This document shows positions 1 to 64,000 of a stretch of 64,000 bases of DNA, one piece after another (the first letter of the stretch is position 1; every line of letters starts with the position of its first letter). The translations under genes and the position numbers were made by a program. The notes below the pieces were generated by a model that did not search any database, was not told where the DNA came from, and worked only from the letters and a program-made list of their open reading frames with translations. This DNA is from a virus, in IMG/VR virus record IMGVR_UViG_3300031753_000002, positions 1 through 64,000 of that record; one strand, given 5' to 3'.

Positions 1-471
1 ATGGCCTTTGTGGCGCCCGCGATGTGGATGATGCTCGATCGCACGCCGCCGTATATCCGCGTATCCGGCTCGATCACACCGACCGAAGCTTCGCCGGGCG
101 AAACAGTCTCGGCTCATTGGACGATTCGTCCTATCCGGATTTGCGTTCCTCATGGCTACAAAAATACCGTGACTCGCTCGATCGTCGATAGTAAGGGTAT
201 CGTGCACCACTATGACCCGACTCCGATTACTGAGAGTGTCCAGCAAAACAGTCCGTCGATTGAAACGACGTTCCAACTACCGGCGTCGTTGCCGCCGGGG
301 CCTGCCCGCTACCATAGCGAGGCATGCTACGCCTGCAATCCGATTCAGGAATTCATGCCCGTATGCGTGACGGAGCCGGATATCACCTTTACGATCATGC
401 CCGCGCCGGTCGGCGAGGTCCCGCCCGACGTTCCGATCGTGACGGCACCTGTCACAGTGCTTCCGCCATGA
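1..471 (+). CDS. Hypothetical membrane-anchored protein (possibly 5'-truncated by the window edge; probably end of the late region)
   Basis: 156-aa ORF with a hydrophobic N-terminus, then a beta-rich domain with Cys pairs; converges on the minus-strand arm. Confidence 0.55.
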   Translation: MAFVAPAMWMMLDRTPPYIRVSGSITPTEASPGETVSAHWTIRPIRICVPHGYKNTVTRSIVDSKGIVHHYDPTPITESVQQNSPSIETTFQLPASLPPGPARYHSEACYACNPIQEFMPVCVTEPDITFTIMPAPVGEVPPDVPIVTAPVTVLPP

Positions 472-685
472 CGCAGCGATCCCACATCCGGTGAAAGCGC
501 TCTGGCGCAGGATCAATGCCCGCAAGCGGTTTTCCGTGTCGCATGCTCTCTTTGAGTTCCGCCTTAAGAGCTACCTCAAGGCGTGATATCAACGTGTCCA
601 CATCGGCAGCTTGCGCCCCGATATCGTGCTCAAGACATTGTGCAACCCAAAGACCGCCTTCCTGGAATACAATCACGCGAATCAT
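452..685 (-). CDS. HicB-like (partial RNase H fold) protein
   Basis: IRVIVFQEGGLWVAQCLEHDIGAQAADVDTL matches the HicB-like N-terminal pattern; ATGA overlap with the upstream gene. Confidence 0.6.
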   Translation of the reverse strand: MIRVIVFQEGGLWVAQCLEHDIGAQAADVDTLISRLEVALKAELKESMRHGKPLAGIDPAPERFHRMWDRCVMAEAL

Positions 686-1932
686 TTCGCACCCCTTGTA
701 ACGTCAAGGATGGCTTCTCGCGCCCGGCCAGTCTCGCCGTAGTCGCGATGATAAGTGATCGTTTGCATTGAGCGGCCGGATAGATAACCGGACCCCCAAT
801 GCCACGCGTCGAGCGGGATGGGTGCTTGATGGGACTCACAGATGACGCCCCCGCCTTCGGTCGCGAGCATTTCCTTGTGGTGAATATGGAAGCCGTGAAC
901 GTAGCGAAATTTGGTCAAACCCCAATCCTCCGCGCGGCGGTGCGCCATTATTTGCGGCATCTGCGACAGCTTCACCGTATGGCCGTGCGTAGCCCCCAGC
1001 AAAACCTGCCCGAAGCGATGCCACCAAAACAAGGACGCGTCCAAGTCCACCGTCACGCGCGGCTCGTTGCGATACCACGCCGCGAGAAAGTGCCCGATCG
1101 CGACGCTTGAGTATTCGTCGTGATTGCCTTGGAGGACTCGCACGATGACTTGTTCGTGGTGCTGTAGGGCGGTGTCGATCGTGAGGACCTTAAGCCGTTG
1201 GGCGGCTTCGACGCCCTTCATGAAGCGGCCGTCGCAGTCGAGCACGTTGCCTGACTTAGCGGTGCGTCCGGTGTTGTCGTCATTGTGCATCAAGTCGCCG
1301 CCGCCGAGAACCACGGCGAGCTTGGCCGGCTTCGTGCGGAGAATAACCTCCGTAATCGCCGCACCAATGACTCGCTCGGCGATCTTCACATCCCAATTCT
1401 CGCCGACCTCGCGTTCCCATGCCATCATGTTTATATGCCAATCATTGCACGGAATGAGATTGAGAAGGTCGGCTTCCGACTTGGCCGGCGCGAGGATCGG
1501 CGCTGCGTGCCCGTCGAATCGTTTGAACGCCCTCTTGAAAAGCTTCTCCCAATCGACCGGATTCTGCGTGTCTTTGCGAGTGAGGACCCATTCCTGCTTC
1601 ACTTTGCCGTCTTCGTCGAGCAAAGCCGAGACACCCCTGACCATAAGCCCTTTCGGGACTTTGAATTGCTTCGACGGCTCGGGCTGTGTCTTGATGAAAT
1701 CACCCTTGGGGCCATTGCTGATGCTTTTGATTTGGAAACCGGGAAGGACCGGGGGCTTGAAGCCGAACAGGCCGCGCTGGGATGCTGTCTTCAAACGCCG
1801 CTGAATCTCACCATGCGACATACCGGTCGCTTCTTCCATTTTTCGGCCGGACCCGTGCGCCTTGTATTGCTCGACAGTGGCTTGGAGTTCTTCATCGGAC
1901 AGTTGCTCGATTCGCTTGCTCACTTTCAGCAT
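682..1932 (-). CDS. Calcineurin-like metallophosphoesterase with N-terminal HTH
   Basis: Motifs DWH, GGDLMH, GNHD, THGH, FHIHH in the expected order. Confidence 0.8.
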   Translation of the reverse strand: MLKVSKRIEQLSDEELQATVEQYKAHGSGRKMEEATGMSHGEIQRRLKTASQRGLFGFKPPVLPGFQIKSISNGPKGDFIKTQPEPSKQFKVPKGLMVRGVSALLDEDGKVKQEWVLTRKDTQNPVDWEKLFKRAFKRFDGHAAPILAPAKSEADLLNLIPCNDWHINMMAWEREVGENWDVKIAERVIGAAITEVILRTKPAKLAVVLGGGDLMHNDDNTGRTAKSGNVLDCDGRFMKGVEAAQRLKVLTIDTALQHHEQVIVRVLQGNHDEYSSVAIGHFLAAWYRNEPRVTVDLDASLFWWHRFGQVLLGATHGHTVKLSQMPQIMAHRRAEDWGLTKFRYVHGFHIHHKEMLATEGGGVICESHQAPIPLDAWHWGSGYLSGRSMQTITYHRDYGETGRAREAILDVTRGAK

Positions 1933-2213
1933 GGTGTTCTCCCTCGCGGATAAGAATCAGGATTTGGCGTTTTCCGTGGACGCGTAGGGAGGCGAGTGCC
2001 GTCTCGGCTCAGCGCATAGGCGATCTTCTTAAGTTCTTTGATGGTCATCCGGCATTGATTTCCCTTGTGTGGGCCACCATACGTGATGGTGCGGCGAATA
2101 AGTTTGCGGCGAATACTTTCGTAACTGGAACCAACCTCGCGCCCGTCGTCGCCGATGCGCTCGACCCGCAACAGTAGCTCAATGGCATAGGCGCGGATCG
2201 TCTTGTGACGCAT
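1926..2213 (-). CDS. Hypothetical protein
   Basis: Tightly packed in the operon; start MRHK placed just after the upstream stop. Confidence 0.5.
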   Translation of the reverse strand: MRHKTIRAYAIELLLRVERIGDDGREVGSSYESIRRKLIRRTITYGGPHKGNQCRMTIKELKKIAYALSRDGTRLPTRPRKTPNPDSYPRGRTPC

Positions 2214-2214
2214 G

Positions 2215-2637
2215 CTACCATCCTTGAGCCGCGCGCAATAGAATCTCATACGGGGAAGCGGCTGGGTCGTTGACGGCCAGAAGGGCAAGCATGTCTTCAG
2301 TATCCGTGATTAGCTCGTAATGTATGCCGGGAATCAAGTACAGCTTGGCCTTGTAGCTTTCACCGACTTGTATCAGAACCCATCCGGTTTTGCAACCGGC
2401 GTTGGCGCGACGTGTCTGCCATTCGGCTTGCTTCTCGCGCTTCGCCGGGCGGATCGGCGTGGTAGGCCGCATCGGGCGCTTGCAGGACTTTAGCTCAATC
2501 CAGATTTGCGCGCTCGCGACGAAACCCTCCACATCGGGGGTCCCCTCGCCGGCTGTATTTTCCAGCCGATTCAATTCGAGGTCATGATCCTTTTTCACTC
2601 TGGCGAGGCGCCCCCAAAGAGATTTCTCTTTAGCCAT
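2215..2637 (-). CDS. VRR-NUC / Holliday junction resolvase-like PD-(D/E)XK nuclease
   Basis: RLEN..GEGTPDV...WIELK...Q.EW motif set. Confidence 0.75.
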   Translation of the reverse strand: MAKEKSLWGRLARVKKDHDLELNRLENTAGEGTPDVEGFVASAQIWIELKSCKRPMRPTTPIRPAKREKQAEWQTRRANAGCKTGWVLIQVGESYKAKLYLIPGIHYELITDTEDMLALLAVNDPAASPYEILLRAAQGW

Positions 2638-3133
2638 CGAAATTCTCCGGGAGTGGGGTCCGCGGCGGCTCGCGCCGGATCACGCGCACTCGCGACGGTT
2701 CTTTTGGAGTGGTGGTCGGGGCGAGCATGCCGGACGGCACCGGGTAGGCTGCAACGAGCGCGTATAACGCGCCGCGATAATAGTCGTCCCATTGCTCGCC
2801 GGGAAGCGCGTCATCCGGCACGACCTCGCGGAGCACATTGCGCACTGCCATGCCGACGCCGAAATGGAAGCGAAGGTCTGTGCTCCCGATACGGACGCCT
2901 CGCGCAGCTTGATCCTGCCATTCGGCGCGAGCGGTGTTGGGTACCTTCACGCGAAGATAGGCGATACACCGCTCTTGCTGATCCTGAGTGAGCCGGGCAA
3001 AGTTCTTGCGCTGCCATTCGTCATCGGCGTCTTGCTGATGTTCGGGCTCATACCAGTTCGGGCAGAATGCGCGCATCGCGCGCTTTTCTAATTGGCACTC
3101 GCACGCCTCGCCGTCGCTTCGCTTGCACGTCAT
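2630..3133 (-). CDS. Hypothetical protein
   Basis: ATGA-coupled ORF with a Cys-rich N-terminus and an FHFGVGMAVRN motif. Confidence 0.55.
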   Translation of the reverse strand: MTCKRSDGEACECQLEKRAMRAFCPNWYEPEHQQDADDEWQRKNFARLTQDQQERCIAYLRVKVPNTARAEWQDQAARGVRIGSTDLRFHFGVGMAVRNVLREVVPDDALPGEQWDDYYRGALYALVAAYPVPSGMLAPTTTPKEPSRVRVIRREPPRTPLPENFDG

Positions 3134-3564
3134 TTCGGTTCTCCACGCGCACGGGCCGCTTCGATTTCCAACTGCAACGCGGCGAGGATGCGCCACGCCG
3201 CCTTCGCCATGTGTCGGCAACCGTCATCATCCATCTTGCCCCGTTCGATGATGTGGCGCCCTGCTTCGTCGATATTGTTGCCGCCCTTGCCGCGCGCCCA
3301 ATGTAGCGGTTCGCCGGTATTGTGCTTTTCATTGCCGACATGCGAGACCTCTGCAACGGCAATCAACGCGTCGGGGAAATAGTCGAGCAAGCCGGTGACG
3401 ATAGGGATGCGTTTCCGGGCGACGGAATCGGTCGGCATTGTCGCGCCGCCGCCCCACTGTTGCGTGTCCTGTTCGTCCGTCGTCTTGACGCCGACTTGAT
3501 ACGGTTCACACAACGATACGGAAGGCGCCGGGCAAGTCGTGACGGGGCGGCTGGGATTTGACAT
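3130..3564 (-). CDS. dATP/dGTP diphosphohydrolase domain protein (DUF5664-like)
   Basis: FPDALIAVAEVSHVGNEKH...HWARG...RH...HMAKAAWRILA; start uncertain. Confidence 0.7.
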   Translation of the reverse strand: MSNPSRPVTTCPAPSVSLCEPYQVGVKTTDEQDTQQWGGGATMPTDSVARKRIPIVTGLLDYFPDALIAVAEVSHVGNEKHNTGEPLHWARGKGGNNIDEAGRHIIERGKMDDDGCRHMAKAAWRILAALQLEIEAARARGEPK

Positions 3565-3711
3565 GTGTGATCCTATGATAGTGCTGGCAAATTCCAGGGG
3601 TCGGCGGTTCGGGAAGGTGTAGGCAATGGCAGCGCGAGCCGAGCGCGCACAACCATTTGGTCGGGCGCGCGGCCTCAATTACTGCGTCGAAGATTTCCTC
3701 AGGGGCGCTCA

Positions 3712-3927
3712 TTACAGCCCCGTCTTGCGGATCATCGCCAACAAGCCGTCCGCGAATCCCAGCGCAAAGCTCGCAATTTCATCCGGCACGTCGGAAGCTT
3801 GCATCGCTGCGTCGGCATCCGCTTGGATTTTCTCGGCGCGGACATACACATCGCGAAAGCTGGCATTTTGCGTGAATGCGATGCGGCCTTCATTGTACCT
3901 CGCGTCGATAATTCGGAATTCTGACAT
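3712..3927 (-). CDS. Hypothetical protein
   Basis: GGAGG RBS upstream of a 71-aa ORF. Confidence 0.55.
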   Translation of the reverse strand: MSEFRIIDARYNEGRIAFTQNASFRDVYVRAEKIQADADAAMQASDVPDEIASFALGFADGLLAMIRKTGL

Positions 3928-4074
3928 GGGGACCTCCCGCTAGGAAGAAAACAAGGAACATCACGGCGGAGGCGATAGCGCTACGGGTCACAATCCAGAA
4001 CAAGAAACTCGGGGCCAGTGCGGCTAACAGCCTATTCATGACGTTCTCCTACGGGGGTCCGTAATAAAAGTCAA

Positions 4075-4102
4075 CCCCGGCGGGGGCGAAATCCCGCCGG
4101 GG
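4075..4102 (-). terminator. GC-rich hairpin downstream of DUF932, probable terminator
   Basis: CCCCGGCGGG / CCCGCCGGGG 10-bp inverted repeat, with a T run a few nt after it on the minus strand. Confidence 0.55.
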
Positions 4103-4129
4103 TCTCCATAATCGGGTCACCACTCCCGA

Positions 4130-5227
4130 TTACGCCGAAAGGCTAGGACGGAAGGGCTGCTTCAAGATCGCCCCTACGTCGGCAGTGGCGGCGGTCTTCG
4201 CGGCCACGGCTTTGAGCAAGGCACCATCGGTCAAGTCGTCCAGGAAGCTGACCGCGGTCGCCTTCATAACAGAGCCGGAACCAAACTGAGCGGACAAGAA
4301 GCGCTTTTCGTCTGCCCCGTCCGGGCCTTTGCTGTGGTCAACGTAGCGGGTCACTGCATTGAGCGCGGCCCAAGCGGTGCCCGGTTCGGTCCCTTCCCGA
4401 ACGGTTGCAGCGTATGCCTTGCCAAGGTCTTCGAATTGGTTCATCTTTCGACTGGAAATGTCAGTGCGCGGAGCATCGAACGGGATATCCAAGCACGTCT
4501 TGAACAGCCGAGAGATTTGATCCTTGGTCAAATGGGTCTGCACCATCGCGTCGCCCATGTTCTTGTACGCGGTGAAGCCCTTCACGATGGTCGCCAACTC
4601 ACGCCCGACCGCATACTTGTCAAACTTGGTGTTGTGCCGGGTCCGAACCTCGCAGCCCTTCTCGGCGAGCGCGCTGTCGAGCGTGTTGCTGCAGACAACG
4701 CGGGTCGCAACGGCCTTGTTGATCGTGGCGCCGGAACCGTCGAAGGTCGTGGTTGCGAGCAAGTGCGCCTTGTGCTTGTCGCCGCCGACAATCAGTTCAT
4801 CCCGATAGCGCAACGTGATGAAGATGATTTCACCCTGCTTAAGGCAGCCGGCCGTGTCGATTTCGAAGCGGTCGTCAACGGAGGCGTATTGGTCGGCCCA
4901 TTCAAGAAGCTGGACCGGCTGATGCGGCTGGTAGATTTTGGAGACCGACCGCGGAGCGAGGATGTGGCCATTGTCGCCGCGGACGATGAAACGGGTTCCA
5001 TCAACCGCAACCATGCCGAGATTGAGCGCGGCCAATTCCGGGTGACTAAAGTCGGCGAAGGCAGAGACTTTGATCGCGTGCCAGTCGAGACCAGCATCGT
5101 GCGCCCAAGAGGCGATGCTCTGGCCGGACTTCTTCTCTTGCCCGAAATGATGCCACCAATTCTTGCGAGACCCGAGGGCTGCGAAGCTGTGGCGACCGTC
5201 TGCGGTCGTACCGATGTTGTGTGCCAT
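4130..5227 (-). CDS. DUF932 family (phage/plasmid TIGR03299-like) protein
   Basis: MAHNI...WHHFG...AGLDW...TTFDGS...RVVCSNT...RH...GTAWAALNAVTRYVDH; AAGGA RBS. Confidence 0.85.
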   Translation of the reverse strand: MAHNIGTTADGRHSFAALGSRKNWWHHFGQEKKSGQSIASWAHDAGLDWHAIKVSAFADFSHPELAALNLGMVAVDGTRFIVRGDNGHILAPRSVSKIYQPHQPVQLLEWADQYASVDDRFEIDTAGCLKQGEIIFITLRYRDELIVGGDKHKAHLLATTTFDGSGATINKAVATRVVCSNTLDSALAEKGCEVRTRHNTKFDKYAVGRELATIVKGFTAYKNMGDAMVQTHLTKDQISRLFKTCLDIPFDAPRTDISSRKMNQFEDLGKAYAATVREGTEPGTAWAALNAVTRYVDHSKGPDGADEKRFLSAQFGSGSVMKATAVSFLDDLTDGALLKAVAAKTAATADVGAILKQPFRPSLSA

Positions 5228-5314
5228 GTTCTGTCCTTTCAATTCGCCGCTATCGGCGACGCCCCCTACATGGCATGGGCGGCGGCCGGGTGCAAATCCA
5301 TTCTGCGGTCTTGG

Positions 5315-5605
5315 TTAAGGAAGGATTGGCTCATAATTGAGCCATGGCCCCGGTCGCCTGGGCTTGAAGCCCGGCGGCAGCTTCGGGAGGCTGGCGGCAG
5401 TGAGGACTCCGCCTGTAGCCGCTGTCTCAGGACCGGGCGCGACGAAGCTCGCCCACGGGCTTCCTACGGGCATCTGGCCGGTCAAAAAAGCCTCCATAAT
5501 CATCCTATCGAGGTCGCGCGTCATGTCGGCCGTGATCCGGGCAGCCGTCGCCTCGATCCGGCGCGGCTCGGGGTCTTCACCGGTCGGAACCTCGAATTGA
5601 ATCAC
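5315..5605 (-). CDS. Hypothetical protein
   Basis: GTG start overlapping the upstream TGA. Confidence 0.4.
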   Translation of the reverse strand: MIQFEVPTGEDPEPRRIEATAARITADMTRDLDRMIMEAFLTGQMPVGSPWASFVAPGPETAATGGVLTAASLPKLPPGFKPRRPGPWLNYEPILP

Positions 5606-6153
5606 CAATCCCAGCCGGTCATACCGCACAAGTTCACCCGGTTCATGCTCGGCGTGGCCCACCGCAAATTGCCCCGCCGGCAGTTCATCGCGTCGCTGTC
5701 CCGATGGTCTACCATCTTGTGCAACAGGGATGGCGGTTCGATTCCTGTCCGCTGCATCACCGCCACGTGCAACCAAATCGTTCGCTGCACCCGGCAAGCT
5801 CCGGTACGGTCGCTCCCGACACGCCTGAGATAGAAGCGCCGCCCACCGCGGGACCATTTGACTGACCATCGCCATCGGATTGCCCACTCGTAATCGATTT
5901 CATCAACAACCGCCCAAACCGAGGCGCGGTCATCCCCATAGATGCGCCGCTCGGGCGCTGTCAGTTCCCAGGTGCGCGGGTCGAAGGGATCGTCGGCAGT
6001 TTCATATGGGCCGGGCCTGTCGCCTGAGAAAGTCCTGGGCCTGGGCAGCGCGAGCGTGGGGTGAGTCGTCAACGATGTGCCAAAGCCGGGTGTAGAAGCT
6101 GCGACCGTCGTGAACGACGAAGACCTCGCTAAAAGGGCATTGCTTGCCATCAA
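5602..6153 (-). CDS. HNH homing endonuclease (HNH_3-like); true start probably downstream of 6153
   Basis: AVVDEIDYEW...LHVAVM...VDHRDSDAMNCRRGNLRWATPSMN. Confidence 0.75.
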   Translation of the reverse strand: MMASNALLARSSSFTTVAASTPGFGTSLTTHPTLALPRPRTFSGDRPGPYETADDPFDPRTWELTAPERRIYGDDRASVWAVVDEIDYEWAIRWRWSVKWSRGGRRFYLRRVGSDRTGACRVQRTIWLHVAVMQRTGIEPPSLLHKMVDHRDSDAMNCRRGNLRWATPSMNRVNLCGMTGWDW

Positions 6154-6190
6154 TCACGCGTTCCCGTTGCTCGATCCGTACCTCGGGCAT
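6002..6190 (-). CDS. Hypothetical protein
   Basis: 62-aa ORF in operon context. Confidence 0.4.
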   Translation of the reverse strand: MPEVRIEQRERVIDGKQCPFSEVFVVHDGRSFYTRLWHIVDDSPHARAAQAQDFLRRQARPI

Positions 6191-6464
6191 TGTCAGCCTT
6201 TCTTTGGGTCATATTGCGCGCCCGGTCGCCAGCCGACTCGACCGCGGTCCACATGGCTTTCTTGCCGGCGTCCCTCGGGAGATGGGTTGCGCACGCCGTC
6301 GCGCAAGTGCGCCCGCATGTCTTTTTGCAGGCCGTTGTCGTCATCTCGGTCACGTCTCGGATCATCTTTCATGTCGTCCTCCAAAAAGTCGCCGGGGGAC
6401 AACCACGGGAGGCTCCGCGCTGGTTCGCGATCCTCGGGCTACCAGCCCCCGGCGCCGGCTTGGG

Positions 6465-6719
6465 CTAATTCATCCCAAGCGCGTTCATGTACGTCTCGAC
6501 GATGGCTTGCTTCCGCAGGCGGATGATCGTACGCAGCGCCGCCACGTCGAAGCAGTTGCCTTTGGCTTCGGCGAAAATATCGCGAATGTCGTCCGCGATG
6601 CCCTTGCGTTCGCTGTCGAGCAACTCGATCCGCTCGACGAAGGCTTTCAATTGCCCTTTCGAAAATTCGGCGCTCTTGTCCACAACATTGTCTTTCTCAG
6701 CGGTTGCTGTCTTGCTCAT
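6465..6719 (-). CDS. gapR: GapR / DUF2312 nucleoid-associated protein, internally shortened
   Basis: GQLKAFVERIELLDSERKGIADDIRDIFAEAKGNCFDVAALRTIIRLRKQ is the DUF2312 signature. Confidence 0.85.
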   Translation of the reverse strand: MSKTATAEKDNVVDKSAEFSKGQLKAFVERIELLDSERKGIADDIRDIFAEAKGNCFDVAALRTIIRLRKQAIVETYMNALGMN

Positions 6720-6727
6720 GGGGGACC

Positions 6728-7306
6728 TCATGCCATGTGGAGTTCCATCTTCGCCCGAAGGCGCCGATCCATACGGTCGGCTCCGCCGTAGGGTGTCATG
6801 TCGAGAGTGCTCGGCACATGGCGTATCCGTTCGTCTTCGGCATGCTTGATTTGCGTTTGCATAAATCGGTTGTAGCTGTCAAGACCCGCTTGCCCAAATT
6901 CCAGCTTCACCGCGTATTCCTCCACTGCCGTTGCGACGCCGTGGCAGTGATAGTAGATTTGATCGTCCTTGGCTTTCATACGCAACAAGTGAAGCAGTAT
7001 AACAAGCGCATGGCCTTCGCTCTCTCGAATCGCATCAATCAAGGACTTTTCGACATGCTCATGTAGTTCGAGGAAACGGTTGCAAGTAATCGTGCGGGCG
7101 CGAAATGGCCATCCGGCGAGGTCACGATCAATAAAGATGATCGAACCGTCCTGACTGTAGCCGGCGAGGTAGGGTATATCCCAATCACTCGAATTCAGCG
7201 TATAGGAGCGTTTCATCATCTGCGCTACACTAGGCAGTGCGAGAATTATGTTAGCTTCGGCGATTGTGAATGGGTCTGGGTTATTCGATTTGTCTCCGGT
7301 GCTCAT
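6728..7306 (-). CDS. Hypothetical protein, possibly metal-binding (HExxE...H)
   Basis: DIPYLAGYS...IFIDR...LHEHVEKSL...HCHGVATAVE. Confidence 0.6.
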   Translation of the reverse strand: MSTGDKSNNPDPFTIAEANIILALPSVAQMMKRSYTLNSSDWDIPYLAGYSQDGSIIFIDRDLAGWPFRARTITCNRFLELHEHVEKSLIDAIRESEGHALVILLHLLRMKAKDDQIYYHCHGVATAVEEYAVKLEFGQAGLDSYNRFMQTQIKHAEDERIRHVPSTLDMTPYGGADRMDRRLRAKMELHMA

Positions 7307-7309
7307 GAT

Positions 7310-7680
7310 TTATTCTTCCCTACGGCCGATTGCGACCTGCTGCGTATCGATATTAAGACCCATGTTGTTCTTTTCTTGATTGCGTACAGAGAAACTCTCG
7401 TGGGGGCTTCGCCAGCACGCGGCGAAGCTCGGTTTCAAATAGTGCATCAGGGTCCTTATCGTTCGCCGCGCAGAACAGATAGATCGACATAAGGACTTGC
7501 CCAAGCTCGGTATCCATTGAACCTGTCGGCCGCGCATAGACGGCGTCAACAAGTTTGTGCATTGCGCAAACTCGGTCATTTCCTCGGCGGCGCGCAATGC
7601 ACGCACGGGTACGTTGAGCATGTGCACAATACCAAAGCACCACACCGCCCAATCGAGCGCGAGCCTATGAAGGATCGGAC
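7310..7680 (-). pseudogene. Frameshifted MazG-like (all-alpha NTP-PPase) gene
   Basis: RALRAAEEMTEFAQ in one frame continues as LVDAVYARPTGSMDTELGQVLMSI...ETELRRVL in another; 5' end uncertain. Confidence 0.5.
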
Positions 7681-7934
7681 CTTGGAAGGATTTCTTCAGG
7701 ATAACATTGGATTGCGAGCCATTTGCCCGGTCCTTCGAATGCAACCAAGGTATGAGCGTGAACAGGTTCATTGGTTTCATCTCCAAATACATCAAACAGA
7801 TTCATAACTGGAAGCAAGCGTCCTTCATAATCAAATAGCCATCGGTAATCAGGCGGACAATGCTGTGCGTAATTGCCGGGCGTCTCGACTTGGATAGTCA
7901 AGGTGCAACCTCCCGCGGACCGGTCATCATTCAT
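7665..7934 (-). CDS. Hypothetical protein
   Basis: ATGA-coupled ORF. Confidence 0.45.
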   Translation of the reverse strand: MNDDRSAGGCTLTIQVETPGNYAQHCPPDYRWLFDYEGRLLPVMNLFDVFGDETNEPVHAHTLVAFEGPGKWLAIQCYPEEILPRSDPS

Positions 7935-8122
7935 TTCGCGAATCCCTTTCGAAGCCGCCGTATTTTTCCCGAGATTACATTCTTTGAACACTCAAGTTGA
8001 ATAGCAATTTGCAAAAAACTGTATCCGGCTTGATGCAATGATTTCAACAAAACGAGTTTTTCCTGTGTCCATTCAACTCGGCGGTCATAGGGACTGTAAT
8101 GACGGAAATCATGCAGTCTCAT
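7931..8122 (-). CDS. gcrA: GcrA-like N-terminal HTH domain protein
   Basis: WTQEKLVLLKSLHQAGYSFLQIAIQLECSKNVISGKIRRL matches the GcrA N-terminus (WT.ER...L..LW..G.S..QIA..LG..RNAVIGK..RL). Confidence 0.7.
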   Translation of the reverse strand: MRLHDFRHYSPYDRRVEWTQEKLVLLKSLHQAGYSFLQIAIQLECSKNVISGKIRRLRKGFAK

Positions 8123-8206
8123 TCTTTCCTCCCTCGATCTGTTCTAGAAAGCGATCTTCATTCATCTTATCAGTTTGGATATTAGTTCGCAGCCATTTAC
8201 GCTTTT

Positions 8207-8413
8207 TCATCGGAGTGAAGCATCTCCATTGGTCGATTGAGAGCGGACCTTTTGCGCCGCCGCTAGGGCAGCCCAAGCTTCTAGCCGGCATCTCCCCTTT
8301 ACGCTCACATTCGCGTATATCCAATTTTGAGGATTCCACCATCGCCGTCTCCATCTGTAGATGGCCATTGCCGCTGCTTCTACCTCCAAAAACATCATCT
8401 CGTCTCGTGTCAC
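8207..8413 (-). CDS. Hypothetical protein
   Basis: 68-aa ORF overlapping the upstream stop. Confidence 0.4.
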   Translation of the reverse strand: MTRDEMMFLEVEAAAMAIYRWRRRWWNPQNWIYANVSVKGRCRLEAWAALAAAQKVRSQSTNGDASLR

Positions 8414-8709
8414 GGCACAAACGCCTTTCGCTGTCGTTTGTCATAGACCAGATTTTTCGGATCATGTCCAGTCATTCGTGCAAGTCGGTCCTTGGCGCGT
8501 CCGGCGCGCCCCATAGCCTCGCGTTCGCGGCCATGCGCTGTCAAGTGGCCTTGGGCATCAACCGAGCCCTGTTGCTGCAATATCTCGATCGCAAGTTGAT
8601 GTGCAGCAACCGGCGCATGACCCTTGGCGCGAAGCTGCCCCTCAAGGCTATCCACAAGTCCGTGCGTGAAGCGCCCATGGTCATCGCGGGGCTGATCGGG
8701 ATTTGCCAT
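8410..8709 (-). CDS. Small basic protein with N-terminal PRDDHGRFT motif
   Basis: MANPDQPRDDHGRFTHG; GAGG RBS. Confidence 0.65.
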   Translation of the reverse strand: MANPDQPRDDHGRFTHGLVDSLEGQLRAKGHAPVAAHQLAIEILQQQGSVDAQGHLTAHGREREAMGRAGRAKDRLARMTGHDPKNLVYDKRQRKAFVP

Positions 8710-8887
8710 CTAACCTCACTCCACCTTGACGCGGAAGAGATAACGCATCCTCAAGAGAAAGTCCAGCCCGGAGCCGTTCATAAACCGTCGAATACGGCAC
8801 GCCGCGTGCCCGTGTTATGCTTTGCAACGAGTCTGGATTTGGTTTGCGACCTGCAATCGGTCCGCGCTTCTTGTTCCATTCCATCAT
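8681..8887 (-). CDS. Stand-alone HTH DNA-binding module of the type found in homing endonucleases
   Basis: RARGVPYSTVYERLRAGLSLEDALS resembles the two HTH repeats of the adjacent endonuclease. Confidence 0.55.
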   Translation of the reverse strand: MMEWNKKRGPIAGRKPNPDSLQSITRARGVPYSTVYERLRAGLSLEDALSLPRQGGVRLDGKSRSAPR

Positions 8888-8896
8888 ACATCTCCA

Positions 8897-9409
8897 TCAT
8901 ACATCCGTTGCTAGGAGAAGATCGCGCAGACCGCGGCCGGACACCGAATCAGCGAGCGCAGCCTTGCCGTGCTTTAGCAGATAGGCTATGGCCTTTGCAA
9001 GCCTCTCGGGATCATCTCCAAATTGGCCTAAACCTAGGTTGCACTCCGGGCATAGCCAACCCCGGAATTTTCCGGTTGCGTGGTCATGATCCGCGTGAAG
9101 CCGCGCCACCGCCTGCCCGCAACATTCACATTGACCATTTTCAGAAAGCGCTTGATCTAAAGTCAATCCGTATCGATTGCGTCGCTTATAGATGGTCGTT
9201 CGGTGTACTCCCGCCGCATCACATCGTCTCGAAATCTCGCCTTGCACCCGCAAGGGAATTGCGATGGCTTCGGCTACGGAAAGCCCTCGGTCAGTAATTC
9301 GTCGCCAAATCGTTTTTGGGTTGAACCCGGCGGCAATCGCCGCAGCGTGATACCCGCGCGTTCGCGGATCACCACAAAATCGGCCGTTTGCATCGCGTTT
9401 CTTAAACAT
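8897..9409 (-). mobile_element. Endonuclease VII-family homing endonuclease, C-terminally fused to a copy of the helicase C-terminus
   Basis: CECC...HADHDHATGKFRGWLCPECNLGLG...DD...L.KAIAYL; two HTH repeats; last 19 aa identical to the helicase end. Confidence 0.85.
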
Positions 9410-10847
9410 CGGTCGCCAACAATAAGTCTCGTAATCCTCTTCCACTTACACTGTCCGCAAGCGTTGCTTTAGAGTCAACTATGGCCCAATTTCTATCGTC
9501 CACCGTGCCGGGCGTCGTGATTCGTACGATGCTCACTGTCTTGCCGCCCTTCACAGTCGCCCGTTCCTCCGATTGCCTGATTCGAATCGCATCCGGAATT
9601 GATGAAAAGTATATAACCGCATCTGCGGCCGAAAAGTCAAGCCCCTCGCCCCCGGCGCCCGGCTGGCCGACCTGGACTAGCTTACGCGGATTGTTCTGGA
9701 ATGCGAGTCGAGTCGGCTCGCGCTGGTCCTGCGGCACACCGCCATGGTACTCCAAGATGCTGTTCTTGTACCCATGGGATTGCAGGAACAAGACCACGCG
9801 GCGAATATCCTCCCGATAGCGGCACCACACAAGCGACTTGCCGGGAAGCGTCCCGTCTACTTGCTCTTTCAGCGCCCAATAAATCGGTGCGTCCGGGTCC
9901 ACCGTCACGATGCACCCATCCTTCATCATGTAGCCGTTGATGATTTGCTGTAGCTTCTGGACGCGGGCGCCCCCGTCGAGCGCTTCGACCTCGGTGCCCT
10001 CAATCTCGACAAGATGGTGGGAGACCATGGTCAGGTAGGCGCGTCGCTGAACCTCGCTCATGATGACCGGCCGCTCAGTCCGAATCAGCGCCGGCATATC
10101 GTGAAGCTCGCTGCGTAGGACGACAGAAGACCACGGAGCGAGCCGACTGCGCAATTCATCCATGTTTTTGTACTCGGCGAGCTTCCAATAATCCCGCCCG
10201 GAGTTGCGCTTCTGTTTCTCATATGTGGCATAGCGCGCCTGGAATTCGGTAAATGTTCGGAAGCCAAGCGCTTCCTTTTCGAGTAATTCGTATTGTGAAA
10301 AGGCCCTCAGAGGGCTGTTCAGCAATGGCGTTCCACTCTCGATCGTGCAGAATGTGGCGTGACGGGCGAGGCTACGGGCACGGAACGTACGTTTCGCCCC
10401 TGGCCGGCCAAAGTGGTGCGCCTCCGAAACAATCATCATGAACTTGCGATTGCAGGCTTTCAGAAACTCTCGAACGGCCTTTCTATTGTCATGATGTTCC
10501 AAAGCCTCTATATTAATCGCGAACCATTTGAGACCGCGGTGCGCCAGCAATGCACGCCACTTGTCAATCTGTGCGTTGTCGGCGCGGCGCCCTGTTTGCC
10601 ATGCGAAGCCTACGTGGCGCCCGTTCTCAGGCCACGCCCATTTAGGAACCTCATTTTGAATCCAATTGATATGCACGCCGTTCGGGGCGATGATGATGAC
10701 GCCTTCGATCGCGCCCTTACCATGTTGCCAACACGCCTTATCGATGCACGCCTTGCTTTTTCCTGAGCGCATCGGCCATATCAAAGCGCGAGATTTCTTC
10801 TCGCGATGGCGCTTGAATTCACGGGCTTGGTGAGGCCAGTCTTTCAT
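9402..10847 (-). CDS. SNF2-family (SF2) DNA helicase
   Basis: MRSGKS Walker A, SEAHH Walker B variant, SGTP, GGEGLDF, QSEERA. Confidence 0.88.
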   Translation of the reverse strand: MKDWPHQAREFKRHREKKSRALIWPMRSGKSKACIDKACWQHGKGAIEGVIIIAPNGVHINWIQNEVPKWAWPENGRHVGFAWQTGRRADNAQIDKWRALLAHRGLKWFAINIEALEHHDNRKAVREFLKACNRKFMMIVSEAHHFGRPGAKRTFRARSLARHATFCTIESGTPLLNSPLRAFSQYELLEKEALGFRTFTEFQARYATYEKQKRNSGRDYWKLAEYKNMDELRSRLAPWSSVVLRSELHDMPALIRTERPVIMSEVQRRAYLTMVSHHLVEIEGTEVEALDGGARVQKLQQIINGYMMKDGCIVTVDPDAPIYWALKEQVDGTLPGKSLVWCRYREDIRRVVLFLQSHGYKNSILEYHGGVPQDQREPTRLAFQNNPRKLVQVGQPGAGGEGLDFSAADAVIYFSSIPDAIRIRQSEERATVKGGKTVSIVRITTPGTVDDRNWAIVDSKATLADSVSGRGLRDLLLATDV

Positions 10848-11043
10848 GGGGCACCTTGCACGCGTCTAGGAACGTGTCGCGTTTGAATCCGCCGGCTCCG
10901 CGCTCGCCCGCCAATTCGTCGGCGAGATGGTTCGCTATATACCGGCGGAGCGCTTCGCCGTCAACCGGGAGAGTCCCTCGGTTGCATCGCTTTTCAGCCT
11001 CACGAAGCACTCGAGCAATCAAATCATAATCGCGTCGATTCAT
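10819..11043 (-). CDS. Hypothetical protein
   Basis: MNRRDYDLIARVL...F.RD.FLDAC, a pattern typical of small phage proteins. Confidence 0.6.
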   Translation of the reverse strand: MNRRDYDLIARVLREAEKRCNRGTLPVDGEALRRYIANHLADELAGERGAGGFKRDTFLDACKVPHERLASPSP

Positions 11044-11051
11044 TTCTTCGC

Positions 11052-11903
11052 CTATCCGATGTAGAGGTTAAACCTACCATGCACCCATTTCCAGGCGGGG
11101 GCTGGTGACGGCGCCGCGTTCCGATCGCGCTCAAGCATTCCGTCCGGAGAGCGCAGCTTGACGCGGCCGACACCGCCGCGGAGGTCAACCTCGATCACGT
11201 CCTCAATAACCGGATCGTCGGACGACGCCACCGCCGATTGCAAACTCGGAAAGAAGCGCCAGTCATCGCGGAGATATTGGTGCTGCTTGTCGTACACCGC
11301 ATACGAGTATGCGGCATAGAGCATCAAGAATTGCTGTTCAGCCCAAGCGGAGGTCCAGGGCTTGATTCGAATTCCGAGAGGTTTACCGGCGTGTTCCCAA
11401 TCGTTGCCGCTAGGATACATAAGCTGCGCCCGTTCGTCATGGATGATGCGACTGTCGATTTCATCCTGCCAAGGTGGGAACGGAATCGACTCCATGCCGA
11501 GCCACGACCGCACGACCATTTGAATGTCGTACTCAAGCCCGCGGAAATCCGGGAGGTACTGCTTGATCGGACGCTGCAAGTCCACAAGGTAAGCTTCGGC
11601 CGCGTCATGCATCAGGATTTGCAGGCAGTCGAGCGCGCTGGCCTTGAGAACATTCTGAGCGTAGTTCGCGAGCAAGCAACAGTGCTGTGCTGTCGGATAG
11701 AAAATATTCGTGTGTCCGCCATAGCGCGCCTGATTCGATAAGGCATGGGCGATATCGATGATCGTGACCATCGCCGGGTCCGGCGTCAGGATTTTGAACG
11801 GCCGCCCGGTGTAAGTCTCGATATAGTCGCACGCCGTGTATGCGGTGTCAGTCACTTTTGGTAGGTGCGCCACGGGATAAGCACGAGGCAGCATTCTAAT
11901 CAC
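11052..11903 (-). CDS. HD-domain phosphohydrolase (YfbR-like 5'-deoxynucleotidase)
   Basis: DIAHALSNQARYGGH...AQH...LMHDAAEAYLVDL..PIK. Confidence 0.8.
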   Translation of the reverse strand: MIRMLPRAYPVAHLPKVTDTAYTACDYIETYTGRPFKILTPDPAMVTIIDIAHALSNQARYGGHTNIFYPTAQHCCLLANYAQNVLKASALDCLQILMHDAAEAYLVDLQRPIKQYLPDFRGLEYDIQMVVRSWLGMESIPFPPWQDEIDSRIIHDERAQLMYPSGNDWEHAGKPLGIRIKPWTSAWAEQQFLMLYAAYSYAVYDKQHQYLRDDWRFFPSLQSAVASSDDPVIEDVIEVDLRGGVGRVKLRSPDGMLERDRNAAPSPAPAWKWVHGRFNLYIG

Positions 11904-12336
11904 CTGTTGAACCTAAGCCGCCTGCGCCTCGCTCTGTCTCCGACAGAATTCGGCTTGATATGACTCGCACTCTGGTCACGGGACTGATCACCAATTGAGC
12001 GATTCGAGCGCCTCGAATGATTTGGTAAGGGCCGGTCCCTAAATTGATCAACTGACAGAAAATCTCCCCACGGTAGTCAGAATCGATTGTTCCCGGAGCA
12101 TTAACGATCGAAATTCCGTACTTAGCGGCAAGCCCTGACCGTGGTCTTACTTGACCTTCGAAACCCGAAGGAATTTCAACCACTACACCCGTAGGAACAA
12201 GATAACTCTGAGTTGGCGCTAGCACGATACGCTCTCCGGCCTTTACAGCCGCGTAAAGGTCAAGACCAGAAGCTCCAGCGCTTTGATATTTTGGAACATG
12301 CCAGCTATGGGGCAACAACATCATTTTCAGGTTCAT
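11896..12336 (-). CDS. dut: dUTPase
   Basis: ASGLDL, LVPTG, RPRSGLA, GTIDSDYRGE, RIAQLV, RGAGGLGSTG. Confidence 0.95.
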   Translation of the reverse strand: MNLKMMLLPHSWHVPKYQSAGASGLDLYAAVKAGERIVLAPTQSYLVPTGVVVEIPSGFEGQVRPRSGLAAKYGISIVNAPGTIDSDYRGEIFCQLINLGTGPYQIIRGARIAQLVISPVTRVRVISSRILSETERGAGGLGSTGD

Positions 12337-14288
12337 AGATCACATCCTCCCGCAGTGCATGTCAGCTCTTGACTCCCGCTTGTCGAATCGTTTTCTTCAT
12401 ATCTTGGCAATGCGCTCCAGTCAATAGCGGGAATCTTAGATGTTAAAGCTGTATATTCAGCCTCCGTCAAATCCTGGTATGGAGCTTGTTCGTAAATATG
12501 ATCGGAGTTTGGCAAGAACGATACACCGCTCATATATTCGAAATTATCGAATACCCATGCACCGACGCGAAGCCACTCATGATCCTTCACACTAACCGTG
12601 ATCGATGGTTTATGGTCGGTCCAATACATTTGATAAAGCAACCATATTTTCAGTTGGCTGATAGCATCTCTGTCGTCACGAGTCAACGCTCCCCCAGGCG
12701 AACGCTGTGGAAACGAGAACACCCAATTATGATCTGGACGCATCTTGTCGGATTCATATGGCATGCCCGCATCGATCATGAGCGCCGCAACCGGGTCTTT
12801 TTTGTCAGACCTGATGCGCCTCAAATAATACGCAGAATGGCGTCCATGGATACCGGCAGCCGCATTCACTAAGGATGAAACTGTTCCGCTTGGTTTAACG
12901 CACGTCGAAGCTGTTGCCGAATGGATTCCGAGTGCCTTAGCCTGCGCAATATTTACCCTGATGACCTCACTGCGAAGAGCGGTCAGCCAGTCTTTTAATA
13001 ATGTTTCACCCTGTCGGCCCGACATTATGTTATGATCCATTTGACCTGTGAGGGACACCCCGAGAAGACGTTCATCTTCTGCGTTGAATTGCCATTTCTT
13101 CGGTAAGAACCGATAATTTGTCAAGGTCGATTGAAAGGTTCCAAGTATCGTCGCCGCTTTAGCCTTACGTAGTAAGTCATCCAATGTATCAGTTGCCCGC
13201 ACGACGATTTCTGTCAAATTACATACCTCGCGGTCCCGCAGAAGGATTTCAGAGCATGGATTGCAGCCCCATTCGTGGTCTAGATCACGATAGCGAATGC
13301 CATCTACACCACCAAAATTCAGCTTACGAAAAGCATTGCTGCGTTCAATGACGTTTCGTGCCGCGAAGCGTGAGAAAATTCCGCGTTCTCCGCTCTTAGA
13401 CTCGTATAGAGCCAGCCACTCATGCATGAACACATCCATCGACGGACGCCGATCAGTGTAGACTGCTGAATTATTAGCCAAAGACCTCCACGGCGTCATA
13501 GTCCACCATTGCCCGCTTTTAGCAGCTCGCATGCGATCGTCTGATAAGTTAGACAACGATATCAGAGCTGATCGCCTTACTCCACCGACTACAACAGCCT
13601 CTCCGATCATACATATAAGATCATGACATTCGATTGATGTGAGCTTTCGACCGACCGCTTGACGAAATATAGTGATGGCAAAGCTCAATAGCCGTCGCAA
13701 AGGCTCCGGACCAGAAGCCCGACCACCGAATATTCGGAGAATAGTACCTGCCGGCCGCACCCTGGAAAGATCGAGTCTCGGTATAGACCCGTTATATAGC
13801 ATCGTGATCAATTCATGCAGCGCTTTGGCCCACCCTATTTTAGAATCTGAGACTACGATGGTCGTATCGGAGTCATAGAGCTTCTCCGGAACCTCTGGCA
13901 ATTTTGAAATGAACTGTCTCTCGACAGAGAAACCAACTCCGGTTCCCACCATAAGAACATAAAGAATCTCCGAGAACGTTCGCGGCGAATCAACCATAAG
14001 GAATGAACAGTTAAAACCCGCCATCTCGTCGCGAGCTAAAGCTGCCCCGGCACTCATTAGGCAGCGCATCGATGGCATTACGCCGAGCATCATAACCTCA
14101 ATCCTCAACGCATCCAAGAGTTCCGAAGGCAGAATATACCCGCATCGATCTTTCAAATGCGCAGCCATAAAATCAAAATACCGATTAACCGTTTCAGGCC
14201 AAGTCTCGCGGCGTTTCTGATCATGCAGATATCGTGCATATCGGGAGATATACACATAATTCTGGAATTCAGTCGGGAATCTGGTCAT
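12333..14288 (-). CDS. nrdJ: Class II (B12-dependent, monomeric-type) ribonucleotide reductase
   Basis: PSMR, FNCS, GGVRRSALISLS, NPCSEI, CNLTE, TCVKPSGTVS, C-terminal CTAGGC; no adjacent beta subunit. Confidence 0.92.
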   Translation of the reverse strand: MTRFPTEFQNYVYISRYARYLHDQKRRETWPETVNRYFDFMAAHLKDRCGYILPSELLDALRIEVMMLGVMPSMRCLMSAGAALARDEMAGFNCSFLMVDSPRTFSEILYVLMVGTGVGFSVERQFISKLPEVPEKLYDSDTTIVVSDSKIGWAKALHELITMLYNGSIPRLDLSRVRPAGTILRIFGGRASGPEPLRRLLSFAITIFRQAVGRKLTSIECHDLICMIGEAVVVGGVRRSALISLSNLSDDRMRAAKSGQWWTMTPWRSLANNSAVYTDRRPSMDVFMHEWLALYESKSGERGIFSRFAARNVIERSNAFRKLNFGGVDGIRYRDLDHEWGCNPCSEILLRDREVCNLTEIVVRATDTLDDLLRKAKAATILGTFQSTLTNYRFLPKKWQFNAEDERLLGVSLTGQMDHNIMSGRQGETLLKDWLTALRSEVIRVNIAQAKALGIHSATASTCVKPSGTVSSLVNAAAGIHGRHSAYYLRRIRSDKKDPVAALMIDAGMPYESDKMRPDHNWVFSFPQRSPGGALTRDDRDAISQLKIWLLYQMYWTDHKPSITVSVKDHEWLRVGAWVFDNFEYMSGVSFLPNSDHIYEQAPYQDLTEAEYTALTSKIPAIDWSALPRYEENDSTSGSQELTCTAGGCDL

Positions 14289-14291
14289 TTT

Positions 14292-14618
14292 TCAAATACC
14301 CTCTAGCTTATCAAAGGCCCGCATCAGTTCCTCGGCTAGGCTTGATCCGGTGAGAGAATCGAGCACAACGAAAGAGAGTTCGCCACCTTCGTCATCGAGC
14401 AACATCAATCGCATCTTCTGGCCGGGCAGGTCAACATCAACGCGGACATCCTGCGCGGGAAAAACATCCCCGGATTCCAGAGCTTGTTCATTTCGCCCGA
14501 GCCGGCGCACCGCATCGGATGCAAGCTTCAAGACCATTTGATAGCAGGGCTCAAGGTCGTCCGCGCGTCGAATACGGTCCAGCCGGCGCGCGAGAGTTTG
14601 CGCAGTAGGGTCCATCAT
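14292..14618 (-). CDS. Hypothetical protein
   Basis: ATGA overlap with the polymerase stop. Confidence 0.55.
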   Translation of the reverse strand: MMDPTAQTLARRLDRIRRADDLEPCYQMVLKLASDAVRRLGRNEQALESGDVFPAQDVRVDVDLPGQKMRLMLLDDEGGELSFVVLDSLTGSSLAEELMRAFDKLEGI

Positions 14619-17600
14619 TTTCGCAACCGGTGCCCTATCCAGCCTTCCGCCGCAATGGGCATCCCAGGCGCCCACCCCACGTCAGCCGCCATCATGGCTT
14701 CGAATTCCTTGACTGTGGCCGTGCCGATGGGGGCCTCGGCTATGACCTCGTCATGTATCGACAAGAGTAAGTCGAAATCGGGTTCCATGTCAACCCGGAA
14801 CATGGCCTCGGCCAATAAATCACGCGAAGACGCCTGATCCGCGTTTTCCACCAAAGTTCCGCCATGCGTGCCGCACCGCTGCCACTGCTTCGTGATGATA
14901 TTGCGGCCCATGAAACTCAGGTGTGGCGAGAGAAAATTCTCAGGTGGGTCCTGCGTCAGCCGCTTGCGCTGCTTATCAGCTAGCTTCTCGGCATGGTAGC
15001 GGGCGCTCGCTGTCGAGACGCCGATCTTCGCCTGGAAATTAACCTTGCACGGCTTGCTGCGCTCATTGATGGCGTTGAAGCGCCATGTGCATCGCGTATG
15101 AACCTCCGGATACAGATAGGCGAGTAATCGACCACTCGGCAGGCGGCAATGCAGGAAAGGGCCGGACACAAAATAGCTGACGGCGCCGATGCCTGTTTCG
15201 TCGCCTCCCGCGTAGCGCTCGCCACCAAGCATCACAGCATCGATCGCCGCGGCGTTGTAGTCTTTCCACAACCTGGGGACCTCGGGGCACTTGTCCTTGC
15301 GATAGACCTTCACGACCATCTGACAGAATTCGTCTTCAAGCCATATGCCTTCTTCTGCCCAAACGGTAGCCTGGAATTTCTCCCATCCCATGGAGTTATG
15401 AACGATCATAGGACCATCACAGGTCAAAATCATATATCGATTCCGTGGCCCTGAATCGATTAAATCATATACTTTTTCCTTTCTGCCGACGCGTATTTCT
15501 ACATTGCTCACTCCGAGTCGTGAAGCGAATATTGCCCGGCTCATAGCCGCAATCATTATCCCTTCGATCCATTTCAAGGTGTGAATCATCCCAACCTGGC
15601 AACGTCCGAATATGTCTGAGAAAAGCGGCTCGATCTTTGTACCAATCCAAGCAGACCTCGATCCCTCGGGCGCCGTAATCTTTGAATTTAGGATTTCGTG
15701 TGTTGTGGCATCGTCCGATTGCCGCGGATAATCGATTAAGGTGTCGTTCTCGGTGCTCACTTTCTGGCATTGCGGCTTTGTATGCCGCATGTCTTCGATC
15801 CGCTGCCGCATGTTTCGAACAGATGTTGCAACGCGTTGAGCGACCGGCGCGCCAATTCGCCAAATCGATTTGATGTTCCGGCGCTCCGCATTTGCACCGC
15901 ACCACGATCCGTTTGACGCCGTTGCGAGGACCGACGATATACCCAACAACGGTAAGGCTTCCTTGCCGGCTGCCAATGCGCGGGAGCGCAAGGTCTCGTT
16001 GGCGACCACTTTCCCGGCATGGTGGAACCGATCCTCGCACCATATGGGATGATCCATCGTCGAGAATGAATCGCCCAAATTCGTCACGGATTTTTCGCCG
16101 TTGCATACAAGTCCTTTATGACTCACCCATTCGATCCCATCCCATAGCATATCTGAATCGGCTTTGTCAATCCGAACCCATCCACGTTTCGTCAAGATAA
16201 GAGTGTCAGCGGCATGGCAATAGCCGAGACCAAGTATGGCTCGCTTGCCTAGAGCGCGCTTATCAGGATGATTGTTCTTGAACCACTTGATTTGCTCTTT
16301 GTCCGTGGCATCGCATTCCATCTTGTAGATGCCGCACGCCATATCGATATACGGGTCGCCGCCAGTTCGGAACAGAAGCAATTGCGATGCGCAACCAGAA
16401 AGCCACGCCAGTTTTCGGGCCTCGATTGCGTTGAAATCGGCGGCATAGAGTTCCTTTCCAGGCGACGCGACCAACGCGCCCCGACACGCCTTGGCAAGCG
16501 CGGGCAACGGCTCACCCCATATGAGCGTGATGTATTCGCGGTCTAACGTGAGAATGTCGTCCCACGCCTTGCACATATCCTTCGAATACCCGCGGACAAA
16601 GTTGTGAGGCTGTACGCCCTTGCCGGACCACCGGCCAGTTCGGTCGGCGCCGTTGTAGAGCATAATGTCGTGAAGGCGCCCGTCCGGGCACATCGATTCG
16701 ACCATCTGCTTATACTTGCTGACTGAGGTCCTGTTGACCTCAAGGCAGATTTCCAGCGCGCGATGCAGCGGCTCGCCGGCTTCGCCGAATTGTTCCCATT
16801 TTGCGTCAGTTGCCGGTCGTGCAGCATCCTTGGCTTCGTCACCGGCCTTCGTCGGCACACCGTATAACTCGAAGCTTAGCGTGTCGGCCTTGGTGTCGAG
16901 AAGCCCGACCGCTCCGGGATTTATCACTTGGATCGTTTCGTTAGCCCACTTTTTGAACACCGCTCGACGCGAACCGCGGTCAACTCGGCCGCCAGTGATT
17001 TCGAAAAGCTCCGAATTGAGCCTGTCAGTTTCGAGGCGGGCAAGTTCCAGCGCCTCTCGCGCCGCGGTTTCGTCGAGTAGGATGCCGCGCTGATTCATGC
17101 GGAAATCCATGCGCCAGTATTCTAGCTCTCTTTCTGTCATTTCGGGGCACCAATTGCTGTACTCGCGTTCGGTGCGCACGTCCTGTTTGCAGTAGTCCCA
17201 ATTGCGGCGATGCTCGATTTCTTCCTCGCAGAAACGAGCTATCTGCGGCTGACCGCGGCGGCGAGGCATCGGCTTACTGAGCTTGTTTATCAGTCGGCGC
17301 CCATCAACGAGCTTCTGGTTATCCAGGCCGATCGCCTTGGCCGCGTCACCGAGCGCGCGAGGCAGAGACATGCACGACCCTTTCGCAGCGGAGCACCGCA
17401 TTTGTTCTAAACGCAACGCCACGCGGAATTCCGGGAACTCGCGTAGGAGCGGGCCATTCCATATCGAGAACTCGAAATAGGAATTGTGAGCTTCGAAAAT
17501 CTCGCCGTCCGCGACGCGTTCGATTAATTCGAGAAAGTCAGGATCATCTTCAGGGGTCTTGTCAATCCAGGGATGACCACGATGCCAAAGTCTAATTCGA

Positions 17601-17722
17601 CCCTCTTGCCCGTAGGTCCAGCAGGCACAAAGAGCTTGAGTTTGATCATCGGTAGCGTAGCGTGTCGCCCCGAGCTTAATCAAGTCCACAACGCCCCGAG
17701 TCTCAAAATCAAAAAAGATCAT
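14615..17722 (-). CDS. polA: Family A DNA polymerase with 3'-5' exonuclease domain and an intein
   Basis: DFET (ExoI), AHNSYFE, YCKQDV, RTGRWSG, ADFNAIEAR (motif A), R..GK..ILGLGY (motif B), IHDEVI (motif C). Confidence 0.93.
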   Translation of the reverse strand: MIFFDFETRGVVDLIKLGATRYATDDQTQALCACWTYGQEGRIRLWHRGHPWIDKTPEDDPDFLELIERVADGEIFEAHNSYFEFSIWNGPLLREFPEFRVALRLEQMRCSAAKGSCMSLPRALGDAAKAIGLDNQKLVDGRRLINKLSKPMPRRRGQPQIARFCEEEIEHRRNWDYCKQDVRTEREYSNWCPEMTERELEYWRMDFRMNQRGILLDETAAREALELARLETDRLNSELFEITGGRVDRGSRRAVFKKWANETIQVINPGAVGLLDTKADTLSFELYGVPTKAGDEAKDAARPATDAKWEQFGEAGEPLHRALEICLEVNRTSVSKYKQMVESMCPDGRLHDIMLYNGADRTGRWSGKGVQPHNFVRGYSKDMCKAWDDILTLDREYITLIWGEPLPALAKACRGALVASPGKELYAADFNAIEARKLAWLSGCASQLLLFRTGGDPYIDMACGIYKMECDATDKEQIKWFKNNHPDKRALGKRAILGLGYCHAADTLILTKRGWVRIDKADSDMLWDGIEWVSHKGLVCNGEKSVTNLGDSFSTMDHPIWCEDRFHHAGKVVANETLRSRALAAGKEALPLLGISSVLATASNGSWCGANAERRNIKSIWRIGAPVAQRVATSVRNMRQRIEDMRHTKPQCQKVSTENDTLIDYPRQSDDATTHEILNSKITAPEGSRSAWIGTKIEPLFSDIFGRCQVGMIHTLKWIEGIMIAAMSRAIFASRLGVSNVEIRVGRKEKVYDLIDSGPRNRYMILTCDGPMIVHNSMGWEKFQATVWAEEGIWLEDEFCQMVVKVYRKDKCPEVPRLWKDYNAAAIDAVMLGGERYAGGDETGIGAVSYFVSGPFLHCRLPSGRLLAYLYPEVHTRCTWRFNAINERSKPCKVNFQAKIGVSTASARYHAEKLADKQRKRLTQDPPENFLSPHLSFMGRNIITKQWQRCGTHGGTLVENADQASSRDLLAEAMFRVDMEPDFDLLLSIHDEVIAEAPIGTATVKEFEAMMAADVGWAPGMPIAAEGWIGHRLRK
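15395..16219 (-). mobile_element. Intein (275 aa) in motif B of the DNA polymerase
   Basis: LGLGY|CHAADTLILTKRGW...TMDH...VYDL...IVHN|SMG: Cys1, block B TxxH, block F, terminal His-Asn, Ser+1. Confidence 0.92.
15465..16106 (-). mobile_element. HNH-type homing endonuclease encoded out of frame within the intein
   Basis: RCKCG...CNIC...RCHN.RN..FKDYGARGIEVC..W...MDRRDNDCGYEPGNIRFTTRSEQCRN; AAGGA RBS 5 nt upstream. Confidence 0.85.
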
Positions 17723-18135
17723 TTGGATTTCTCCAAATAATCAGCCATTCGCCGGAGTAGCTGTGGATCGTCTTTGACGCTGCCAAGAGTTAAGTTGCAC
17801 GCTCTACAAATCCAACCACGAAACCGCTTTGATGTATGGCAATGATCTAGCGCTAGAGATATGCGCTTGTCATAAAGCTCACACTTATCCGGCATCGGAC
17901 GATTTGGAATTTCACAACCCAAGCGACGCGCGATAATCTCGGGTCGCTTTCGATAAGCCTGTTGTTTCTCTCTATACCCGGAGTCATTGTTATAGTTGGT
18001 TTTCATCCAGGTTCGGTGCTTTTCTTTTACATCTGGACGCTGATTATAAATTATTCTTTTTGCTCGATACCGCTGAGCATAGAACTGGCGTTTTCGTTCT
18101 ATCATCTGATCGTATGAGAGGCCAAGAGATCGCAT
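17719..18135 (-). mobile_element. Endonuclease VII-family homing endonuclease, possibly degenerate
   Basis: LDHCHTSKRFRGWICRACNLTLG..KDD...LRRMADYL; the first CxxC reads CELY; AT-rich DNA. Confidence 0.8.
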
Positions 18136-18620
18136 CAATACAGCGATGGATAGACGTAGCAGAACACATCGCGTCCAGTGGAGGTCATCCAAACCCAGCC
18201 GTGCCCCGTTATATTCGGATGCGCCGGGTCCGGCGGAACAATGCGGTCCTTCGGAATGAGGATGCGCGTGCCGGCCGGGATGCGAGTCTTGCAATCGCGT
18301 TCGCCGTCATTCTGACAATATGGCTGTTCGGCCTCTGCCGCGGCGGCCTTTTCCGGGGTGTCGCCCTCAGTGATGATCGCCCAAAGCTCGCCGCCCTGCG
18401 TATCCAGTTCGTCGGCCTCATAGGCATCGGCCGGACCGCAGCACGAATCGTGATTCCAATCGCCGGTCCATGGGCGCGTATTTGGCCGCTTCTGATTTGA
18501 GAGGAAATCTCTTGTCGCGTCGGCGATCCTATCCCAGGCGCCGGGATAGAGCGGACGCGCGGGTGCGTAAACGACTCCGATCACGAGACAGACCACAGTG
18601 CATATCGACAACACTTTCAT
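18135..18620 (-). CDS. Exported protein with a CC motif
   Basis: Signal-peptide-like N-terminus; SCCGPADAY...G.GWVW...VFCY. Confidence 0.65.
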   Translation of the reverse strand: MKVLSICTVVCLVIGVVYAPARPLYPGAWDRIADATRDFLSNQKRPNTRPWTGDWNHDSCCGPADAYEADELDTQGGELWAIITEGDTPEKAAAAEAEQPYCQNDGERDCKTRIPAGTRILIPKDRIVPPDPAHPNITGHGWVWMTSTGRDVFCYVYPSLY

Positions 18621-18811
18621 TGAGCTATCCTCAAAACCGGCTGTAGAAACTCGGTCAAGGCAGTTTTGATTTCCTCGCGGGCATCCTTTACCCGTTCGAA
18701 ATTCTTGGCCGGGCGCTTCGTGTCCATCACGGACACTGCGGTTGCTAGCGTGAGGCTTTCGATCGCCTCTGTCAAGCGCTCGATCTTGGTGTTGGTCGGC
18801 TCAATAGCCAT
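18617..18811 (-). CDS. Hypothetical protein
   Basis: AAGGT RBS; 64-aa helical ORF. Confidence 0.55.
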   Translation of the reverse strand: MAIEPTNTKIERLTEAIESLTLATAVSVMDTKRPAKNFERVKDAREEIKTALTEFLQPVLRIAQ

Positions 18812-18825
18812 GGATTTACCTTTGC

Positions 18826-18890
18826 TTTTGCACCGGGGAGAAAATCAGGCCGCAACCTGATTCCGCAAGGAAATCTCCCCGGCGCAAAAA
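18826..18890. promoter_or_regulatory. Branched intergenic RNA structure downstream of the SSB gene (terminator or processing site)
   Basis: Outer stem TTTTGCACCGGGGAGA / TCTCCCCGGCGCAAAA enclosing ATCAGG/CCTGAT and TCC-GCAA-GGA hairpins. Confidence 0.55.
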
Positions 18891-18895
18891 CCTCT

Positions 18896-19513
18896 TTACG
18901 CGGTCGGATCATCCCCGAATTCGGAGCCGTCCGTACCGTCGCTTTCGTCGCCGTACTCAGCCGGATCGTCACCGAAATCATCCTCGGCATTCGTCCGGGC
19001 ATCAAGGCGCGGTCCATCGGCCAACTTTTGAAGGTTGTTCATGCCGATCGCAATGCTTTTCCATTTCACGTTTACAAACGGATTCACCGACGCGCGGGCA
19101 TAGCACCCGGCGTAGAATTCTTCCGCTCCGTCCTGCGTGATCCGGTTGCCGTCACGGTCCAAAATGCCGGGACGCGACGTGTAAGCGCTCATAGTAAAGT
19201 AGATGATGCCGGGACCGTAGCCTGCATACTGCTTTTCCTCGCCCTTGTGGAAAGGCACCTTCCAGCCGAGGTCCCTAGCCTCCTTCATGGTGGGCTTCTT
19301 GGCATACTCCCGCGCGAGCGCGTTACATGCCGCCAGAATCGCCTGCCACTTTTCCTTGTCCTTGTCCGTGAATTCGGCCGGATTGAACAAGGCGACGCAA
19401 CTGTAGCGTCCGGCTTGGCCCTCTTGAAAGGACCGCTTTTCCCAAACCTCGGGGAAGCTCACCCGGAACTTGGGAGTCAGTAGCACCTTCTTCGGTGCGG
19501 TCTTGTTTGCCAT
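18896..19513 (-). CDS. DUF2815 family single-stranded DNA-binding protein
   Basis: RVSFPEVW...YSCVALF...FYAGCYARASV...NNLQKLADGPRL; acidic tail. Confidence 0.85.
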   Translation of the reverse strand: MANKTAPKKVLLTPKFRVSFPEVWEKRSFQEGQAGRYSCVALFNPAEFTDKDKEKWQAILAACNALAREYAKKPTMKEARDLGWKVPFHKGEEKQYAGYGPGIIYFTMSAYTSRPGILDRDGNRITQDGAEEFYAGCYARASVNPFVNVKWKSIAIGMNNLQKLADGPRLDARTNAEDDFGDDPAEYGDESDGTDGSEFGDDPTA

Positions 19514-19554
19514 GTCGTTCTCCTATTCACATGATGTTGGCAACGAACTATCCC

Positions 19555-19956
19555 TTAACCCTGCGATTCAGTCGTGTCAATCCCCTTTTCGGGCACTAAG
19601 ACCGACAGTGAGCCGATGCGAGTACGAACTCGCATAGCTTCTTCTGACGGACTTTGCGGCCGGTCCTCTAAAACAAGAACGCCAGCCACGAGCTTCGCGA
19701 CGCTAGCTATAAGCTCGCGATCAATGTACTCCATGTAGAGGCCGTTCACTGCCATCTCGGAAAAGTACATATGAGCGATGGAAACGTTGCGGAGTCGGCC
19801 GCGCTGTTTCAGTTCGTCAATCAAGACCTGAGTGTCGGCGGCATGGACACAGCGGTTTATGATCGCTGTTGTTGAGTACGCTTCGGCGCCGGGTCCGGGA
19901 GTGTACGGCTTTTCGAGTTCTGCACCCGGGTAGCTAACGGCTGGGATCGCAGTCAT
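19555..19956 (-). CDS. Hypothetical protein
   Basis: ATGA-coupled ORF. Confidence 0.5.
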   Translation of the reverse strand: MTAIPAVSYPGAELEKPYTPGPGAEAYSTTAIINRCVHAADTQVLIDELKQRGRLRNVSIAHMYFSEMAVNGLYMEYIDRELIASVAKLVAGVLVLEDRPQSPSEEAMRVRTRIGSLSVLVPEKGIDTTESQG

Positions 19957-20198
19957 AGCCCTAAGACCTTCATGGCGACCGGCGGCTGAATACCGACGCA
20001 TGTCAGTTCGATAACGGCGCCGGCTGCGAGGCGACGACATTCTTCGGGTGATGGCATCCACGTGCTGATGTGATGCACATGTCGGCCGATCCTTTCCTGC
20101 CGAACGGATAGCACGCCACACCGTCCATCTCGTTCCGGGTCCCATCCTTCGGGTTCAAAATAGCTCCAAGCAGCGCCTCTGGTCTCGACGGGGATCAT
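19953..20198 (-). CDS. Hypothetical protein
   Basis: PEGWD..RDG.CG.L.V...S.W.PS.EE...L..G..I.L...G..PPV; GAGG RBS. Confidence 0.6.
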   Translation of the reverse strand: MIPVETRGAAWSYFEPEGWDPERDGRCGVLSVRQERIGRHVHHISTWMPSPEECRRLAAGAVIELTCVGIQPPVAMKVLGL

Positions 20199-20319
20199 GT
20201 CGCTTCCTCTCCAAGAATCATGATGATGCCGGCAATCGTGCCGAGCACGTAGGTTTAGTACCAGAACGCCAAGGTCGTGATCGTCGCTATCATGACGATC
20301 TTCAATAGCTGTTATCCGG

Positions 20320-21606
20320 TCATTCCTCGGGTTCCTCCGCGAAATCTTCCGCGGCGATCGTGGCCGGATCAACCGCCGGCCGTGGGTCGCTATCCGGCGC
20401 GACTGTTAGTCGCCCTTCGGGTTTGACCGCCAGTTCCTTGACGGCTTCTTTGACTAGGGCACGTTGCTCTTTGCCGACGCCTAGCTTCTCGACTTGAGCC
20501 GGGGATTTCACTTTCGGCTCGGTAAGGAATGCGTCGATATCCATGCCGGTCATGTCGCGGAGCGCAAGCGCGGTCGTTTCGTGATCCTCTCGCCATTTTC
20601 GATTCGACTTGCCGCGAACCAGCTTATTACCGGCGACCGGGTTGCCACTCATAAGCTCGGCTTGAATGGCTGCGTTGATGTTGCGTGCCCACTGATCGAA
20701 CAACGGCACCCACCGTGCCTTTTCGGCGAGGTCGCGATTGTCCTTTGGCACGGGTAGCCCTTCGGCCACATAATCGTCCGGATCGTCCTTAAAATCCATT
20801 TGCGCTTGATCCATAAGCGCCTTGTCGAACTCGGGACAGCGCAGTTGCGCTGGGCACCACTTGCACCAGTCACCTGCGCGAAGCAGCGCATTCGGCTTGA
20901 CAGTCTCGGCGGCGGCCTCGCGCAATCGAATTTCAAATAGCTTCAATTCGTCGCGCGTGTATTCTACAGTGCGGACGGTGCCTTCTTCATGGAACGCATT
21001 CGGCTGCACGATCGTCACACGAACGCCTTCCGCATCCGGGTGCTCCCGCAAAATTCCGACTGCGTACGTCATGCACTGTTCGTTGTCGATATGCTCGACT
21101 ACGATATAGCCGTTCTTGTAATCGAGCAAGTGTGCCCATCCGAATGGCTCGACAAGCGTATAGTCCGCGGTACCGCCAAGCCGCGAGTCAAGCCAAGACA
21201 TATCGAGATAGCGTTCCGTGAATACCTCGGGATGGAACATGGTTTCACGGAGCCGATCGCATTCATCGATCGCGAGTTGCACGCCGTCGCACATCTGGTC
21301 ATCGACCACAAATGCGAACCAGCCGGAATTCGGCGCCACGTACTTGACCGGCAAAGCATCCCGCGAAGAGTAGATCATGGATTCTTCGTTGCCGTCCGCT
21401 TTAACCATCACGATCTTGCCGTGATAGGCCCTCGCGTCGTGCTGCCCGAGAAGGATCATGGTTTCGATGATCCTATGCGCGGCCGTACCCCGCATCGCGG
21501 CCTGACTTGCCGGCGACGACGCATCACCGATTAGCCGGATGCTACCTGGGCAATTCATCCACCGGCTTGCAGCCGATGGCGAGAGCTTAGCGTGAGTTTG
21601 AGGCAA
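20320..21606 (-). CDS. DUF2800 / Cas4-like PD-(D/E)XK exonuclease
   Basis: HAKLSPSAASRWMNCPGS, GTAAH, GGTAD, LDYKNG, NEQCMTYA, IVQP, C.WCPA...C. Confidence 0.88.
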   Translation of the reverse strand: MPQTHAKLSPSAASRWMNCPGSIRLIGDASSPASQAAMRGTAAHRIIETMILLGQHDARAYHGKIVMVKADGNEESMIYSSRDALPVKYVAPNSGWFAFVVDDQMCDGVQLAIDECDRLRETMFHPEVFTERYLDMSWLDSRLGGTADYTLVEPFGWAHLLDYKNGYIVVEHIDNEQCMTYAVGILREHPDAEGVRVTIVQPNAFHEEGTVRTVEYTRDELKLFEIRLREAAAETVKPNALLRAGDWCKWCPAQLRCPEFDKALMDQAQMDFKDDPDDYVAEGLPVPKDNRDLAEKARWVPLFDQWARNINAAIQAELMSGNPVAGNKLVRGKSNRKWREDHETTALALRDMTGMDIDAFLTEPKVKSPAQVEKLGVGKEQRALVKEAVKELAVKPEGRLTVAPDSDPRPAVDPATIAAEDFAEEPEE

Positions 21607-21808
21607 CTCGATCCTCCAAGAATTCGACGTAATGGGCCTTCGTACGCCACACCGCGCCGCACGTCAAGCATTCACATGTGGAATACTTGCTCGGTGTTCG
21701 ACGATAGCCGTTGAAGGCGGAGTGATTACAGTTCCGATCGATAACGCGCCACTGATACGACGGCGCGTTACAGTGGAACTGCGTCTGCGGATGCTTGATC
21801 ATTCCCAT
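21587..21808 (-). CDS. Small zinc-ribbon hypothetical protein
   Basis: CNHSAFNG...S.YS..ECLTCGAVWRTKA.YV. Confidence 0.55.
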   Translation of the reverse strand: MGMIKHPQTQFHCNAPSYQWRVIDRNCNHSAFNGYRRTPSKYSTCECLTCGAVWRTKAHYVEFLEDRVASNSR

Positions 21809-22428
21809 ATCCCCAAGGCGGCCGTCGTGGCGAATGTGATCTCGGTCGCCCTAGCCGGGCGTGGTTCTGCGTCAACCCACTGCCCGCCGCTAGGCCAGAA
21901 CACGCGGGCATGATCACCATCCGGCAGTCTTGTTCGATCGTTGAGCGTCACGGTCCCGTCATCATAATAGCTGGCATGGATTTCCGACGCTTCTTGGTGG
22001 TAAGTGTCCCCGGTGACGTAGTGCTCGGCGGAAGCACGAGAGATTAGGCGGATAGTACCGCTATCCCCTTCGGGACCGCCGCCGGGGCCGGTCTTGATAA
22101 CCTGCCAGTCATAGAGCGCGTCGCCAGCGCGAGGCGCATCCGAAATGCCGTAACGGACATTCGTGAACCGGCCGTTGACAATCCAGGAATCAAACGACCA
22201 CGGATGGTCGTGTATGATGCTCACGTTTGGAATCGTGAAGGCGCTGTGCCAGATATTCAAACGGAAGCGTTTGTCATCGTCCAAGTAGGTCCGCAGCATG
22301 CCGAAGCCTTGCACGGACCACTCATAATTAAGCGGCTTTTCTAGCATCGATTTGATCGTCGCGCGAAACGCCTCGGGTATCCATCTGTGCCAATGACAAG
22401 GGATATGCTCTTCTCGCCATGCGGTCAT
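21799..22428 (-). CDS. Cupin-fold (double-stranded beta-helix) protein
   Basis: RLNIWH...IHDHPWSFDSWIVNG...IH, an HxH...H metal site. Confidence 0.6.
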   Translation of the reverse strand: MTAWREEHIPCHWHRWIPEAFRATIKSMLEKPLNYEWSVQGFGMLRTYLDDDKRFRLNIWHSAFTIPNVSIIHDHPWSFDSWIVNGRFTNVRYGISDAPRAGDALYDWQVIKTGPGGGPEGDSGTIRLISRASAEHYVTGDTYHQEASEIHASYYDDGTVTLNDRTRLPDGDHARVFWPSGGQWVDAEPRPARATEITFATTAALGIWE

Positions 22429-22435
22429 TTAGGTT

Positions 22436-22699
22436 TTATCTCCCTTCATGCGGGAACACGTTGCGGTTTTCCGGGTAGTAGACTAGTTCGAATCCGCCGT
22501 CAACGCCACGCTCTATACCGAGCTTCTGGCCGGCGGGTGGCGGCTCAATCTTGAGCCGGGTTGTTTCTGAAAAGTGCCGGTCAAGGACGACGCATTCGGC
22601 GCCGCCATCGTGGTGCCGGAACATGACAAGCTCATATCCCGTTTCGGCCGTGATGCGGATACGATCGCGCGAGACGGGGCGGACGCTGGCGACGCTCAT
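22436..22699 (-). CDS. Hypothetical protein
   Basis: GAGG RBS; operon context. Confidence 0.5.
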   Translation of the reverse strand: MSVASVRPVSRDRIRITAETGYELVMFRHHDGGAECVVLDRHFSETTRLKIEPPPAGQKLGIERGVDGGFELVYYPENRNVFPHEGR

Positions 22700-22760
22700 T
22701 TGACGACCTCTTGAAATACGGCCCCGAACGCGAAGCCGATCGCGACCACGGTTAGATAGC

Positions 22761-23144
22761 TCATTTGATTCTCACATCGTACGCGGCTCGGCGCTGAGGA
22801 ACGGCAATGGCCTTTTGTGGCACGGCGAGCGACGGACCGCCGAGACCGGGCAGTAATTTATTGCGCGCCTCGATCTTCTTTTTCAGGCCCGCGATTAGCT
22901 CTTGCTGCGCCTTGCACGCCGCTTCAAAAGCGACAAGGTAAGCGCCCCACGCTGTCGCGTTTGTATGGGTCGAGAGCGACCGCCACGTCCGCTCAAGCGG
23001 CATAAGCTGTTCCACACGGAAGGTCTTTTCGCTCGAATCGACGATGACTCGGATGATCCGAGTGGGTACCATGAACAACCAGACGCGCCAGCCCTCGGGG
23101 ACCGTGTCGAGCAATGCTTGCATTGCTGGGATGGGCGCGATCAT
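22761..23144 (-). CDS. Hypothetical protein
   Basis: 127-aa ORF in operon context. Confidence 0.5.
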   Translation of the reverse strand: MIAPIPAMQALLDTVPEGWRVWLFMVPTRIIRVIVDSSEKTFRVEQLMPLERTWRSLSTHTNATAWGAYLVAFEAACKAQQELIAGLKKKIEARNKLLPGLGGPSLAVPQKAIAVPQRRAAYDVRIK

Positions 23145-23357
23145 GATATTCTCAGGAGCCGGCGCTTGCTATTGTCCGGCCGCGCGAGCCGGCGCCAGTA
23201 ACACAGCTTGTGCGCCGCGCGGGCCGCGTTGCGTCTTGCCGATCGGTAGCTCGATGCGTGTCGCATTTCAACCTCTTTACAATGCGGATCGATTCGCACT
23301 CCGCCCCGCTCCATAGCAGAGCGCGCACGACTGCGTCAATAGCGTCGTTCCATTCAC

Positions 23358-23663
23358 TCATTTGAAATGCGTCGCCGTGAGTCGATGCGAACCGGGCGTG
23401 AGTTCAATGACAGTCGCACCGCATATGTGCAACTTTTTCCAAAGCCATTGCGGAATCGGGGGGTCTTTCACCTCAATGAATGTGATGTGATCGTATCCAA
23501 CAAGGTCTTTCGCGTATTTGATGACCCGAAGATGGGAATGAGAAGCGCTCGATCCAACCTCATGCAAGAAAGCCTCCACCGCGTCGCGGTGGAGATCGTA
23601 GCAGAATAGGTGCCGGGCGCTGGTCACGTTAGCCCTGTCGTTCGAAGTCTTCGCGTTCGACAA
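23358..23663 (-). CDS. Hypothetical protein
   Basis: ORF in operon context; start uncertain. Confidence 0.45.
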   Translation of the reverse strand: MSNAKTSNDRANVTSARHLFCYDLHRDAVEAFLHEVGSSASHSHLRVIKYAKDLVGYDHITFIEVKDPPIPQWLWKKLHICGATVIELTPGSHRLTATHFK

Positions 23664-23985
23664 TGCCGCGGGCTTCCATGGCGTGCACCGCGATGCCGGC
23701 GATCTTACGAATGATGCTCATAGTCCGATACTCGGGATACTCGGGCGGCTGTTTTTCTTGCGACCATGAAAGCTTGGCTCGGGTGACGTATTCGTCGAGC
23801 AAGAGAATAAACTCGCCGATCCTTAGCGGCGGGTTGTGGCCCCAGCGTATGTCCTGATACTCGCGCTCGCCATCGATTGCATTGTACACCATGTCGCGGC
23901 GTTCGCTCCGCGTCACTCTTGTCGGGAATTTTCCCGATACGCGCGATGCGGATCGGTGGGGCTGTGTAGCGTTCTCTATCGTCAT
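23629..23985 (-). CDS. MazG-like all-alpha NTP pyrophosphohydrolase-like protein
   Basis: AIDGEREYQD.RWG...ILLLDEY...IRKIAGIAVHAME. Confidence 0.55.
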   Translation of the reverse strand: MTIENATQPHRSASRVSGKFPTRVTRSERRDMVYNAIDGEREYQDIRWGHNPPLRIGEFILLLDEYVTRAKLSWSQEKQPPEYPEYRTMSIIRKIAGIAVHAMEARGIVEREDFERQG

Positions 23986-24266
23986 TGGGGGACCTCGTAT
24001 GTTATCGTGATGGTACAGCCGGCAATGGCAGCCTTCGCCGCCTTGATCGGCATTCCTCTATCCATCAGCGGTGCCAATTCCTCAGCGAGGCCGCGCGGCA
24101 AATAGCCGAGTATGCGATTACCCCACTGCACCGCGATGGCGTTCTTGTCGTACTTATTCGTCGGCTCACGCTTAAGCGCCAAACCAGTGCCAATCTTCAA
24201 GCTCTGCACAAAGTCAGTGGCGCCTCTGTGGAACGACGTGCCTACGATCGCTGCGTTCTTGATCAT
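23982..24266 (-). CDS. Stand-alone HIRAN domain protein
   Basis: IVGTSFH...LKREPTNKYDKNAIAV...LGYLPR..AEELAPLMD. Confidence 0.85.
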   Translation of the reverse strand: MIKNAAIVGTSFHRGATDFVQSLKIGTGLALKREPTNKYDKNAIAVQWGNRILGYLPRGLAEELAPLMDRGMPIKAAKAAIAGCTITITYEVPQ

Positions 24267-24378
24267 CGCGGGACCTCGTTAGGCGTATGTAGGCGCCCAA
24301 TCGTTGACCTTGATAAAGAAGACCTTCGTGAAGGGTTCATCATCCTTCAAGCCGGAACCGTACACGCCCCCTACCGGC

Positions 24379-24864
24379 TCACGCGAGCGGGTCGTCGTCG
24401 TTGGCGTCGTCCGCCCCGTCAGGGTCACCGAGAAGACCAGCGCAAGCCTCATAAACCGCATCGTAAAACTCAGGCTTCAATTGACCAACGTTGGTCACGT
24501 TCCCGATTTCGTCGAGCAAATTCAGCGCCAGCTTCGTGCCTTCGCCCTTCTTGCCTCCGGTGCTTTCGTTGCCCTTTTCGATCACGACTCGACGTATGAT
24601 ATCGCGAACCTCGTCTTGAGTATGCTTGCCGCCCGGACCCTTGGTCTGACCGGAGGGCGCCGAACCTGATGCGCCCTTGCCTGCCGCCGGCTTCGCGGCG
24701 GGCTTACCGCCCGGCGTACCGCCCGGCGCTGCACCGGCCGGCTTGTCAGGCTTGACCGTCGCCGCTTTTGCGGGGGCTGCCTCGGGCACGTCTAAGGCGC
24801 GTGGCCTTTTCGCAGCAATCGTTTCGAGAGCGGCTGCGATTCGCTCCAAGAGTTTGTCGGACAT
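24379..24864 (-). CDS. Conserved phage protein heading the DUF2800-DUF2815-PolA module
   Basis: LERIAAALE N-terminus, A/P/K/G linker, C-terminal DEVR...LL..IG...VGQLKPEFY.AV domain. Confidence 0.65.
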   Translation of the reverse strand: MSDKLLERIAAALETIAAKRPRALDVPEAAPAKAATVKPDKPAGAAPGGTPGGKPAAKPAAGKGASGSAPSGQTKGPGGKHTQDEVRDIIRRVVIEKGNESTGGKKGEGTKLALNLLDEIGNVTNVGQLKPEFYDAVYEACAGLLGDPDGADDANDDDPLA

Positions 24865-24900
24865 TTGAAAAGGGACCTTTCGTTGGATTCGATATCGGCT

Positions 24901-24929
24901 TCCTAACCGCTGAATTTCAGCTTGTCAAG
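24901..24929 (-). promoter_or_regulatory. Sigma70-type promoter of the leftward replication operon
   Basis: CTTGAC-N17-TTAGGA on the minus strand, overlapping the palindrome GCTGAATTTCAGC. Confidence 0.5.
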
Positions 24930-25101
24930 TGCGTTCGCAAAATCGGATAGGGTACCGGCATGCATGAGGATGACCATGAAGCTGGATCGCGCGGCATATC
25001 CGGTCGGCCAAGGTCTTACTCATATGTGTTGAGTCCTCTACAGCCGACGCCGGGTAAAAGTCAAGACTTGCAATCTGTAAATCGGAATGATAAGGCGGAT
25101 C

Positions 25102-27336
25102 ATGGGAACTCTCGATATCGCCCTCGATTGGTTGCGCCGTCATCCCGGCCACCACCTGTTTCCGACGAAAAACAAGTCGCAACCGCTTCTCGCGGAATAC
25201 TTGAAAGCGTCCAGCAACAACCCTACGCAAATCCGCACATGGCACGCCTATTGGACTCAGCGGCTAGGCGAGGAACCGTGGTGGGGCCTCGCGCCCGAAC
25301 TGTCCAAGATCGTGCCTGTTGATATTGATACCAAGCCGGGCAAGAGCGGGCAAGAAACATATGAGGCGCTCAACCTCGCCTATGGACCTTGGCCGCCGAC
25401 GCTCGCCGTCGAGACGCCAAGTGGCGGCCGGCATCTGTGGTATGAGGGACCGCACCTATTCGCGCTTGGCTCTCCCAAATCTCAGCACCCTGGCATCGAC
25501 TTTGCGCAGTTCATTCTCCTTCCCGGTTGCGGCGCTTACAAAGCGCTTAACGCTCGCCCAATCGCACCCGCGCCTGAGTGGTTTTACACTATCGCCAAGA
25601 AGCCCGAACGCGACATTGCGGAAACGCAAGAGCCTTCGACAGACCTCGATACCGACGCGGCGATCAAAGAAGCCACGTATTATCTGATCCATGACGCTAA
25701 GCCGTCCGTCCTGTATCAAAATGGCGAGAAGGCGCTGTATAATACGGCGTGTTGGCTCAAGGACCATAGCATCTCGTTTCAGACGGCGTGCGAACTGCTT
25801 CAAGAACACTACAACGTTTTCCCCACATGCGACCCGCTGTGGAATTACGACGATGGTCCGGCGGCTGACCAGCTTGTCGTCAAAGTCCGCAACACCTACA
25901 CCTACGCCAAAGAGAACGCGCCGGGCGAGAAGACGCCTGAGTCAGAATTCCGCGATGATGCGCCCGAACCGTTGACGCCGGCAGAGAAGAAAGCCGAGAA
26001 GAAAGCCACCAAGGAAAAGGCGCAAACTGAGAAGCTAGTCAAGCGCCCTCCCGAGGAACGTAGCCGCATCTGGACCTTCGCCGAGCTTTGCGATGAATGG
26101 GTTTGGCTGACCGTAATTGACCGCTTCTTGTTGCGCGCCGAGCCGGACATGATGTTGAAAACGGAAATCTTCGACAAGGCGTTCGCGTATGCTCGACCGG
26201 GCAAGGCAACGAAGCTCTCAAAGGCCATGTTCGATAAAGCGACCAAAACAATCCGAAAGCTCAAACGATCTGTGTTCATGCCCGGCAAACCAGAATTCCT
26301 TAATCACGGCCTCGATTACAATCTGTGGCGCCCTTCGTTGATCGTGCCCGCGCAAGGCGACACGACGCTTTGGAATGCGCATCTCGACTATCTCTTTCCT
26401 GATTCAGTGGACCGCGACCATGTGCTGAATTGGCTGGCGTGGTTCCTACAAAATATTGGCTTGAAACCGAAGCATGCATTGCTGATTGCCGGCCGTATCC
26501 AAGGTACAGGCAAGAGCTTCATCGCCGAGGTTCTATCGCACATTATCGGAACAAAGAACGTTTCACCTATCGGTTCTGCCGAACTGTCTAGTACGTTCAA
26601 CAAATGGGCCATGGGATGTAAGCTTTTGTTATGCGAGGAACTGCGCGCGCTTGAAAGGGGCGAGGTCGCAAAGAAGCTGCACCCGATCATCACGCAAGAG
26701 GCAATCCCGATCAACAACAAGAACCAAGAGACGTTTGTTGCCGACAACTGCTTTGGCGTGTTTGCGATGACAAATGACGATGCCGCCATTCCACTTGACG
26801 GGACAGACCGCCGCTACCTTGTCGTGCGGACCAAGGCCAAGCCGAACCCCGATGCCTACTACAAGACGCTCTATGGTATTCTCAAAGATCAAAGCGCACT
26901 TGGCGCTATCGCCTGGGAGTTGATGCACCGCGACGTTGGCGCTTACGACGGTCAAGCCAAGGCGCCCTACACGGTCGCTAAGGGCGATATGATAGAGGCT
27001 GGCCTGAGCGATCTTGAACATTGGATAGTCGAGCATTCGAAGCAGCCACCATTCACGCGGCGCGTCATCTGCATTGACGACGTGATCGAAATACTGCCAG
27101 CGCGCTTGCATCGGCAACAGCGTCTTGGCAATACGATTGCCTCGATCTTGCGTTCACGATTCCAAGGGGAAAAGATAGGGCAATACCGCTGCGGCGGGGA
27201 ATTCAAGATGTTGTGGGGTATCAACGGATTTAAGCCGTGGAAGGAAGATGGCAGCCTCGGGAAAATCTATATGAAAGACCGCCAGGACGGTCCCGCCCCG
27301 GCGGCCCAAGACTTTGCAGAAGATGCCGGCGCCTAG
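25102..27336 (+). CDS. Bifunctional primase-polymerase / SF3 (DUF5906) helicase
   Basis: VDIDTK, TPSGGRHLWY (Prim-Pol); GIQGTGKS-type Walker A (GRIQGTGKS), LLCEE, MTN, DRRYLV. Confidence 0.88.
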   Translation: MGTLDIALDWLRRHPGHHLFPTKNKSQPLLAEYLKASSNNPTQIRTWHAYWTQRLGEEPWWGLAPELSKIVPVDIDTKPGKSGQETYEALNLAYGPWPPTLAVETPSGGRHLWYEGPHLFALGSPKSQHPGIDFAQFILLPGCGAYKALNARPIAPAPEWFYTIAKKPERDIAETQEPSTDLDTDAAIKEATYYLIHDAKPSVLYQNGEKALYNTACWLKDHSISFQTACELLQEHYNVFPTCDPLWNYDDGPAADQLVVKVRNTYTYAKENAPGEKTPESEFRDDAPEPLTPAEKKAEKKATKEKAQTEKLVKRPPEERSRIWTFAELCDEWVWLTVIDRFLLRAEPDMMLKTEIFDKAFAYARPGKATKLSKAMFDKATKTIRKLKRSVFMPGKPEFLNHGLDYNLWRPSLIVPAQGDTTLWNAHLDYLFPDSVDRDHVLNWLAWFLQNIGLKPKHALLIAGRIQGTGKSFIAEVLSHIIGTKNVSPIGSAELSSTFNKWAMGCKLLLCEELRALERGEVAKKLHPIITQEAIPINNKNQETFVADNCFGVFAMTNDDAAIPLDGTDRRYLVVRTKAKPNPDAYYKTLYGILKDQSALGAIAWELMHRDVGAYDGQAKAPYTVAKGDMIEAGLSDLEHWIVEHSKQPPFTRRVICIDDVIEILPARLHRQQRLGNTIASILRSRFQGEKIGQYRCGGEFKMLWGINGFKPWKEDGSLGKIYMKDRQDGPAPAAQDFAEDAGA

Positions 27337-27563
27337 TCAGTCAAGACGCCGACCGCCAAAATCCAATCGTCGAAATTCTCGATGACCTCCGCGATGGCAT
27401 CGGCCGCTTCCAACGATTCGGTCGCTTCGTCTTCCCGGCCTTCCTTGGATTCGAGCCGCTCGGCGCGCTCCCGTTCGCTGGCCTCCGCCTTTTCCAGCTT
27501 GCCCTTGGCCTTCTCCAAGAACGCGCCGGCTTCGTTGATTGCCTTCACACTGCTAGCCTTCAT
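27333..27563 (-). CDS. Small acidic helical protein with its own promoter
   Basis: GGAG RBS; E/D-rich; CTTGAC-N17 promoter at 27602-27630. Confidence 0.6.
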   Translation of the reverse strand: MKASSVKAINEAGAFLEKAKGKLEKAEASERERAERLESKEGREDEATESLEAADAIAEVIENFDDWILAVGVLTD

Positions 27564-27601
27564 GATCTTCTCCCATTGGGGTTTGAGTGCAACGGCGCGA
27601 A

Positions 27602-27630
27602 CATGACGCGCCGTTTACGTTTTTGTCAAG
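27602..27630 (-). promoter_or_regulatory. Sigma70-type promoter
   Basis: CTTGAC-N17-GTCATG(TT) on the minus strand. Confidence 0.45.
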
Positions 27631-27764
27631 TCGCTTTCACACAGCGACTTGTCTCATTTGGTCCGCCGCGCTCTTAGCGATGAACCCCCTGTGCACGCTC
27701 CAAGGTTCAATCCTCGGGCTTGGCGTTTTGAATTTCTTGATTTTGGCGGTGCGTAATAGCTATG

Positions 27765-28016
27765 TCAAGACCGTCGAGAGAACTGGCGCAGTCGGGTGCC
27801 GGCCCCGGTGTAAAGCTTGAGCATCTCTTGGACCGCCGCGGTGTCGATTCGAAGGCGGGTTACCGCCTCGCCGACCGTCTCGCCGGATAGCAGGCAAACG
27901 GAGGCGAGCGCCCCGGCGGCCATGGAAAGGGCATGTTCGCGGTTCCAGGGCTGGCATGTCGCGGCCCGCCGCAGGAAGGCGAGCGTTTGCTGTTCGGAGG
28001 TTTTTTGCGTCCTCAT
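27765..28016 (-). CDS. Hypothetical protein
   Basis: GAGG upstream of MRTQKT. Confidence 0.45.
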   Translation of the reverse strand: MRTQKTSEQQTLAFLRRAATCQPWNREHALSMAAGALASVCLLSGETVGEAVTRLRIDTAAVQEMLKLYTGAGTRLRQFSRRS

Positions 28017-28158
28017 AGGATGAAATCCTCGCGAAGCTTTTTGGCTAGACCGATATTCGCTCCGCCAGGTCTTTGTTGACTTGGGCATCGGTCCCTGGTC
28101 AGCGCGAGCGATGAGTGAGATCAACATTTTGGTGGACTTGGACCCTTCGGTGACTATG

Positions 28159-29325
28159 GCATCTAGCCGATTTTTTAGCAGATCACCGGGCAAATTCATG
28201 AATGATTTCAGAGTGCATCTAGCCGATTTTTTAGGTGGTGTCAACGGCGTGATCGCAGGTCACCGGGCAAATTCATGAATGATTTCGGCGTAGTGCATAT
28301 GCTGTCCGGTTCTATGGTCACCATAAATTCGTTTGTTATTTCAATTGGCTATCATATGGGTGACCCTGTTTACCCTATATTACTATATATAGGAATTATA
28401 ATATATGTATGTATGAAGTGGAAATTCGCACTCTGGGTCACCTATACGTTAAGTTATTGTTTTATCAGAGTAAAATATGGTGACCTAGGGCCAAGCTCTG
28501 GGTACGACATCGGGCGCCTCGACTAAAAGTGGATTTTATGCCATGTTAACCATTTTTGTTCACCATTTACACCTGCGTTAACCATTTTTGTTCACCATTT
28601 ACACCCATGTGTACCCACTTAAATCACTGATTTTGCTCACGAAATCGGTTCTTTAGGTACCTCGGGCGGGTCCTGGCGTACCGGAAAGGCTAAAAATTAA
28701 CATTAATGACCATGGCTCCCCCGTCGTTAACCATGCAGGAGCCGGGGCAGGCGGTCGCGCATTAACGTTAATTTTTAGTCTTATCTTGCGATATGCCATA
28801 GCACCCGTTAAGGTTAATTCGCGGCCCCACCTCCGGCCAGCCGCGCATTAATATTAATTTTTAGTCTTACCTTGCGATGCCATAGCACTCGTTAAGGTTA
28901 ATTCGGGTCCTGGCGTACTATAAAGGCTAAAAATTACCGTTAATGACCATGGCACCCCGTCGTTAACCATGTTTAATAAGTTTAATTTTTAAGGTTACCA
29001 CGGAAGGCCCGGGGCAGGTAAAGGCTCTACCGCCGGCCAGCCGCGCATTAACGTTAATTTTACACTGCGATGGCCATAGCACCCGATACTTAAAGATTGA
29101 TGCATTAACCCAAGCGAGGCACCCCGTACGGGGAGCAGCCCAAGTTGGGGTCAGTTTGGGGGTGTCTGCGAGCTACGGGGTAGGACCCAATTAACCACAT
29201 CGAGCGAAAAATGCTATGTGCCCTACGGTATGCTCTCTTTCAGAAATTCCTAAAAATAAACGAAAAATAATAAAAATGAAAAGTGGAAAAATCTCGCCCC
29301 CTCGTTGTCTAAAAATTAACAACGA
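28159..29325. repeat. AT-rich non-coding region with several repeat families (candidate origin or genome terminus)
   Basis: 20-nt repeat at 28159/28215; 27-nt repeat at 28183/28260; GGTNACC palindromes; 29-nt tandem at 28545/28577; about 65-nt repeats at 28668/28905 and 28758/28844. Confidence 0.85.
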
Positions 29326-29337
29326 ATCCAGGTCTCG

Positions 29338-29366
29338 CTTGACGCGCGCCTAACCGGCTGCCATAC
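29338..29366 (+). promoter_or_regulatory. Sigma70-type early promoter
   Basis: CTTGAC-N17-CCATAC (alphaproteobacterial consensus CTTGAC-N17-CTATAT) after an A-rich UP-like tract. Confidence 0.55.
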
Positions 29367-29472
29367 GTTGAATCCGTTGCAACCCGGAACAGGGCGGCGC
29401 GTTGTGGTGCCCTCCTAACAACTCTCTGGTGATGATCGAGGGCTCCGTTGAAGCGTTAAAAGGGAGCATGCT

Positions 29473-29649
29473 ATGAGTCGATATATCGTTTCAACTGAAG
29501 ATGTGCACCACTCGTGCTGCTACGCGGCGGAGGTTCTCGATACAGAGACACTCGATCGCCACGACAATCCGGAGCGGATTTGCGAGTGTTTCGACCGTGC
29601 CACTGCGGAGAAAATCGCAGCGGCGCTCAACACAACGGAGGTGACATGA
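29473..29649 (+). CDS. Hypothetical early protein (58 aa)
   Basis: GGGAG RBS; MSRYIVSTEDVHHSCC...ICECF...AEKIAAALN; below the ORF-track cutoff. Confidence 0.55.
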   Translation: MSRYIVSTEDVHHSCCYAAEVLDTETLDRHDNPERICECFDRATAEKIAAALNTTEVT

Positions 29650-29855
29650 CTCGTATCGTTAAACGTGGTGCGAACCTTCTCGACTGCCAACGTCTCGCGC
29701 GCGAGCTTGGCGCCGAGATTTCTTTTTACCGCAAAACGGGCGAGCTTCGTTTTTGGCATCCGGCAGTGCCTGTCACGATGCGCGTCAATAGCCGGCGCAA
29801 GGACGCGCCGCGGGCCTTGACACATTGGCTCAATCGTGTAGGGAGTGCGTTATGA
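29646..29855 (+). CDS. Small basic protein, possibly HicA-like
   Basis: GGAGG RBS; helix (RLARELGAEI), three strands (GELRFWHP), terminal helix. Confidence 0.5.
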   Translation: MTRIVKRGANLLDCQRLARELGAEISFYRKTGELRFWHPAVPVTMRVNSRRKDAPRALTHWLNRVGSAL

Positions 29856-30061
29856 GTTTTGATCGTGATCAATTTTGGCTTCAACCCCGTGTCGAAGGCG
29901 CGACTGGTATTACCTCGTACAATCACGAGCTTGACATATCAATCGGATGTCTGCTTGATTCACTCTTGCGCGACTCGGCGCGACTGACTGGCGACAATGC
30001 GACGTGGTTTCGAAGCCGCTTGAAATTCATCAAGCAAGCATGGGAGCATCAGCATGGATAG
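29852..30061 (+). CDS. Hypothetical protein, paralog of 30849-31421
   Basis: GATG...ELDISIG.L.D...FR.RL.FI.QAWEHQ. Confidence 0.6.
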   Translation: MSFDRDQFWLQPRVEGATGITSYNHELDISIGCLLDSLLRDSARLTGDNATWFRSRLKFIKQAWEHQHG

Positions 30062-30202
30062 GCAGATCATTCAAATCGCGGCTGCGGACAAGAACTTGTA
30101 CGCGTTGTGTGATGACGGCACCGTATGGGTTTTCCTAGACGCGCCGGTTAGTGGAGGATGAATTTGGGAGCGGATAGTGCGCATTCCGCAGGGGAGGCGC
30201 CA

Positions 30203-30592
30203 ATGAGTGCCGCCCTGGACAAGCTGCACGTCGCGGCCGTGCGCCGTATGTACGGAGTGAAGCGGCAAACAATCAGCACGGACACGCCGTGGGCTGTAGT
30301 CGAGCAAGGCCGTGAGATAAAGCTCGTGCGGACGCGGCGGGAAGCGCGGCGCATTGCAGAGTATCTCAACTCAATGCGGGCTACTCGCTTGCGGGCGCAG
30401 TTCGGTGTTCCTGATCCTGCACTGATGCGTGAGGCGGCTGCGGCGCTGCGGGCGTTTAGAGAAGACGGCGACGACCCCGGCGATCGTTACAAGAATGTTG
30501 CGGAGTGGATCGACGAAGAAGCGTATGACCGCGAACGAATGATCGAGGAAGCGCGAGCGTTCGTCGCGTCGATCGAACCACCACTGGTTTGA
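30203..30592 (+). CDS. Hypothetical early protein
   Basis: GGAGG RBS before MSAALD. Confidence 0.55.
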   Translation: MSAALDKLHVAAVRRMYGVKRQTISTDTPWAVVEQGREIKLVRTRREARRIAEYLNSMRATRLRAQFGVPDPALMREAAAALRAFREDGDDPGDRYKNVAEWIDEEAYDRERMIEEARAFVASIEPPLV

Positions 30593-30848
30593 TCTTCGCG
30601 GAGTGGCGGTCCGGGCCGGCGCGCTGAATCACGTCCGGACCGTCCTGATGATTCGGTGACAGTGGCTCGCCTCGCGCAGATCGTCAAGCAGTACGGAACA
30701 CGCGTTCAGATTTTCTTCTACAAGGATGGCGACGTGATCGAATCGTTAACGATGCTTCCATGATCCGCTTGCGCGTCCGAAGAATGCTTACTATCTTCGG
30801 ACTGCCTTACTGGGCGCCAGTGAAGCCCATACCGCAAAGGAAAATCTC

Positions 30849-31421
30849 ATGACATGGGGTGCAACCGGATGGATGTTCCGTGGCGGCGCGACCGGTCCGA
30901 CCACCTGTTGGCCCGCGAGTGGTCCCTCGCAAGAGGCGCTCGACCAAGCTGGTGTGCAGTCGCCCGATGTGGAGGTCAGCGTGGGCGCGACCGGAATCGT
31001 CATGGGCAACGGTGAGCTTGACATATCGATCGGCTCGCTTATTGACTTGGCGCTGTACGATGGGGCCAACACAGACAGCGCCGAATTCTTTCGCCAACGT
31101 CTCAGATTCATTAGGCAAGCATGGGAACATCAACGTGGCAACAGCCGCGGCTGGTATCGGCGCTTTGCGTTCCCCTGGCCTGTCCCTGTCCGAATTATGC
31201 GGCATCCTTCGGACGTGACACTTGACCGAATCGAATATGTGTGGTTTGGAGCCTTCTGGCGTCGCTATGTCACGACTACTGAAGGGAATGGGGCCGGCGG
31301 CGACCGCTACATTATCGAGCACGTGCCGGCCTGGAAGAAAGAAGGTTTGCATTGGCTCGCAATTGAGCCGCACCACACTCATAAGAGCGAACGCTGGCGC
31401 AGTGAGGAAAGGGAAGGCTAA
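30849..31421 (+). CDS. Hypothetical protein containing the ELDISIG...QAWEHQ domain
   Basis: AAGGA RBS; shares a domain with 29852-30061. Confidence 0.6.
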   Translation: MTWGATGWMFRGGATGPTTCWPASGPSQEALDQAGVQSPDVEVSVGATGIVMGNGELDISIGSLIDLALYDGANTDSAEFFRQRLRFIRQAWEHQRGNSRGWYRRFAFPWPVPVRIMRHPSDVTLDRIEYVWFGAFWRRYVTTTEGNGAGGDRYIIEHVPAWKKEGLHWLAIEPHHTHKSERWRSEEREG

Positions 31422-31648
31422 TGGGCAAGCCCACGAATCTCCCGATGAAAACGGCTCAGATCATGGGCCGCAAGACCTTCACTGCCTCGCCGTGCTTCTG
31501 TGGCTGTACGGAATTCTATGCGTCGAATGGCGGATGCGTCGAGTGCGCCAAGGCGCGCTCTCGCGCCCGCTATGCAACTCCCGAGGGGAAGCGGGCGCAA
31601 CGGGAAGGCGACAAGCAGCGGTATCGCGTAAGGACCGGCAAGTCATGA
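31421..31648 (+). CDS. Small zinc-finger protein resembling the N-terminus of phage HNH endonucleases
   Basis: PCFCGC..FYASNGGCVEC followed by a basic helix. Confidence 0.5.
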   Translation: MGKPTNLPMKTAQIMGRKTFTASPCFCGCTEFYASNGGCVECAKARSRARYATPEGKRAQREGDKQRYRVRTGKS

Positions 31649-32376
31649 CGTGCACTGGCACCGCTGTTTTGATCAGGGCCTTGGTGTACTATACCCGAAA
31701 GATGGCGCGCGACGTGTACGGACTCAAGTGATGGGACGAAAGATCGTAGGTCAGCTTCAAGCGCCGATAGCGATCGACAAAAACTCGGCGCTCTACCACT
31801 ACGTTCGATCGCTTACGCATCAGTGGATAGGAAACATGGAGGTCCCGCGGATCGACGCAACCGAAGCAGTGTGCCGCGCTCTTATCGAGGAAGGTATTCG
31901 AGTGAAATGAACCGCCGAAAGGTCTTAACTGGACTAGCAGCCGTAGGTGTCGCCGGCGTGCGTCGCTGTAGTGTTCGCAGGACCGATCGAGACGTTCTGG
32001 CCGCTGGGCAATTGCTACAGCAAGATCATAGCGAGCTTCGGCGCGGCACCCGCAATCCGGTATTCGAGCGAGCCCTTGGCACTGGACTGAAAAATAAAAT
32101 TTCGCGCTAGGAAGCTTTAACTATATCCAGCGGTACGTGTTGCACCGGGCTGCGCAGGTGCTAATCTAGCTTGTGTAGCGAACAGGAGGACACCATGATC
32201 GACAGTCGGGTACAGCGACAAGAGCCGCAACATCCCACTTTCGAACAACGGATAGTGGCGTTGCAGCGGACGGCGGAGCGCTTCCACGAAGCCTACATTG
32301 AGCAAGTTGCGGACTTCCATGCCGAGCGGTGTATAGCGCGACAACGTGCCAATCGGCCTTGGGATGCGAATGGTCA

Positions 32377-32524
32377 GTGAGTGTGGCGGAAATGGTAAAC
32401 GCTGAAAGTCGGTTGCCGCCGGCAAAGCTGGACGCGGGTGAGATGACATGGCTTCAGCCCTCCGGAGCCACAAGCCCAATGCGGAGGACCAGCGTATTGC
32501 AGAGTTCGAACCCTGCCGCTCATT
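32377..32524 (+). ncRNA. tRNA-like structured RNA with an approximately 95-nt insert and no anticodon arm or CCA
   Basis: Acceptor GTGAGTG/CGCTCAT; D-arm TGGCG-GAAATGGTAAA-CGC; T-arm GCAG(A)G-TTCGAAC-CCTGC. Confidence 0.6.
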
Positions 32525-32614
32525 GACCGTTAACCACGACCGCCGATTTTCCTTGTGAAAGTCGGCGGTCGTGTCATATTCGGGGCGATGACCAAGCGTA
32601 TCGGAGGGACCTCT

Positions 32615-34465
32615 ATGACCAAGTTTAGAGAACGGCGGGAATCATGGCCGGCGAATGCGCCGCGCCTGAGCGACCGGGAGCGCGGCTATCGGCAACGAGA
32701 AGATATCCGTATGGTCGCCTCGCTAGTCTTCGCCTTCGGGATCGCATGCGTTCTGTGGATCGTTGGCTGGGGTTTAGGTCAATGGTAGCACCGCCATTTG
32801 AGAGGAATACGGGACATGATCAAGTGCAAGAATGCCGACCAATCAAATGCCGATACGGTCAAGCCGGGCGATATCCTAATCGCGGATGCTGGCTTTACTT
32901 GCCTCAAGGAAGGCCGCCCGCTGGTAGTCCAGGAAGACCCAACCAAGGTCGGTGAGCGCATTTCGCGGCTCTATGTCCAGTGTAACGACGGGCGGCATTA
33001 CCTCGATGGGCAACTCGGTGAAGAAAGCGCGCTGATCGGGTTCTATTTCGCGTGAGGGAATTTGAATTCAGTTCCGGGGCCTATCAGGACGACCCCGCCT
33101 CGCCGGCCATGAGCTTCCGTGCGGACACCATGCACGGACCTGCCGCGGTGTGGACTCTCAAAGACGTGCATGCTGCAATCCAAGCGTATGCCCGAAAGTT
33201 CGGCCCGTACCGCACAACCGCAGCGCTGGTTTTGGTCACAGACCTTTATGACGCCAACAAGATACCCACTAGGCTCTATGGGGTGCTAATCTGCTATCTT
33301 TGTCAGAACATGACTAGTCGGCCACACAGGAGACGTGAGAATGTCAGGACTTGAAGAACGAATTCGGGACTTAGCTGAGCGCGGAAATCTCACGCATATC
33401 TCCCTCACGCCGCGGCATGATGGCCGGAAGCTCTTGGGCTGGGCAGCCTCCTACTCCCCAGCGACGGGGTGGGGTCAAGGATTTGGACTTGACGCCGACC
33501 CGGTTACGGCTATCTTGACGGCGATCGACGATTGGAAGCCGGCGAGGAAGCCGCGGAAAACTAAGGTGGTGCCCGACGATGACGACCTCCCCGACCCCAC
33601 GGCGTAAGCGACCCGGCTTTACACAAGTCATTCATGGCGACACGATCGTCATGGGCGACCGCAAAGTCGAATACAAGGGTAAGTATGTTCGGCTCGAATC
33701 TGTGCGGTGCTGCGATTGCGGTTTGACGCACGTGTTGTTATTCAATCGCGCAGTCAAGATGCAGGTTCTTGTCAATACTGTTTCGACTCGGCTTGCTCGC
33801 CGATCGAAGAAATGTCGAAAGCGCATCGCCGCGCTTGCGACCAAGGTCAAGAGGGCGAAATGAGGTACGCCAACTTTGAGCATAGACGTGCGCATGCACG
33901 AGCAATGTCAGGCACGACTCAATGCGCCCGGACAGAACTGAGCGCTCGCCTGAACCGCTGAGATGCCAGTGCGGTGGGACCATCAACGTCCAGGACTCGC
34001 AAGGCCGGTGGATCGTGTGCCCCCTGCTTCGCGGCAAGCACTGTGACGGCGCACCGAAGGCACGGGAGCCTAAGCCATGGGAGTGAGCATCAAAGATCGT
34101 GTCGCGGCACAGCACAGGCGGATCACGGCTGCGAAGCGCGCTGTGGAGGTAGCCTGGGCAGAGCTTCGCGTGATCCAAGCCGATTGCCCACATGAGAGGA
34201 TCGTCGGGACGATGACCATGGGCGAGAGTGGAAGCAAGTGTGTCGAATGCGGTCAGGTGTTCTCATGAAGCATTTCAGCACGTGCCGACCGAGAAGCACG
34301 AGAGCCGCTAACACTTTCTTAACCGGCGTGTGCTATGATGCTCCCTATTTGGAGGAGCCTGCAAACATGGATGCCGCCTTGATTGCGTTATTGAAGCAAA
34401 TCGAAAAAGAGAAGGCCGCGAAGATTAAGGAAAAGTTCACGAAGCTTCGGGAGAAGACCAAATGA
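32615..34465 (+). other. Cluster of short, translationally coupled hypothetical ORFs (e.g. 32615-32788 membrane protein, 32816-33055, 33052-33354, 33341-33607, 33579-33863, 34077-34268)
   Basis: Overlapping start/stop codons and RBSs; several CxxC motifs; no family recognised. Confidence 0.55.
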
Positions 34466-34767
34466 AAATCTTTCTGATGATCATGATCTTACTCGCCCTC
34501 TATGGCGAGTATAATCGACCATCTTGCGGGACGGCCGCGGTGTGCGGCGCTCCGGTTCATGATTTCCTGCATCAGGTGATCGGATGACCGTCGAGCAAGC
34601 GCGCAACGCGGACTACGCCGCGATCGAGGCGCGGGTCTTGGCGCACTTTGCCGCCACGGACCTACCGCGCCCGGAGCGCCGCCTGAGCGAGGGTGATCGC
34701 CGGGCGATCGAGCGATGGTTCCCCGGAAGGCGAGCCGAACACGAACACTGAAAGGGAGAAAAGCAAA

Positions 34768-35067
34768 ATGCCACGCAATGGACACTCGGGCCGATGTTTC
34801 CGTGATCGGCGCCGGACCTATGCCCGCAAGGAACGTCAAGGCGTAATCACTGACCAGCGCAAGTTCGCTGAGCTAGCTGTCAGCGCCGGGTTTTTCAAGA
34901 CAATCTCGTCGGCGCTCTGGTATGCTCCCCGGTTCGATACCGACTTTTTCAGGTGGATCGTCAAGCAGGCGCCGGGCATCGTGCGGAAGCTTGATGGCAA
35001 GCTCGGGGTCTTGCATCCCAAGAACAAGTTCACAGCCGCACCGGCTAAAAACCCGGTTGCCGGGTGA
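34768..35067 (+). CDS. Hypothetical basic protein
   Basis: GGAG upstream of MPRNGH. Confidence 0.45.
   Translation: MPRNGHSGRCFRDRRRTYARKERQGVITDQRKFAELAVSAGFFKTISSALWYAPRFDTDFFRWIVKQAPGIVRKLDGKLGVLHPKNKFTAAPAKNPVAG
35046..35060 (+). promoter_or_regulatory. Late-promoter motif, copy 1 (TAAAAACCCGGTTGC)
   Basis: One of five near-identical 15-mers upstream of late genes. Confidence 0.65.
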
Positions 35068-35121
35068 GGTGATTCGGGCTAGGAAAGCCATGGTCCCCCT
35101 CCCCAATTTCGGGAGTATGCC

Positions 35122-35355
35122 ATGGCTACCCTTACAACGAAGGCTCGCAACAAGCTTCCCGCGTCCAAGTTTGCGCTGTCCGGCGAGCGCTATCCGGTCG
35201 AAGACAAGGCGCACGCTCGCGCCGCGCTCTCGCGTGTGAGCCACGCGGCCAAGGTCGGCAATGTGACGCCCGCCGAAGCCGCGAAGGTTCGCCACAAAGC
35301 GGAGCATGTTCTCGGCGAGACAGATTCCACTTACCATAATACTCCCGGAAGATGA
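35122..35355 (+). CDS. Small basic protein (DUF6582-like head-associated domain)
   Basis: RNKLPASKFAL..ERYPVEDKAHARAALSR. Confidence 0.65.
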   Translation: MATLTTKARNKLPASKFALSGERYPVEDKAHARAALSRVSHAAKVGNVTPAEAAKVRHKAEHVLGETDSTYHNTPGR

Positions 35356-35425
35356 CAGCGAAGATATCGGTTGCGCTTCCGTGAGCGCGGTGTTAGTGTC
35401 TACGGGCAAGGCGAAAGGAACGCCA

Positions 35426-35755
35426 ATGTTCAAGACAAACCGCCGCATCGCGGCACTGGAAAAGTGGAGAAGATTCATGGATGCTCAAGTGCAAGCCCTG
35501 ACCGACAACGAGAAGGCTCTCGCCGACAATGTGGCTAAGCTGATCGCCGATGTCGGCGATTTGCAAAAGCAACTCGCCGCTGGTATCGACGCGGGCGATG
35601 AAGCCGCAATCGCGGCCGTCAATGTCGGCTTGACCGATTTGGTGACTCGCACCGCCGCCGCTCTGGCGACCGGTGCCTCTGGCGCCTCCGGTGCCTCTGG
35701 CGCCTCCGGTGCCTCCGGTGCCTCTGGCGCCTCCGGTGCCTCTGGCGCCAGCTAA
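35426..35755 (+). CDS. Coiled-coil protein ending in (Gly-Ala-Ser)9
   Basis: AAGGA RBS; 9-nt tandem repeat at 35672-35752. Confidence 0.7.
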   Translation: MFKTNRRIAALEKWRRFMDAQVQALTDNEKALADNVAKLIADVGDLQKQLAAGIDAGDEAAIAAVNVGLTDLVTRTAAALATGASGASGASGASGASGASGASGASGAS

Positions 35756-35765
35756 GGCGAGAACG

Positions 35766-35987
35766 ATGGCAAAGGACGCCAAGGGTCACGGTAGCGAATC
35801 GCGGCGCGATGCAGTCGCAGCGGGCCGTGCCTTGGCGTCCCATCAACTCAAAATTCAGCATCTCGACACGTCGCTGCTTGGCAATCCATGGCGCACGGTC
35901 GGGGCGAAGACGAACCGAGCCACTGCCGAGCGCATTGCGCAGCATATGCGCACGGACAACGCTGATACTCTTGTGAGGGTACGATAA
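35766..35987 (+). CDS. KDAKGHGS-tagged small protein 1
   Basis: MAKDAKGHGSESRRDAV... Confidence 0.7.
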   Translation: MAKDAKGHGSESRRDAVAAGRALASHQLKIQHLDTSLLGNPWRTVGAKTNRATAERIAQHMRTDNADTLVRVR

Positions 35988-36334
35988 TGGCCAAGGATGC
36001 AAAAGGACACGGCTCCGAAAGCCGCGGCATCGCCTCGATTACCGGCGCATCGACAACGATGCTCGACGGTCAGCTTCACGGCTCCGTCAGTTGGAAGGAT
36101 CACGGCGGCCGAACCGGCACGACCTCCGGACTCATGGACAACGCGCACATGCAAGCGCTTATGGCGCGAGCCGGTCGCGAAGGCATCACCGATCGGAACG
36201 CAGCCGGCGCGCTTGCGCAAGGTCACCCCAAATCAGCGCCCGTGGCAGTGCATCCGGCTATCAAAGCGGATAACGATGCGGCAATTTCCAGATTGAGGCC
36301 TGCCTACGGAGCCGGCGTCGGATATCGAAAGTAA
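35987..36334 (+). CDS. KDAKGHGS-tagged small protein 2
   Basis: MAKDAKGHGSESRG...ALAQGHPKSAPV; TAATG coupling. Confidence 0.75.
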   Translation: MAKDAKGHGSESRGIASITGASTTMLDGQLHGSVSWKDHGGRTGTTSGLMDNAHMQALMARAGREGITDRNAAGALAQGHPKSAPVAVHPAIKADNDAAISRLRPAYGAGVGYRK

Positions 36335-36374
36335 ACTGGCATCACGGCCATACCGAGGCATCTAGGAGTGTGAA

Positions 36375-36665
36375 ATGGCCAAGGACAGGTTCGGACATGG
36401 AAGCGACGGACGCGGCGGAAGCCGCGGGAGCTTTGGGCAGGGCAATGCACGGTACGGCGGCTATCAGGGGCCGGGCACGCAACGGCTCATGGATTTGCTT
36501 CACGGCACGCACGCCGAGCGCTACGGCGCGGGCCTTAGCCGGGCCTCGGGTGATTCCGATTTCTCTCGCAAGGGCGGGAATCTCTATCTAGGGCCTACCC
36601 CGCCCCCGGCGCATGTCAGCACGCGAGAGCAATTCGCCTCGGCATTGAAGGGAATACGGTCATGA
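36375..36665 (+). CDS. KDxxGHGS-tagged Gly-rich protein 3
   Basis: MAKDRFGHGSDGRGG; AGGAG RBS. Confidence 0.7.
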   Translation: MAKDRFGHGSDGRGGSRGSFGQGNARYGGYQGPGTQRLMDLLHGTHAERYGAGLSRASGDSDFSRKGGNLYLGPTPPPAHVSTREQFASALKGIRS

Positions 36666-36938
36666 AAGACGCAAAGGGTCACGGCAGCGCTTCAGCGGCC
36701 GGGTCCGGTACCACCGAATTCCATGGATGCCATCCGCGCGCATGTCGGCGCTGGCGGAGTTGTCAGTGTCTTGACGCAAACCCGATCGACCGTGATGGAG
36801 AAGAAACATTTTGACAAGTGGGACAAGGCAGGCACGCCGCTCTTGAAGCCCGAGGGCGAGGGCTATCGAATGCACACTGAAGGGGAGCGTGGCGTCTATT
36901 TGCTGCCCGATCAGTTGCGTTACGGAGTTCGGCAATGA
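36662..36938 (+). pseudogene. KDAKGHGS-tagged protein 4, tag out of frame with its cargo ORF (36723-36938)
   Basis: ATG at 36662 reads MKDAKGHGSAS.. and stops at 36814; the cargo ORF is in the +1 frame. Confidence 0.55.
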
Positions 36939-37375
36939 AGGACGCGAAAGGACATGGTAGCGATGCACACGGGGCCGGGGTTGCGCAAGTCGGGCAACCG
37001 ATTCCGGTAGCTGCGAAGGTGGCGGGCGTTATCCAACGTAACCCGAACGGTTTCTCTGTGACGCCAAGCGGGCAAGTGCCAACCAACGGCTTCATGGTTT
37101 CTGTGCCGGGCCGGACGCGCTTCTTGAACCCAGGCGAGGTCACGCCTCAACACGTGGCGGAGTTCGCCAATCAGCACGCCGACCTCTTTCGGGACAACCC
37201 GAATATGCACGTCGGCATGTGGCACGATCCGGCGACCGAAAGGGTCCATCTTGACCCATCCGAGAATTTCAAGAGTCGATCATCGGCCGAAACCGCCGGA
37301 AAGTCGCGTAACCAGATTGCGATTTGGGACGTGCAGAACCGGCGGTCGATTCCGACCGGAGGTACAGGCGGCTAG
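36935..37375 (+). CDS. KDAKGHGS-tagged protein 5 with a globular cargo domain
   Basis: MKDAKGHGSDAHG...GFMVS...HVGMWHD...VHLD...RNQIAIWD. Confidence 0.75.
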   Translation: MKDAKGHGSDAHGAGVAQVGQPIPVAAKVAGVIQRNPNGFSVTPSGQVPTNGFMVSVPGRTRFLNPGEVTPQHVAEFANQHADLFRDNPNMHVGMWHDPATERVHLDPSENFKSRSSAETAGKSRNQIAIWDVQNRRSIPTGGTGG

Positions 37376-37413
37376 CAGAAAGTCTTGCGCACGTGAAAGT
37401 TAGGAAGGTTCCG

Positions 37414-37575
37414 ATGAATGGATGCTATCAAGACGGCGGAGAGCCGACCACAAAGTCGGCCGCCGCGGCGCTCGCTCAGGGTCATCCGAAGGCGACGCCC
37501 GTGCCTGTCAAGTGGGGCATGAAGGATCAACAGGACCCGAGTATAGTCAAGCCCAAGGGGAAACGTGAGGGCTAG
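37414..37575 (+). CDS. 53-aa mosaic peptide (ALAQGHPK + PVKWGMKDQ modules)
   Basis: AGGAAGG RBS; shares modules with 35987-36334 and 38721-39230. Confidence 0.55.
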   Translation: MNGCYQDGGEPTTKSAAAALAQGHPKATPVPVKWGMKDQQDPSIVKPKGKREG

Positions 37576-37576
37576 C

Positions 37577-37825
37577 ATGTTATCTTTTGTCGGATATGGT
37601 CTCACGACTGCCGACATTCTGTATCATCGGCCGGATCATCTGTGGCTTCTCCAAAGGTACCTCTGGCAAGCATTCGATCAAGCCCCGAGTTTCCCTCGCT
37701 TGCATCGATTCCTGGATTTCTGGCAGAGCAATCTCGACGGTCCGCTGCATTCGGTCACGATCACGCATGCGACGTTGGTTATGCCAGCGGAGTTGCGATA
37801 TGCGAGTAATCATTTTCTGATGTGA
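37577..37825 (+). CDS. usg: Usg family protein
   Basis: GYGLTTADILYHRPDH.WLLQ.Y.WQ..D.AP.FP.L..FLDFWQ.NLDGPLHSV...H..L. Confidence 0.85.
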   Translation: MLSFVGYGLTTADILYHRPDHLWLLQRYLWQAFDQAPSFPRLHRFLDFWQSNLDGPLHSVTITHATLVMPAELRYASNHFLM

Positions 37826-37832
37826 GGGGCAC

Positions 37833-38057
37833 ATGCCTGTCGTCAGTCGAGCCCAAGCTGGCTTTGTCGCCATGAGTAAGACCGCTCAGGGCCGCGCCAA
37901 GTTGCGCGCTCATGGCAAGCGGCCAATGCCGGTCAAGGTCGCGACCGAGTTTCAGACGGCAAGCCGAGGCTTGTCGGTCAAGAGCTTGCCTATGCGCAAG
38001 AAGCGGCCGGCGCACGAAGCCGGCATACACACTGCAACGCGGAGGTCCCGCCTATGA
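37833..38057 (+). CDS. Small basic protein
   Basis: MPVVSRAQAGFVAM...PVKVATEF...LP.RK; GAGG RBS. Confidence 0.6.
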   Translation: MPVVSRAQAGFVAMSKTAQGRAKLRAHGKRPMPVKVATEFQTASRGLSVKSLPMRKKRPAHEAGIHTATRRSRL

Positions 38058-38275
38058 CGACAAAGATCAAGATCGAGAATGATGGTACCAGCAACGGCGA
38101 CGTTGTGGTGCGTGCTTTCAATTCGTGCGAGGGTACGATCGCATTCGAGTTGCTCCCGGGCGAAGCTCGGGAGTTGTGGATCACAGACAATACCGGACTG
38201 TTCGTGACGGAGACGTGGCCGACCAAGAAGCCGAATCCCGATAGTCCGGCGCCAGCCGAGCCCGGCGAGGATTGA
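38054..38275 (+). CDS. Hypothetical protein
   Basis: GGAGG RBS; MTTKIKI...L.PGE. Confidence 0.6.
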   Translation: MTTKIKIENDGTSNGDVVVRAFNSCEGTIAFELLPGEARELWITDNTGLFVTETWPTKKPNPDSPAPAEPGED

Positions 38276-38284
38276 TCCGACCGC

Positions 38285-38299
38285 TAAAAGCCCGGTTGC
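38285..38299 (+). promoter_or_regulatory. Late-promoter motif, copy 2
   Basis: TAAAAGCCCGGTTGC. Confidence 0.55.
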
Positions 38300-38312
38300 A
38301 TATAGAGCCGCG

Positions 38313-38642
38313 ATGGTGAATCAGCGTAAAGTTCGTGCTCGCTCTGTTCGATATCGGGCTGCACATCCGCAACGCGTGCGCGATTCGGATAGATCACGCC
38401 GCGCTCGAAAAATGGGCTATGAACCGCCACCTTCTGAAAAGGATTGTTCGGCACGACCACGTGATGGTCGATGCGATTGTTGTTTACGGCCGACAATACG
38501 ATTTCATTTAGATCACGACCATGTAACCGGCGCGTTTCGCGGCTGGGTTTGTGGTCCGTGCAATCAATCAGCTTTTCCTGATGATCCGGTGCGATTGCGA
38601 GAACGCGCCGATTTTCTGGATCGTAAATTACCTTGGCAGTGA
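38313..38642 (+). mobile_element. Endonuclease VII-family homing endonuclease flanked by the duplicated promoter motif
   Basis: RP.DGRCDCC...HLDHDHVTGAFRGWVCGPCN...DDP.RL...ADFL. Confidence 0.8.
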
Positions 38643-38646
38643 CGGC

Positions 38647-38661
38647 TAAAAACCCGGTTGC
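38647..38661 (+). promoter_or_regulatory. Late-promoter motif, copy 3
   Basis: TAAAAACCCGGTTGC, with TTGCGC-N17-TAAGTT. Confidence 0.65.
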
Positions 38662-38720
38662 GCATAGCTTGGCTCCCAGCTAAGTTATCGCGACGGTTTT
38701 TCTTTATTTTGGAGGTCACC

Positions 38721-39230
38721 ATGGCTGTATCTGGCAGTGGCACGGCAGTCCGTGCAAATAACCCCGACCCGCCGATGGTGGATCAGACCAAGTATGACGC
38801 ACGTTCCGGTGCTCCGAAGCGTCCGCAGACCACGTACCCGGTCAAGTGGGGCATGAAGGATCAGACAACCATGTCCGGCCTCGGCGTAGGTATTGGCGGG
38901 CCAGCCGGCGCGCCGGATGCAAGCTCGCCGAATCCGCTCGACCCGGAGCCCCGCGTCAAGAATTTGCGACGCCAGCCGGTCAAACTCGAAGCCAAGTGGG
39001 GAATGCGCGGAGCGTCGCAGACGGACGGCATGAGTGATAGTCATGTCACCGGCAAGACTCTCGAAACCACGATGCCAGATGGCAGCAAGCTCGGTGCGGA
39101 GGCGATGGCAGGCAAGGTTCTCGGTGAGGCAATTCTCTCGGGATCGAGCAAGCTCCCGGCTTCGCAGAGCGCGAAGACCGACAGTGGTACCGCCCCGAAG
39201 CCTTGGCCGGCGCAAGATCGCGGCGGGTAA
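38721..39230 (+). CDS. Low-complexity protein with two KWGM motifs
   Basis: GGAGG RBS before MAVSGSG; YPVKWGMKDQ and EAKWGMRG. Confidence 0.7.
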   Translation: MAVSGSGTAVRANNPDPPMVDQTKYDARSGAPKRPQTTYPVKWGMKDQTTMSGLGVGIGGPAGAPDASSPNPLDPEPRVKNLRRQPVKLEAKWGMRGASQTDGMSDSHVTGKTLETTMPDGSKLGAEAMAGKVLGEAILSGSSKLPASQSAKTDSGTAPKPWPAQDRGG

Positions 39231-39233
39231 CGT

Positions 39234-39536
39234 ATGCGCGCCGTCCGCAGTACGCGGCCGGGCTACGCGGACCCGAGCAATCCTTGGGCGATCGCCAAGC
39301 AGCCGGCATCTCAAGGCGCTGAGGCGGTCAGTGTCATCGGGCACGGGCATGTTGCGCCTGAATTCGCCGCGGCCGTCATGCATAACGATTTGTCGGATGA
39401 CGAACGCAATTTGATGCAGGGCTACAAACCTACGCCGTTGCCTTGGTCTCAAGTGCCGACCGAAGGGTCAGATACAAATGAGACCGAGGGAGACGGGAGT
39501 GTAAGAGACCCTACAGGACAGGGATTCGGGACATGA
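39234..39536 (+). CDS. Hypothetical low-complexity protein
   Basis: 100-aa ORF in operon. Confidence 0.55.
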   Translation: MRAVRSTRPGYADPSNPWAIAKQPASQGAEAVSVIGHGHVAPEFAAAVMHNDLSDDERNLMQGYKPTPLPWSQVPTEGSDTNETEGDGSVRDPTGQGFGT

Positions 39537-39676
39537 GCCTCATTATTTTGATTATCGTGCTTTTGCTGCTTTTCGGCGGCGCCGGGCATTATTATGGCGG
39601 CCCGGCTTGGGGCGGGGGCGGCATCGGGCTTGTGCTCCTGATTTTGCTTATCCTGTTTTTGTTCGGTCGAATCTAG
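39533..39676 (+). CDS. DUF3309-like small membrane protein (47 aa)
   Basis: MSLIILIIVLLLLFGG..YYG..WGGGGIGLVLLILLILFLFGRI; below the ORF-track cutoff. Confidence 0.7.
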   Translation: MSLIILIIVLLLLFGGAGHYYGGPAWGGGGIGLVLLILLILFLFGRI

Positions 39677-39685
39677 GAGGACGCC

Positions 39686-39838
39686 ATGGCGCCTATCGCA
39701 GCCGTCAAGTTCATTGGTTCGTGGGGATGCATCGTCGGCGCCGTCGTGCTCATGGTGCTCGGGCATGAGACGTTCGGGCTGCCCGGCGTGCTTGCGCTTC
39801 TCTCGATAGCATTTTCTCAAGCCCCGGTGACGTGGTGA
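39686..39838 (+). CDS. Small two-TM membrane protein (50 aa)
   Basis: AGGAGG RBS; two hydrophobic segments. Confidence 0.55.
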   Translation: MAPIAAVKFIGSWGCIVGAVVLMVLGHETFGLPGVLALLSIAFSQAPVTW

Positions 39839-40032
39839 AAGACGCAAAGGGACATGGCAGCGATCCGCGTAATGCCGGCGGATCGAAAGCGTCGCATGAG
39901 CGCGCGGCACCTTCGGTTCGTCCAGCGATTCAGATGATGGCTAAGCACGGGGACCTCTTTGACCCAGCGACGATATCTGAGGCACCCACTACGCACCTAG
40001 CCGCGCACATCGCGCACTTTATGGGACTGTGA
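39835..40032 (+). CDS. KDAKGHGS-tagged small protein 6
   Basis: GTG-KDAKGHGSDPRN; GTGA overlap with the upstream stop. Confidence 0.65.
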   Translation: MKDAKGHGSDPRNAGGSKASHERAAPSVRPAIQMMAKHGDLFDPATISEAPTTHLAAHIAHFMGL

Positions 40033-40038
40033 ACGGCT

Positions 40039-40503
40039 ATGATCCGCGGAAAACGACAATATGGAGCACGGCAGCAATATGGCATTCCCTTTGGAGGATT
40101 GAATTCTACGCGCCCGGCACAGAGCCCCGAAAGTGATTTGCAAAATTTAGGCGGCACGGCGCCGGGGGGATTAGTTGGGTTTCCTGGTGGAAATTCACAA
40201 TGGAACACACCAAACGCCGCAGTGCATGCCGATGCAAATTTGCCGCCCGGCGCAACAGTCAATCCGTTGCACAAGGCGTTGGCGTATAGCCATGCGACGG
40301 CTGCGGATGGCGCACCGGATGTGGCGCGCAACGTACCAATTCACCCCGGCCTTCGGCCGGGCCTGTTCCGCACGGCGAGCGATGCCAATCCGCGCGCCCC
40401 GGACGGGCAGATAACAACGCAGGGGCCGATCGCTCCGAATGGTAGGTACCGCGGCGACTCGCCTGAGATACCGAAGCAGCCGAAAGGCACGTACGTCCGA
40501 TGA
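40039..40503 (+). CDS. G/P-rich low-complexity protein
   Basis: 154-aa ORF in operon. Confidence 0.6.
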   Translation: MIRGKRQYGARQQYGIPFGGLNSTRPAQSPESDLQNLGGTAPGGLVGFPGGNSQWNTPNAAVHADANLPPGATVNPLHKALAYSHATAADGAPDVARNVPIHPGLRPGLFRTASDANPRAPDGQITTQGPIAPNGRYRGDSPEIPKQPKGTYVR

Positions 40504-40892
40504 TAATGCTCTATGTGGCATATGTCGCGACGATACAGGCAATGTGGGAGATTGTGATGGCACAAGAAATCGTTGGTTCTCGGATGCCGACGTTGGCGTC
40601 CGATGCGCTTCACCCGTCCGATCGCGGCTATGGACAGAACGGCTTTGCCGGGCCGTCGAGTGATGAACCGGGACAGAACAGCAAGAGCGGTTTCCTGCCC
40701 GGTGTCGATCTAGCCGCGGCTGTGGCCGATAATGGGCTGCGATCGGCTCCGCAAGAGCTTTCGCGTTCGGGAATGGAGCGTCCGCGGGGTGAGAAGGGCG
40801 GCCACATTCAAGGGCCGCAGACGCGCCACGTCAGCGATGCCGGTTATCCGCCGTCGTTTGGGATGACCTCGCGGTCGCCTCGCGACCGATAA
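40500..40892 (+). CDS. G/P/S-rich low-complexity protein (start may be 40557)
   Basis: GGAG RBS before MAQEIVG. Confidence 0.55.
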   Translation: MIMLYVAYVATIQAMWEIVMAQEIVGSRMPTLASDALHPSDRGYGQNGFAGPSSDEPGQNSKSGFLPGVDLAAAVADNGLRSAPQELSRSGMERPRGEKGGHIQGPQTRHVSDAGYPPSFGMTSRSPRDR

Positions 40893-41088
40893 GACGCGTC
40901 TTATCTTTGCCGCTAACCCTGATAAGGGAAACGTTATCATGCGAAAAGCTCCGCCCCGCCCGGCAACCCCTCAACCTCAAACCCAAGCGGGTCAAGCTGC
41001 GGGCGCGGGCAAGCTAAACCTCGCGAACGCGAGCGCGGCCGGGACAACGGCCGGCTACGCGCTATCGTGAGAGGATGAGAGGCGTTAG

Positions 41089-41391
41089 ATGAGCAAAAAT
41101 AAATCGGCATTGCAAACGGCTTCATCTCCGACTCGTATGACTTTAGCTAACGCCTCAGCGGCGTCAACTACCGCTGGGGCACCGACTCCATTAAGTATGG
41201 GACCACAAGGCGGCCCCGCACTTAGTGTCGGACCGCAGACAAGCCCGAGCCCAAAAGGTTCGAATCAACCACTGCCCGCTTCAGCGCCACGGCCGCCCGT
41301 CGCGCCGCATGGCGGCACCAAGTCTCTCGGGACGCACCAATCCGCCTCGCCGAACAAGAAGGGCAATCCGGTACACGGTATGTCAAAATAA
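41089..41391 (+). CDS. P/S-rich basic disordered protein
   Basis: GAGG RBS; directly upstream of terS. Confidence 0.6.
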   Translation: MSKNKSALQTASSPTRMTLANASAASTTAGAPTPLSMGPQGGPALSVGPQTSPSPKGSNQPLPASAPRPPVAPHGGTKSLGTHQSASPNKKGNPVHGMSK

Positions 41392-41392
41392 G

Positions 41393-41427
41393 GCGCGCAT
41401 GGGCGCGCACGTCGGCATGGGCCGGCG
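41393..41427 (+). promoter_or_regulatory. Tandem C-AUGG-G hairpins in the terS leader
   Basis: GCGCGC-ATGG-GCGCGC and CGTCGGC-ATGG-GCCGGCG. Confidence 0.6.
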
Positions 41428-41447
41428 CAGAAGATTAGGAGGCTGAC

Positions 41448-42182
41448 ATGGGTCAGAACCGGCAAGCCAAATATAGACCCGGCTTTGATAAAAGTTCGCA
41501 TGGGCACGTTCGATCTTCGCAGGCTATCATCGGAGTTGACGCCCGCGGTCGGCCAGTAATTCAGAAGCGTCCCGGCGCCCCCACCAAGTACACCCCCGAA
41601 CTATGTCAACGTATTCTAACCGCTATTGAGCGATGGGCAAACGTGACGCATGCGTGCGCCATGAACGGCATCATATATCCGACGTTTCGGCATTGGCTCC
41701 TAAAAAGTAGGAACGGTCGGGTCGGCGACGGATTCGATGTAGAGTTCGATGGCCGCGTTGATAGGCTCCACGTTCATTATGACGATTGCCTGGACGCGTC
41801 AGTGCAGCGAATCGAAGAAAATCTCATGGATCGTGCAATCGGCTGGAAAGAGGTCCTGACGGATAAGGGCCGTGTGCAATACCAGTTCGATGAAGACTTG
41901 CTTAGTCTCGGGTTCACGGGATACGAGGCGTATCTCCGCGATGAAAACGGCAAACCTATTCCCGAGACTGTGGACAAGCAGGACCCCGAGGTCATGCTCA
42001 TGGTTTTGAAACATTTCCGTCCTGAGCGCTGGACGACGAAGATCGATATGGATGTGACGCACAAGGGCGGCGTCCTTGTAGTCGGTGTGAAGGCAACATC
42101 CGAAGAACTGACTGACCTCGCCAAGAAGGCGCGTGACAACCCGGTTGAGATCGAGTTTCGTGAAGACGGGGAGGACGTGTGA
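41448..42182 (+). CDS. terS: Terminase small subunit
   Basis: GAPTKYTPELCQRIL HTH; AGGAGG RBS; directly upstream of terL. Confidence 0.8.
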   Translation: MGQNRQAKYRPGFDKSSHGHVRSSQAIIGVDARGRPVIQKRPGAPTKYTPELCQRILTAIERWANVTHACAMNGIIYPTFRHWLLKSRNGRVGDGFDVEFDGRVDRLHVHYDDCLDASVQRIEENLMDRAIGWKEVLTDKGRVQYQFDEDLLSLGFTGYEAYLRDENGKPIPETVDKQDPEVMLMVLKHFRPERWTTKIDMDVTHKGGVLVVGVKATSEELTDLAKKARDNPVEIEFREDGEDV

Positions 42183-43729
42183 TGCACACCATCCACGCCT
42201 TTCGCAAAGTCGGGAATGAATACATCCCGCTGGTCTATGACGATCATGGCAAGGAAATCGAAGCTGTGTGGGCGCCGCAGCCCGGTTCGCAAGAGCTATT
42301 TCTCAAGGCGTCTGAAATCGAGGTTCTGTACGAAGGAACACGCGGTCCCGGCAAGACCGACGCTCTGATTATGGATTTTTGTCAGGACGTGGGCAAGGGC
42401 TGGGGCGCGGAATGGAAGGGCGTGCTGTTTCGGCAAACGCATCCACAGTTGAGAGACGTGATCGAGAAATCAAAAAAGTGGATCAAACGTATCTGGCCCG
42501 GCGCTTTCTACAACGAGATCAAATTCTTCTGGGAGTGGGAATCGGGCGAACGCTTGTATTTTTCACATTTCAACGTTCCGTCGCAGTATTCCGACTATCA
42601 CGGCCATGCGTACCCGTGGATCGGCTGGGAGGAATTGACAACGTGGCCGAACCCAGACTGCTTCAAAGTCATGTTCGCATGCTCGCGCTCGACGATAGCA
42701 AAGATGCCGAGAAAAGTCCGGGCGACAACGAATCCCTACGGAGTCGGGCATAATTGGGTAAAGTCACGCTACCGACTGCCTGTGCCGCCGGGCGATATCG
42801 TTGGGCCGGTCATTGCTGATAGCATTGACGATCAAGGAAACCCGGAGCCGCCGCGCCGCGCAGTTCACGGCTACCTCGACGAAAATAAAATTCTTGCGCA
42901 TACGGACCCCGGCTACAAAAGTCGGATTCGGGCTGCGGCTCGAAACGAGAGCGAGCTTCGGGCGTGGCTCGACGGATCGTGGGATATCGTCGCAGGCGGC
43001 ATGTTCGACGATATTTGGTATGAATACAGGCACGCAATCGTGGTGCAGCCTTTCGAGGTTCCGCCGGGATGGAAGATCACGCGGGCGTACGATCACGGGT
43101 CTTCGAAGCCGTTTAGCGTCGGCTGGTATGCTGAGAGCGACGGCACTGATTTGGCATTCCCGGATGGTACTGTGCGCGCCACACTCCGCGGCGATATCTT
43201 TCGGATCAAAGAGTGGTACGGCTGGCGCGGGCAACCGAACGAAGGCTCACGCATGTTGGTCCCCGATATCGCCAAGGGTATCGTCGAGCGGGAAATCAAG
43301 TGGGAATGGCGGGCGCCTGATGGTTCATCCAATCGTGTCAAGCGTGGCCCCGCCGACAGTTCGATCTTCGACGATTCGAACGGCATCAGCATCGCCGAAG
43401 ATTTCGAGAAGCCGATCATGTTCAACGGCGTGAAGCACAAGGGCATCGTGTGGGAGAAAGCCGACAAGGGACACGGGTCGCGCGAACAAGGATGGGAGCA
43501 AATCCGAAAGAGGCTCAAGGCCACGAAGCGTCCGCCGGGCGGCTATCGCGAGGTTCCTGGCCTATTCATTACGAAGGATTGCGTCCATTGGCTTCGCACG
43601 GTTCCTACTCTGCCGCGTGATGAAAAGAAGATCGATGATGTTAATGATGAAGCCGAGGATCACACTGGCGACGAAACCCGATATCGATTGCGTTTTGAAA
43701 GTCGCACCGTGACAAGTAGGAGGGCATAA
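42179..43729 (+). CDS. terL: Terminase large subunit
   Basis: WAPQPGSQ, YEGTRGPGKT, GWEEL, ATTNPYG.GH.WVK, AYDHGS, EDH..DETRY. Confidence 0.93.
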   Translation: MMHTIHAFRKVGNEYIPLVYDDHGKEIEAVWAPQPGSQELFLKASEIEVLYEGTRGPGKTDALIMDFCQDVGKGWGAEWKGVLFRQTHPQLRDVIEKSKKWIKRIWPGAFYNEIKFFWEWESGERLYFSHFNVPSQYSDYHGHAYPWIGWEELTTWPNPDCFKVMFACSRSTIAKMPRKVRATTNPYGVGHNWVKSRYRLPVPPGDIVGPVIADSIDDQGNPEPPRRAVHGYLDENKILAHTDPGYKSRIRAAARNESELRAWLDGSWDIVAGGMFDDIWYEYRHAIVVQPFEVPPGWKITRAYDHGSSKPFSVGWYAESDGTDLAFPDGTVRATLRGDIFRIKEWYGWRGQPNEGSRMLVPDIAKGIVEREIKWEWRAPDGSSNRVKRGPADSSIFDDSNGISIAEDFEKPIMFNGVKHKGIVWEKADKGHGSREQGWEQIRKRLKATKRPPGGYREVPGLFITKDCVHWLRTVPTLPRDEKKIDDVNDEAEDHTGDETRYRLRFESRTVTSRRA

Positions 43730-43884
43730 TGGCTGCGTTGTTAGGTTCTGTAGCTCTTACGGGCGCGGAAAAGAGTGCTCGATATGATGTTAAGCATCGT
43801 ATCGAACGCGCCGAAGACGGCACCGCCGAAGAACATGAAGCGATTGCCGCATGGATGAAAGGGTACTCTCATGGCTCTCGATGA
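43729..43884 (+). pseudogene. Internally deleted homing-endonuclease remnant
   Basis: 51-aa ORF coupled to terL; DGTAEEHEAIAAWM resembles an endonuclease C-terminal helix. Confidence 0.45.
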
Positions 43885-45514
43885 TCGTCATCCTGAATAT
43901 GTGCAAAGACTCGGAGAGTGGATACAATGCCGAGATTGCTACGCTGGGGAGCGAGCAATCAAGCGTAAGCGCTTAGATTATCTTCCTCCAAGTGAGGCGA
44001 TGGTGCAAGACGGAATGACTACACCAACATCCCCAGGCTGGAAAGACTATGAAGCATATCTGACCAGAGCTTACTTTCATGACGTTATGCGAGATGCTGT
44101 GAAAGCAATGGTTGGAATTATGCATATGAAACCCGCCGTCATCAAACTGCCGCCGAAGCTTGCCCCAATGGTGGACAAGGCTACGATCCAAGGCGAGGGC
44201 CTGCAAATGCTCATGCGCCGAATCAATGAGGCGCAGCTTGTGTTCGGCCGCTGCGGCTTGCTTGTTGATGCGCCAACCGGAGTGGACCCCTACAAGGCGC
44301 TTCCCTACATCGCGTTTTACGAACCCGAGCGCATCATCAATTGGGATGCCGGCCGACGCGACGAAGGCCGCAATTTGCTTGAACTTGTCGTGCTCGACGA
44401 AAGTGGGTTTCAGCGCGAGGGCTTCACATGGGTCAACGAGCGCAAACATCGCGTCCTGACGCGCGGCATTCCTGGTTCTCTCGAAAGTGGATGGACCCGC
44501 CCAGAACCTACCGACAAGTTCGCATTGTGCGTCAAAGTCAACGATATGTCGATGCCGATTCCCGACGATTTCATCGTGCCATCGATAGGCGGCCGGCCGA
44601 TGGATGAAATCCCATTCGTCTTCATCGGCGCGACCGATCTTGTGCCTGAGCCGGACCTGCCGCCCTTGCTTGGACTCAGCAATCTCGCGCTTGCGATCTA
44701 CCGCGGCGAAGCCGATTATCGGCAGACGCTTTTCATGCAAGGACAGAGCACTCTCGTTATCATCGGCGGCGCCGCCGACGATGACGACAAGCAGCTTCGC
44801 GTCGGCGCGAAGGGCCTCATTTCCCTCCGCATCGGGGGCGACGCCAAATACATCGGCGTCCCTGCCGCTGGCCTCGGTGAAATGCGGACCTCGCTCAAGA
44901 CTGATCAAGAGAACGCAGCTATGATGGGCGTTGCATTCATGGACGTGGGCAACGCTCGTGGCGAGTCAGGCGAGGCGCTGCGTATCCGCGTCGCTGCACG
45001 CACGACAACGATTTCCGCCATCGCTCAAGCGGCTGGCGCCGGTTTGGAGCAAGTTCTCAAGCTGTGCGCCATATGGGTCGGCGAAGACCCGGACACCGTG
45101 AGCGTGACGCCGCAGACCGATTTCGCGGACCAGAACGTCGCGGGTGCGAGCCTGTTGGCCTTCATGCAAGCGAAGCAACTCGGCTTGCCGCTCAGTCTCA
45201 AGAGCTTGCATCGCATGATGCATCTCAACGACATGACTGAGATGGATTTCGACACCGAGAACCAACAGATCGAAGAAGAAGCCGAGAGCTTGATCGGCAC
45301 AATGGTTCACGGCGCCGCGTTCGGCGTGACCGACGAAACCTTCCTCGATACCCAACAGGGAAGCGGAGCGGACCCGGTAGACCCCGAAGATGCTGCCGCG
45401 ACCATTCCGCCTATCCCGCCGAATCAAAACGTTCCGATCAAGCCGCACACACGCGGCTCGCCCGTTCCGCTCAAACGCAAGGTAGGCAAGAAGGGCGCGT
45501 CCAATGGTAAATGA
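43871..45514 (+). CDS. Portal protein (DUF4055-type)
   Basis: HPEY...W...RD.YAGE..IK...YLP...Y..YL.RA; GRCGLLVD; IPFVF; PPLL.L..L.L; ESGEALRIR. Confidence 0.88.
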   Translation: MALDDRHPEYVQRLGEWIQCRDCYAGERAIKRKRLDYLPPSEAMVQDGMTTPTSPGWKDYEAYLTRAYFHDVMRDAVKAMVGIMHMKPAVIKLPPKLAPMVDKATIQGEGLQMLMRRINEAQLVFGRCGLLVDAPTGVDPYKALPYIAFYEPERIINWDAGRRDEGRNLLELVVLDESGFQREGFTWVNERKHRVLTRGIPGSLESGWTRPEPTDKFALCVKVNDMSMPIPDDFIVPSIGGRPMDEIPFVFIGATDLVPEPDLPPLLGLSNLALAIYRGEADYRQTLFMQGQSTLVIIGGAADDDDKQLRVGAKGLISLRIGGDAKYIGVPAAGLGEMRTSLKTDQENAAMMGVAFMDVGNARGESGEALRIRVAARTTTISAIAQAAGAGLEQVLKLCAIWVGEDPDTVSVTPQTDFADQNVAGASLLAFMQAKQLGLPLSLKSLHRMMHLNDMTEMDFDTENQQIEEEAESLIGTMVHGAAFGVTDETFLDTQQGSGADPVDPEDAAATIPPIPPNQNVPIKPHTRGSPVPLKRKVGKKGASNGK

Positions 45515-45746
45515 GCGAGCGCGTCGGGTCTCGGTTTGGAATGCAGTCATCGCCATCATTGACCAAACCGAGCTTGAAATGCGCGATATCATAGAGCGAG
45601 AGTTCGTCAACACCGCGGGCCTGGACGGGCTTCGGCTCGGCGAGGCCATGACGGCAGCGAACCGCGCCATGAAGCAAATCACGCCGTTGCGCGTTCGGGC
45701 AATCAAGCGCGCGTTCCGATTGATCCGTGACAAGGGCATGGCATGA
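45504..45746 (+). CDS. Hypothetical protein (possible minor head protein fragment)
   Basis: Overlaps the portal stop; helical. Confidence 0.5.
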   Translation: MVNERARRVSVWNAVIAIIDQTELEMRDIIEREFVNTAGLDGLRLGEAMTAANRAMKQITPLRVRAIKRAFRLIRDKGMA

Positions 45747-46627
45747 CCTTCGACCCGAACGAAGCACGTGACTATCACGGCCGCTGGACGGCTGGGAGCG
45801 GGAGCGTGGCGGAAGCACAGGCGCAGGCCATGAAGATTGCCGGCGGGCGCCAGCCGCTCGCCGGACTGCTGCAGAAGCCTATCAAGCTCGGCGACGAATG
45901 GTATGTGCCCGGCCCGAACGCGCGTATCGCCGACGCGGCTGAAGCGTACATGAAGGCCGCGGGCCTGCCGTATGATCCGCCAAAGACTTACCAGAAGGTT
46001 GACTCCGAGCGCGCCACGAAGATCGCGCAAGCCTTTGAAGACATGAAGCATGATCCGAACGACCCGGCCGTCAAGGCATCTTATGAAGCGATGGCGCGTG
46101 AAACCCTCGCCCAATGGCAGGCGCTCAAGGCGACTGGCCTTCAAGTCGAGTGGATCAAGCCCGGCCAGCCGGACCCCTATGCAGACAGTCCACGTCGCGC
46201 CGCGATGGATATGAGTCTGCATAATCATTGGTGGGGCTTTCCGACCGACATGGGCTTTGGCACTGGACCCGAAGCCGAGAAGGCCATGAAGGATAACCCG
46301 TTACTCGCGCCGACCAATGAGGTTGTAGGTGGGCGCCACTTGGTCGTCAACGATGTGTTCCGAATCGTGCATGACCAGTTCGGGCATTTCAAAGAGGGCA
46401 ATGGCTTCCGGGCGGACGGCGAGGAAAACGCGTGGCGCTCGCACGTGGCGATGTATTCGCCGCTTGCCCGCGGCGCGATGACCTCCGAAACTCGGGGGCA
46501 AAATTCGTGGGTAAATTTTGGGCCGTATGGGGCGGCGAACAAGCACGCGAGCGCGGCCGATACTCACTACGCCGATCAAAAGGTCGGTCTCATGCCGGAA
46601 TGGACCCGGACTGAGGGTGCGAAATGA
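45743..46627 (+). CDS. RDxHGRWT-tagged protein with an HDxxGH metallo-domain
   Basis: MTFDPNEARDYHGRWT; NDVFRIVHDQFGH...GF...GEENAW..H..M. Confidence 0.75.
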   Translation: MTFDPNEARDYHGRWTAGSGSVAEAQAQAMKIAGGRQPLAGLLQKPIKLGDEWYVPGPNARIADAAEAYMKAAGLPYDPPKTYQKVDSERATKIAQAFEDMKHDPNDPAVKASYEAMARETLAQWQALKATGLQVEWIKPGQPDPYADSPRRAAMDMSLHNHWWGFPTDMGFGTGPEAEKAMKDNPLLAPTNEVVGGRHLVVNDVFRIVHDQFGHFKEGNGFRADGEENAWRSHVAMYSPLARGAMTSETRGQNSWVNFGPYGAANKHASAADTHYADQKVGLMPEWTRTEGAK

Positions 46628-47541
46628 ATGATGTGACAACCGAACCGCGTGACGAACACGGTCGCTGGACCTCTGGCAGCGGGAGTACCAAGCCGAGCGA
46701 CAAGCTTTGGGCGACGCTTCACGGCGATCCTAATGGGCCGTTCGTGAGTCTCGCAGACCCGGAGAGTAACGCCGCGCATGCGAGAGCCATTTCTGACATT
46801 GCCGGGAGTGTCGCCAAAGAGCTTGGGTTCAATCCATCTAAGATCAACATCACGGATGGCGAGCATAAGTTCACAGTCAACGGGAAAGACATGACGGCGG
46901 CGGGCCTCGCGCATCGGGAAACAGGATTGATAACGCTCTACACGAAGCAGCTTACCGAGTCCTTCACTCCTGGCGCCACGGCGCACGAAATCATGCATCA
47001 AAAATGGAACGCATACCTCGAAGATTATCGAGCGGAGGCGGCCAAAGTCATGACGGACCCGGATGGTGCAAACTCACCGTACCGCGGGCCAGATGCCTTC
47101 ATGAAGGCTGACGGAACCCTTGGCGAAAAGTACGCCGCTCGGTATCCGATCTATCAAGAATACACGAAGCTCATGATGAATTCGGAGAAGATGCGCGCCG
47201 AGGATGGGGTATCCGATTACAGCCGGGAATATTGGAATGCCGTCAACAGCGGCGAAGCTAACCGTGTCAAGGGCACGTACATCAACTCGCAAGGCAATGT
47301 GCAAGAATACACGACAAGCCGCATCACTCTCGACCAGTGCTACCATGAGACGCTCGCAGAGATGGCGAGGCTCGACTATGAGAATAAGAAGGCCAAGGAA
47401 AAGGGCAGCGCGATCTTCAATCCAGTTGCCCCGCCGGCCCGGCTGAAAAGCGGCAAGGCTTCGACGGCTCGGAGGTCGAAGGATTGGGAGGCTTTGTACG
47501 AAGCGATCAACCGCAACTGGGATAAGCGGAGCAAAGCATGA
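46624..47541 (+). CDS. RDxHGRWT-tagged zincin-like metallopeptidase
   Basis: EPRDEHGRWT; AHEIMH; GVSDYS..YW; HETLAE. Confidence 0.75.
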   Translation: MNDVTTEPRDEHGRWTSGSGSTKPSDKLWATLHGDPNGPFVSLADPESNAAHARAISDIAGSVAKELGFNPSKINITDGEHKFTVNGKDMTAAGLAHRETGLITLYTKQLTESFTPGATAHEIMHQKWNAYLEDYRAEAAKVMTDPDGANSPYRGPDAFMKADGTLGEKYAARYPIYQEYTKLMMNSEKMRAEDGVSDYSREYWNAVNSGEANRVKGTYINSQGNVQEYTTSRITLDQCYHETLAEMARLDYENKKAKEKGSAIFNPVAPPARLKSGKASTARRSKDWEALYEAINRNWDKRSKA

Positions 47542-48020
47542 TCGAGCGACAGACCATCAACGGTCGCCCCGCGACCGTCGCCTACATGACAGCCGATTTC
47601 GTGCCGGCCGACAAAGACACCGCGCCGTATGCGAAAGTGCTGTTCGATGACGGTGAGATGCTATTGCTCGCGAGCGGGAACGCTGATGACGGCGCCGAGG
47701 AAGCCGCCGCGTGGAATCGGCACCGCATGCAACAACAGAAGCCATATGGGCAGCCGCCGCGAAAAACCTTGCTGGGGTACAGCCTTGCGAGATGGGCAGC
47801 TTTTTTCGCCAAGACCGACATAGCCCGGATTGACAACGCGATCAAAACAGGACTTATCGCTGGCCTAGACAACACTGAAATCGCCCGCCGCGTCATTGGC
47901 AGTATCGGACTACGCGGTATTGATGGCGTAACGGAGGTTACTAGGCGCCGCATAGCTGAATTAGGGCGTCTTGCTCTCAAAGAACGTAAAGGACGTGGAG
48001 TGCCTTATGTCACTAAATGA
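47538..48020 (+). CDS. Protein with a MuF/minor-head-like C-terminal segment
   Basis: RIDNAIKTGLIAGLDNTEIARRVIG...G.DG; portal-scaffold position. Confidence 0.55.
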   Translation: MIERQTINGRPATVAYMTADFVPADKDTAPYAKVLFDDGEMLLLASGNADDGAEEAAAWNRHRMQQQKPYGQPPRKTLLGYSLARWAAFFAKTDIARIDNAIKTGLIAGLDNTEIARRVIGSIGLRGIDGVTEVTRRRIAELGRLALKERKGRGVPYVTK

Positions 48021-48254
48021 TCTAGCCGCTAGACGAAATTATAACCGGGCATATCGAGCAGTCCATCGTGAGCAAATCAATGCTCAGGGCCGGTCGCATC
48101 GCGCGGCTAATCGTGAGCAAATAAATGCTCGGGCACGAATCAACTTAAAAGAGATGGGACCTTAGCAGAGTTTCAAGCTATCGTTCGCTACATCACCCGG
48201 CAGCAAATTGCCCACATCGGCCGAATTGCCCTCAAGTCTCGGAGAAAATCATGA
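48007..48254 (+). pseudogene. Deleted and frameshifted endonuclease remnant fused to the displaced 3' end of 47538-48020
   Basis: Basic repeats (HREQINA/NREQINA), then in another frame NQLKRDGTLAEFQAIVRY-ITRQQIAHIGRIALK. Confidence 0.6.
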
Positions 48255-48676
48255 GCGGGAACCAAATTGGCTTATTGGTAAGCGTTGCAGTTGTCATTGG
48301 CATCCTTGCGTTCTCGCATGACGGCTTGCGACCCGCATCGGCGCCTGTCGAGCTTCCCGAAATCGTGGTTGATCCCGAGGTCACTCCGCTGCCTACGCCA
48401 GCGCCCATGCCCGAAGCGGTCTCGCCCGAGAGTGTTGTCGGGCCCCTGCCCGTACCGGCACCCGGCGCACCGAAAAAGATAGGTCCGAAAGTCGTCCCGG
48501 TCGTGCCGCCGGTCTACCACAAAGTCCTGCCCGGCGGGAAGATCGGGCCGAAGATTGATTGTGCGCGAGTCCCAGCGGTTGCGTGGCTTTATCCGCAGGC
48601 CGCTGTCGAGCAATATGCGCGTTCCTACGGGCTGACGGAATCACAGATTCGGCAACTACGCGTTTGCCTGAATTGA
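48251..48676 (+). CDS. Membrane-anchored Pro-rich protein
   Basis: N-terminal TM, P/V-rich linker, C-terminal Cys pair. Confidence 0.6.
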   Translation: MSGNQIGLLVSVAVVIGILAFSHDGLRPASAPVELPEIVVDPEVTPLPTPAPMPEAVSPESVVGPLPVPAPGAPKKIGPKVVPVVPPVYHKVLPGGKIGPKIDCARVPAVAWLYPQAAVEQYARSYGLTESQIRQLRVCLN

Positions 48677-48679
48677 AAG

Positions 48680-48716
48680 GCGGCATGGGCCGCGCTCGGT
48701 AGCATGTGCTCCCGAG
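48680..48716 (+). promoter_or_regulatory. Tandem C-AUGN-G hairpins in the scaffold leader
   Basis: GCGGC-ATGG-GCCGC and CTCGGTAGC-ATGT-GCTCCCGAG. Confidence 0.6.
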
Positions 48717-48734
48717 AAACTGACGGAGAGTACA

Positions 48735-49592
48735 ATGCCTAAGCTCAAGACCATCTATGAGAAAGAGGAAGACGTTCCCGAAGGTTTCGGCGAGTTGTAC
48801 GTCGAGCGCAACGGGAAATGGGAGTTGACCGGAGTCGAAGGCGTGAAGACGCAGGCTGATATCGACCGGGTGAATGAAGCCCTCCGCAAGGAAAAGGCCG
48901 ACCACAAAGCGCTCAAGGAAAAACACGTCAAAGTAGCTGATCTTGACCCCGAAAAGGTCGCTGAACAGGCTGCCGAACTTGAAGCTGCGCAAGCACAGCT
49001 TGCCGCATTCACGAAGGATGGCAATCTTGACGAAACGAAACTTGAGCCGATCATTGAGGCGCGAATCAAGCGCGCCCTCGGGCCGATCGAGCGCGACAAG
49101 GCCGCGCTTGAACGCAAGCTCGCCGATGAAGCCAAGGCTAAGGAACTGGCACTCGGCGAGGTCGTGTCCCTGAAAACTAGCATCACGCAGCGCACGATCG
49201 AGAACGCGCTTCGCGATGCCGCAACCGCCGGCAAGGTCCTGATCACCGCGGTTGACGATGCCGTATCCATCGGTTCCCGGTATTTCGAGACAACCGAAGA
49301 CGGCCGCGTGTTGACTCGTGACAACATGGGAATCACGCCGGGCTTGAAACCGACCGAGTGGCTCAAGGACATGCAAGAGCACAAGCCGCATTGGTGGCCT
49401 GCTTCTCAGGGCGGTGGTTCGCGCGGCGGTTCTGGCGGCACTGGCGGCCGGGCCGACAATCCGTGGATGCCTGAGAATTGGAACGTCACCAAGCAGGGCG
49501 CCTATATCCAGCAACACGGCATTGAGAAAGCCGCGCAAGCGGCTGCGACCGCTGGCAGTAAGGTTGGCGCCACTAAGCCGAAAGCTGCGTAA
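48735..49592 (+). CDS. Capsid scaffolding protein
   Basis: LY.E.NGKW.L..VEG, coiled coil, PHWWPASQGGG, C-terminal NPW....WN.T.QG. Confidence 0.82.
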   Translation: MPKLKTIYEKEEDVPEGFGELYVERNGKWELTGVEGVKTQADIDRVNEALRKEKADHKALKEKHVKVADLDPEKVAEQAAELEAAQAQLAAFTKDGNLDETKLEPIIEARIKRALGPIERDKAALERKLADEAKAKELALGEVVSLKTSITQRTIENALRDAATAGKVLITAVDDAVSIGSRYFETTEDGRVLTRDNMGITPGLKPTEWLKDMQEHKPHWWPASQGGGSRGGSGGTGGRADNPWMPENWNVTKQGAYIQQHGIEKAAQAAATAGSKVGATKPKAA

Positions 49593-49653
49593 ACCGCCTA
49601 AGGACCTTCGCGTGCCCTTAAAAGTACGCGAAGGTTGTCATTCAGGGATGTAA

Positions 49654-50019
49654 GTGATGATTAACCCGTGGGCGGCCGATACTTGGAATCTCACCAAACA
49701 AGGCAGCATTGTCAGCAATTTCGGTTTTGCTGCGGCTGAGAAAATGGCGAGAGAGGCGGGCACGACAGTCGGCGGCTTGAAGCCTAAGATCGCGCCCGCA
49801 AAGCTCACGGTTCTAATTCAGCGGAGATTTTTGGGCGCAAGTGGGGGCAGCGGGACCGGAGCGACTGGCGCAACGGGCGCAACGGGCGCCACGGGGGCAA
49901 GTACAAATTGGCTTGAGGGACACGGGGTTCCTAGTGATTCGATCGGAAATAATGGTGATTTGTATCTTGACCTCGACACGGGAAACGTCTACCAGAAGGC
50001 AGGTGGAACGTGGTTCTGA
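49654..50019 (+). CDS. Chimeric protein: copy of scaffold C-terminal domain + GAT collagen repeat + fibre-type domain
   Basis: NPWAADTWNLTKQG; (GAT)n; G.GVP....G.NGD.YLD..TGN.YQK. Confidence 0.7.
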   Translation: MMINPWAADTWNLTKQGSIVSNFGFAAAEKMAREAGTTVGGLKPKIAPAKLTVLIQRRFLGASGGSGTGATGATGATGATGASTNWLEGHGVPSDSIGNNGDLYLDLDTGNVYQKAGGTWF

Positions 50020-50026
50020 GGTCCTC

Positions 50027-51133
50027 ATGCGCTTTCATGTGTTGGCTATTCCCCATACGATTTCGATGCCTGAATATTCTTCTTGCGCCTTCACGTCGAA
50101 GGTCGTGAAGCTATGCAAGATGCTCATGCGTCGGGGCCATACCGTCATCCACTATGGGCATCAGGACTCGCAAGTGGAGGCGACGCAGCACGTCACGGTC
50201 ACGGGGCGGTACGACCTAGACAAGAGCTACAAAAACCACGATTGGCGCAAGCTCGGCTGGCCCAAGTACAACGAGAAAGAGGATTGGGTCTATCAGGTGT
50301 TCTATAAGAACGCCATAGAGGCTCTCGCGGGCCATAAACAGCCCGGCGATTTCCTGCTTTGCCAGTTCGGCTTCATGCACAAGCCGGTCGCCGATGCGCA
50401 CAAGGACCTGATCATTGTAGAGCCGGGCATCGGGTACCCGGACGGGGGCTTCGCGCCCTACCGCGTGTTCGAGAGCTACTCGATCCAATCAGCCTACCAA
50501 GGCAAGAACGCGATCGGGTGGGCCAAGAACAATTTCTGGTACGACACGGTTATCCCCAACTATTTTGACCTCGACGAATTTGACTTTAGCCCATGTGTCA
50601 AGCGAGACTATTTCCTGTTCTGTGGCCGTGTTAATTCCGGTAAAGGCATCCACATTGCGGAGCAAATCTCCGCAGCGACGAATGTGCCACTAATCGTGGC
50701 AGGTGCCGGGGATTTCAAGCTCAAGCCGACTACGCAGAGGGTCGGGGTCGTCGGTCCTGTCGAGCGTGCTTCACTCATGTCCGGTGCACGGGCTCTGCTT
50801 TGCCCCTCGACTTTTATGGAGCCGTTCTGTGGCGTGCAAGTCGAAGCCTACCTGTCGGGCGTCCCCGTAATATCGTCCGATTGGGGCGCGTTCGCTGAAT
50901 ACAACATCCATGGTGTCACCGGCTTTCGATGCAAGACGTTTGAACAATTCGTGTGGGCTGCGAATCACGTCGGCGAGCTAAATCCGCAGGACTGCCGCGA
51001 TCATGGCGTCGCGTTCTCCCTGGAACGAATCGGACCCATGTACGAAGAATTTTTTGAGAACATCGCTCGCGGCGGCTGGTATGCCGAGAACCCCGATAGA
51101 AAAGACTTGACGCGCACAGTTTTTCGGCCGTAA
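50027..51133 (+). CDS. Glycosyltransferase (GT-B, GT4-like)
   Basis: VIPNYFD..EF, LFCGRV..GKG, PS.FMEPFCGVQVEA.LSG.PVISSD.GAF.E. Confidence 0.88.
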   Translation: MRFHVLAIPHTISMPEYSSCAFTSKVVKLCKMLMRRGHTVIHYGHQDSQVEATQHVTVTGRYDLDKSYKNHDWRKLGWPKYNEKEDWVYQVFYKNAIEALAGHKQPGDFLLCQFGFMHKPVADAHKDLIIVEPGIGYPDGGFAPYRVFESYSIQSAYQGKNAIGWAKNNFWYDTVIPNYFDLDEFDFSPCVKRDYFLFCGRVNSGKGIHIAEQISAATNVPLIVAGAGDFKLKPTTQRVGVVGPVERASLMSGARALLCPSTFMEPFCGVQVEAYLSGVPVISSDWGAFAEYNIHGVTGFRCKTFEQFVWAANHVGELNPQDCRDHGVAFSLERIGPMYEEFFENIARGGWYAENPDRKDLTRTVFRP

Positions 51134-51236
51134 GATAATCGTAGCGGAGAAGGCCGGTTTGAGTCCGGCCCGGCAATTCGGGCCGGGTAGTGTCAGTGGC
51201 GCACGCCCCGCACTTTTTCGCCCTATGGAGGCACCC

Positions 51237-51611
51237 ATGCGCAAGTACACAATTATGCTACTCGCGGCTGCGACATTCTCATGGATACCAAGCAGTGTTC
51301 AGGCGGCTGGGTGCGACGGCAGCCCGACGTTCACAGTGCAGCGGGAAGCGATAGAGGCGGCGAATCCAGGCTATCAGCACATCGAGTTGACCGCCGAACA
51401 GCGTGCCGTTTTTCTCAAAGCGATGGCCGAATATGCTGGGCACAATCTCAATTTCGCTCACGTGTGGGTCGGTGTGAACGTCAATCCGAGCGAGGTTGCC
51501 ATCGCATTCGTTGAGGAAAATGATTGCGTCAATGGGGCGGCGCTCATGCCATTGGACATATTCGAACAGATGCTCGGGTACGACTCCGGACCGGAGAAAC
51601 GGAGTCTCTAA
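51237..51611 (+). CDS. Exported protein
   Basis: GGAGG RBS; signal peptide ending VQA. Confidence 0.65.
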   Translation: MRKYTIMLLAAATFSWIPSSVQAAGCDGSPTFTVQREAIEAANPGYQHIELTAEQRAVFLKAMAEYAGHNLNFAHVWVGVNVNPSEVAIAFVEENDCVNGAALMPLDIFEQMLGYDSGPEKRSL

Positions 51612-51735
51612 AGCCATGGTAGGCAGCGCTTGATGTAACCATGTTGCATCATCGGCCCACCCTTGACCAGTGTTGCAAGTAGCGTGGCACCATCCAAGAA
51701 ATTGTCCTGTATCGTGACAGTGGTCCATATGTAGG
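51610..51735 (-). pseudogene. Endonuclease VII remnant (antisense)
   Basis: LHMDHCHDTGQFLGWCHATCNTGQG..DD; no N-terminal half. Confidence 0.6.
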
Positions 51736-51750
51736 GCGGCTGGGTCCGCA

Positions 51751-51765
51751 TAAAAGCCCGGTTGC
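51751..51765 (+). promoter_or_regulatory. Late-promoter motif, copy 4 (capsid)
   Basis: TAAAAGCCCGGTTGC. Confidence 0.65.
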
Positions 51766-51821
51766 GTTACAGCTTGCTGCATGATACCTCTATCCAATAA
51801 TTGACGTGATCCCTCTGTCTT

Positions 51822-51895
51822 GAGCGGCCCATGCGGGGCGACTCGGCGAGGCTTTCCCGACAATATTCCGCGACCCCCATGGGGGAGGTTGACGG
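51822..51895 (+). promoter_or_regulatory. Two C-AUGN-G hairpins in the capsid leader
   Basis: GAGCGGCCC-ATGC-GGGGCGACTC and CCGCGACCCCC-ATGG-GGGAGGTTGACGG. Confidence 0.55.
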
Positions 51896-51929
51896 TCCCT
51901 GACCAGTCAGCAACCCAAGGGGCTTTGTC

Positions 51930-53069
51930 ATGACAAACGTTTCGACGCAAATCGCGGATGTGATCGTCCCCGCAATTTTCACTCCCTACACACAGCAATT
52001 GACGATGGAGAAGACCGCCATCGTTCAGTCCGGAATCGCGGCTCGGGATGACTTTCTCGACAACCTGCTTGCCGGCGGCGGTCTGACGTTCACCGTTCCG
52101 TCCTGGCAGGATATCGGGGACCCCGCCGAGAACATTTCGAGCGATGACCCGAACACCAATTCTCAGCCGAACATCACGCAAACCTCCGCCGAGGTCGCGG
52201 TCCGGCTGTCCCGCAACAGTTCGTGGAGCACCATGCGGCTCGCAACAGCCCTGGCCGGCGCCGACCCGATGCAGAGCATCGCCTCGCGCGTTTCCGACTA
52301 TTGGGTCCGTCGTCTTCAGCGCGCGTTTGTCGCCGTCGCTCAGGGCGTGTTCACGACCAACGCCGCGGCCAACGCGGGCGCGACTCCGGGCCTGGGCCTC
52401 ACCGCTCAGTACGGCACGCAGAATGACCTGACGAACGACATTTCGGCCGGCGGGTACTCCAGCGGCGTCACCGACTTTTCCGCCTCCGCGTTTATCGACG
52501 CATGCACTCTGTTGGGCGATGCGGCCGAAGACGTGACTGCCGTCTTCATGCACTCGATCGTGTATGCGAAGGCGCAGAAGAACAACCTCATTGACTTTAT
52601 TCCGGACGCTGAAGGCCACATCAACATCCCGACTTTCTTGGGTCGGCGCGTGATCGTTGACGACGGCATGCCGAATCCGTCCGGCGACAACAGCAACGGC
52701 GCTGCCACCGCCTCGGGTGTCTATCACACTTGGCTTGTTGGCCCCGCCAGCTTCCGACTTGGTGTCGGCACCCCCGTCGTCCCGACCGAGGTCTTCCGTT
52801 ACCCGGATCGAGGCAACGGCGCCGGCTCCGATATCCTGTACAACCGCGTCGAATGGTGCATCCATCCGGTCGGCCATGCGTACAGCGGTTCGACCGCAAG
52901 TAAGGGCGGACCGTCCAACAACACTCTCTCGGCAAACGGCGCCTTCGTGCGTGTGTTCCCCGAGCGCAAGCAGATCAAGCTCGCTCGCCTGATCACCGCC
53001 GAAAGCATCGCGACTCCGGGTCCGTATCGCGCTGATCCGTTCGTGAGCGGCGGCAACGCGGAGGTCTGA
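51930..53069 (+). CDS. Major capsid protein
   Basis: T.IADVIVP.IFTPY...QSGI...GG.TF.VP.W...LAGADPM..IA.RV..YW...FMHS.VY...IPTFLGRRVIVDD...HP.G; strongly biased codon usage. Confidence 0.9.
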   Translation: MTNVSTQIADVIVPAIFTPYTQQLTMEKTAIVQSGIAARDDFLDNLLAGGGLTFTVPSWQDIGDPAENISSDDPNTNSQPNITQTSAEVAVRLSRNSSWSTMRLATALAGADPMQSIASRVSDYWVRRLQRAFVAVAQGVFTTNAAANAGATPGLGLTAQYGTQNDLTNDISAGGYSSGVTDFSASAFIDACTLLGDAAEDVTAVFMHSIVYAKAQKNNLIDFIPDAEGHINIPTFLGRRVIVDDGMPNPSGDNSNGAATASGVYHTWLVGPASFRLGVGTPVVPTEVFRYPDRGNGAGSDILYNRVEWCIHPVGHAYSGSTASKGGPSNNTLSANGAFVRVFPERKQIKLARLITAESIATPGPYRADPFVSGGNAEV

Positions 53070-53084
53070 GGTTTGAATTCTGCC

Positions 53085-53122
53085 CCGGAAGCGTAATTAG
53101 ACTACGCTTCCGGCCACTTTTT
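53085..53122 (+). terminator. Rho-independent terminator after the capsid gene
   Basis: CCGGAAGCGTA / TACGCTTCCGG stem, then a T run. Confidence 0.75.
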
Positions 53123-53141
53123 CAAACCGGGAGTTCCCAAC

Positions 53142-53351
53142 ATGACCGACGCCAACGCGACTCCCCGTCTCTATCGTCGCCATCAGCGTCATGCGAGTCT
53201 TGCTCGTATGCGCTACAGCGATCAAGCGGATGCGTTCCTGGACAAGCAGGCGACGCGCCTTGGACTGACCGAAGCGCAAGTGTTCGCCGACTTGAAAAAG
53301 AACACTGCACAACGAATCAAGGACGCGCCCAATTCGGGCGCCCTGAGTTAA
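53142..53351 (+). CDS. Hypothetical virion-associated protein
   Basis: GGGAG RBS; 69 aa. Confidence 0.6.
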   Translation: MTDANATPRLYRRHQRHASLARMRYSDQADAFLDKQATRLGLTEAQVFADLKKNTAQRIKDAPNSGALS

Positions 53352-53356
53352 AGCTT

Positions 53357-53490
53357 GGCGTCCCGGTCCCGCGGGGGACCGTACGGGCCGGGACGCCGAC
53401 CGCTGGCACGGGTGCTTAGTCGCCCACCGCCCGCACAGGCGGGGTCGCCGGGGGCGCTTCGGCGGCCTTGGGCGGCCCCGCCGCATTTTT
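53357..53490 (+). terminator. GC-rich multi-hairpin element ending in a cUUCGg hairpin and T run
   Basis: GGCGTCCCGG/CCGGGACGCC; GGCGGGGTCGCC...CGC-TTCG-GCG...GGCGGCCCCGCC, then ATTTTT. Confidence 0.55.
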
Positions 53491-53514
53491 ACTCAAGCCC
53501 CCTGAGAGGATACT

Positions 53515-54192
53515 ATGAACGACGCACAACGAGAGAAGATTCGAGCCGCACTAGCGCAGCTTGACAACGATGACAATGCGCACTGGACCGATGATGGCCT
53601 TCCGCGCACCGGCACCGTCCAGAAGCTCGCCAATGATACCACGATCAAGCGGTCGGATATCCATGAGGCGTACCCCGGCTTTGCGCGCAAGGTCGGCGAT
53701 GCGATGGGCGACCCGCCCGAAAGTGTCACCGGAGCCGAGGTTCCCAGTGCCAAGCCGGTGACCGAAGGCGCGGGCGAGTTGATGACCGAAGCCGAGGTTC
53801 ACGCGATTCTCACGCAGAACATCGTCGCAGCTACCGAAGCCGTCAAGGCGGCTCAGCGCAAGATTTTCGAAGGCCACGCCGACGAAAAGAAGGCACTTGC
53901 CGCCCTCACCGCGGCCCGGCAGGACCTCGCGCAAAAATTCCCGCCGATGACCCCGATGGAAAATATCAAGCAGTTCCTCGCCACCGAAAACGCGCGCCGC
54001 GCCGCGGCAGCCGGGGTGCCGGGCCACTACCAGCCGGCACAGGTCGATATGGCGGCAGCGCGGGGTAACTCCCGCGGATGGAAGCGGCCGGTACGCCCCG
54101 CGATGGGTGTTGATGGCAAGCTAGTCATGCCCGAGAAGCGCGAGACCCGATCGTTCCCGTCGCAGGGCGTGGGGGCTGTACCGCAGAGGTAA
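53515..54192 (+). CDS. Conserved post-capsid protein
   Basis: I..AL.QLD.D...HWT.DGLP....V.......I.R.DI....PGF.R. Confidence 0.7.
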   Translation: MNDAQREKIRAALAQLDNDDNAHWTDDGLPRTGTVQKLANDTTIKRSDIHEAYPGFARKVGDAMGDPPESVTGAEVPSAKPVTEGAGELMTEAEVHAILTQNIVAATEAVKAAQRKIFEGHADEKKALAALTAARQDLAQKFPPMTPMENIKQFLATENARRAAAAGVPGHYQPAQVDMAAARGNSRGWKRPVRPAMGVDGKLVMPEKRETRSFPSQGVGAVPQR

Positions 54193-54198
54193 TCCACC

Positions 54199-54468
54199 GT
54201 GGCTTTCACCGCCCGCACTCAGGCCGGCCTCTATTACCGGCGAAAAAACAACCGCTCGCGAGCCTTAGTGGGAAACCTCACTAAATGGCGCACGGGTCTT
54301 GTCGTTACGGCTGGTCACTATGTACAAAGCTTCGGTCAGGCTTACGTCGCATTGACTAGCGCCACGGCTGGCTCGACTCCGCCGTCAGGAACCGGCCGGA
54401 TATCAGATGGCGCTGTCACTTGGCAATTCGTTGACACTCAAGCCATTCTCGTCCCTCCGGTGACCTAA
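54199..54468 (+). CDS. Small protein with a CBM5/12-like module
   Basis: W......AG.YV...G.AY.A..S...G..PP......DG.VTW.FV; GAGG RBS, GTG start. Confidence 0.6.
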   Translation: MAFTARTQAGLYYRRKNNRSRALVGNLTKWRTGLVVTAGHYVQSFGQAYVALTSATAGSTPPSGTGRISDGAVTWQFVDTQAILVPPVT

Positions 54469-54870
54469 ATGACCGCCCCGGCCCCGACTGTCAGCATTGT
54501 CAATCTCGCTGTTTTGAACAATGCGTGGTTTCTCCAGTCATTTCGATTCGGAACGACTGGCGACTTGTCGTGGAGTTTTGCACATCAGGAATTCTTGTGC
54601 GACTGGAAGCTCGATCCTACCTCGGCGCTGCCTGACCTTGCACTATCATCTGTGGCCGTCCCGGCCACGATTGTCGTGGATGATCCGATTGCTCGTATTC
54701 TTCATTTCGAGGTCAATGATGAGGTTTTCGATTCGATGACGGCGGCGCCCGATCCAGGCATTCCCTACAATTACGATTTGCTCATGGTCGATTTGACGAC
54801 TGGTGTTCGCATCGCGCTCATGCGCGGCCTGATTTATCTAGTTCAAGGGATAACCATAGAGGACAGCTAA
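54469..54870 (+). CDS. Structural adaptor-like beta protein
   Basis: YNYDLLM.......LMRG.I....GIT. Confidence 0.6.
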   Translation: MTAPAPTVSIVNLAVLNNAWFLQSFRFGTTGDLSWSFAHQEFLCDWKLDPTSALPDLALSSVAVPATIVVDDPIARILHFEVNDEVFDSMTAAPDPGIPYNYDLLMVDLTTGVRIALMRGLIYLVQGITIEDS

Positions 54871-54874
54871 GCGA

Positions 54875-55153
54875 ATGGAAATTACAACTGTTCAAGTTCC
54901 GGTCCCGTCGAGCGCACCGATAGTTGTAGCCGGCGGCGCGGTGTCGCCGACGTTGCCGCCGGTCATAGGCGCGTTGCCTGTTCCAGTCCTCGCGATGGGG
55001 CCGGCCGGATCGCCGGGCGCATCTGGAGCATCGGGCACAACATGGTATGAAGGTTCGGGAGTGCCAAACAACACGTTCGGAATAAATGGTGATTTTTATC
55101 TCGATACATCAACCGGGAATATCTACCAAAAAGCCGTAGGAACTTGGTTCTAA
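54875..55153 (+). CDS. Short fibre-like protein
   Basis: GPAG..GASGASG, then WY.G.GVP....G.NGDFYLD..TGNIYQK. Confidence 0.65.
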   Translation: MEITTVQVPVPSSAPIVVAGGAVSPTLPPVIGALPVPVLAMGPAGSPGASGASGTTWYEGSGVPNNTFGINGDFYLDTSTGNIYQKAVGTWF

Positions 55154-55216
55154 AATGCCCCTAATTTGTAATCTACCGTGAATATCTACTGAAAAGCCGT
55201 AGAAAGTTGGTTCTAA

Positions 55217-55666
55217 ATGCCTCTGATTGGCAATATACGCGGCGCAAGTGGCGCAAGCGGTGCAGTCGGCGCTGACGGCGAAGACGGAGAGGACGGCCAA
55301 CCCGGACCGGCGGGAGGCGGCGCTACGGGTGCATCCGGCGCCAGCGGCGCGACCGGCGCCAGCGGCGCGACCGGCGCCAGCGGCGCGACCGGCGCCAGCG
55401 GCGCCAGCGGCGCGACCGGCGCGACGGGCGTGGCTGGTACGGCCGGGGCGAGTGGCATTCCGGGACTCGACGGGCAAGACGGAGAGGACGGGTTGCAAGG
55501 TGGCACGGGTGGCGTCGGCGCTACGGGTGCATCCGGCGCCAGCGGCGCGACCGGCGCCAGCGGCGCGACCGGCGCCAGCGGCGCGACCGGCGCGACGGGA
55601 CCAACGTCCTCGTTTATTCTTGCGATGTGTTGTGATCTTGCGAAACTTTGTCCAGGAGGTATATAA
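55217..55666 (+). CDS. Collagen-like (Gly-X-Y) fibre protein
   Basis: IGNIRG, then GAS/GAT/GED triplets; 9/18-nt repeats; internal duplication of the block. Confidence 0.8.
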
Positions 55667-56091
55667 TGTCTACAACTCCGAATTCTGTAGTTTCTGTTCA
55701 AACCCCAAATCACGGATTAATCCAAATTGCGAATGCGGATGCGCAAGCGCAAAAAACGGTTTATACTGGAGGTTCAAACGGCAGCAAAATTACGAGTTTA
55801 GTTCTTCAATCAACTGATACATCGGCTCGGGATGTTCAGATATCCATTACAAAATCGGGCACGTCTTACCCGCTCGGAACTGTTACTGTTCCGATTGGTG
55901 CTGGTAATTCTGGTACTGTGCCAAGTGTTAATGCGTTGAATAGTTCTCAAATTCCCGGACTTCCTCTTGATAGCGATAATAACCCATATATTTTTCTAGC
56001 TGGCTCTTCTGAAACTTTGACGATTTCAGCACTGACAACTGTCACATCAACTAAATTGATTACTGCAAACGCCTTTGCAGGAGATTTCTAA
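55666..56091 (+). CDS. S/T-rich structural protein
   Basis: AGGAGG RBS; TAATG coupling; ends in GDF. Confidence 0.7.
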
Positions 56092-56092
56092 A

Positions 56093-56869
56093 ATGTTTAC
56101 TATGCCGGGTGGGAAGGTTGTATCTAGACCGCGACTTGGCGTGGTAAAAACCTATGCCGCATCCGTAGACCCGGGAACTGCGAACGACAATACGCAGGGC
56201 TATTCGCCCGGATCGATCGGAGTTAATACTGGAACAGGGCGCGCTTTTATTTGTCGAAGTGCTGCTACAGCCTCGGCTAAATGGGGTGCGCTTGATTCAA
56301 CGAATTTTGATACTTACGCGGCGAACAATTGGTATCCATCCTTTTTTGCTCCACTACCCGTTAACGGGTCAACGCTAGCTACCGGTACATCAAGTTTTTC
56401 TCCGTTCCTTGTTAAGGAGCGATCAACTTGGGGGTCGCTTGGAATCCATATTGGCACTCTAAAAGCGTCGGGTAATCTTCAACTTGCTCTATATAACGAT
56501 TCAGCAAGTCAGCCAAGTACTCTTGTCGATAATACCGCGAGTATTACAACTGGTGCGACTGGATTTGTTTCGGCATCGTTTTCCGGCGGAAATCATACAT
56601 TAGAACCGGGTCTTTATTGGTTTGGTCTCGCTTATGATGCGACTGCCAGCAGTTCAGCGATTTGTGATTCATGGCCAAATATTGCATCATCATTTGTTGC
56701 AGGGTTACTTGGTTCTGCCACAGGAGATACGGTTGCAGGGTTTACTCAATTGCCTACCGGCTGGACTTTTGGTCAGACGTTCGGTACTTGGGCTACTGTC
56801 TCTAGTGCGACGGCGACTACTGTCAAGAACACCCCATTTGGCGTCATGCAAAATGTGAGTAGTCCTTAA
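56093..56869 (+). CDS. Fibre/receptor-binding-like protein, tandem paralog A
   Basis: A.VDP..AND.TQGYSPGS..VNT.TG.AFIC..A....A.W module plus beta domain. Confidence 0.75.
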   Translation: MFTMPGGKVVSRPRLGVVKTYAASVDPGTANDNTQGYSPGSIGVNTGTGRAFICRSAATASAKWGALDSTNFDTYAANNWYPSFFAPLPVNGSTLATGTSSFSPFLVKERSTWGSLGIHIGTLKASGNLQLALYNDSASQPSTLVDNTASITTGATGFVSASFSGGNHTLEPGLYWFGLAYDATASSSAICDSWPNIASSFVAGLLGSATGDTVAGFTQLPTGWTFGQTFGTWATVSSATATTVKNTPFGVMQNVSSP

Positions 56870-56870
56870 A

Positions 56871-57647
56871 ATGTTTACGCTTCCCGCCGGAAAAATTATA
56901 CCTAAACAACAACTTGGTGTATTGAACACCTATGCCGCATCCGTAGACCCGGGAACTGCGAACGACAATACCCAGGGCTATTCGCCCGGATCGATCGGAG
57001 TTAATACTGGAACAGGGTGTGCTTTTATTTGTCGAAGTGCTGCAACAGCCGCCGCTAAATGGGAAGCAATTGGTGCGAATAATTTTGATACCTATCAAGT
57101 GAATAATTGGTATCCATCACTATTTGCACCATTACCTACCAGCGGGACAACGCTAGCCACCGGTACATCGAGTTTTGCACCATTTATCATAAAGGAGCGA
57201 TCAACTTGGGGGTCGCTTGGAATCCATATTGGCACTCTAAAAGCGTCGGGTAATCTTCAACTTGCTCTATATAACGATTCAGCAAGTCAGCCAAGTACTC
57301 TTGTCGATAATACCGCGAGTATTACAACTGGTGCGACTGGATTTGTTTCAGCGGCTTTTTCTAATGGAAATCATCAACTAGAACCAGGTCTTTATTGGTT
57401 TGGTCTCGCTTATGATGCGACTGCCGGCGGTTCAGCCATTTGTAATTCATGGCCAAATGCTACATCGACAATTATTCCAGGATTACTTGGTTCGGCCACT
57501 GGAGATACGGTTGCGCATTCTTCTGCTCTACCTACGGGTTGGACCTTTAACCAGACGTTCGGTACTTGGGGTACTGTCTCTAGTCCGACGGCAATTACTA
57601 CCAAGAATGTGCCATTTGGCGTCCTTCAAAATGTGAGTGTCCCATGA
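56871..57647 (+). CDS. Fibre/receptor-binding-like protein, tandem paralog B
   Basis: Colinear with 56093-56869, with long identical DNA blocks. Confidence 0.75.
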   Translation: MFTLPAGKIIPKQQLGVLNTYAASVDPGTANDNTQGYSPGSIGVNTGTGCAFICRSAATAAAKWEAIGANNFDTYQVNNWYPSLFAPLPTSGTTLATGTSSFAPFIIKERSTWGSLGIHIGTLKASGNLQLALYNDSASQPSTLVDNTASITTGATGFVSAAFSNGNHQLEPGLYWFGLAYDATAGGSAICNSWPNATSTIIPGLLGSATGDTVAHSSALPTGWTFNQTFGTWGTVSSPTAITTKNVPFGVLQNVSVP

Positions 57648-58021
57648 GTATCAATTATAGACATGACGGTACGATTCTTTTCATCTCCGACGCGGATTCA
57701 ACTGTTACACAGATTGAACCGGCAGGAAAAACGCCAGCGCAGATTTTGGCGGACTATACCACCTTCCAGAATAGTTGGCCTCTTGCGTGGTGGAAAACCT
57801 ATTGGCAGTTACAGCTTGATACGCTTTTAGATAATAATTTTGATTTGAAAGCGTTTATACGCGCAGGTAATTCTACTAGTGTGACAGGAACCCAAGTTGG
57901 AAATTTTTTGGCGACGATAACTGATAATTATCGCTCGTTGCGTGCGTCCATTGCAGCGGCGGCGAGTGTAGCCGCAGTGCAAGCAATTAATATCAACAAT
58001 GGGTGGCCCTCTAATCCGTGA
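57644..58021 (+). CDS. Fibre assembly/chaperone-like protein
   Basis: Follows the fibre genes; L.A.I.AA.SVAAV.AI....GWP C-terminus. Confidence 0.55.
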   Translation: MSINYRHDGTILFISDADSTVTQIEPAGKTPAQILADYTTFQNSWPLAWWKTYWQLQLDTLLDNNFDLKAFIRAGNSTSVTGTQVGNFLATITDNYRSLRASIAAAASVAAVQAININNGWPSNP

Positions 58022-58035
58022 AAGAAGAAACCTAA

Positions 58036-58953
58036 ATGACTCAAACCACAATTTTCTGCGTTCAAGACCGCAGTGGGACCTCGGCTCAACTCGTAATGGC
58101 TTCGGCGATGCCTCACCCCATCGCCGTCGGCGACACGGGCGTCTATGCTGGTACGGATTCCGTTGATGACATTGGACAAGGCGTTACCGACACTCCGGTA
58201 TCGCTCGCATTCACGGTTGGGCAGATTCTAGACCCGCTTAACTTTGGCATATACACCAAGGCCGCGTTAGCCTCGGGATGGCCACCGTCCGGCGTCGTAA
58301 CGTGGAAGACTGGAGCTAACACGACCTCACCAAACACATCGTCCATTATTCAGATGGTCCCAGCGAATGCGTATATAACTGTGGCGTTTCTCAAGGAATA
58401 CCATGCGAGCCGAGGTAATGCTCTCGGGTTCCCGCTCACATCGGCTGCGCAAGCGGCCATCGTTCAATCGAGTGATTATATAGACCAGCGTTACCGGTTC
58501 AAGGGCATTAAGCTACTTCAATTTCTTACAAACCCAACGCTCGATCCTATGTTGCCATTTATAGACCCGTGGCTTTCACCTTTCGGGTTTGCGCAGATGA
58601 ATTTTTTCACTCCGAGCACTACGCAGCAACACACAGAATGGCCGCGACAGGGCGTCGTCGATTGGAGTGGAGATTCGGTCTATGACGTGCCCAAGGCTGT
58701 CAAGTTCGCATGCGCCGAGCTTGCCTTTCGAGTCCTCGCCGGCACCATCTTGATGCCGGATTATGATCCAAACGTCTCATCTGGGGGCGGAGTCATTCAA
58801 ACTCGGACAGAAGATGTGGGGCCGATTCGAACAACTTACACGTATGATACCAAATTCGGTCTTGGCTTCTTCCCGGACTTTCCGCAAGTTACCCGGATGC
58901 TGTCCAGCGCGGGCCTTTTGGTCGCGGCCGGCGGCCGGACAATTATCCGCTGA
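58036..58953 (+). CDS. Head-tail adaptor (DnaT-like domain) with N-terminal extension
   Basis: ANAYITVA....YH..RG...AIV...DYID..Y.FKG...Q..EWPR...VP..VK.A.AELA...VGPI...Y. Confidence 0.78.
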   Translation: MTQTTIFCVQDRSGTSAQLVMASAMPHPIAVGDTGVYAGTDSVDDIGQGVTDTPVSLAFTVGQILDPLNFGIYTKAALASGWPPSGVVTWKTGANTTSPNTSSIIQMVPANAYITVAFLKEYHASRGNALGFPLTSAAQAAIVQSSDYIDQRYRFKGIKLLQFLTNPTLDPMLPFIDPWLSPFGFAQMNFFTPSTTQQHTEWPRQGVVDWSGDSVYDVPKAVKFACAELAFRVLAGTILMPDYDPNVSSGGGVIQTRTEDVGPIRTTYTYDTKFGLGFFPDFPQVTRMLSSAGLLVAAGGRTIIR

Positions 58954-58959
58954 CCCGGA

Positions 58960-58974
58960 TAAAAGGCCGGTTGC
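58960..58974 (+). promoter_or_regulatory. Late-promoter motif, copy 5 (neck/tail operon)
   Basis: TAAAAGGCCGGTTGC; TTAACCAT in the spacer. Confidence 0.6.
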
Positions 58975-58998
58975 GCCATTAACCATATGGGGCTAGAC

Positions 58999-59367
58999 AT
59001 GGCAGGATTCAACTACCTGGGTACACGGGCGACAGCGGACAAGTTGATCAAACGGTTCGGTATGAAGGCAGCCCTTCGCCGAGCCGGCGACACCCCAACG
59101 GATCGTGAGTGCTGGGTATGCATCTATGACTACATGCCGAGCGACAAAGCGACGGCGCTAGCGAACCCGACCGACCGCAAAGTCATCATGTCGGTAGGAC
59201 TAGGCGCGGTGCTCAATGAGCCGCCCGACAACGAGAAGGACCAGCTTGTGACGTTTATCCAGCCGGCAGGCACGGTTCAAAACGAGGTTCTGCCGTTCAC
59301 ATGCCCTCCGAAGCCGTTCGCCCCAGCGGGGGTTAATGTGCTTTGGGAGTTCACCGTTCGGCGTTAA
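58999..59367 (+). CDS. Head closure / head-tail joining protein
   Basis: Y...RATA.KLI.RFG...L.R...DRK...PAG..VLW...VRR. Confidence 0.7.
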   Translation: MAGFNYLGTRATADKLIKRFGMKAALRRAGDTPTDRECWVCIYDYMPSDKATALANPTDRKVIMSVGLGAVLNEPPDNEKDQLVTFIQPAGTVQNEVLPFTCPPKPFAPAGVNVLWEFTVRR

Positions 59368-59737
59368 GATAGGAGACCGCGCGCATCAGAGATTCGGCGT
59401 CATCGCCAAGCAGCCCCAAACCGGCATTGCAGTTGCGACAAAGCCATCCTCGAAACCGTCCGGTAACATGGTCATGATCTATGCAAAGCACCGCCCTCTT
59501 GTGGCAAAGCTCGCAACAGCCATCTTCGGGCGGGGAGCGAAGCGTGCTTTCATCGAGCAATGCATGCCCTTCATTAAGGGCACGCCTCTGAATTGCGGCC
59601 ACTCGTATCTTGACTCGGTTTATGGTCTGGTACGTATGATTTTTGGCGCGACCACGGGGCGTCTTCCCGTAGTCGCTTTGGCTCTTTCGAATGCGGTCGG
59701 GATGGCGCGCTTTGTATCGAGTATGCCGTTCGGACAT
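59351..59737 (-). mobile_element. Endonuclease VII-family homing endonuclease (antisense to the tail operon)
   Basis: CELC...LCIDHDHVTGRFRGWLCRNCNAGLGLLGDD...L.RA..YL. Confidence 0.85.
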
Positions 59738-59775
59738 GCTGCATTCTACATGGTCGGCTTGGGGCGGTCAAGCCG

Positions 59776-60282
59776 ATGACAACAATTCGCGACCGCCGTG
59801 AGGAAATTTTGGAACGACTCGACGCGCTTCTCGCCGGAACGACGATCATGTTGTCGAGTGGAACAATACCAGCCGGGAACTACGTGCACAATCGCAACGA
59901 GCTTCCGGCGTCCTTGGTGCCGGGGATCATTCTTCTGGACGGGGACGAAACGAATGACACCCGCCTAACGCGGGCACCGGGGCTGCAACAGGGTCAAGTG
60001 CCGACGCAGTTGGTCAAGATGACCCCGGAGATTTATGTGGTTCTCGACGTGCGAAAGCCCTTGAACCTCAATGTAGGAGCGGACTTGAACTTGGCGCGAC
60101 GTGTAATCCTGGCGGCCATTCTGCCGGACCCGTCCTTACAGGCCAGTGTGGGCGCCAACGGGAACATCGTGTACGACGGATGCGTCACAGACCTCGCACG
60201 CAACCGCCAAATGCAAGGGCAACTCGGGATAAGCATCACGTTCACTTATCCACTGCTTCCTTGGGAAACTGTCGGCCAATAG
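59776..60282 (+). CDS. Tail terminator / completion protein
   Basis: REEIL.RL..LL...RN..LP...P.I.L.DGDE; position before the tail tube. Confidence 0.65.
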   Translation: MTTIRDRREEILERLDALLAGTTIMLSSGTIPAGNYVHNRNELPASLVPGIILLDGDETNDTRLTRAPGLQQGQVPTQLVKMTPEIYVVLDVRKPLNLNVGADLNLARRVILAAILPDPSLQASVGANGNIVYDGCVTDLARNRQMQGQLGISITFTYPLLPWETVGQ

Positions 60283-60291
60283 GAGTGTTCC

Positions 60292-60861
60292 ATGCCCCAA
60301 AATTCCAATCGGCTTGTAGAGGGCAGCCTTACCAGTCCTAATATCGGAAATTATTACATCGGCAAAGGCGCGGTGTGGATCAAGGTGCTCGGCGAGACCG
60401 TGTTCACGCACGCTGGAAACTGCCCGATATTCGAATTCATGGCGAAGGTCACGCAGCTTGATCACTACAGTTCGATGACCGGCGTCAAGGTAAAAGATTT
60501 CGTGGCCGTGACCGAACTTTCAGGCACGCTGACCATGGTGCTTGAAGAATTGACTGCACGCAATGTCGGCTTCGGATTGCTTGGCCTGCCGTACGGCGGC
60601 CCATCCCCGGCTCAAGAGGAAATCGACATTTTCGCGAATCCGGTCATTTACGCGGCAATTCAGTTCATCGGCGCCAACGATATCGGCCCGGTGTGGACTG
60701 TCCATTTTCCGCTTGTGAAGCTGTCGCCGAACAAGGCCCTCAGCCTAATCGGCAACACGTGGGGTACCGTTGATCTCGAAGGCGACGTGCTCTTTGACCA
60801 CACGACAGGCACCTTCGGACAAGCCTACGTGTCCTTGCCGACCTCGCCGGTCCCGGACTAA
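60292..60861 (+). CDS. Major tail tube protein
   Basis: NYYIGKG.V...GNCP.FEF...L.HYSS..G...KD...LEE.T..N...F.G.N..GP. Confidence 0.82.
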   Translation: MPQNSNRLVEGSLTSPNIGNYYIGKGAVWIKVLGETVFTHAGNCPIFEFMAKVTQLDHYSSMTGVKVKDFVAVTELSGTLTMVLEELTARNVGFGLLGLPYGGPSPAQEEIDIFANPVIYAAIQFIGANDIGPVWTVHFPLVKLSPNKALSLIGNTWGTVDLEGDVLFDHTTGTFGQAYVSLPTSPVPD

Positions 60862-61095
60862 ACTAGCGTCTGCGTATATGTTGACGTTATGCGCGTTTTC
60901 GTATAGAGCGAATCATGTCGCGTCGCCATTCGCCCTATTCGCAAGCAGCTTATTCTCGGGCCAAATAGAAAACCCGAGCCATCTTGCATGAATTCCGCAA
61001 GGACGGGTGCGCAACATGCGGGGAGCGCGGTGCGGGCGTTCGATTCGTCCCGCCGGCTCTCCCTTTTATCTGCAACTCCCAAACGAGGCCCCCAA

Positions 61096-61569
61096 ATGGC
61101 AAAGGAACAAGGTCTTAGCTTGCTCGATATCGGCGTTCCTACTGAGCAAATCATGATCGGCAACCGACCCCTGAGAGTGACTGGAATCGCGGCTGAAGAT
61201 GTGTTCGCTCTGTTTCAGCGCTTCCCCGAGGTCCAAGCATTGATCGGAGGCCGCGTGAAGCTTTCCGACTTAGCGACGACAGCCCCCGAGGCTCTCTCCG
61301 CCGTAATCGCGGCCGGCTCCGGAAATCCCGGCGATGAGGCGGCCGAAGCAATTGCCCGCCGCCTCCCGGTCGAAGCACAACTCGATATCCTTGAGGCGAT
61401 CGGGAGGCTCACATTCAAGAGTGGCTTCGGCCCTTTCGTCGAGAGAGTGATAGTTCTCGCCAACGTAGTCGCCTCCGCAAACTTTGGAAGGGCGCCGGAT
61501 ATGAACTCGCCGCCTCAATCGAAGCCCTCATTGCCACCGGATTCGACTACCGAACCGTCTGGTCCTTGA
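61096..61569 (+). CDS. Tail assembly chaperone (G-like)
   Basis: GAGG RBS; follows the tail tube gene. Confidence 0.75.
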   Translation: MAKEQGLSLLDIGVPTEQIMIGNRPLRVTGIAAEDVFALFQRFPEVQALIGGRVKLSDLATTAPEALSAVIAAGSGNPGDEAAEAIARRLPVEAQLDILEAIGRLTFKSGFGPFVERVIVLANVVASANFGRAPDMNSPPQSKPSLPPDSTTEPSGP

Positions 61570-61718
61570 CGCCCCGTCAGATTGCTGCATACCTTTTTCT
61601 GTCGGAACGTCGGCGCGAACGCGAGAATTACGCGGCTCTTGCTATCGCCGCGCTAGGGGCAAGTGGGGACGGAAAACAGATTCAGAAGCAGCTTGATGAA
61701 TGGGAAAAACAACAATGA
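61431..61718 (+). CDS. Tail assembly chaperone -1 frameshift extension (GT-like)
   Basis: In-frame slippery heptamer C CCT TTC at 61431-61437; -1 frame open to 61718 (..G.DYRTVWSLTPRQI.AY..). Confidence 0.7.
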   Translation, partial: PFRRESDSSRQRSRLRKLWKGAGYELAASIEALIATGFDYRTVWSLTPRQIAAYLFLSERRRERENYAALAIAALGASGDGKQIQKQLDEWEKQQ

Positions 61719-62179
61719 CGCGGAGAAAAGTCTGGCCTCGGTTATTGTTCAATGAACACCGATGCGCCGCCCGAAAGCGCGGTATAGATTTTTATTTAAC
61801 ATTCACAGAATGGTGGAAGATTTGGCAGGATTCCGGTCACTGGAACGACCGCGGGATTTACTTAGGACAGTATGTGATGGCGCGGCCCGGAGATTCCGGC
61901 CCTTACGCAATCGAAAATGTGAAGATCATAACCTGTTCTGAAAATCATTCGGAGGGAAATCTAGGACACCACCGCTCTACCCTCGCAATGGCGAAAGCTC
62001 AACAAGGGATGAAGCGCCCACTAAAAGCACGTCAACATATGTCTGAAGCACAACGCCGCCGTTGGGCATCACCTGCGGCTCGACAAGAATCTTCAATAAT
62101 CCAGCGCGGTAAGAAACGATCCGCTGAAACTCGTCAACGAATGGTAGCCGCCTGGGTTGAACGAAGGGCAGCCCTATGA
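61715..62179 (+). mobile_element. HNH-like endonuclease with NUMOD3-like basic repeats
   Basis: A.KRGI.F.LTF.EWW.IW..SG.W..RG...YVMAR.GD.GPY...NV.IIT..EN; G.K.S.ETR..M. Confidence 0.75.
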
Positions 62180-62703
62180 GGTTCATCGTTTCCAAAGCCG
62201 CCGCCCCAAAGTTCAAGCAGAACCTAGCTGGTCTCGCCGACCGTTTTGAACAAGCCCTGATCACGGCCGCCAATATGGCCGCGAGCATGATCGAAGCGGG
62301 CGCTCGCGCCAGCATTGCTCAAGCCGGAAATTTCGGCGGATCATGGATATCGGGATTACAGGTACGGGTCGAAGGGTCGCTCCAAAACATGCGCATAAGC
62401 ATGACCCATGAAGACCCTCGCGTTGCGATCTTCGAAACCGGGGGAGAGATACACGGTAATCCGCTTTTATGGATTCCCATCAGCGGCACCGATGCTGCGG
62501 GCCGATCGGCGTCAAGCTACGGCGGCCTGTATTCCGGCAATCCGCCCGGTCATCCGCCGTTGCTATTCTCTATCAGCGATCGGCAACCAAAGTATTTTGG
62601 TATAAGTCGCGTCATCATCCCGCAAAAATTCTTCTTGCGAGAACGGCAAATGGAGGTCATGAGCAATTTTCGCTCGATCTTCGAAACGGCATTTAGAGGC
62701 TGA
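62176..62703 (+). CDS. Neck/tail-completion-like protein (HK97 gp10-like)
   Basis: AR.SI..AG.F...W...IFE.GG.I.G.PLLWIP...V.IP.KF. Confidence 0.55.
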   Translation: MRFIVSKAAAPKFKQNLAGLADRFEQALITAANMAASMIEAGARASIAQAGNFGGSWISGLQVRVEGSLQNMRISMTHEDPRVAIFETGGEIHGNPLLWIPISGTDAAGRSASSYGGLYSGNPPGHPPLLFSISDRQPKYFGISRVIIPQKFFLRERQMEVMSNFRSIFETAFRG

Positions 62704-62705
62704 TC

Positions 62706-64000
62706 ATGGCCGGCTTGGAAGACGTTATCCAAGGTATAGGCATCGAAGGTGGCACCGAGGTTCTCGAAACGTTGCGGCGTATCGAGGAAACCGGCGTACG
62801 CACTTTCGAGAACATTGCGCAGGCAGCGGAAGCCGGCGGCGGAGGCTTGGAGAAATTCGAGTTGGTGGTTGCCGGCATTGAAGCCGCCATGGGGGTCGCC
62901 GCGGGCGCAGCGCTCCTATTTGTTGAGTCGCAAGATCGCCTTATACAGCGCCTCAGCGCTTTGAGCGAGGCGTTCGGCGGATCGATAGATCAAATTGAAG
63001 GTATCAAGGAAGCCTTTGCGTCGATCGGCGTCGGCGGGCAGATGTTGGAACGGTCCTTGAACCGATTGGCGATAAGCATCGGCCAGCAATGGGCTGAAAT
63101 CCAGCGAGAAATGAGTGGGGCGGCCGACGTACAAGAACGCGACATGATGCGAGTGCAAGAGGCAGCTTTGGGCCTCGAAAAGGCTTATGATCGGGTTCAG
63201 GAAGCCGCAACCTCAGCGGCTCAAACGTCCGCCCACGACGCGCTGTCGCAGCGCGGTGCCGCGCTCGCACTTGAGGCGGCGCAAAATAAATTGTACGAAA
63301 CTCCCGGTGCGAAAAAGTACGGGGATGTTGCATCGAAAGCCGCGAAAGAGGAACTGCAATATAAGCAGGATAGCTTCGCTGTTGACAAAGCGATCCAGGC
63401 CGTCGCCGATGCGAACCTGAAATCGGCAGAGGACTCACACAAAGCGATGATGGCGCAGAAGGAAGCTGCGCTTGGGCTCAAGAAAGCGAGGGAGGCCGAA
63501 GCTGAGGCAGCGGATAAACAGCGTGAGGACGACCTTAAGAACCTTCCGAAGATTGCCGAGAAGGTGGACCAAATTTCCAAAGGCTACGGGAACATAAAAG
63601 ACGGCCTTGATCTCAGTTTGGTGCCCGCGCAGAAATTGGCGCAAGCAGTCATTCAATCGGCGTCGGCGGGAGGCGAGAAGCCGACTGGCCTCCAAGTCTT
63701 CACGAAGATGACGGAACTGTTCCATCAACTCGGCAATTCCGCCGATGATATGAGCATCAAGATGGAACTGGTCCAGCGCCTCATGGGCGCCGGTTTCCGG
63801 GCGGGCACGTCTTCGGCTTCGGAGTTGGTCGCGGCCATTAGCAAAGGGCCGGAAGCAATCGAGGCGATGGTAGAGAAGGCGAAGAATTCCGCATTCGCGT
63901 TGTCGGGGGCGAACGTCACCGCTGCAAAAGATACGGTCTCGGCATGGGCGAGTTTCGGCGCCGAAATGGACCGAGTTCAAAACAAAATTTCGGCTGAACT
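62706..64000 (+). CDS. Tape measure protein (3'-truncated by the window)
   Basis: ATG at 62706 (MAGLEDVIQGIGIEGG..); Ala/Glu/Lys-rich helical frame apparently open to the window end. Confidence 0.8.
   Translation, partial: MAGLEDVIQGIGIEGGTEVLETLRRIEETGVRTFENIAQAAEAGGGGLEKFELVVAGIEAAMGVAAGAALLFVESQDRLIQRLSALSEAFGGSIDQIEGIKEAFASIGVGGQMLERSLNRLAISIGQQWAEIQREMSGAADVQERDMMRVQEAALGLEKAYDRVQEAATSAAQTSAHDALSQRGAALALEAAQNKLYETPGAKKYGDVASKAAKEELQYKQDSFAVDKAIQAVADANLKSAEDSHKAMMAQKEAALGLKKAREAEAEAADKQREDDLKNLPKIAEKVDQISKGYGNIKDGLDLSLVPAQKLAQAVIQSASAGGEKPTGLQVFTKMTELFHQLGNSADDMSIKMELVQRLMGAGFRAGTSSASELVAAISKGPEAIEAMVEKAKNSAFALSGANVTAAKDTVSAWASFGAEMDRVQNKISAE

What the first reader, a model, noticed from the sequence alone, without database searches (positions are those of the whole stretch)
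45743..47541. Second tag family 'RDxHGR[WF]T' on enzyme-like cargos in the MuF slot, plus a distant copy
Seen: FDPNEARDYHGRWT (45743), TTEPRDEHGRWT (46624) and NPDQPRDDHGRFT (8709, minus strand, replication arm) head three unrelated proteins: an HDxxGH domain, an HExxH zincin-like domain and a small basic protein. The core [KR]-D-x-x-G-[HR] is shared with the KDAKGH tag. Known: the portal-scaffold slot commonly holds MuF minor head proteins, some carrying toxin or enzyme domains delivered with the DNA. Inference: here the MuF locus is split into separately tagged effectors, and both tag types may use related binding sites.
Basis: partly seen in the sequence, partly recalled or inferred. Interest (0 to 1): 0.78.

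Follow-up and report, generated by a model that had tools for sequence, protein, structure and literature searches.

The report
Portable peptide tag on phage cargo
Three unrelated proteins of this uncultured phage begin with the same short peptide, a widespread tag I could not find described, which elsewhere sits between the head portal (or other head-interior proteins) and toxin or enzyme modules, so it probably labels proteins carried inside the virus particle.

Summary
ORF A (45743-46627), ORF B (46624-47541) and a 99-aa protein (8410-8709, minus strand) each start with [FY/N]-[DN]-P-x-[EQ]-x-R-D-x-H-G-R-[WF]-T. None of 300 shuffles of the window gave one copy.

The peptide is one instance of a widespread motif of about 16-20 residues followed by a Gly/Ala/Ser-rich spacer. 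I found it in at least 119 viral contigs. It mostly lies inside long proteins, between a portal, MuF, DUF7178 or head-protease domain and ADP-ribosyltransferase, Zeta, topoisomerase IB, nuclease or peptidase modules.

In relatives of this phage, every variable gene in the post-portal slot starts with it. It is kept at residues 2-3 in most of 120 ORF A homologues. It also occurs in chromosomal toxin-immunity loci of Alphaproteobacteria.

ORF B is a lethal-factor-like zincin. ORF A is a polyvalent-protein domain with no fold match in PDB.

Most likely it is an address tag for head cargo, here on separate genes in a phage where I detected no head protease. Packaging is not shown. Kinship with the KDAKGHGS tag is not supported. 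This scan met the same tag before in other genomes.

The parts
45743..46627 (+). ORF A, 294 aa: N-terminal tag, Ala/Gly/Ser spacer, then a polyvalent-protein-associated domain with invariant H162, H210-D211, G214 and H234
45749..45790 (+). Tag of ORF A (residues 3-16, F-D-P-N-E-A-R-D-Y-H-G-R-W-T)
   Evidence: pLDDT 52-67. R9 and G13 are nearly invariant in 75 homologues.
46624..47541 (+). ORF B, 305 aa: N-terminal tag, Ser/Gly spacer, then a lethal-factor-like zincin metallopeptidase domain (HEIMH 121-125, HETLAE 241-246)
46636..46671 (+). Tag of ORF B (residues 5-16, T-T-E-P-R-D-E-H-G-R-W-T). The upstream half is degenerate here.
   Evidence: pLDDT 56-62.
8410..8709 (-). 99-aa basic helical protein with the tag at its N-terminus, in the replication arm beside the helicase and an inserted endonuclease VII gene
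8665..8703 (-). Tag of the 99-aa protein (residues 3-15, N-P-D-Q-P-R-D-D-H-G-R-F-T)
   Evidence: Kept in 17 of 18 homologues.
43871..45514 (+). Portal protein (DUF4055 / phrog_145). It defines the slot.
45504..45746 (+). Untagged 80-aa ORF conserved in relatives. Its stop overlaps the ORF A start (ATGA).
47538..48020 (+). ORF C, 160 aa, untagged. It gives a weak match to the N-terminal part of head-morphogenesis (MuF-type) proteins and has an ATGA overlap with ORF B.
48735..49592 (+). Scaffolding protein (phrog_206). It closes the slot.

Best explanation
The RDxHGR[WF]T peptide is the core of a portable address tag. It is about 16 residues long (aromatic-[DNS]-P-x-[EQ]-x-R-D-x-H-G-R-[WF]-T), probably forms a small beta-hairpin, and is followed by a flexible Gly/Ala/Ser-rich spacer. 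The tag marks enzyme and toxin modules that travel with the interior of tailed-phage heads.

In many phages the tagged modules are strung onto the portal, MuF, DUF7178 or head protease-scaffold protein. In this phage I detected no head protease or MuF core, and the same kind of module is encoded as a separate, translationally coupled gene whose product begins with the tag. There are two such genes after the portal gene and one elsewhere.

Inferred mechanism: the tag, at or near a free N-terminus, docks non-covalently to a conserved head-interior partner (portal, scaffold or the inner capsid surface) while the procapsid assembles. The zincin ORF B, the unknown-function enzyme ORF A and the small basic protein would then be enclosed and later leave with the DNA.

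Shown: the motif, its spread, its position, its modular context, and the fact that it is not part of the cargo folds. Inferred: docking, the partner, packaging and ejection.
For: 1. The motif is real and extends beyond the search pattern. In 114 distinct viral contexts, positions the DNA pattern does not fix are conserved: -6 F/Y 71%, -5 D/S/N 73%, -2 E/Q 87%, -1 P 50%, and +9 to +12 Gly-rich. By subtraction, 110 of 131 viral pattern hits carry this extension, against 22 of 121 hits in prokaryote genomes.

2. The context is the head interior.
- Of 82 upstream segments: Phage_Mu_F 5, Phage_portal 4, Portal_Mu 2, Phage_portal_3 1, DUF7178 4, Peptidase_S78 1.
- Of 111 downstream segments: ADPrib_exo_Tox 6, Zeta_toxin 4, Topoisom_I 2, Tox-REase-5 2, GNAT 2, plus NUDIX, ATLF and M23 once each.
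- Of 10 full ORFs: 4 are portal-tag-cargo (cargo named in 3: topoisomerase IB, ATLF zincin, M23), 3 are DUF7178-tag-cargo, 1 is S78-tag-cargo and 2 are unassigned.

3. In 10 loci from relatives (portal 61-77% identical in the seven that hold a portal match), the variable genes right after the portal or in the slot are five different cargo types. Each starts with the tag at residue 8-11. The conserved small ORF, ORF C and a membrane protein lack it.

4. There is purifying selection at the N-terminus.
- 106 of the 120 best ORF A homologues have a tag within the first 120 residues. The aromatic residue is at position 3 in 76 and at position 2 in 12.
- At least 27 of 32 ORF B homologues (by eye) and 17 of 18 homologues of the 99-aa protein have it.

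5. It is not part of the folds. pLDDT is 52-67 against over 90 for the domains, and the spacer is 18-62 residues.

6. The complete genome has no match to Peptidase_S78, S78_2, CLP_protease or S49. Three ATGA start/stop overlaps link the genes.

7. A cultured example exists. Mycobacterium phage Konstantine gp15 lies between portal and MuF/scaffold and starts with the tag, followed by a very basic protein.
Against: - No proteomic or structural data show that any tagged protein is in a virion. No partner is identified.
- In portal-, MuF- and protease-fused forms a docking tag should not be needed, yet it is conserved there. That fits a processing or release role at least as well.
- The 99-aa tagged protein sits in the replication module, next to the helicase, in this phage and in a relative. 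That is not where virion proteins are usually encoded.
- The 22 extended-motif hits in prokaryote genomes lie in 21 loci. Their 149 neighbouring ORFs are mostly housekeeping genes, with Phage_portal in only 2. The tag there joins a conserved N-domain of about 120 aa to CDI_toxin_EC869_like or Tox-REase-5 toxins, with Imm52 nearby. The motif is therefore not confined to phage heads.
- The prediction that internal tags go with a head protease was not borne out. Among records at least 90% complete, 5 of 9 with clearly internal tags have S78 or S78_2 and 4 have none of the four families. Of 10 N-terminal or ambiguous records, 5 have one (I classified them by eye).
Confidence: 0.45

Rival explanations
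1. Processing or release site. The motif, or a cut site just before it, marks where polyprotein-like head proteins are cleaved into free modules. The N-terminal copies on separate genes would then be inherited junctions with little function of their own.
For: - 80 of 122 distinct extended-motif occurrences are internal.
- Several copies occur per protein or locus: L107 has 3, L113 has 3, L016 has 2.
- In internal copies, Lys (36%) or Ala (18%) directly precedes the aromatic residue and Leu is enriched at -9.
- A portal-fused cargo must be freed in order to leave the capsid.
- Iyer et al. 2017 propose peptidase processing of polyvalent proteins (PMC5512222, passages seen).
- Earlier follow-ups of this scan read cut sites before the same tag.
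Against: - The tag is held at a fixed place two or three residues from the start in most of 120 ORF A homologues and in two other families. A cut there would remove almost nothing.
- This complete genome has none of four head-protease families.
- 4 of 9 complete records with internal tags also lack them.
- ORF B-like zincins are rare next to tags. ATLF is found in 1 of 111 downstream segments, and ORF B is present in only 1 of the 10 related loci.
Confidence: 0.22
2. General pre-toxin boundary motif of polymorphic toxins. It demarcates the constant trafficking part from exchangeable C-terminal modules, and is kept because it eases module swapping or translocation of the toxin. It would have no specific link to capsid loading.
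For: - In chromosomal alphaproteobacterial loci, a conserved N-domain of about 120 aa is followed by the tag and then a variable toxin: CDI_toxin_EC869_like in 2 and Tox-REase-5 in 1 of 10 ORFs scanned. Imm52 occurs in 2 of 149 neighbouring ORFs, among housekeeping genes.
- Cargo downstream of the tag is highly diverse.
- The slot content differs among close relatives, and L048 has a truncated tag-only ORF.
Against: - DNA of the ORF A and ORF B tags is no more alike than the peptide and codon bias require, and the conserved stretch is only about 40 bases.
- The motif is conserved at the protein level with varied codons.
- The link to portal, MuF, DUF7178 or protease upstream is strong in viral contigs.
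- The 99-aa protein has no constant part or toxin module.
Confidence: 0.15
3. A small nucleic-acid- or host-factor-binding hairpin that acts in the infected cell. It would tether effectors and a replication-module protein to DNA or to a host hub protein, and would not act during assembly.
For: - The core is rich in Arg, His and Trp. Both models place residues 9 and 15 in a beta-bridge around the H-G turn.
- A tagged protein sits in the replication module.
- Two homing-endonuclease-like ORFs in the window start with a shorter RDxxGRF peptide.
- The motif occurs outside prophages.
Against: - No direct evidence supports it.
- The acidic upstream half (D/N-P-x-E/Q) is not typical of DNA-binding arms.
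- The endonuclease peptides lack the extended motif.
- No solved structure carries the motif (0 PDB hits at E up to 10).
Confidence: 0.1

Closest known systems
Capsid targeting sequence (CTS) of phage T4 internal proteins
   Same: A short conserved N-terminal peptide is the only thing shared by a diverse set of small, often basic, anti-defence proteins, and it directs them into the prohead core. Foreign proteins can be loaded with it (PMC3012670, passages seen).
   Different: - The T4 CTS is confined to T4-like phages and is removed by the T4 prohead protease (recalled, not checked here).
- The present tag is spread over phages with at least four portal families.
- It is also found inside fused proteins and in chromosomal toxins.
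- This phage has no detectable head protease.
- I did not compare the sequence with the T4 CTS.
Phage-type polyvalent proteins (Iyer, Burroughs, Anand, de Souza, Aravind 2017, PMC5512222)
   Same: The domain repertoire is the same: ART, Zeta, zincin peptidase and LPD-type domains, with MuF association and a late-gene context. ORF A is such a domain. The tag sits at their domain joints.
   Different: - Here each module is a separate single-domain gene.
- A term search of the paper found no 'linker', 'GRW' or 'GRF'; its 'cleav'/'proteoly'/'processed' passages concern peptidase processing. I saw only those passages and not its supplements.
- Three polyvalent proteins that carry the ORF A domain have no tag at all.
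MuF polymorphic toxins of temperate phages (Jamet et al. 2017, PMC5576092)
   Same: There is a head-protein N-terminal part and a variable C-terminal toxin. Phage_Mu_F lies upstream of the tag in 5 of 82 segments.
   Different: - This genome has no MuF core domain.
- The paper's main text has no hit for 'conserved motif', 'pre-toxin', 'linker', 'junction', 'cleav' or 'demarcat'.
Pre-toxin boundary motifs of polymorphic toxins (for example VENN of CdiA) and cargo-loading peptides of encapsulins (both recalled, not checked here)
   Same: In both, a short conserved peptide with a flexible linker marks where an exchangeable module begins (pre-toxin motifs) or addresses unrelated enzymes to the inside of an HK97-fold shell (encapsulins).
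   Different: The sequence motif, placement and systems are different. No membership is claimed.

Membership tests
Phage-type polyvalent proteins (Iyer et al. 2017) | Two to fifteen effector domains in one polypeptide | tested here: not met
   ORF A and ORF B are single-domain proteins of 294 and 305 aa with their own start and stop codons. Relatives do have two-domain forms, an ART-like domain plus ORF A.
Phage-type polyvalent proteins (Iyer et al. 2017) | Domains drawn from the polyvalent repertoire and encoded among late or virion genes | tested here: met
   The ORF A domain lies inside proteins annotated as large polyvalent protein, ART-PolyVal-like and head-morphogenesis-domain proteins. 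The genes lie between portal and scaffold.
MuF / Phage_Mu_F (PF04233) | Match to the MuF core domain | tested here: not met
   The complete 86,784-bp record gives 0 matches at E up to 1. ORF C matches only positions 138-199 of 679 of phrog_241.
T4-type capsid targeting sequence | Short conserved N-terminal peptide shared by otherwise unrelated proteins | tested here: met
T4-type capsid targeting sequence | Removal by the prohead protease, and incorporation through the scaffolding core | not testable with these tools
   No S78, S78_2, ClpP or S49 protease is found in the genome. I did not search the T4-type protease family. There are no proteomic data.
Zincin metallopeptidases (ORF B) | HExxH plus a downstream Glu ligand on a later helix | tested here: met
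   H121, E122 and H125, and H241-E242-T243-L244-A245-E246, are invariant or nearly so in 32 sequences.
Zincin metallopeptidases (ORF B) | Zincin fold | tested here: met
   The model has pLDDT 91. The best match is the anthrax lethal factor catalytic domain, 1yqy_A, with Z 9.1, rmsd 5.5 and 181 residues aligned. Most of the other 25 chains with Z of 5 or more are zincin peptidases. Foldseek alone gave no E of 0.001 or better.
Pfam ATLF / MPTase-PolyVal (ORF B) | Match to the family profile | tested here: inconclusive
   ORF B has no Pfam family at E up to 0.1.
Polymorphic toxin systems | Constant N-terminal part, boundary motif, variable C-terminal toxin and an adjacent immunity gene | tested here: inconclusive
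   This is seen in chromosomal alphaproteobacterial loci that carry the same tag. In the window no immunity gene was identified, and neither cargo is shown to be toxic.

The most novel reading that the evidence does not exclude
A single short address peptide, conserved across tailed phages with unrelated portal families, acts as a near-universal 'load me into the head and send me with the DNA' label. Any protein that begins with it, whether by its own start codon or after a cut, is carried in the virion. The same label has been borrowed by chromosomal toxin systems. It would be a pan-phage counterpart of the T4 capsid targeting sequence, and a ready-made handle for finding, and for experimentally loading, injected phage proteins.
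Probability: 0.35. Interest if true: 0.85.

Novelty: new variant of a known kind. Interest (0 to 1): 0.72.

Why it matters
Proteins injected with phage DNA, such as anti-defence enzymes and toxins, are hard to recognise from sequence. If this tag marks them, one short motif would pick out the injected arsenal of many uncultured phages. Those phages have different portal types, and the list would include folds with no known relative such as ORF A.

The tag would also explain how protease-less phages load cargo that other phages fuse to portal or MuF. It gives a simple experimental handle: tag-reporter fusions, and a cultured carrier in Mycobacterium phage Konstantine.

Its presence in chromosomal toxin-immunity loci also raises the question of how those toxins are delivered.

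Tried and rejected
Tests that were negative, inconclusive or could not be run:
- Kinship of the two tags. A profile of 115 RD-tag segments against a profile of the 6 KDAKGHGS starts gave hhalign probability 0.3% with 1 aligned column. Rejected as homology. Short profiles have little power.
- Solved structure of the motif. The profile search of PDB sequences gave 0 hits at E up to 10.
- A Pfam model that covers the tag. None of 115 tag segments matched a shared family. There were 4 single hits at E 0.08-0.17. No family is shared by more than 6 of 111 or 5 of 82 flanking segments.
- Literature. Full-text searches for HGRW, HGRWT, RDxHGRW, RDxxGRW, RDxxGRF and PRDxxGR and for ESKHPR, EHPRD, KHPRD, HPRDxxG, HPRxxxG and EEKHPR returned only unrelated papers. 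I saw only passages of PMC5512222, only term counts (all zero) for PMC5576092 and only passages of PMC3012670. Supplements were not opened and may hold alignments that show the motif.
- Plasmids. tblastn with ORF B residues 1-40 found one chance-level hit (E 2, in metF). This is a weak test.
- Tag in polyvalent proteins that carry the ORF A domain. None was found in 7 CDS of L001-L003.
- ORF A function. Pfam gave nothing, and phrog_3170 has unknown function. The protein atlas gave only viral hypothetical clusters at 0.82-0.84. Foldseek PDB gave no E below 0.2. It listed weak rows for SidE-family phosphodiesterases, which VIA-align did not support: 1 of 48,161 chains reached Z 2 or more, and that was an unrelated foldase. 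I dropped the SidE lead.
- Head protease against tag position. This was inconclusive. I dropped L064 and L108 from the count because their hits lack the extended motif. I did not search the T4-type protease family.
- Recombination handle. The DNA alignment of the three tags showed nothing beyond what the peptide requires.
I used the search for related loci instead and obtained one locus.
Full report
WHAT IS IN THE WINDOW

The window is the first 64,000 bases of a complete 86,784-bp virus record with direct terminal repeats. Its head module reads as follows:
- large terminase, 42179-43729
- portal, 43871-45514 (DUF4055, phrog_145)
- an 80-aa ORF, 45504-45746
- ORF A, 45743-46627
- ORF B, 46624-47541
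- ORF C, 47538-48020
- a small membrane protein
- scaffold, 48735-49592 (phrog_206)
- a glycosyltransferase
- the major capsid protein, 51930-53069

The 80-aa ORF, ORF A, ORF B and ORF C are chained by three ATGA start/stop overlaps.

ORF A and ORF B begin M-T-F-D-P-N-E-A-R-D-Y-H-G-R-W-T and M-N-D-V-T-T-E-P-R-D-E-H-G-R-W-T. Each is followed by a Ser/Gly stretch. A third protein of 99 aa (8410-8709, minus strand) begins M-A-N-P-D-Q-P-R-D-D-H-G-R-F-T. These are the only three strict copies in the whole genome. None of 300 composition-preserving resamplings of the window produced even one copy.

These held 131 occurrences, 124 of them in open frames of 120 codons or more, in 114 distinct contexts. 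Positions that the pattern does not fix are conserved:
- aromatic at -6: 71%
- D/S/N at -5: 73%
- P at -4: 46%
- D/E/N at -3: 70%
- E/Q at -2: 87%
- P at -1: 50%
- Gly-rich at +9 to +12

The same pattern in one genome per prokaryote species gave 121 occurrences. Only 22 carry this extension, and the rest are chance matches in GC-rich DNA. By subtraction, 110 of 131 viral hits carry it. The extension is therefore what separates real copies from noise. Looser variants grade into W-[ED]-E-S-K-H-P-R-G-x(3-5)-G-Q-F within a single protein family.

WHERE IT SITS

Of 122 distinct extended copies, 80 are internal, 9 are clearly N-terminal and 33 are ambiguous.

Within 330 residues upstream, Pfam finds Phage_Mu_F (5 of 82), portal families (Phage_portal 4, Portal_Mu 2, Phage_portal_3 1), DUF7178 (4), a head protease (1) and toxin domains.

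Downstream it finds ADP-ribosyltransferases (6 of 111), Zeta toxin (4), topoisomerase IB (2), Tox-REase-5 (2), GNAT (2), and NUDIX, ATLF zincin and M23 peptidase.

I scanned ten full ORFs. The results were:
- portal-tag-topoisomerase IB (L004)
- portal-tag-ATLF zincin (L023; the portal match is below Pfam's cut-off)
- Mu-type portal-tag-unknown (L059)
- portal-tag-M23 (L061)
- S78 protease-tag-unknown (L081)
- three DUF7178-tag-cargo proteins
- two with no family

The tag is therefore a joint between a head-interior anchor and exchangeable enzyme or toxin modules. That is the architecture of phage polyvalent proteins and MuF toxins. No Pfam model covers the tag itself, no PDB chain carries it, and I found no paper that names it.

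RELATIVES OF THIS PHAGE USE IT AT N-TERMINI

Ten of the fetched loci belong to relatives; the seven that hold a portal match are 61-77% identical to the window's portal. In them the genes directly after the portal or elsewhere in the slot differ:
- an 804-, 1044-, 875- or 752-aa protein
- ORF A alone
- an ART-PolyVal-like domain plus ORF A
- an ORF B homologue

Each begins with the tag at residue 8-11. The 80-aa ORF, ORF C and the membrane protein never carry it.

Across databases:
- 106 of the 120 best ORF A homologues (55-86% identical) have the tag. The aromatic residue is at position 3 in 76 and at position 2 in 12. R9 and G13 are nearly invariant.
- At least 27 of 32 ORF B homologues (by eye) have it.
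- 17 of 18 homologues of the 99-aa protein have it.

The spacer between the tag and the ORF A domain varies from 18 to 62 residues and is Ala/Pro/Gly-rich. In AlphaFold models of ORF A (mean pLDDT 89.5) and ORF B (91.2), the first 20 residues score 52-67. Both models show a single beta-bridge between residues 9 and 15. The tag is a separate, flexible N-terminal element.

THE CARGOS

ORF B has invariant HEIMH and HETLAE. Its model matches the catalytic domain of anthrax lethal factor best (Z 9.1, 181 residues), followed by many other zincins.

ORF A has invariant H162, H210-D211, G214 and H234. It belongs to a family of over 1,000 proteins in the stand-alone size range searched. Its domain also lies inside proteins named large polyvalent protein, ART-PolyVal-like protein or head-morphogenesis-domain protein. 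Against solved structures it has essentially no match: 1 of 48,161 chains reaches Z 2 or more, and Foldseek E is 0.2 or worse. Its activity is unknown.

The 99-aa protein is a small basic helical protein. In this phage and in one relative it lies in the replication module beside the helicase.

HOW IT MOST LIKELY WORKS

The tag is the only thing the cargos share. It is held at a fixed place at the N-terminus in three unrelated families. It is tied to head-interior proteins in other phages. This complete genome lacks a MuF core and four families of head protease.

The reading that fits best is an address tag that docks cargo to a head-interior partner during procapsid assembly. It would be analogous to the T4 capsid targeting sequence (PMC3012670). 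Under this reading the phage encodes as separate genes what others fuse. I put this at about 0.45.

The main rival is that the motif marks processing sites of polyprotein-like head proteins. Earlier follow-ups of this scan on other genomes read a protease cut site just before the same tag. If that is right, cut products and separately encoded products would both begin with the tag, and the two ideas merge.

My own test of the link was inconclusive. Among records at least 90% complete, 5 of 9 with clearly internal tags have S78 or S78_2 and 4 have none of the four families. Of 10 N-terminal or ambiguous records, 5 have one. The Lys that precedes the aromatic residue in 36% of internal copies is only suggestive.

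RESULTS AGAINST A PURE HEAD-LOADING READING

In alphaproteobacterial chromosomes the tag joins a conserved N-domain of about 120 residues to CDI_toxin_EC869_like or Tox-REase-5 toxins. Imm52 lies nearby, and the surrounding genes are mostly housekeeping genes. One tagged protein of this phage is encoded in the replication arm. Fused forms should not need a docking tag. No partner is known, and nothing shows that any tagged protein is in a particle.

THE SECOND TAG

The KDAKGHGS starts (35.8-40.0 kb) do not resemble the RD tag in a profile-profile comparison (probability 0.3%). They do co-occur with it. Of 248 held loci, 7 carry KD..GHGS. Six are relatives whose fetched locus reaches upstream of the terminase gene. 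The seventh, from a 197-kb phage, has three internal KD..GHGS copies in two ORFs, upstream of an ORF with an ORF A-like domain and an internal RD tag. The two tags look analogous in use but are not demonstrably related.

NOVELTY

The kind of thing is known: a targeting or junction peptide on head-borne effectors. This particular motif appears undescribed in the papers and libraries I could search, given its breadth across portal families and its stand-alone N-terminal use in a phage with no detected head protease. The scan has met the same tag before in at least four other genomes. A cultured carrier, Mycobacterium phage Konstantine gp15, which is annotated as a head maturation protease but is in sequence a tag followed by a very basic low-complexity protein, makes the model directly testable.

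Noticed in passing
window 45743-46627 (ORF A): The AlphaFold model is confident (pLDDT 89.5, pTM 0.88) but has essentially no match among 48,161 PDB representatives (one chain at Z 2.2). The domain is common in phage polyvalent proteins and has invariant His, Asp and Arg residues. It may be an undescribed enzyme fold. In relatives it follows an ART-PolyVal-like domain.
   Followed up: partly
L131, L133, L145, L149, L154, L160, L161, L167, L174, L191, L213, L245 (genome contigs): Alphaproteobacterial chromosomes (Nitrospirillum, Azospirillum, Roseiarcus and several MAGs) encode a toxin family. It has a conserved N-domain of about 120 aa, the same tag, and then variable C-termini (CDI_toxin_EC869_like, Tox-REase-5, an HExxGH module). 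Imm52 lies nearby and there are no evident phage genes. The delivery route is unknown.
   Followed up: partly
L090 (197-kb viral contig), + coordinates about 4758-8303 and 1741-4044: The KDAKGHGS peptide, which is N-terminal in the window, occurs three times inside two ORFs, each time preceded by K-A. They lie upstream of an ORF with an ORF A-like domain and an internal RD tag. Both tags can therefore be junction elements.
   Followed up: partly
window 8897-9445 (-) and about 15465-16114 (-): An endonuclease VII-like ORF and a phrog_93 endonuclease-like ORF each start with a shorter R-D-x-x-G-R-F peptide that lacks the upstream half of the tag. It is unclear whether this is related to the tag or is a separate DNA-binding arm.
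   Followed up: partly
L246 4995-5768 (Mycobacterium phage Konstantine gp15) and L247 5007-5717 (Nocardia phage P3.1): Both genes are annotated as capsid or head maturation protease. In sequence they are the tag followed by a very basic, low-complexity protein with no protease signature that I could see, so the annotation looks doubtful.
   Followed up: partly
L048 about 7455-7620: In one relative the gene after the portal is reduced to the tag plus about 45 residues. This looks like a remnant of the large tagged protein found at that place in L071, L007 and L114.
   Followed up: no
L114 8322-8834: A 170-aa ORF is wedged between the portal and the tagged cargo gene of a relative. Its start resembles GIY-YIG homing endonucleases by eye only; I did not scan it.
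   Followed up: no
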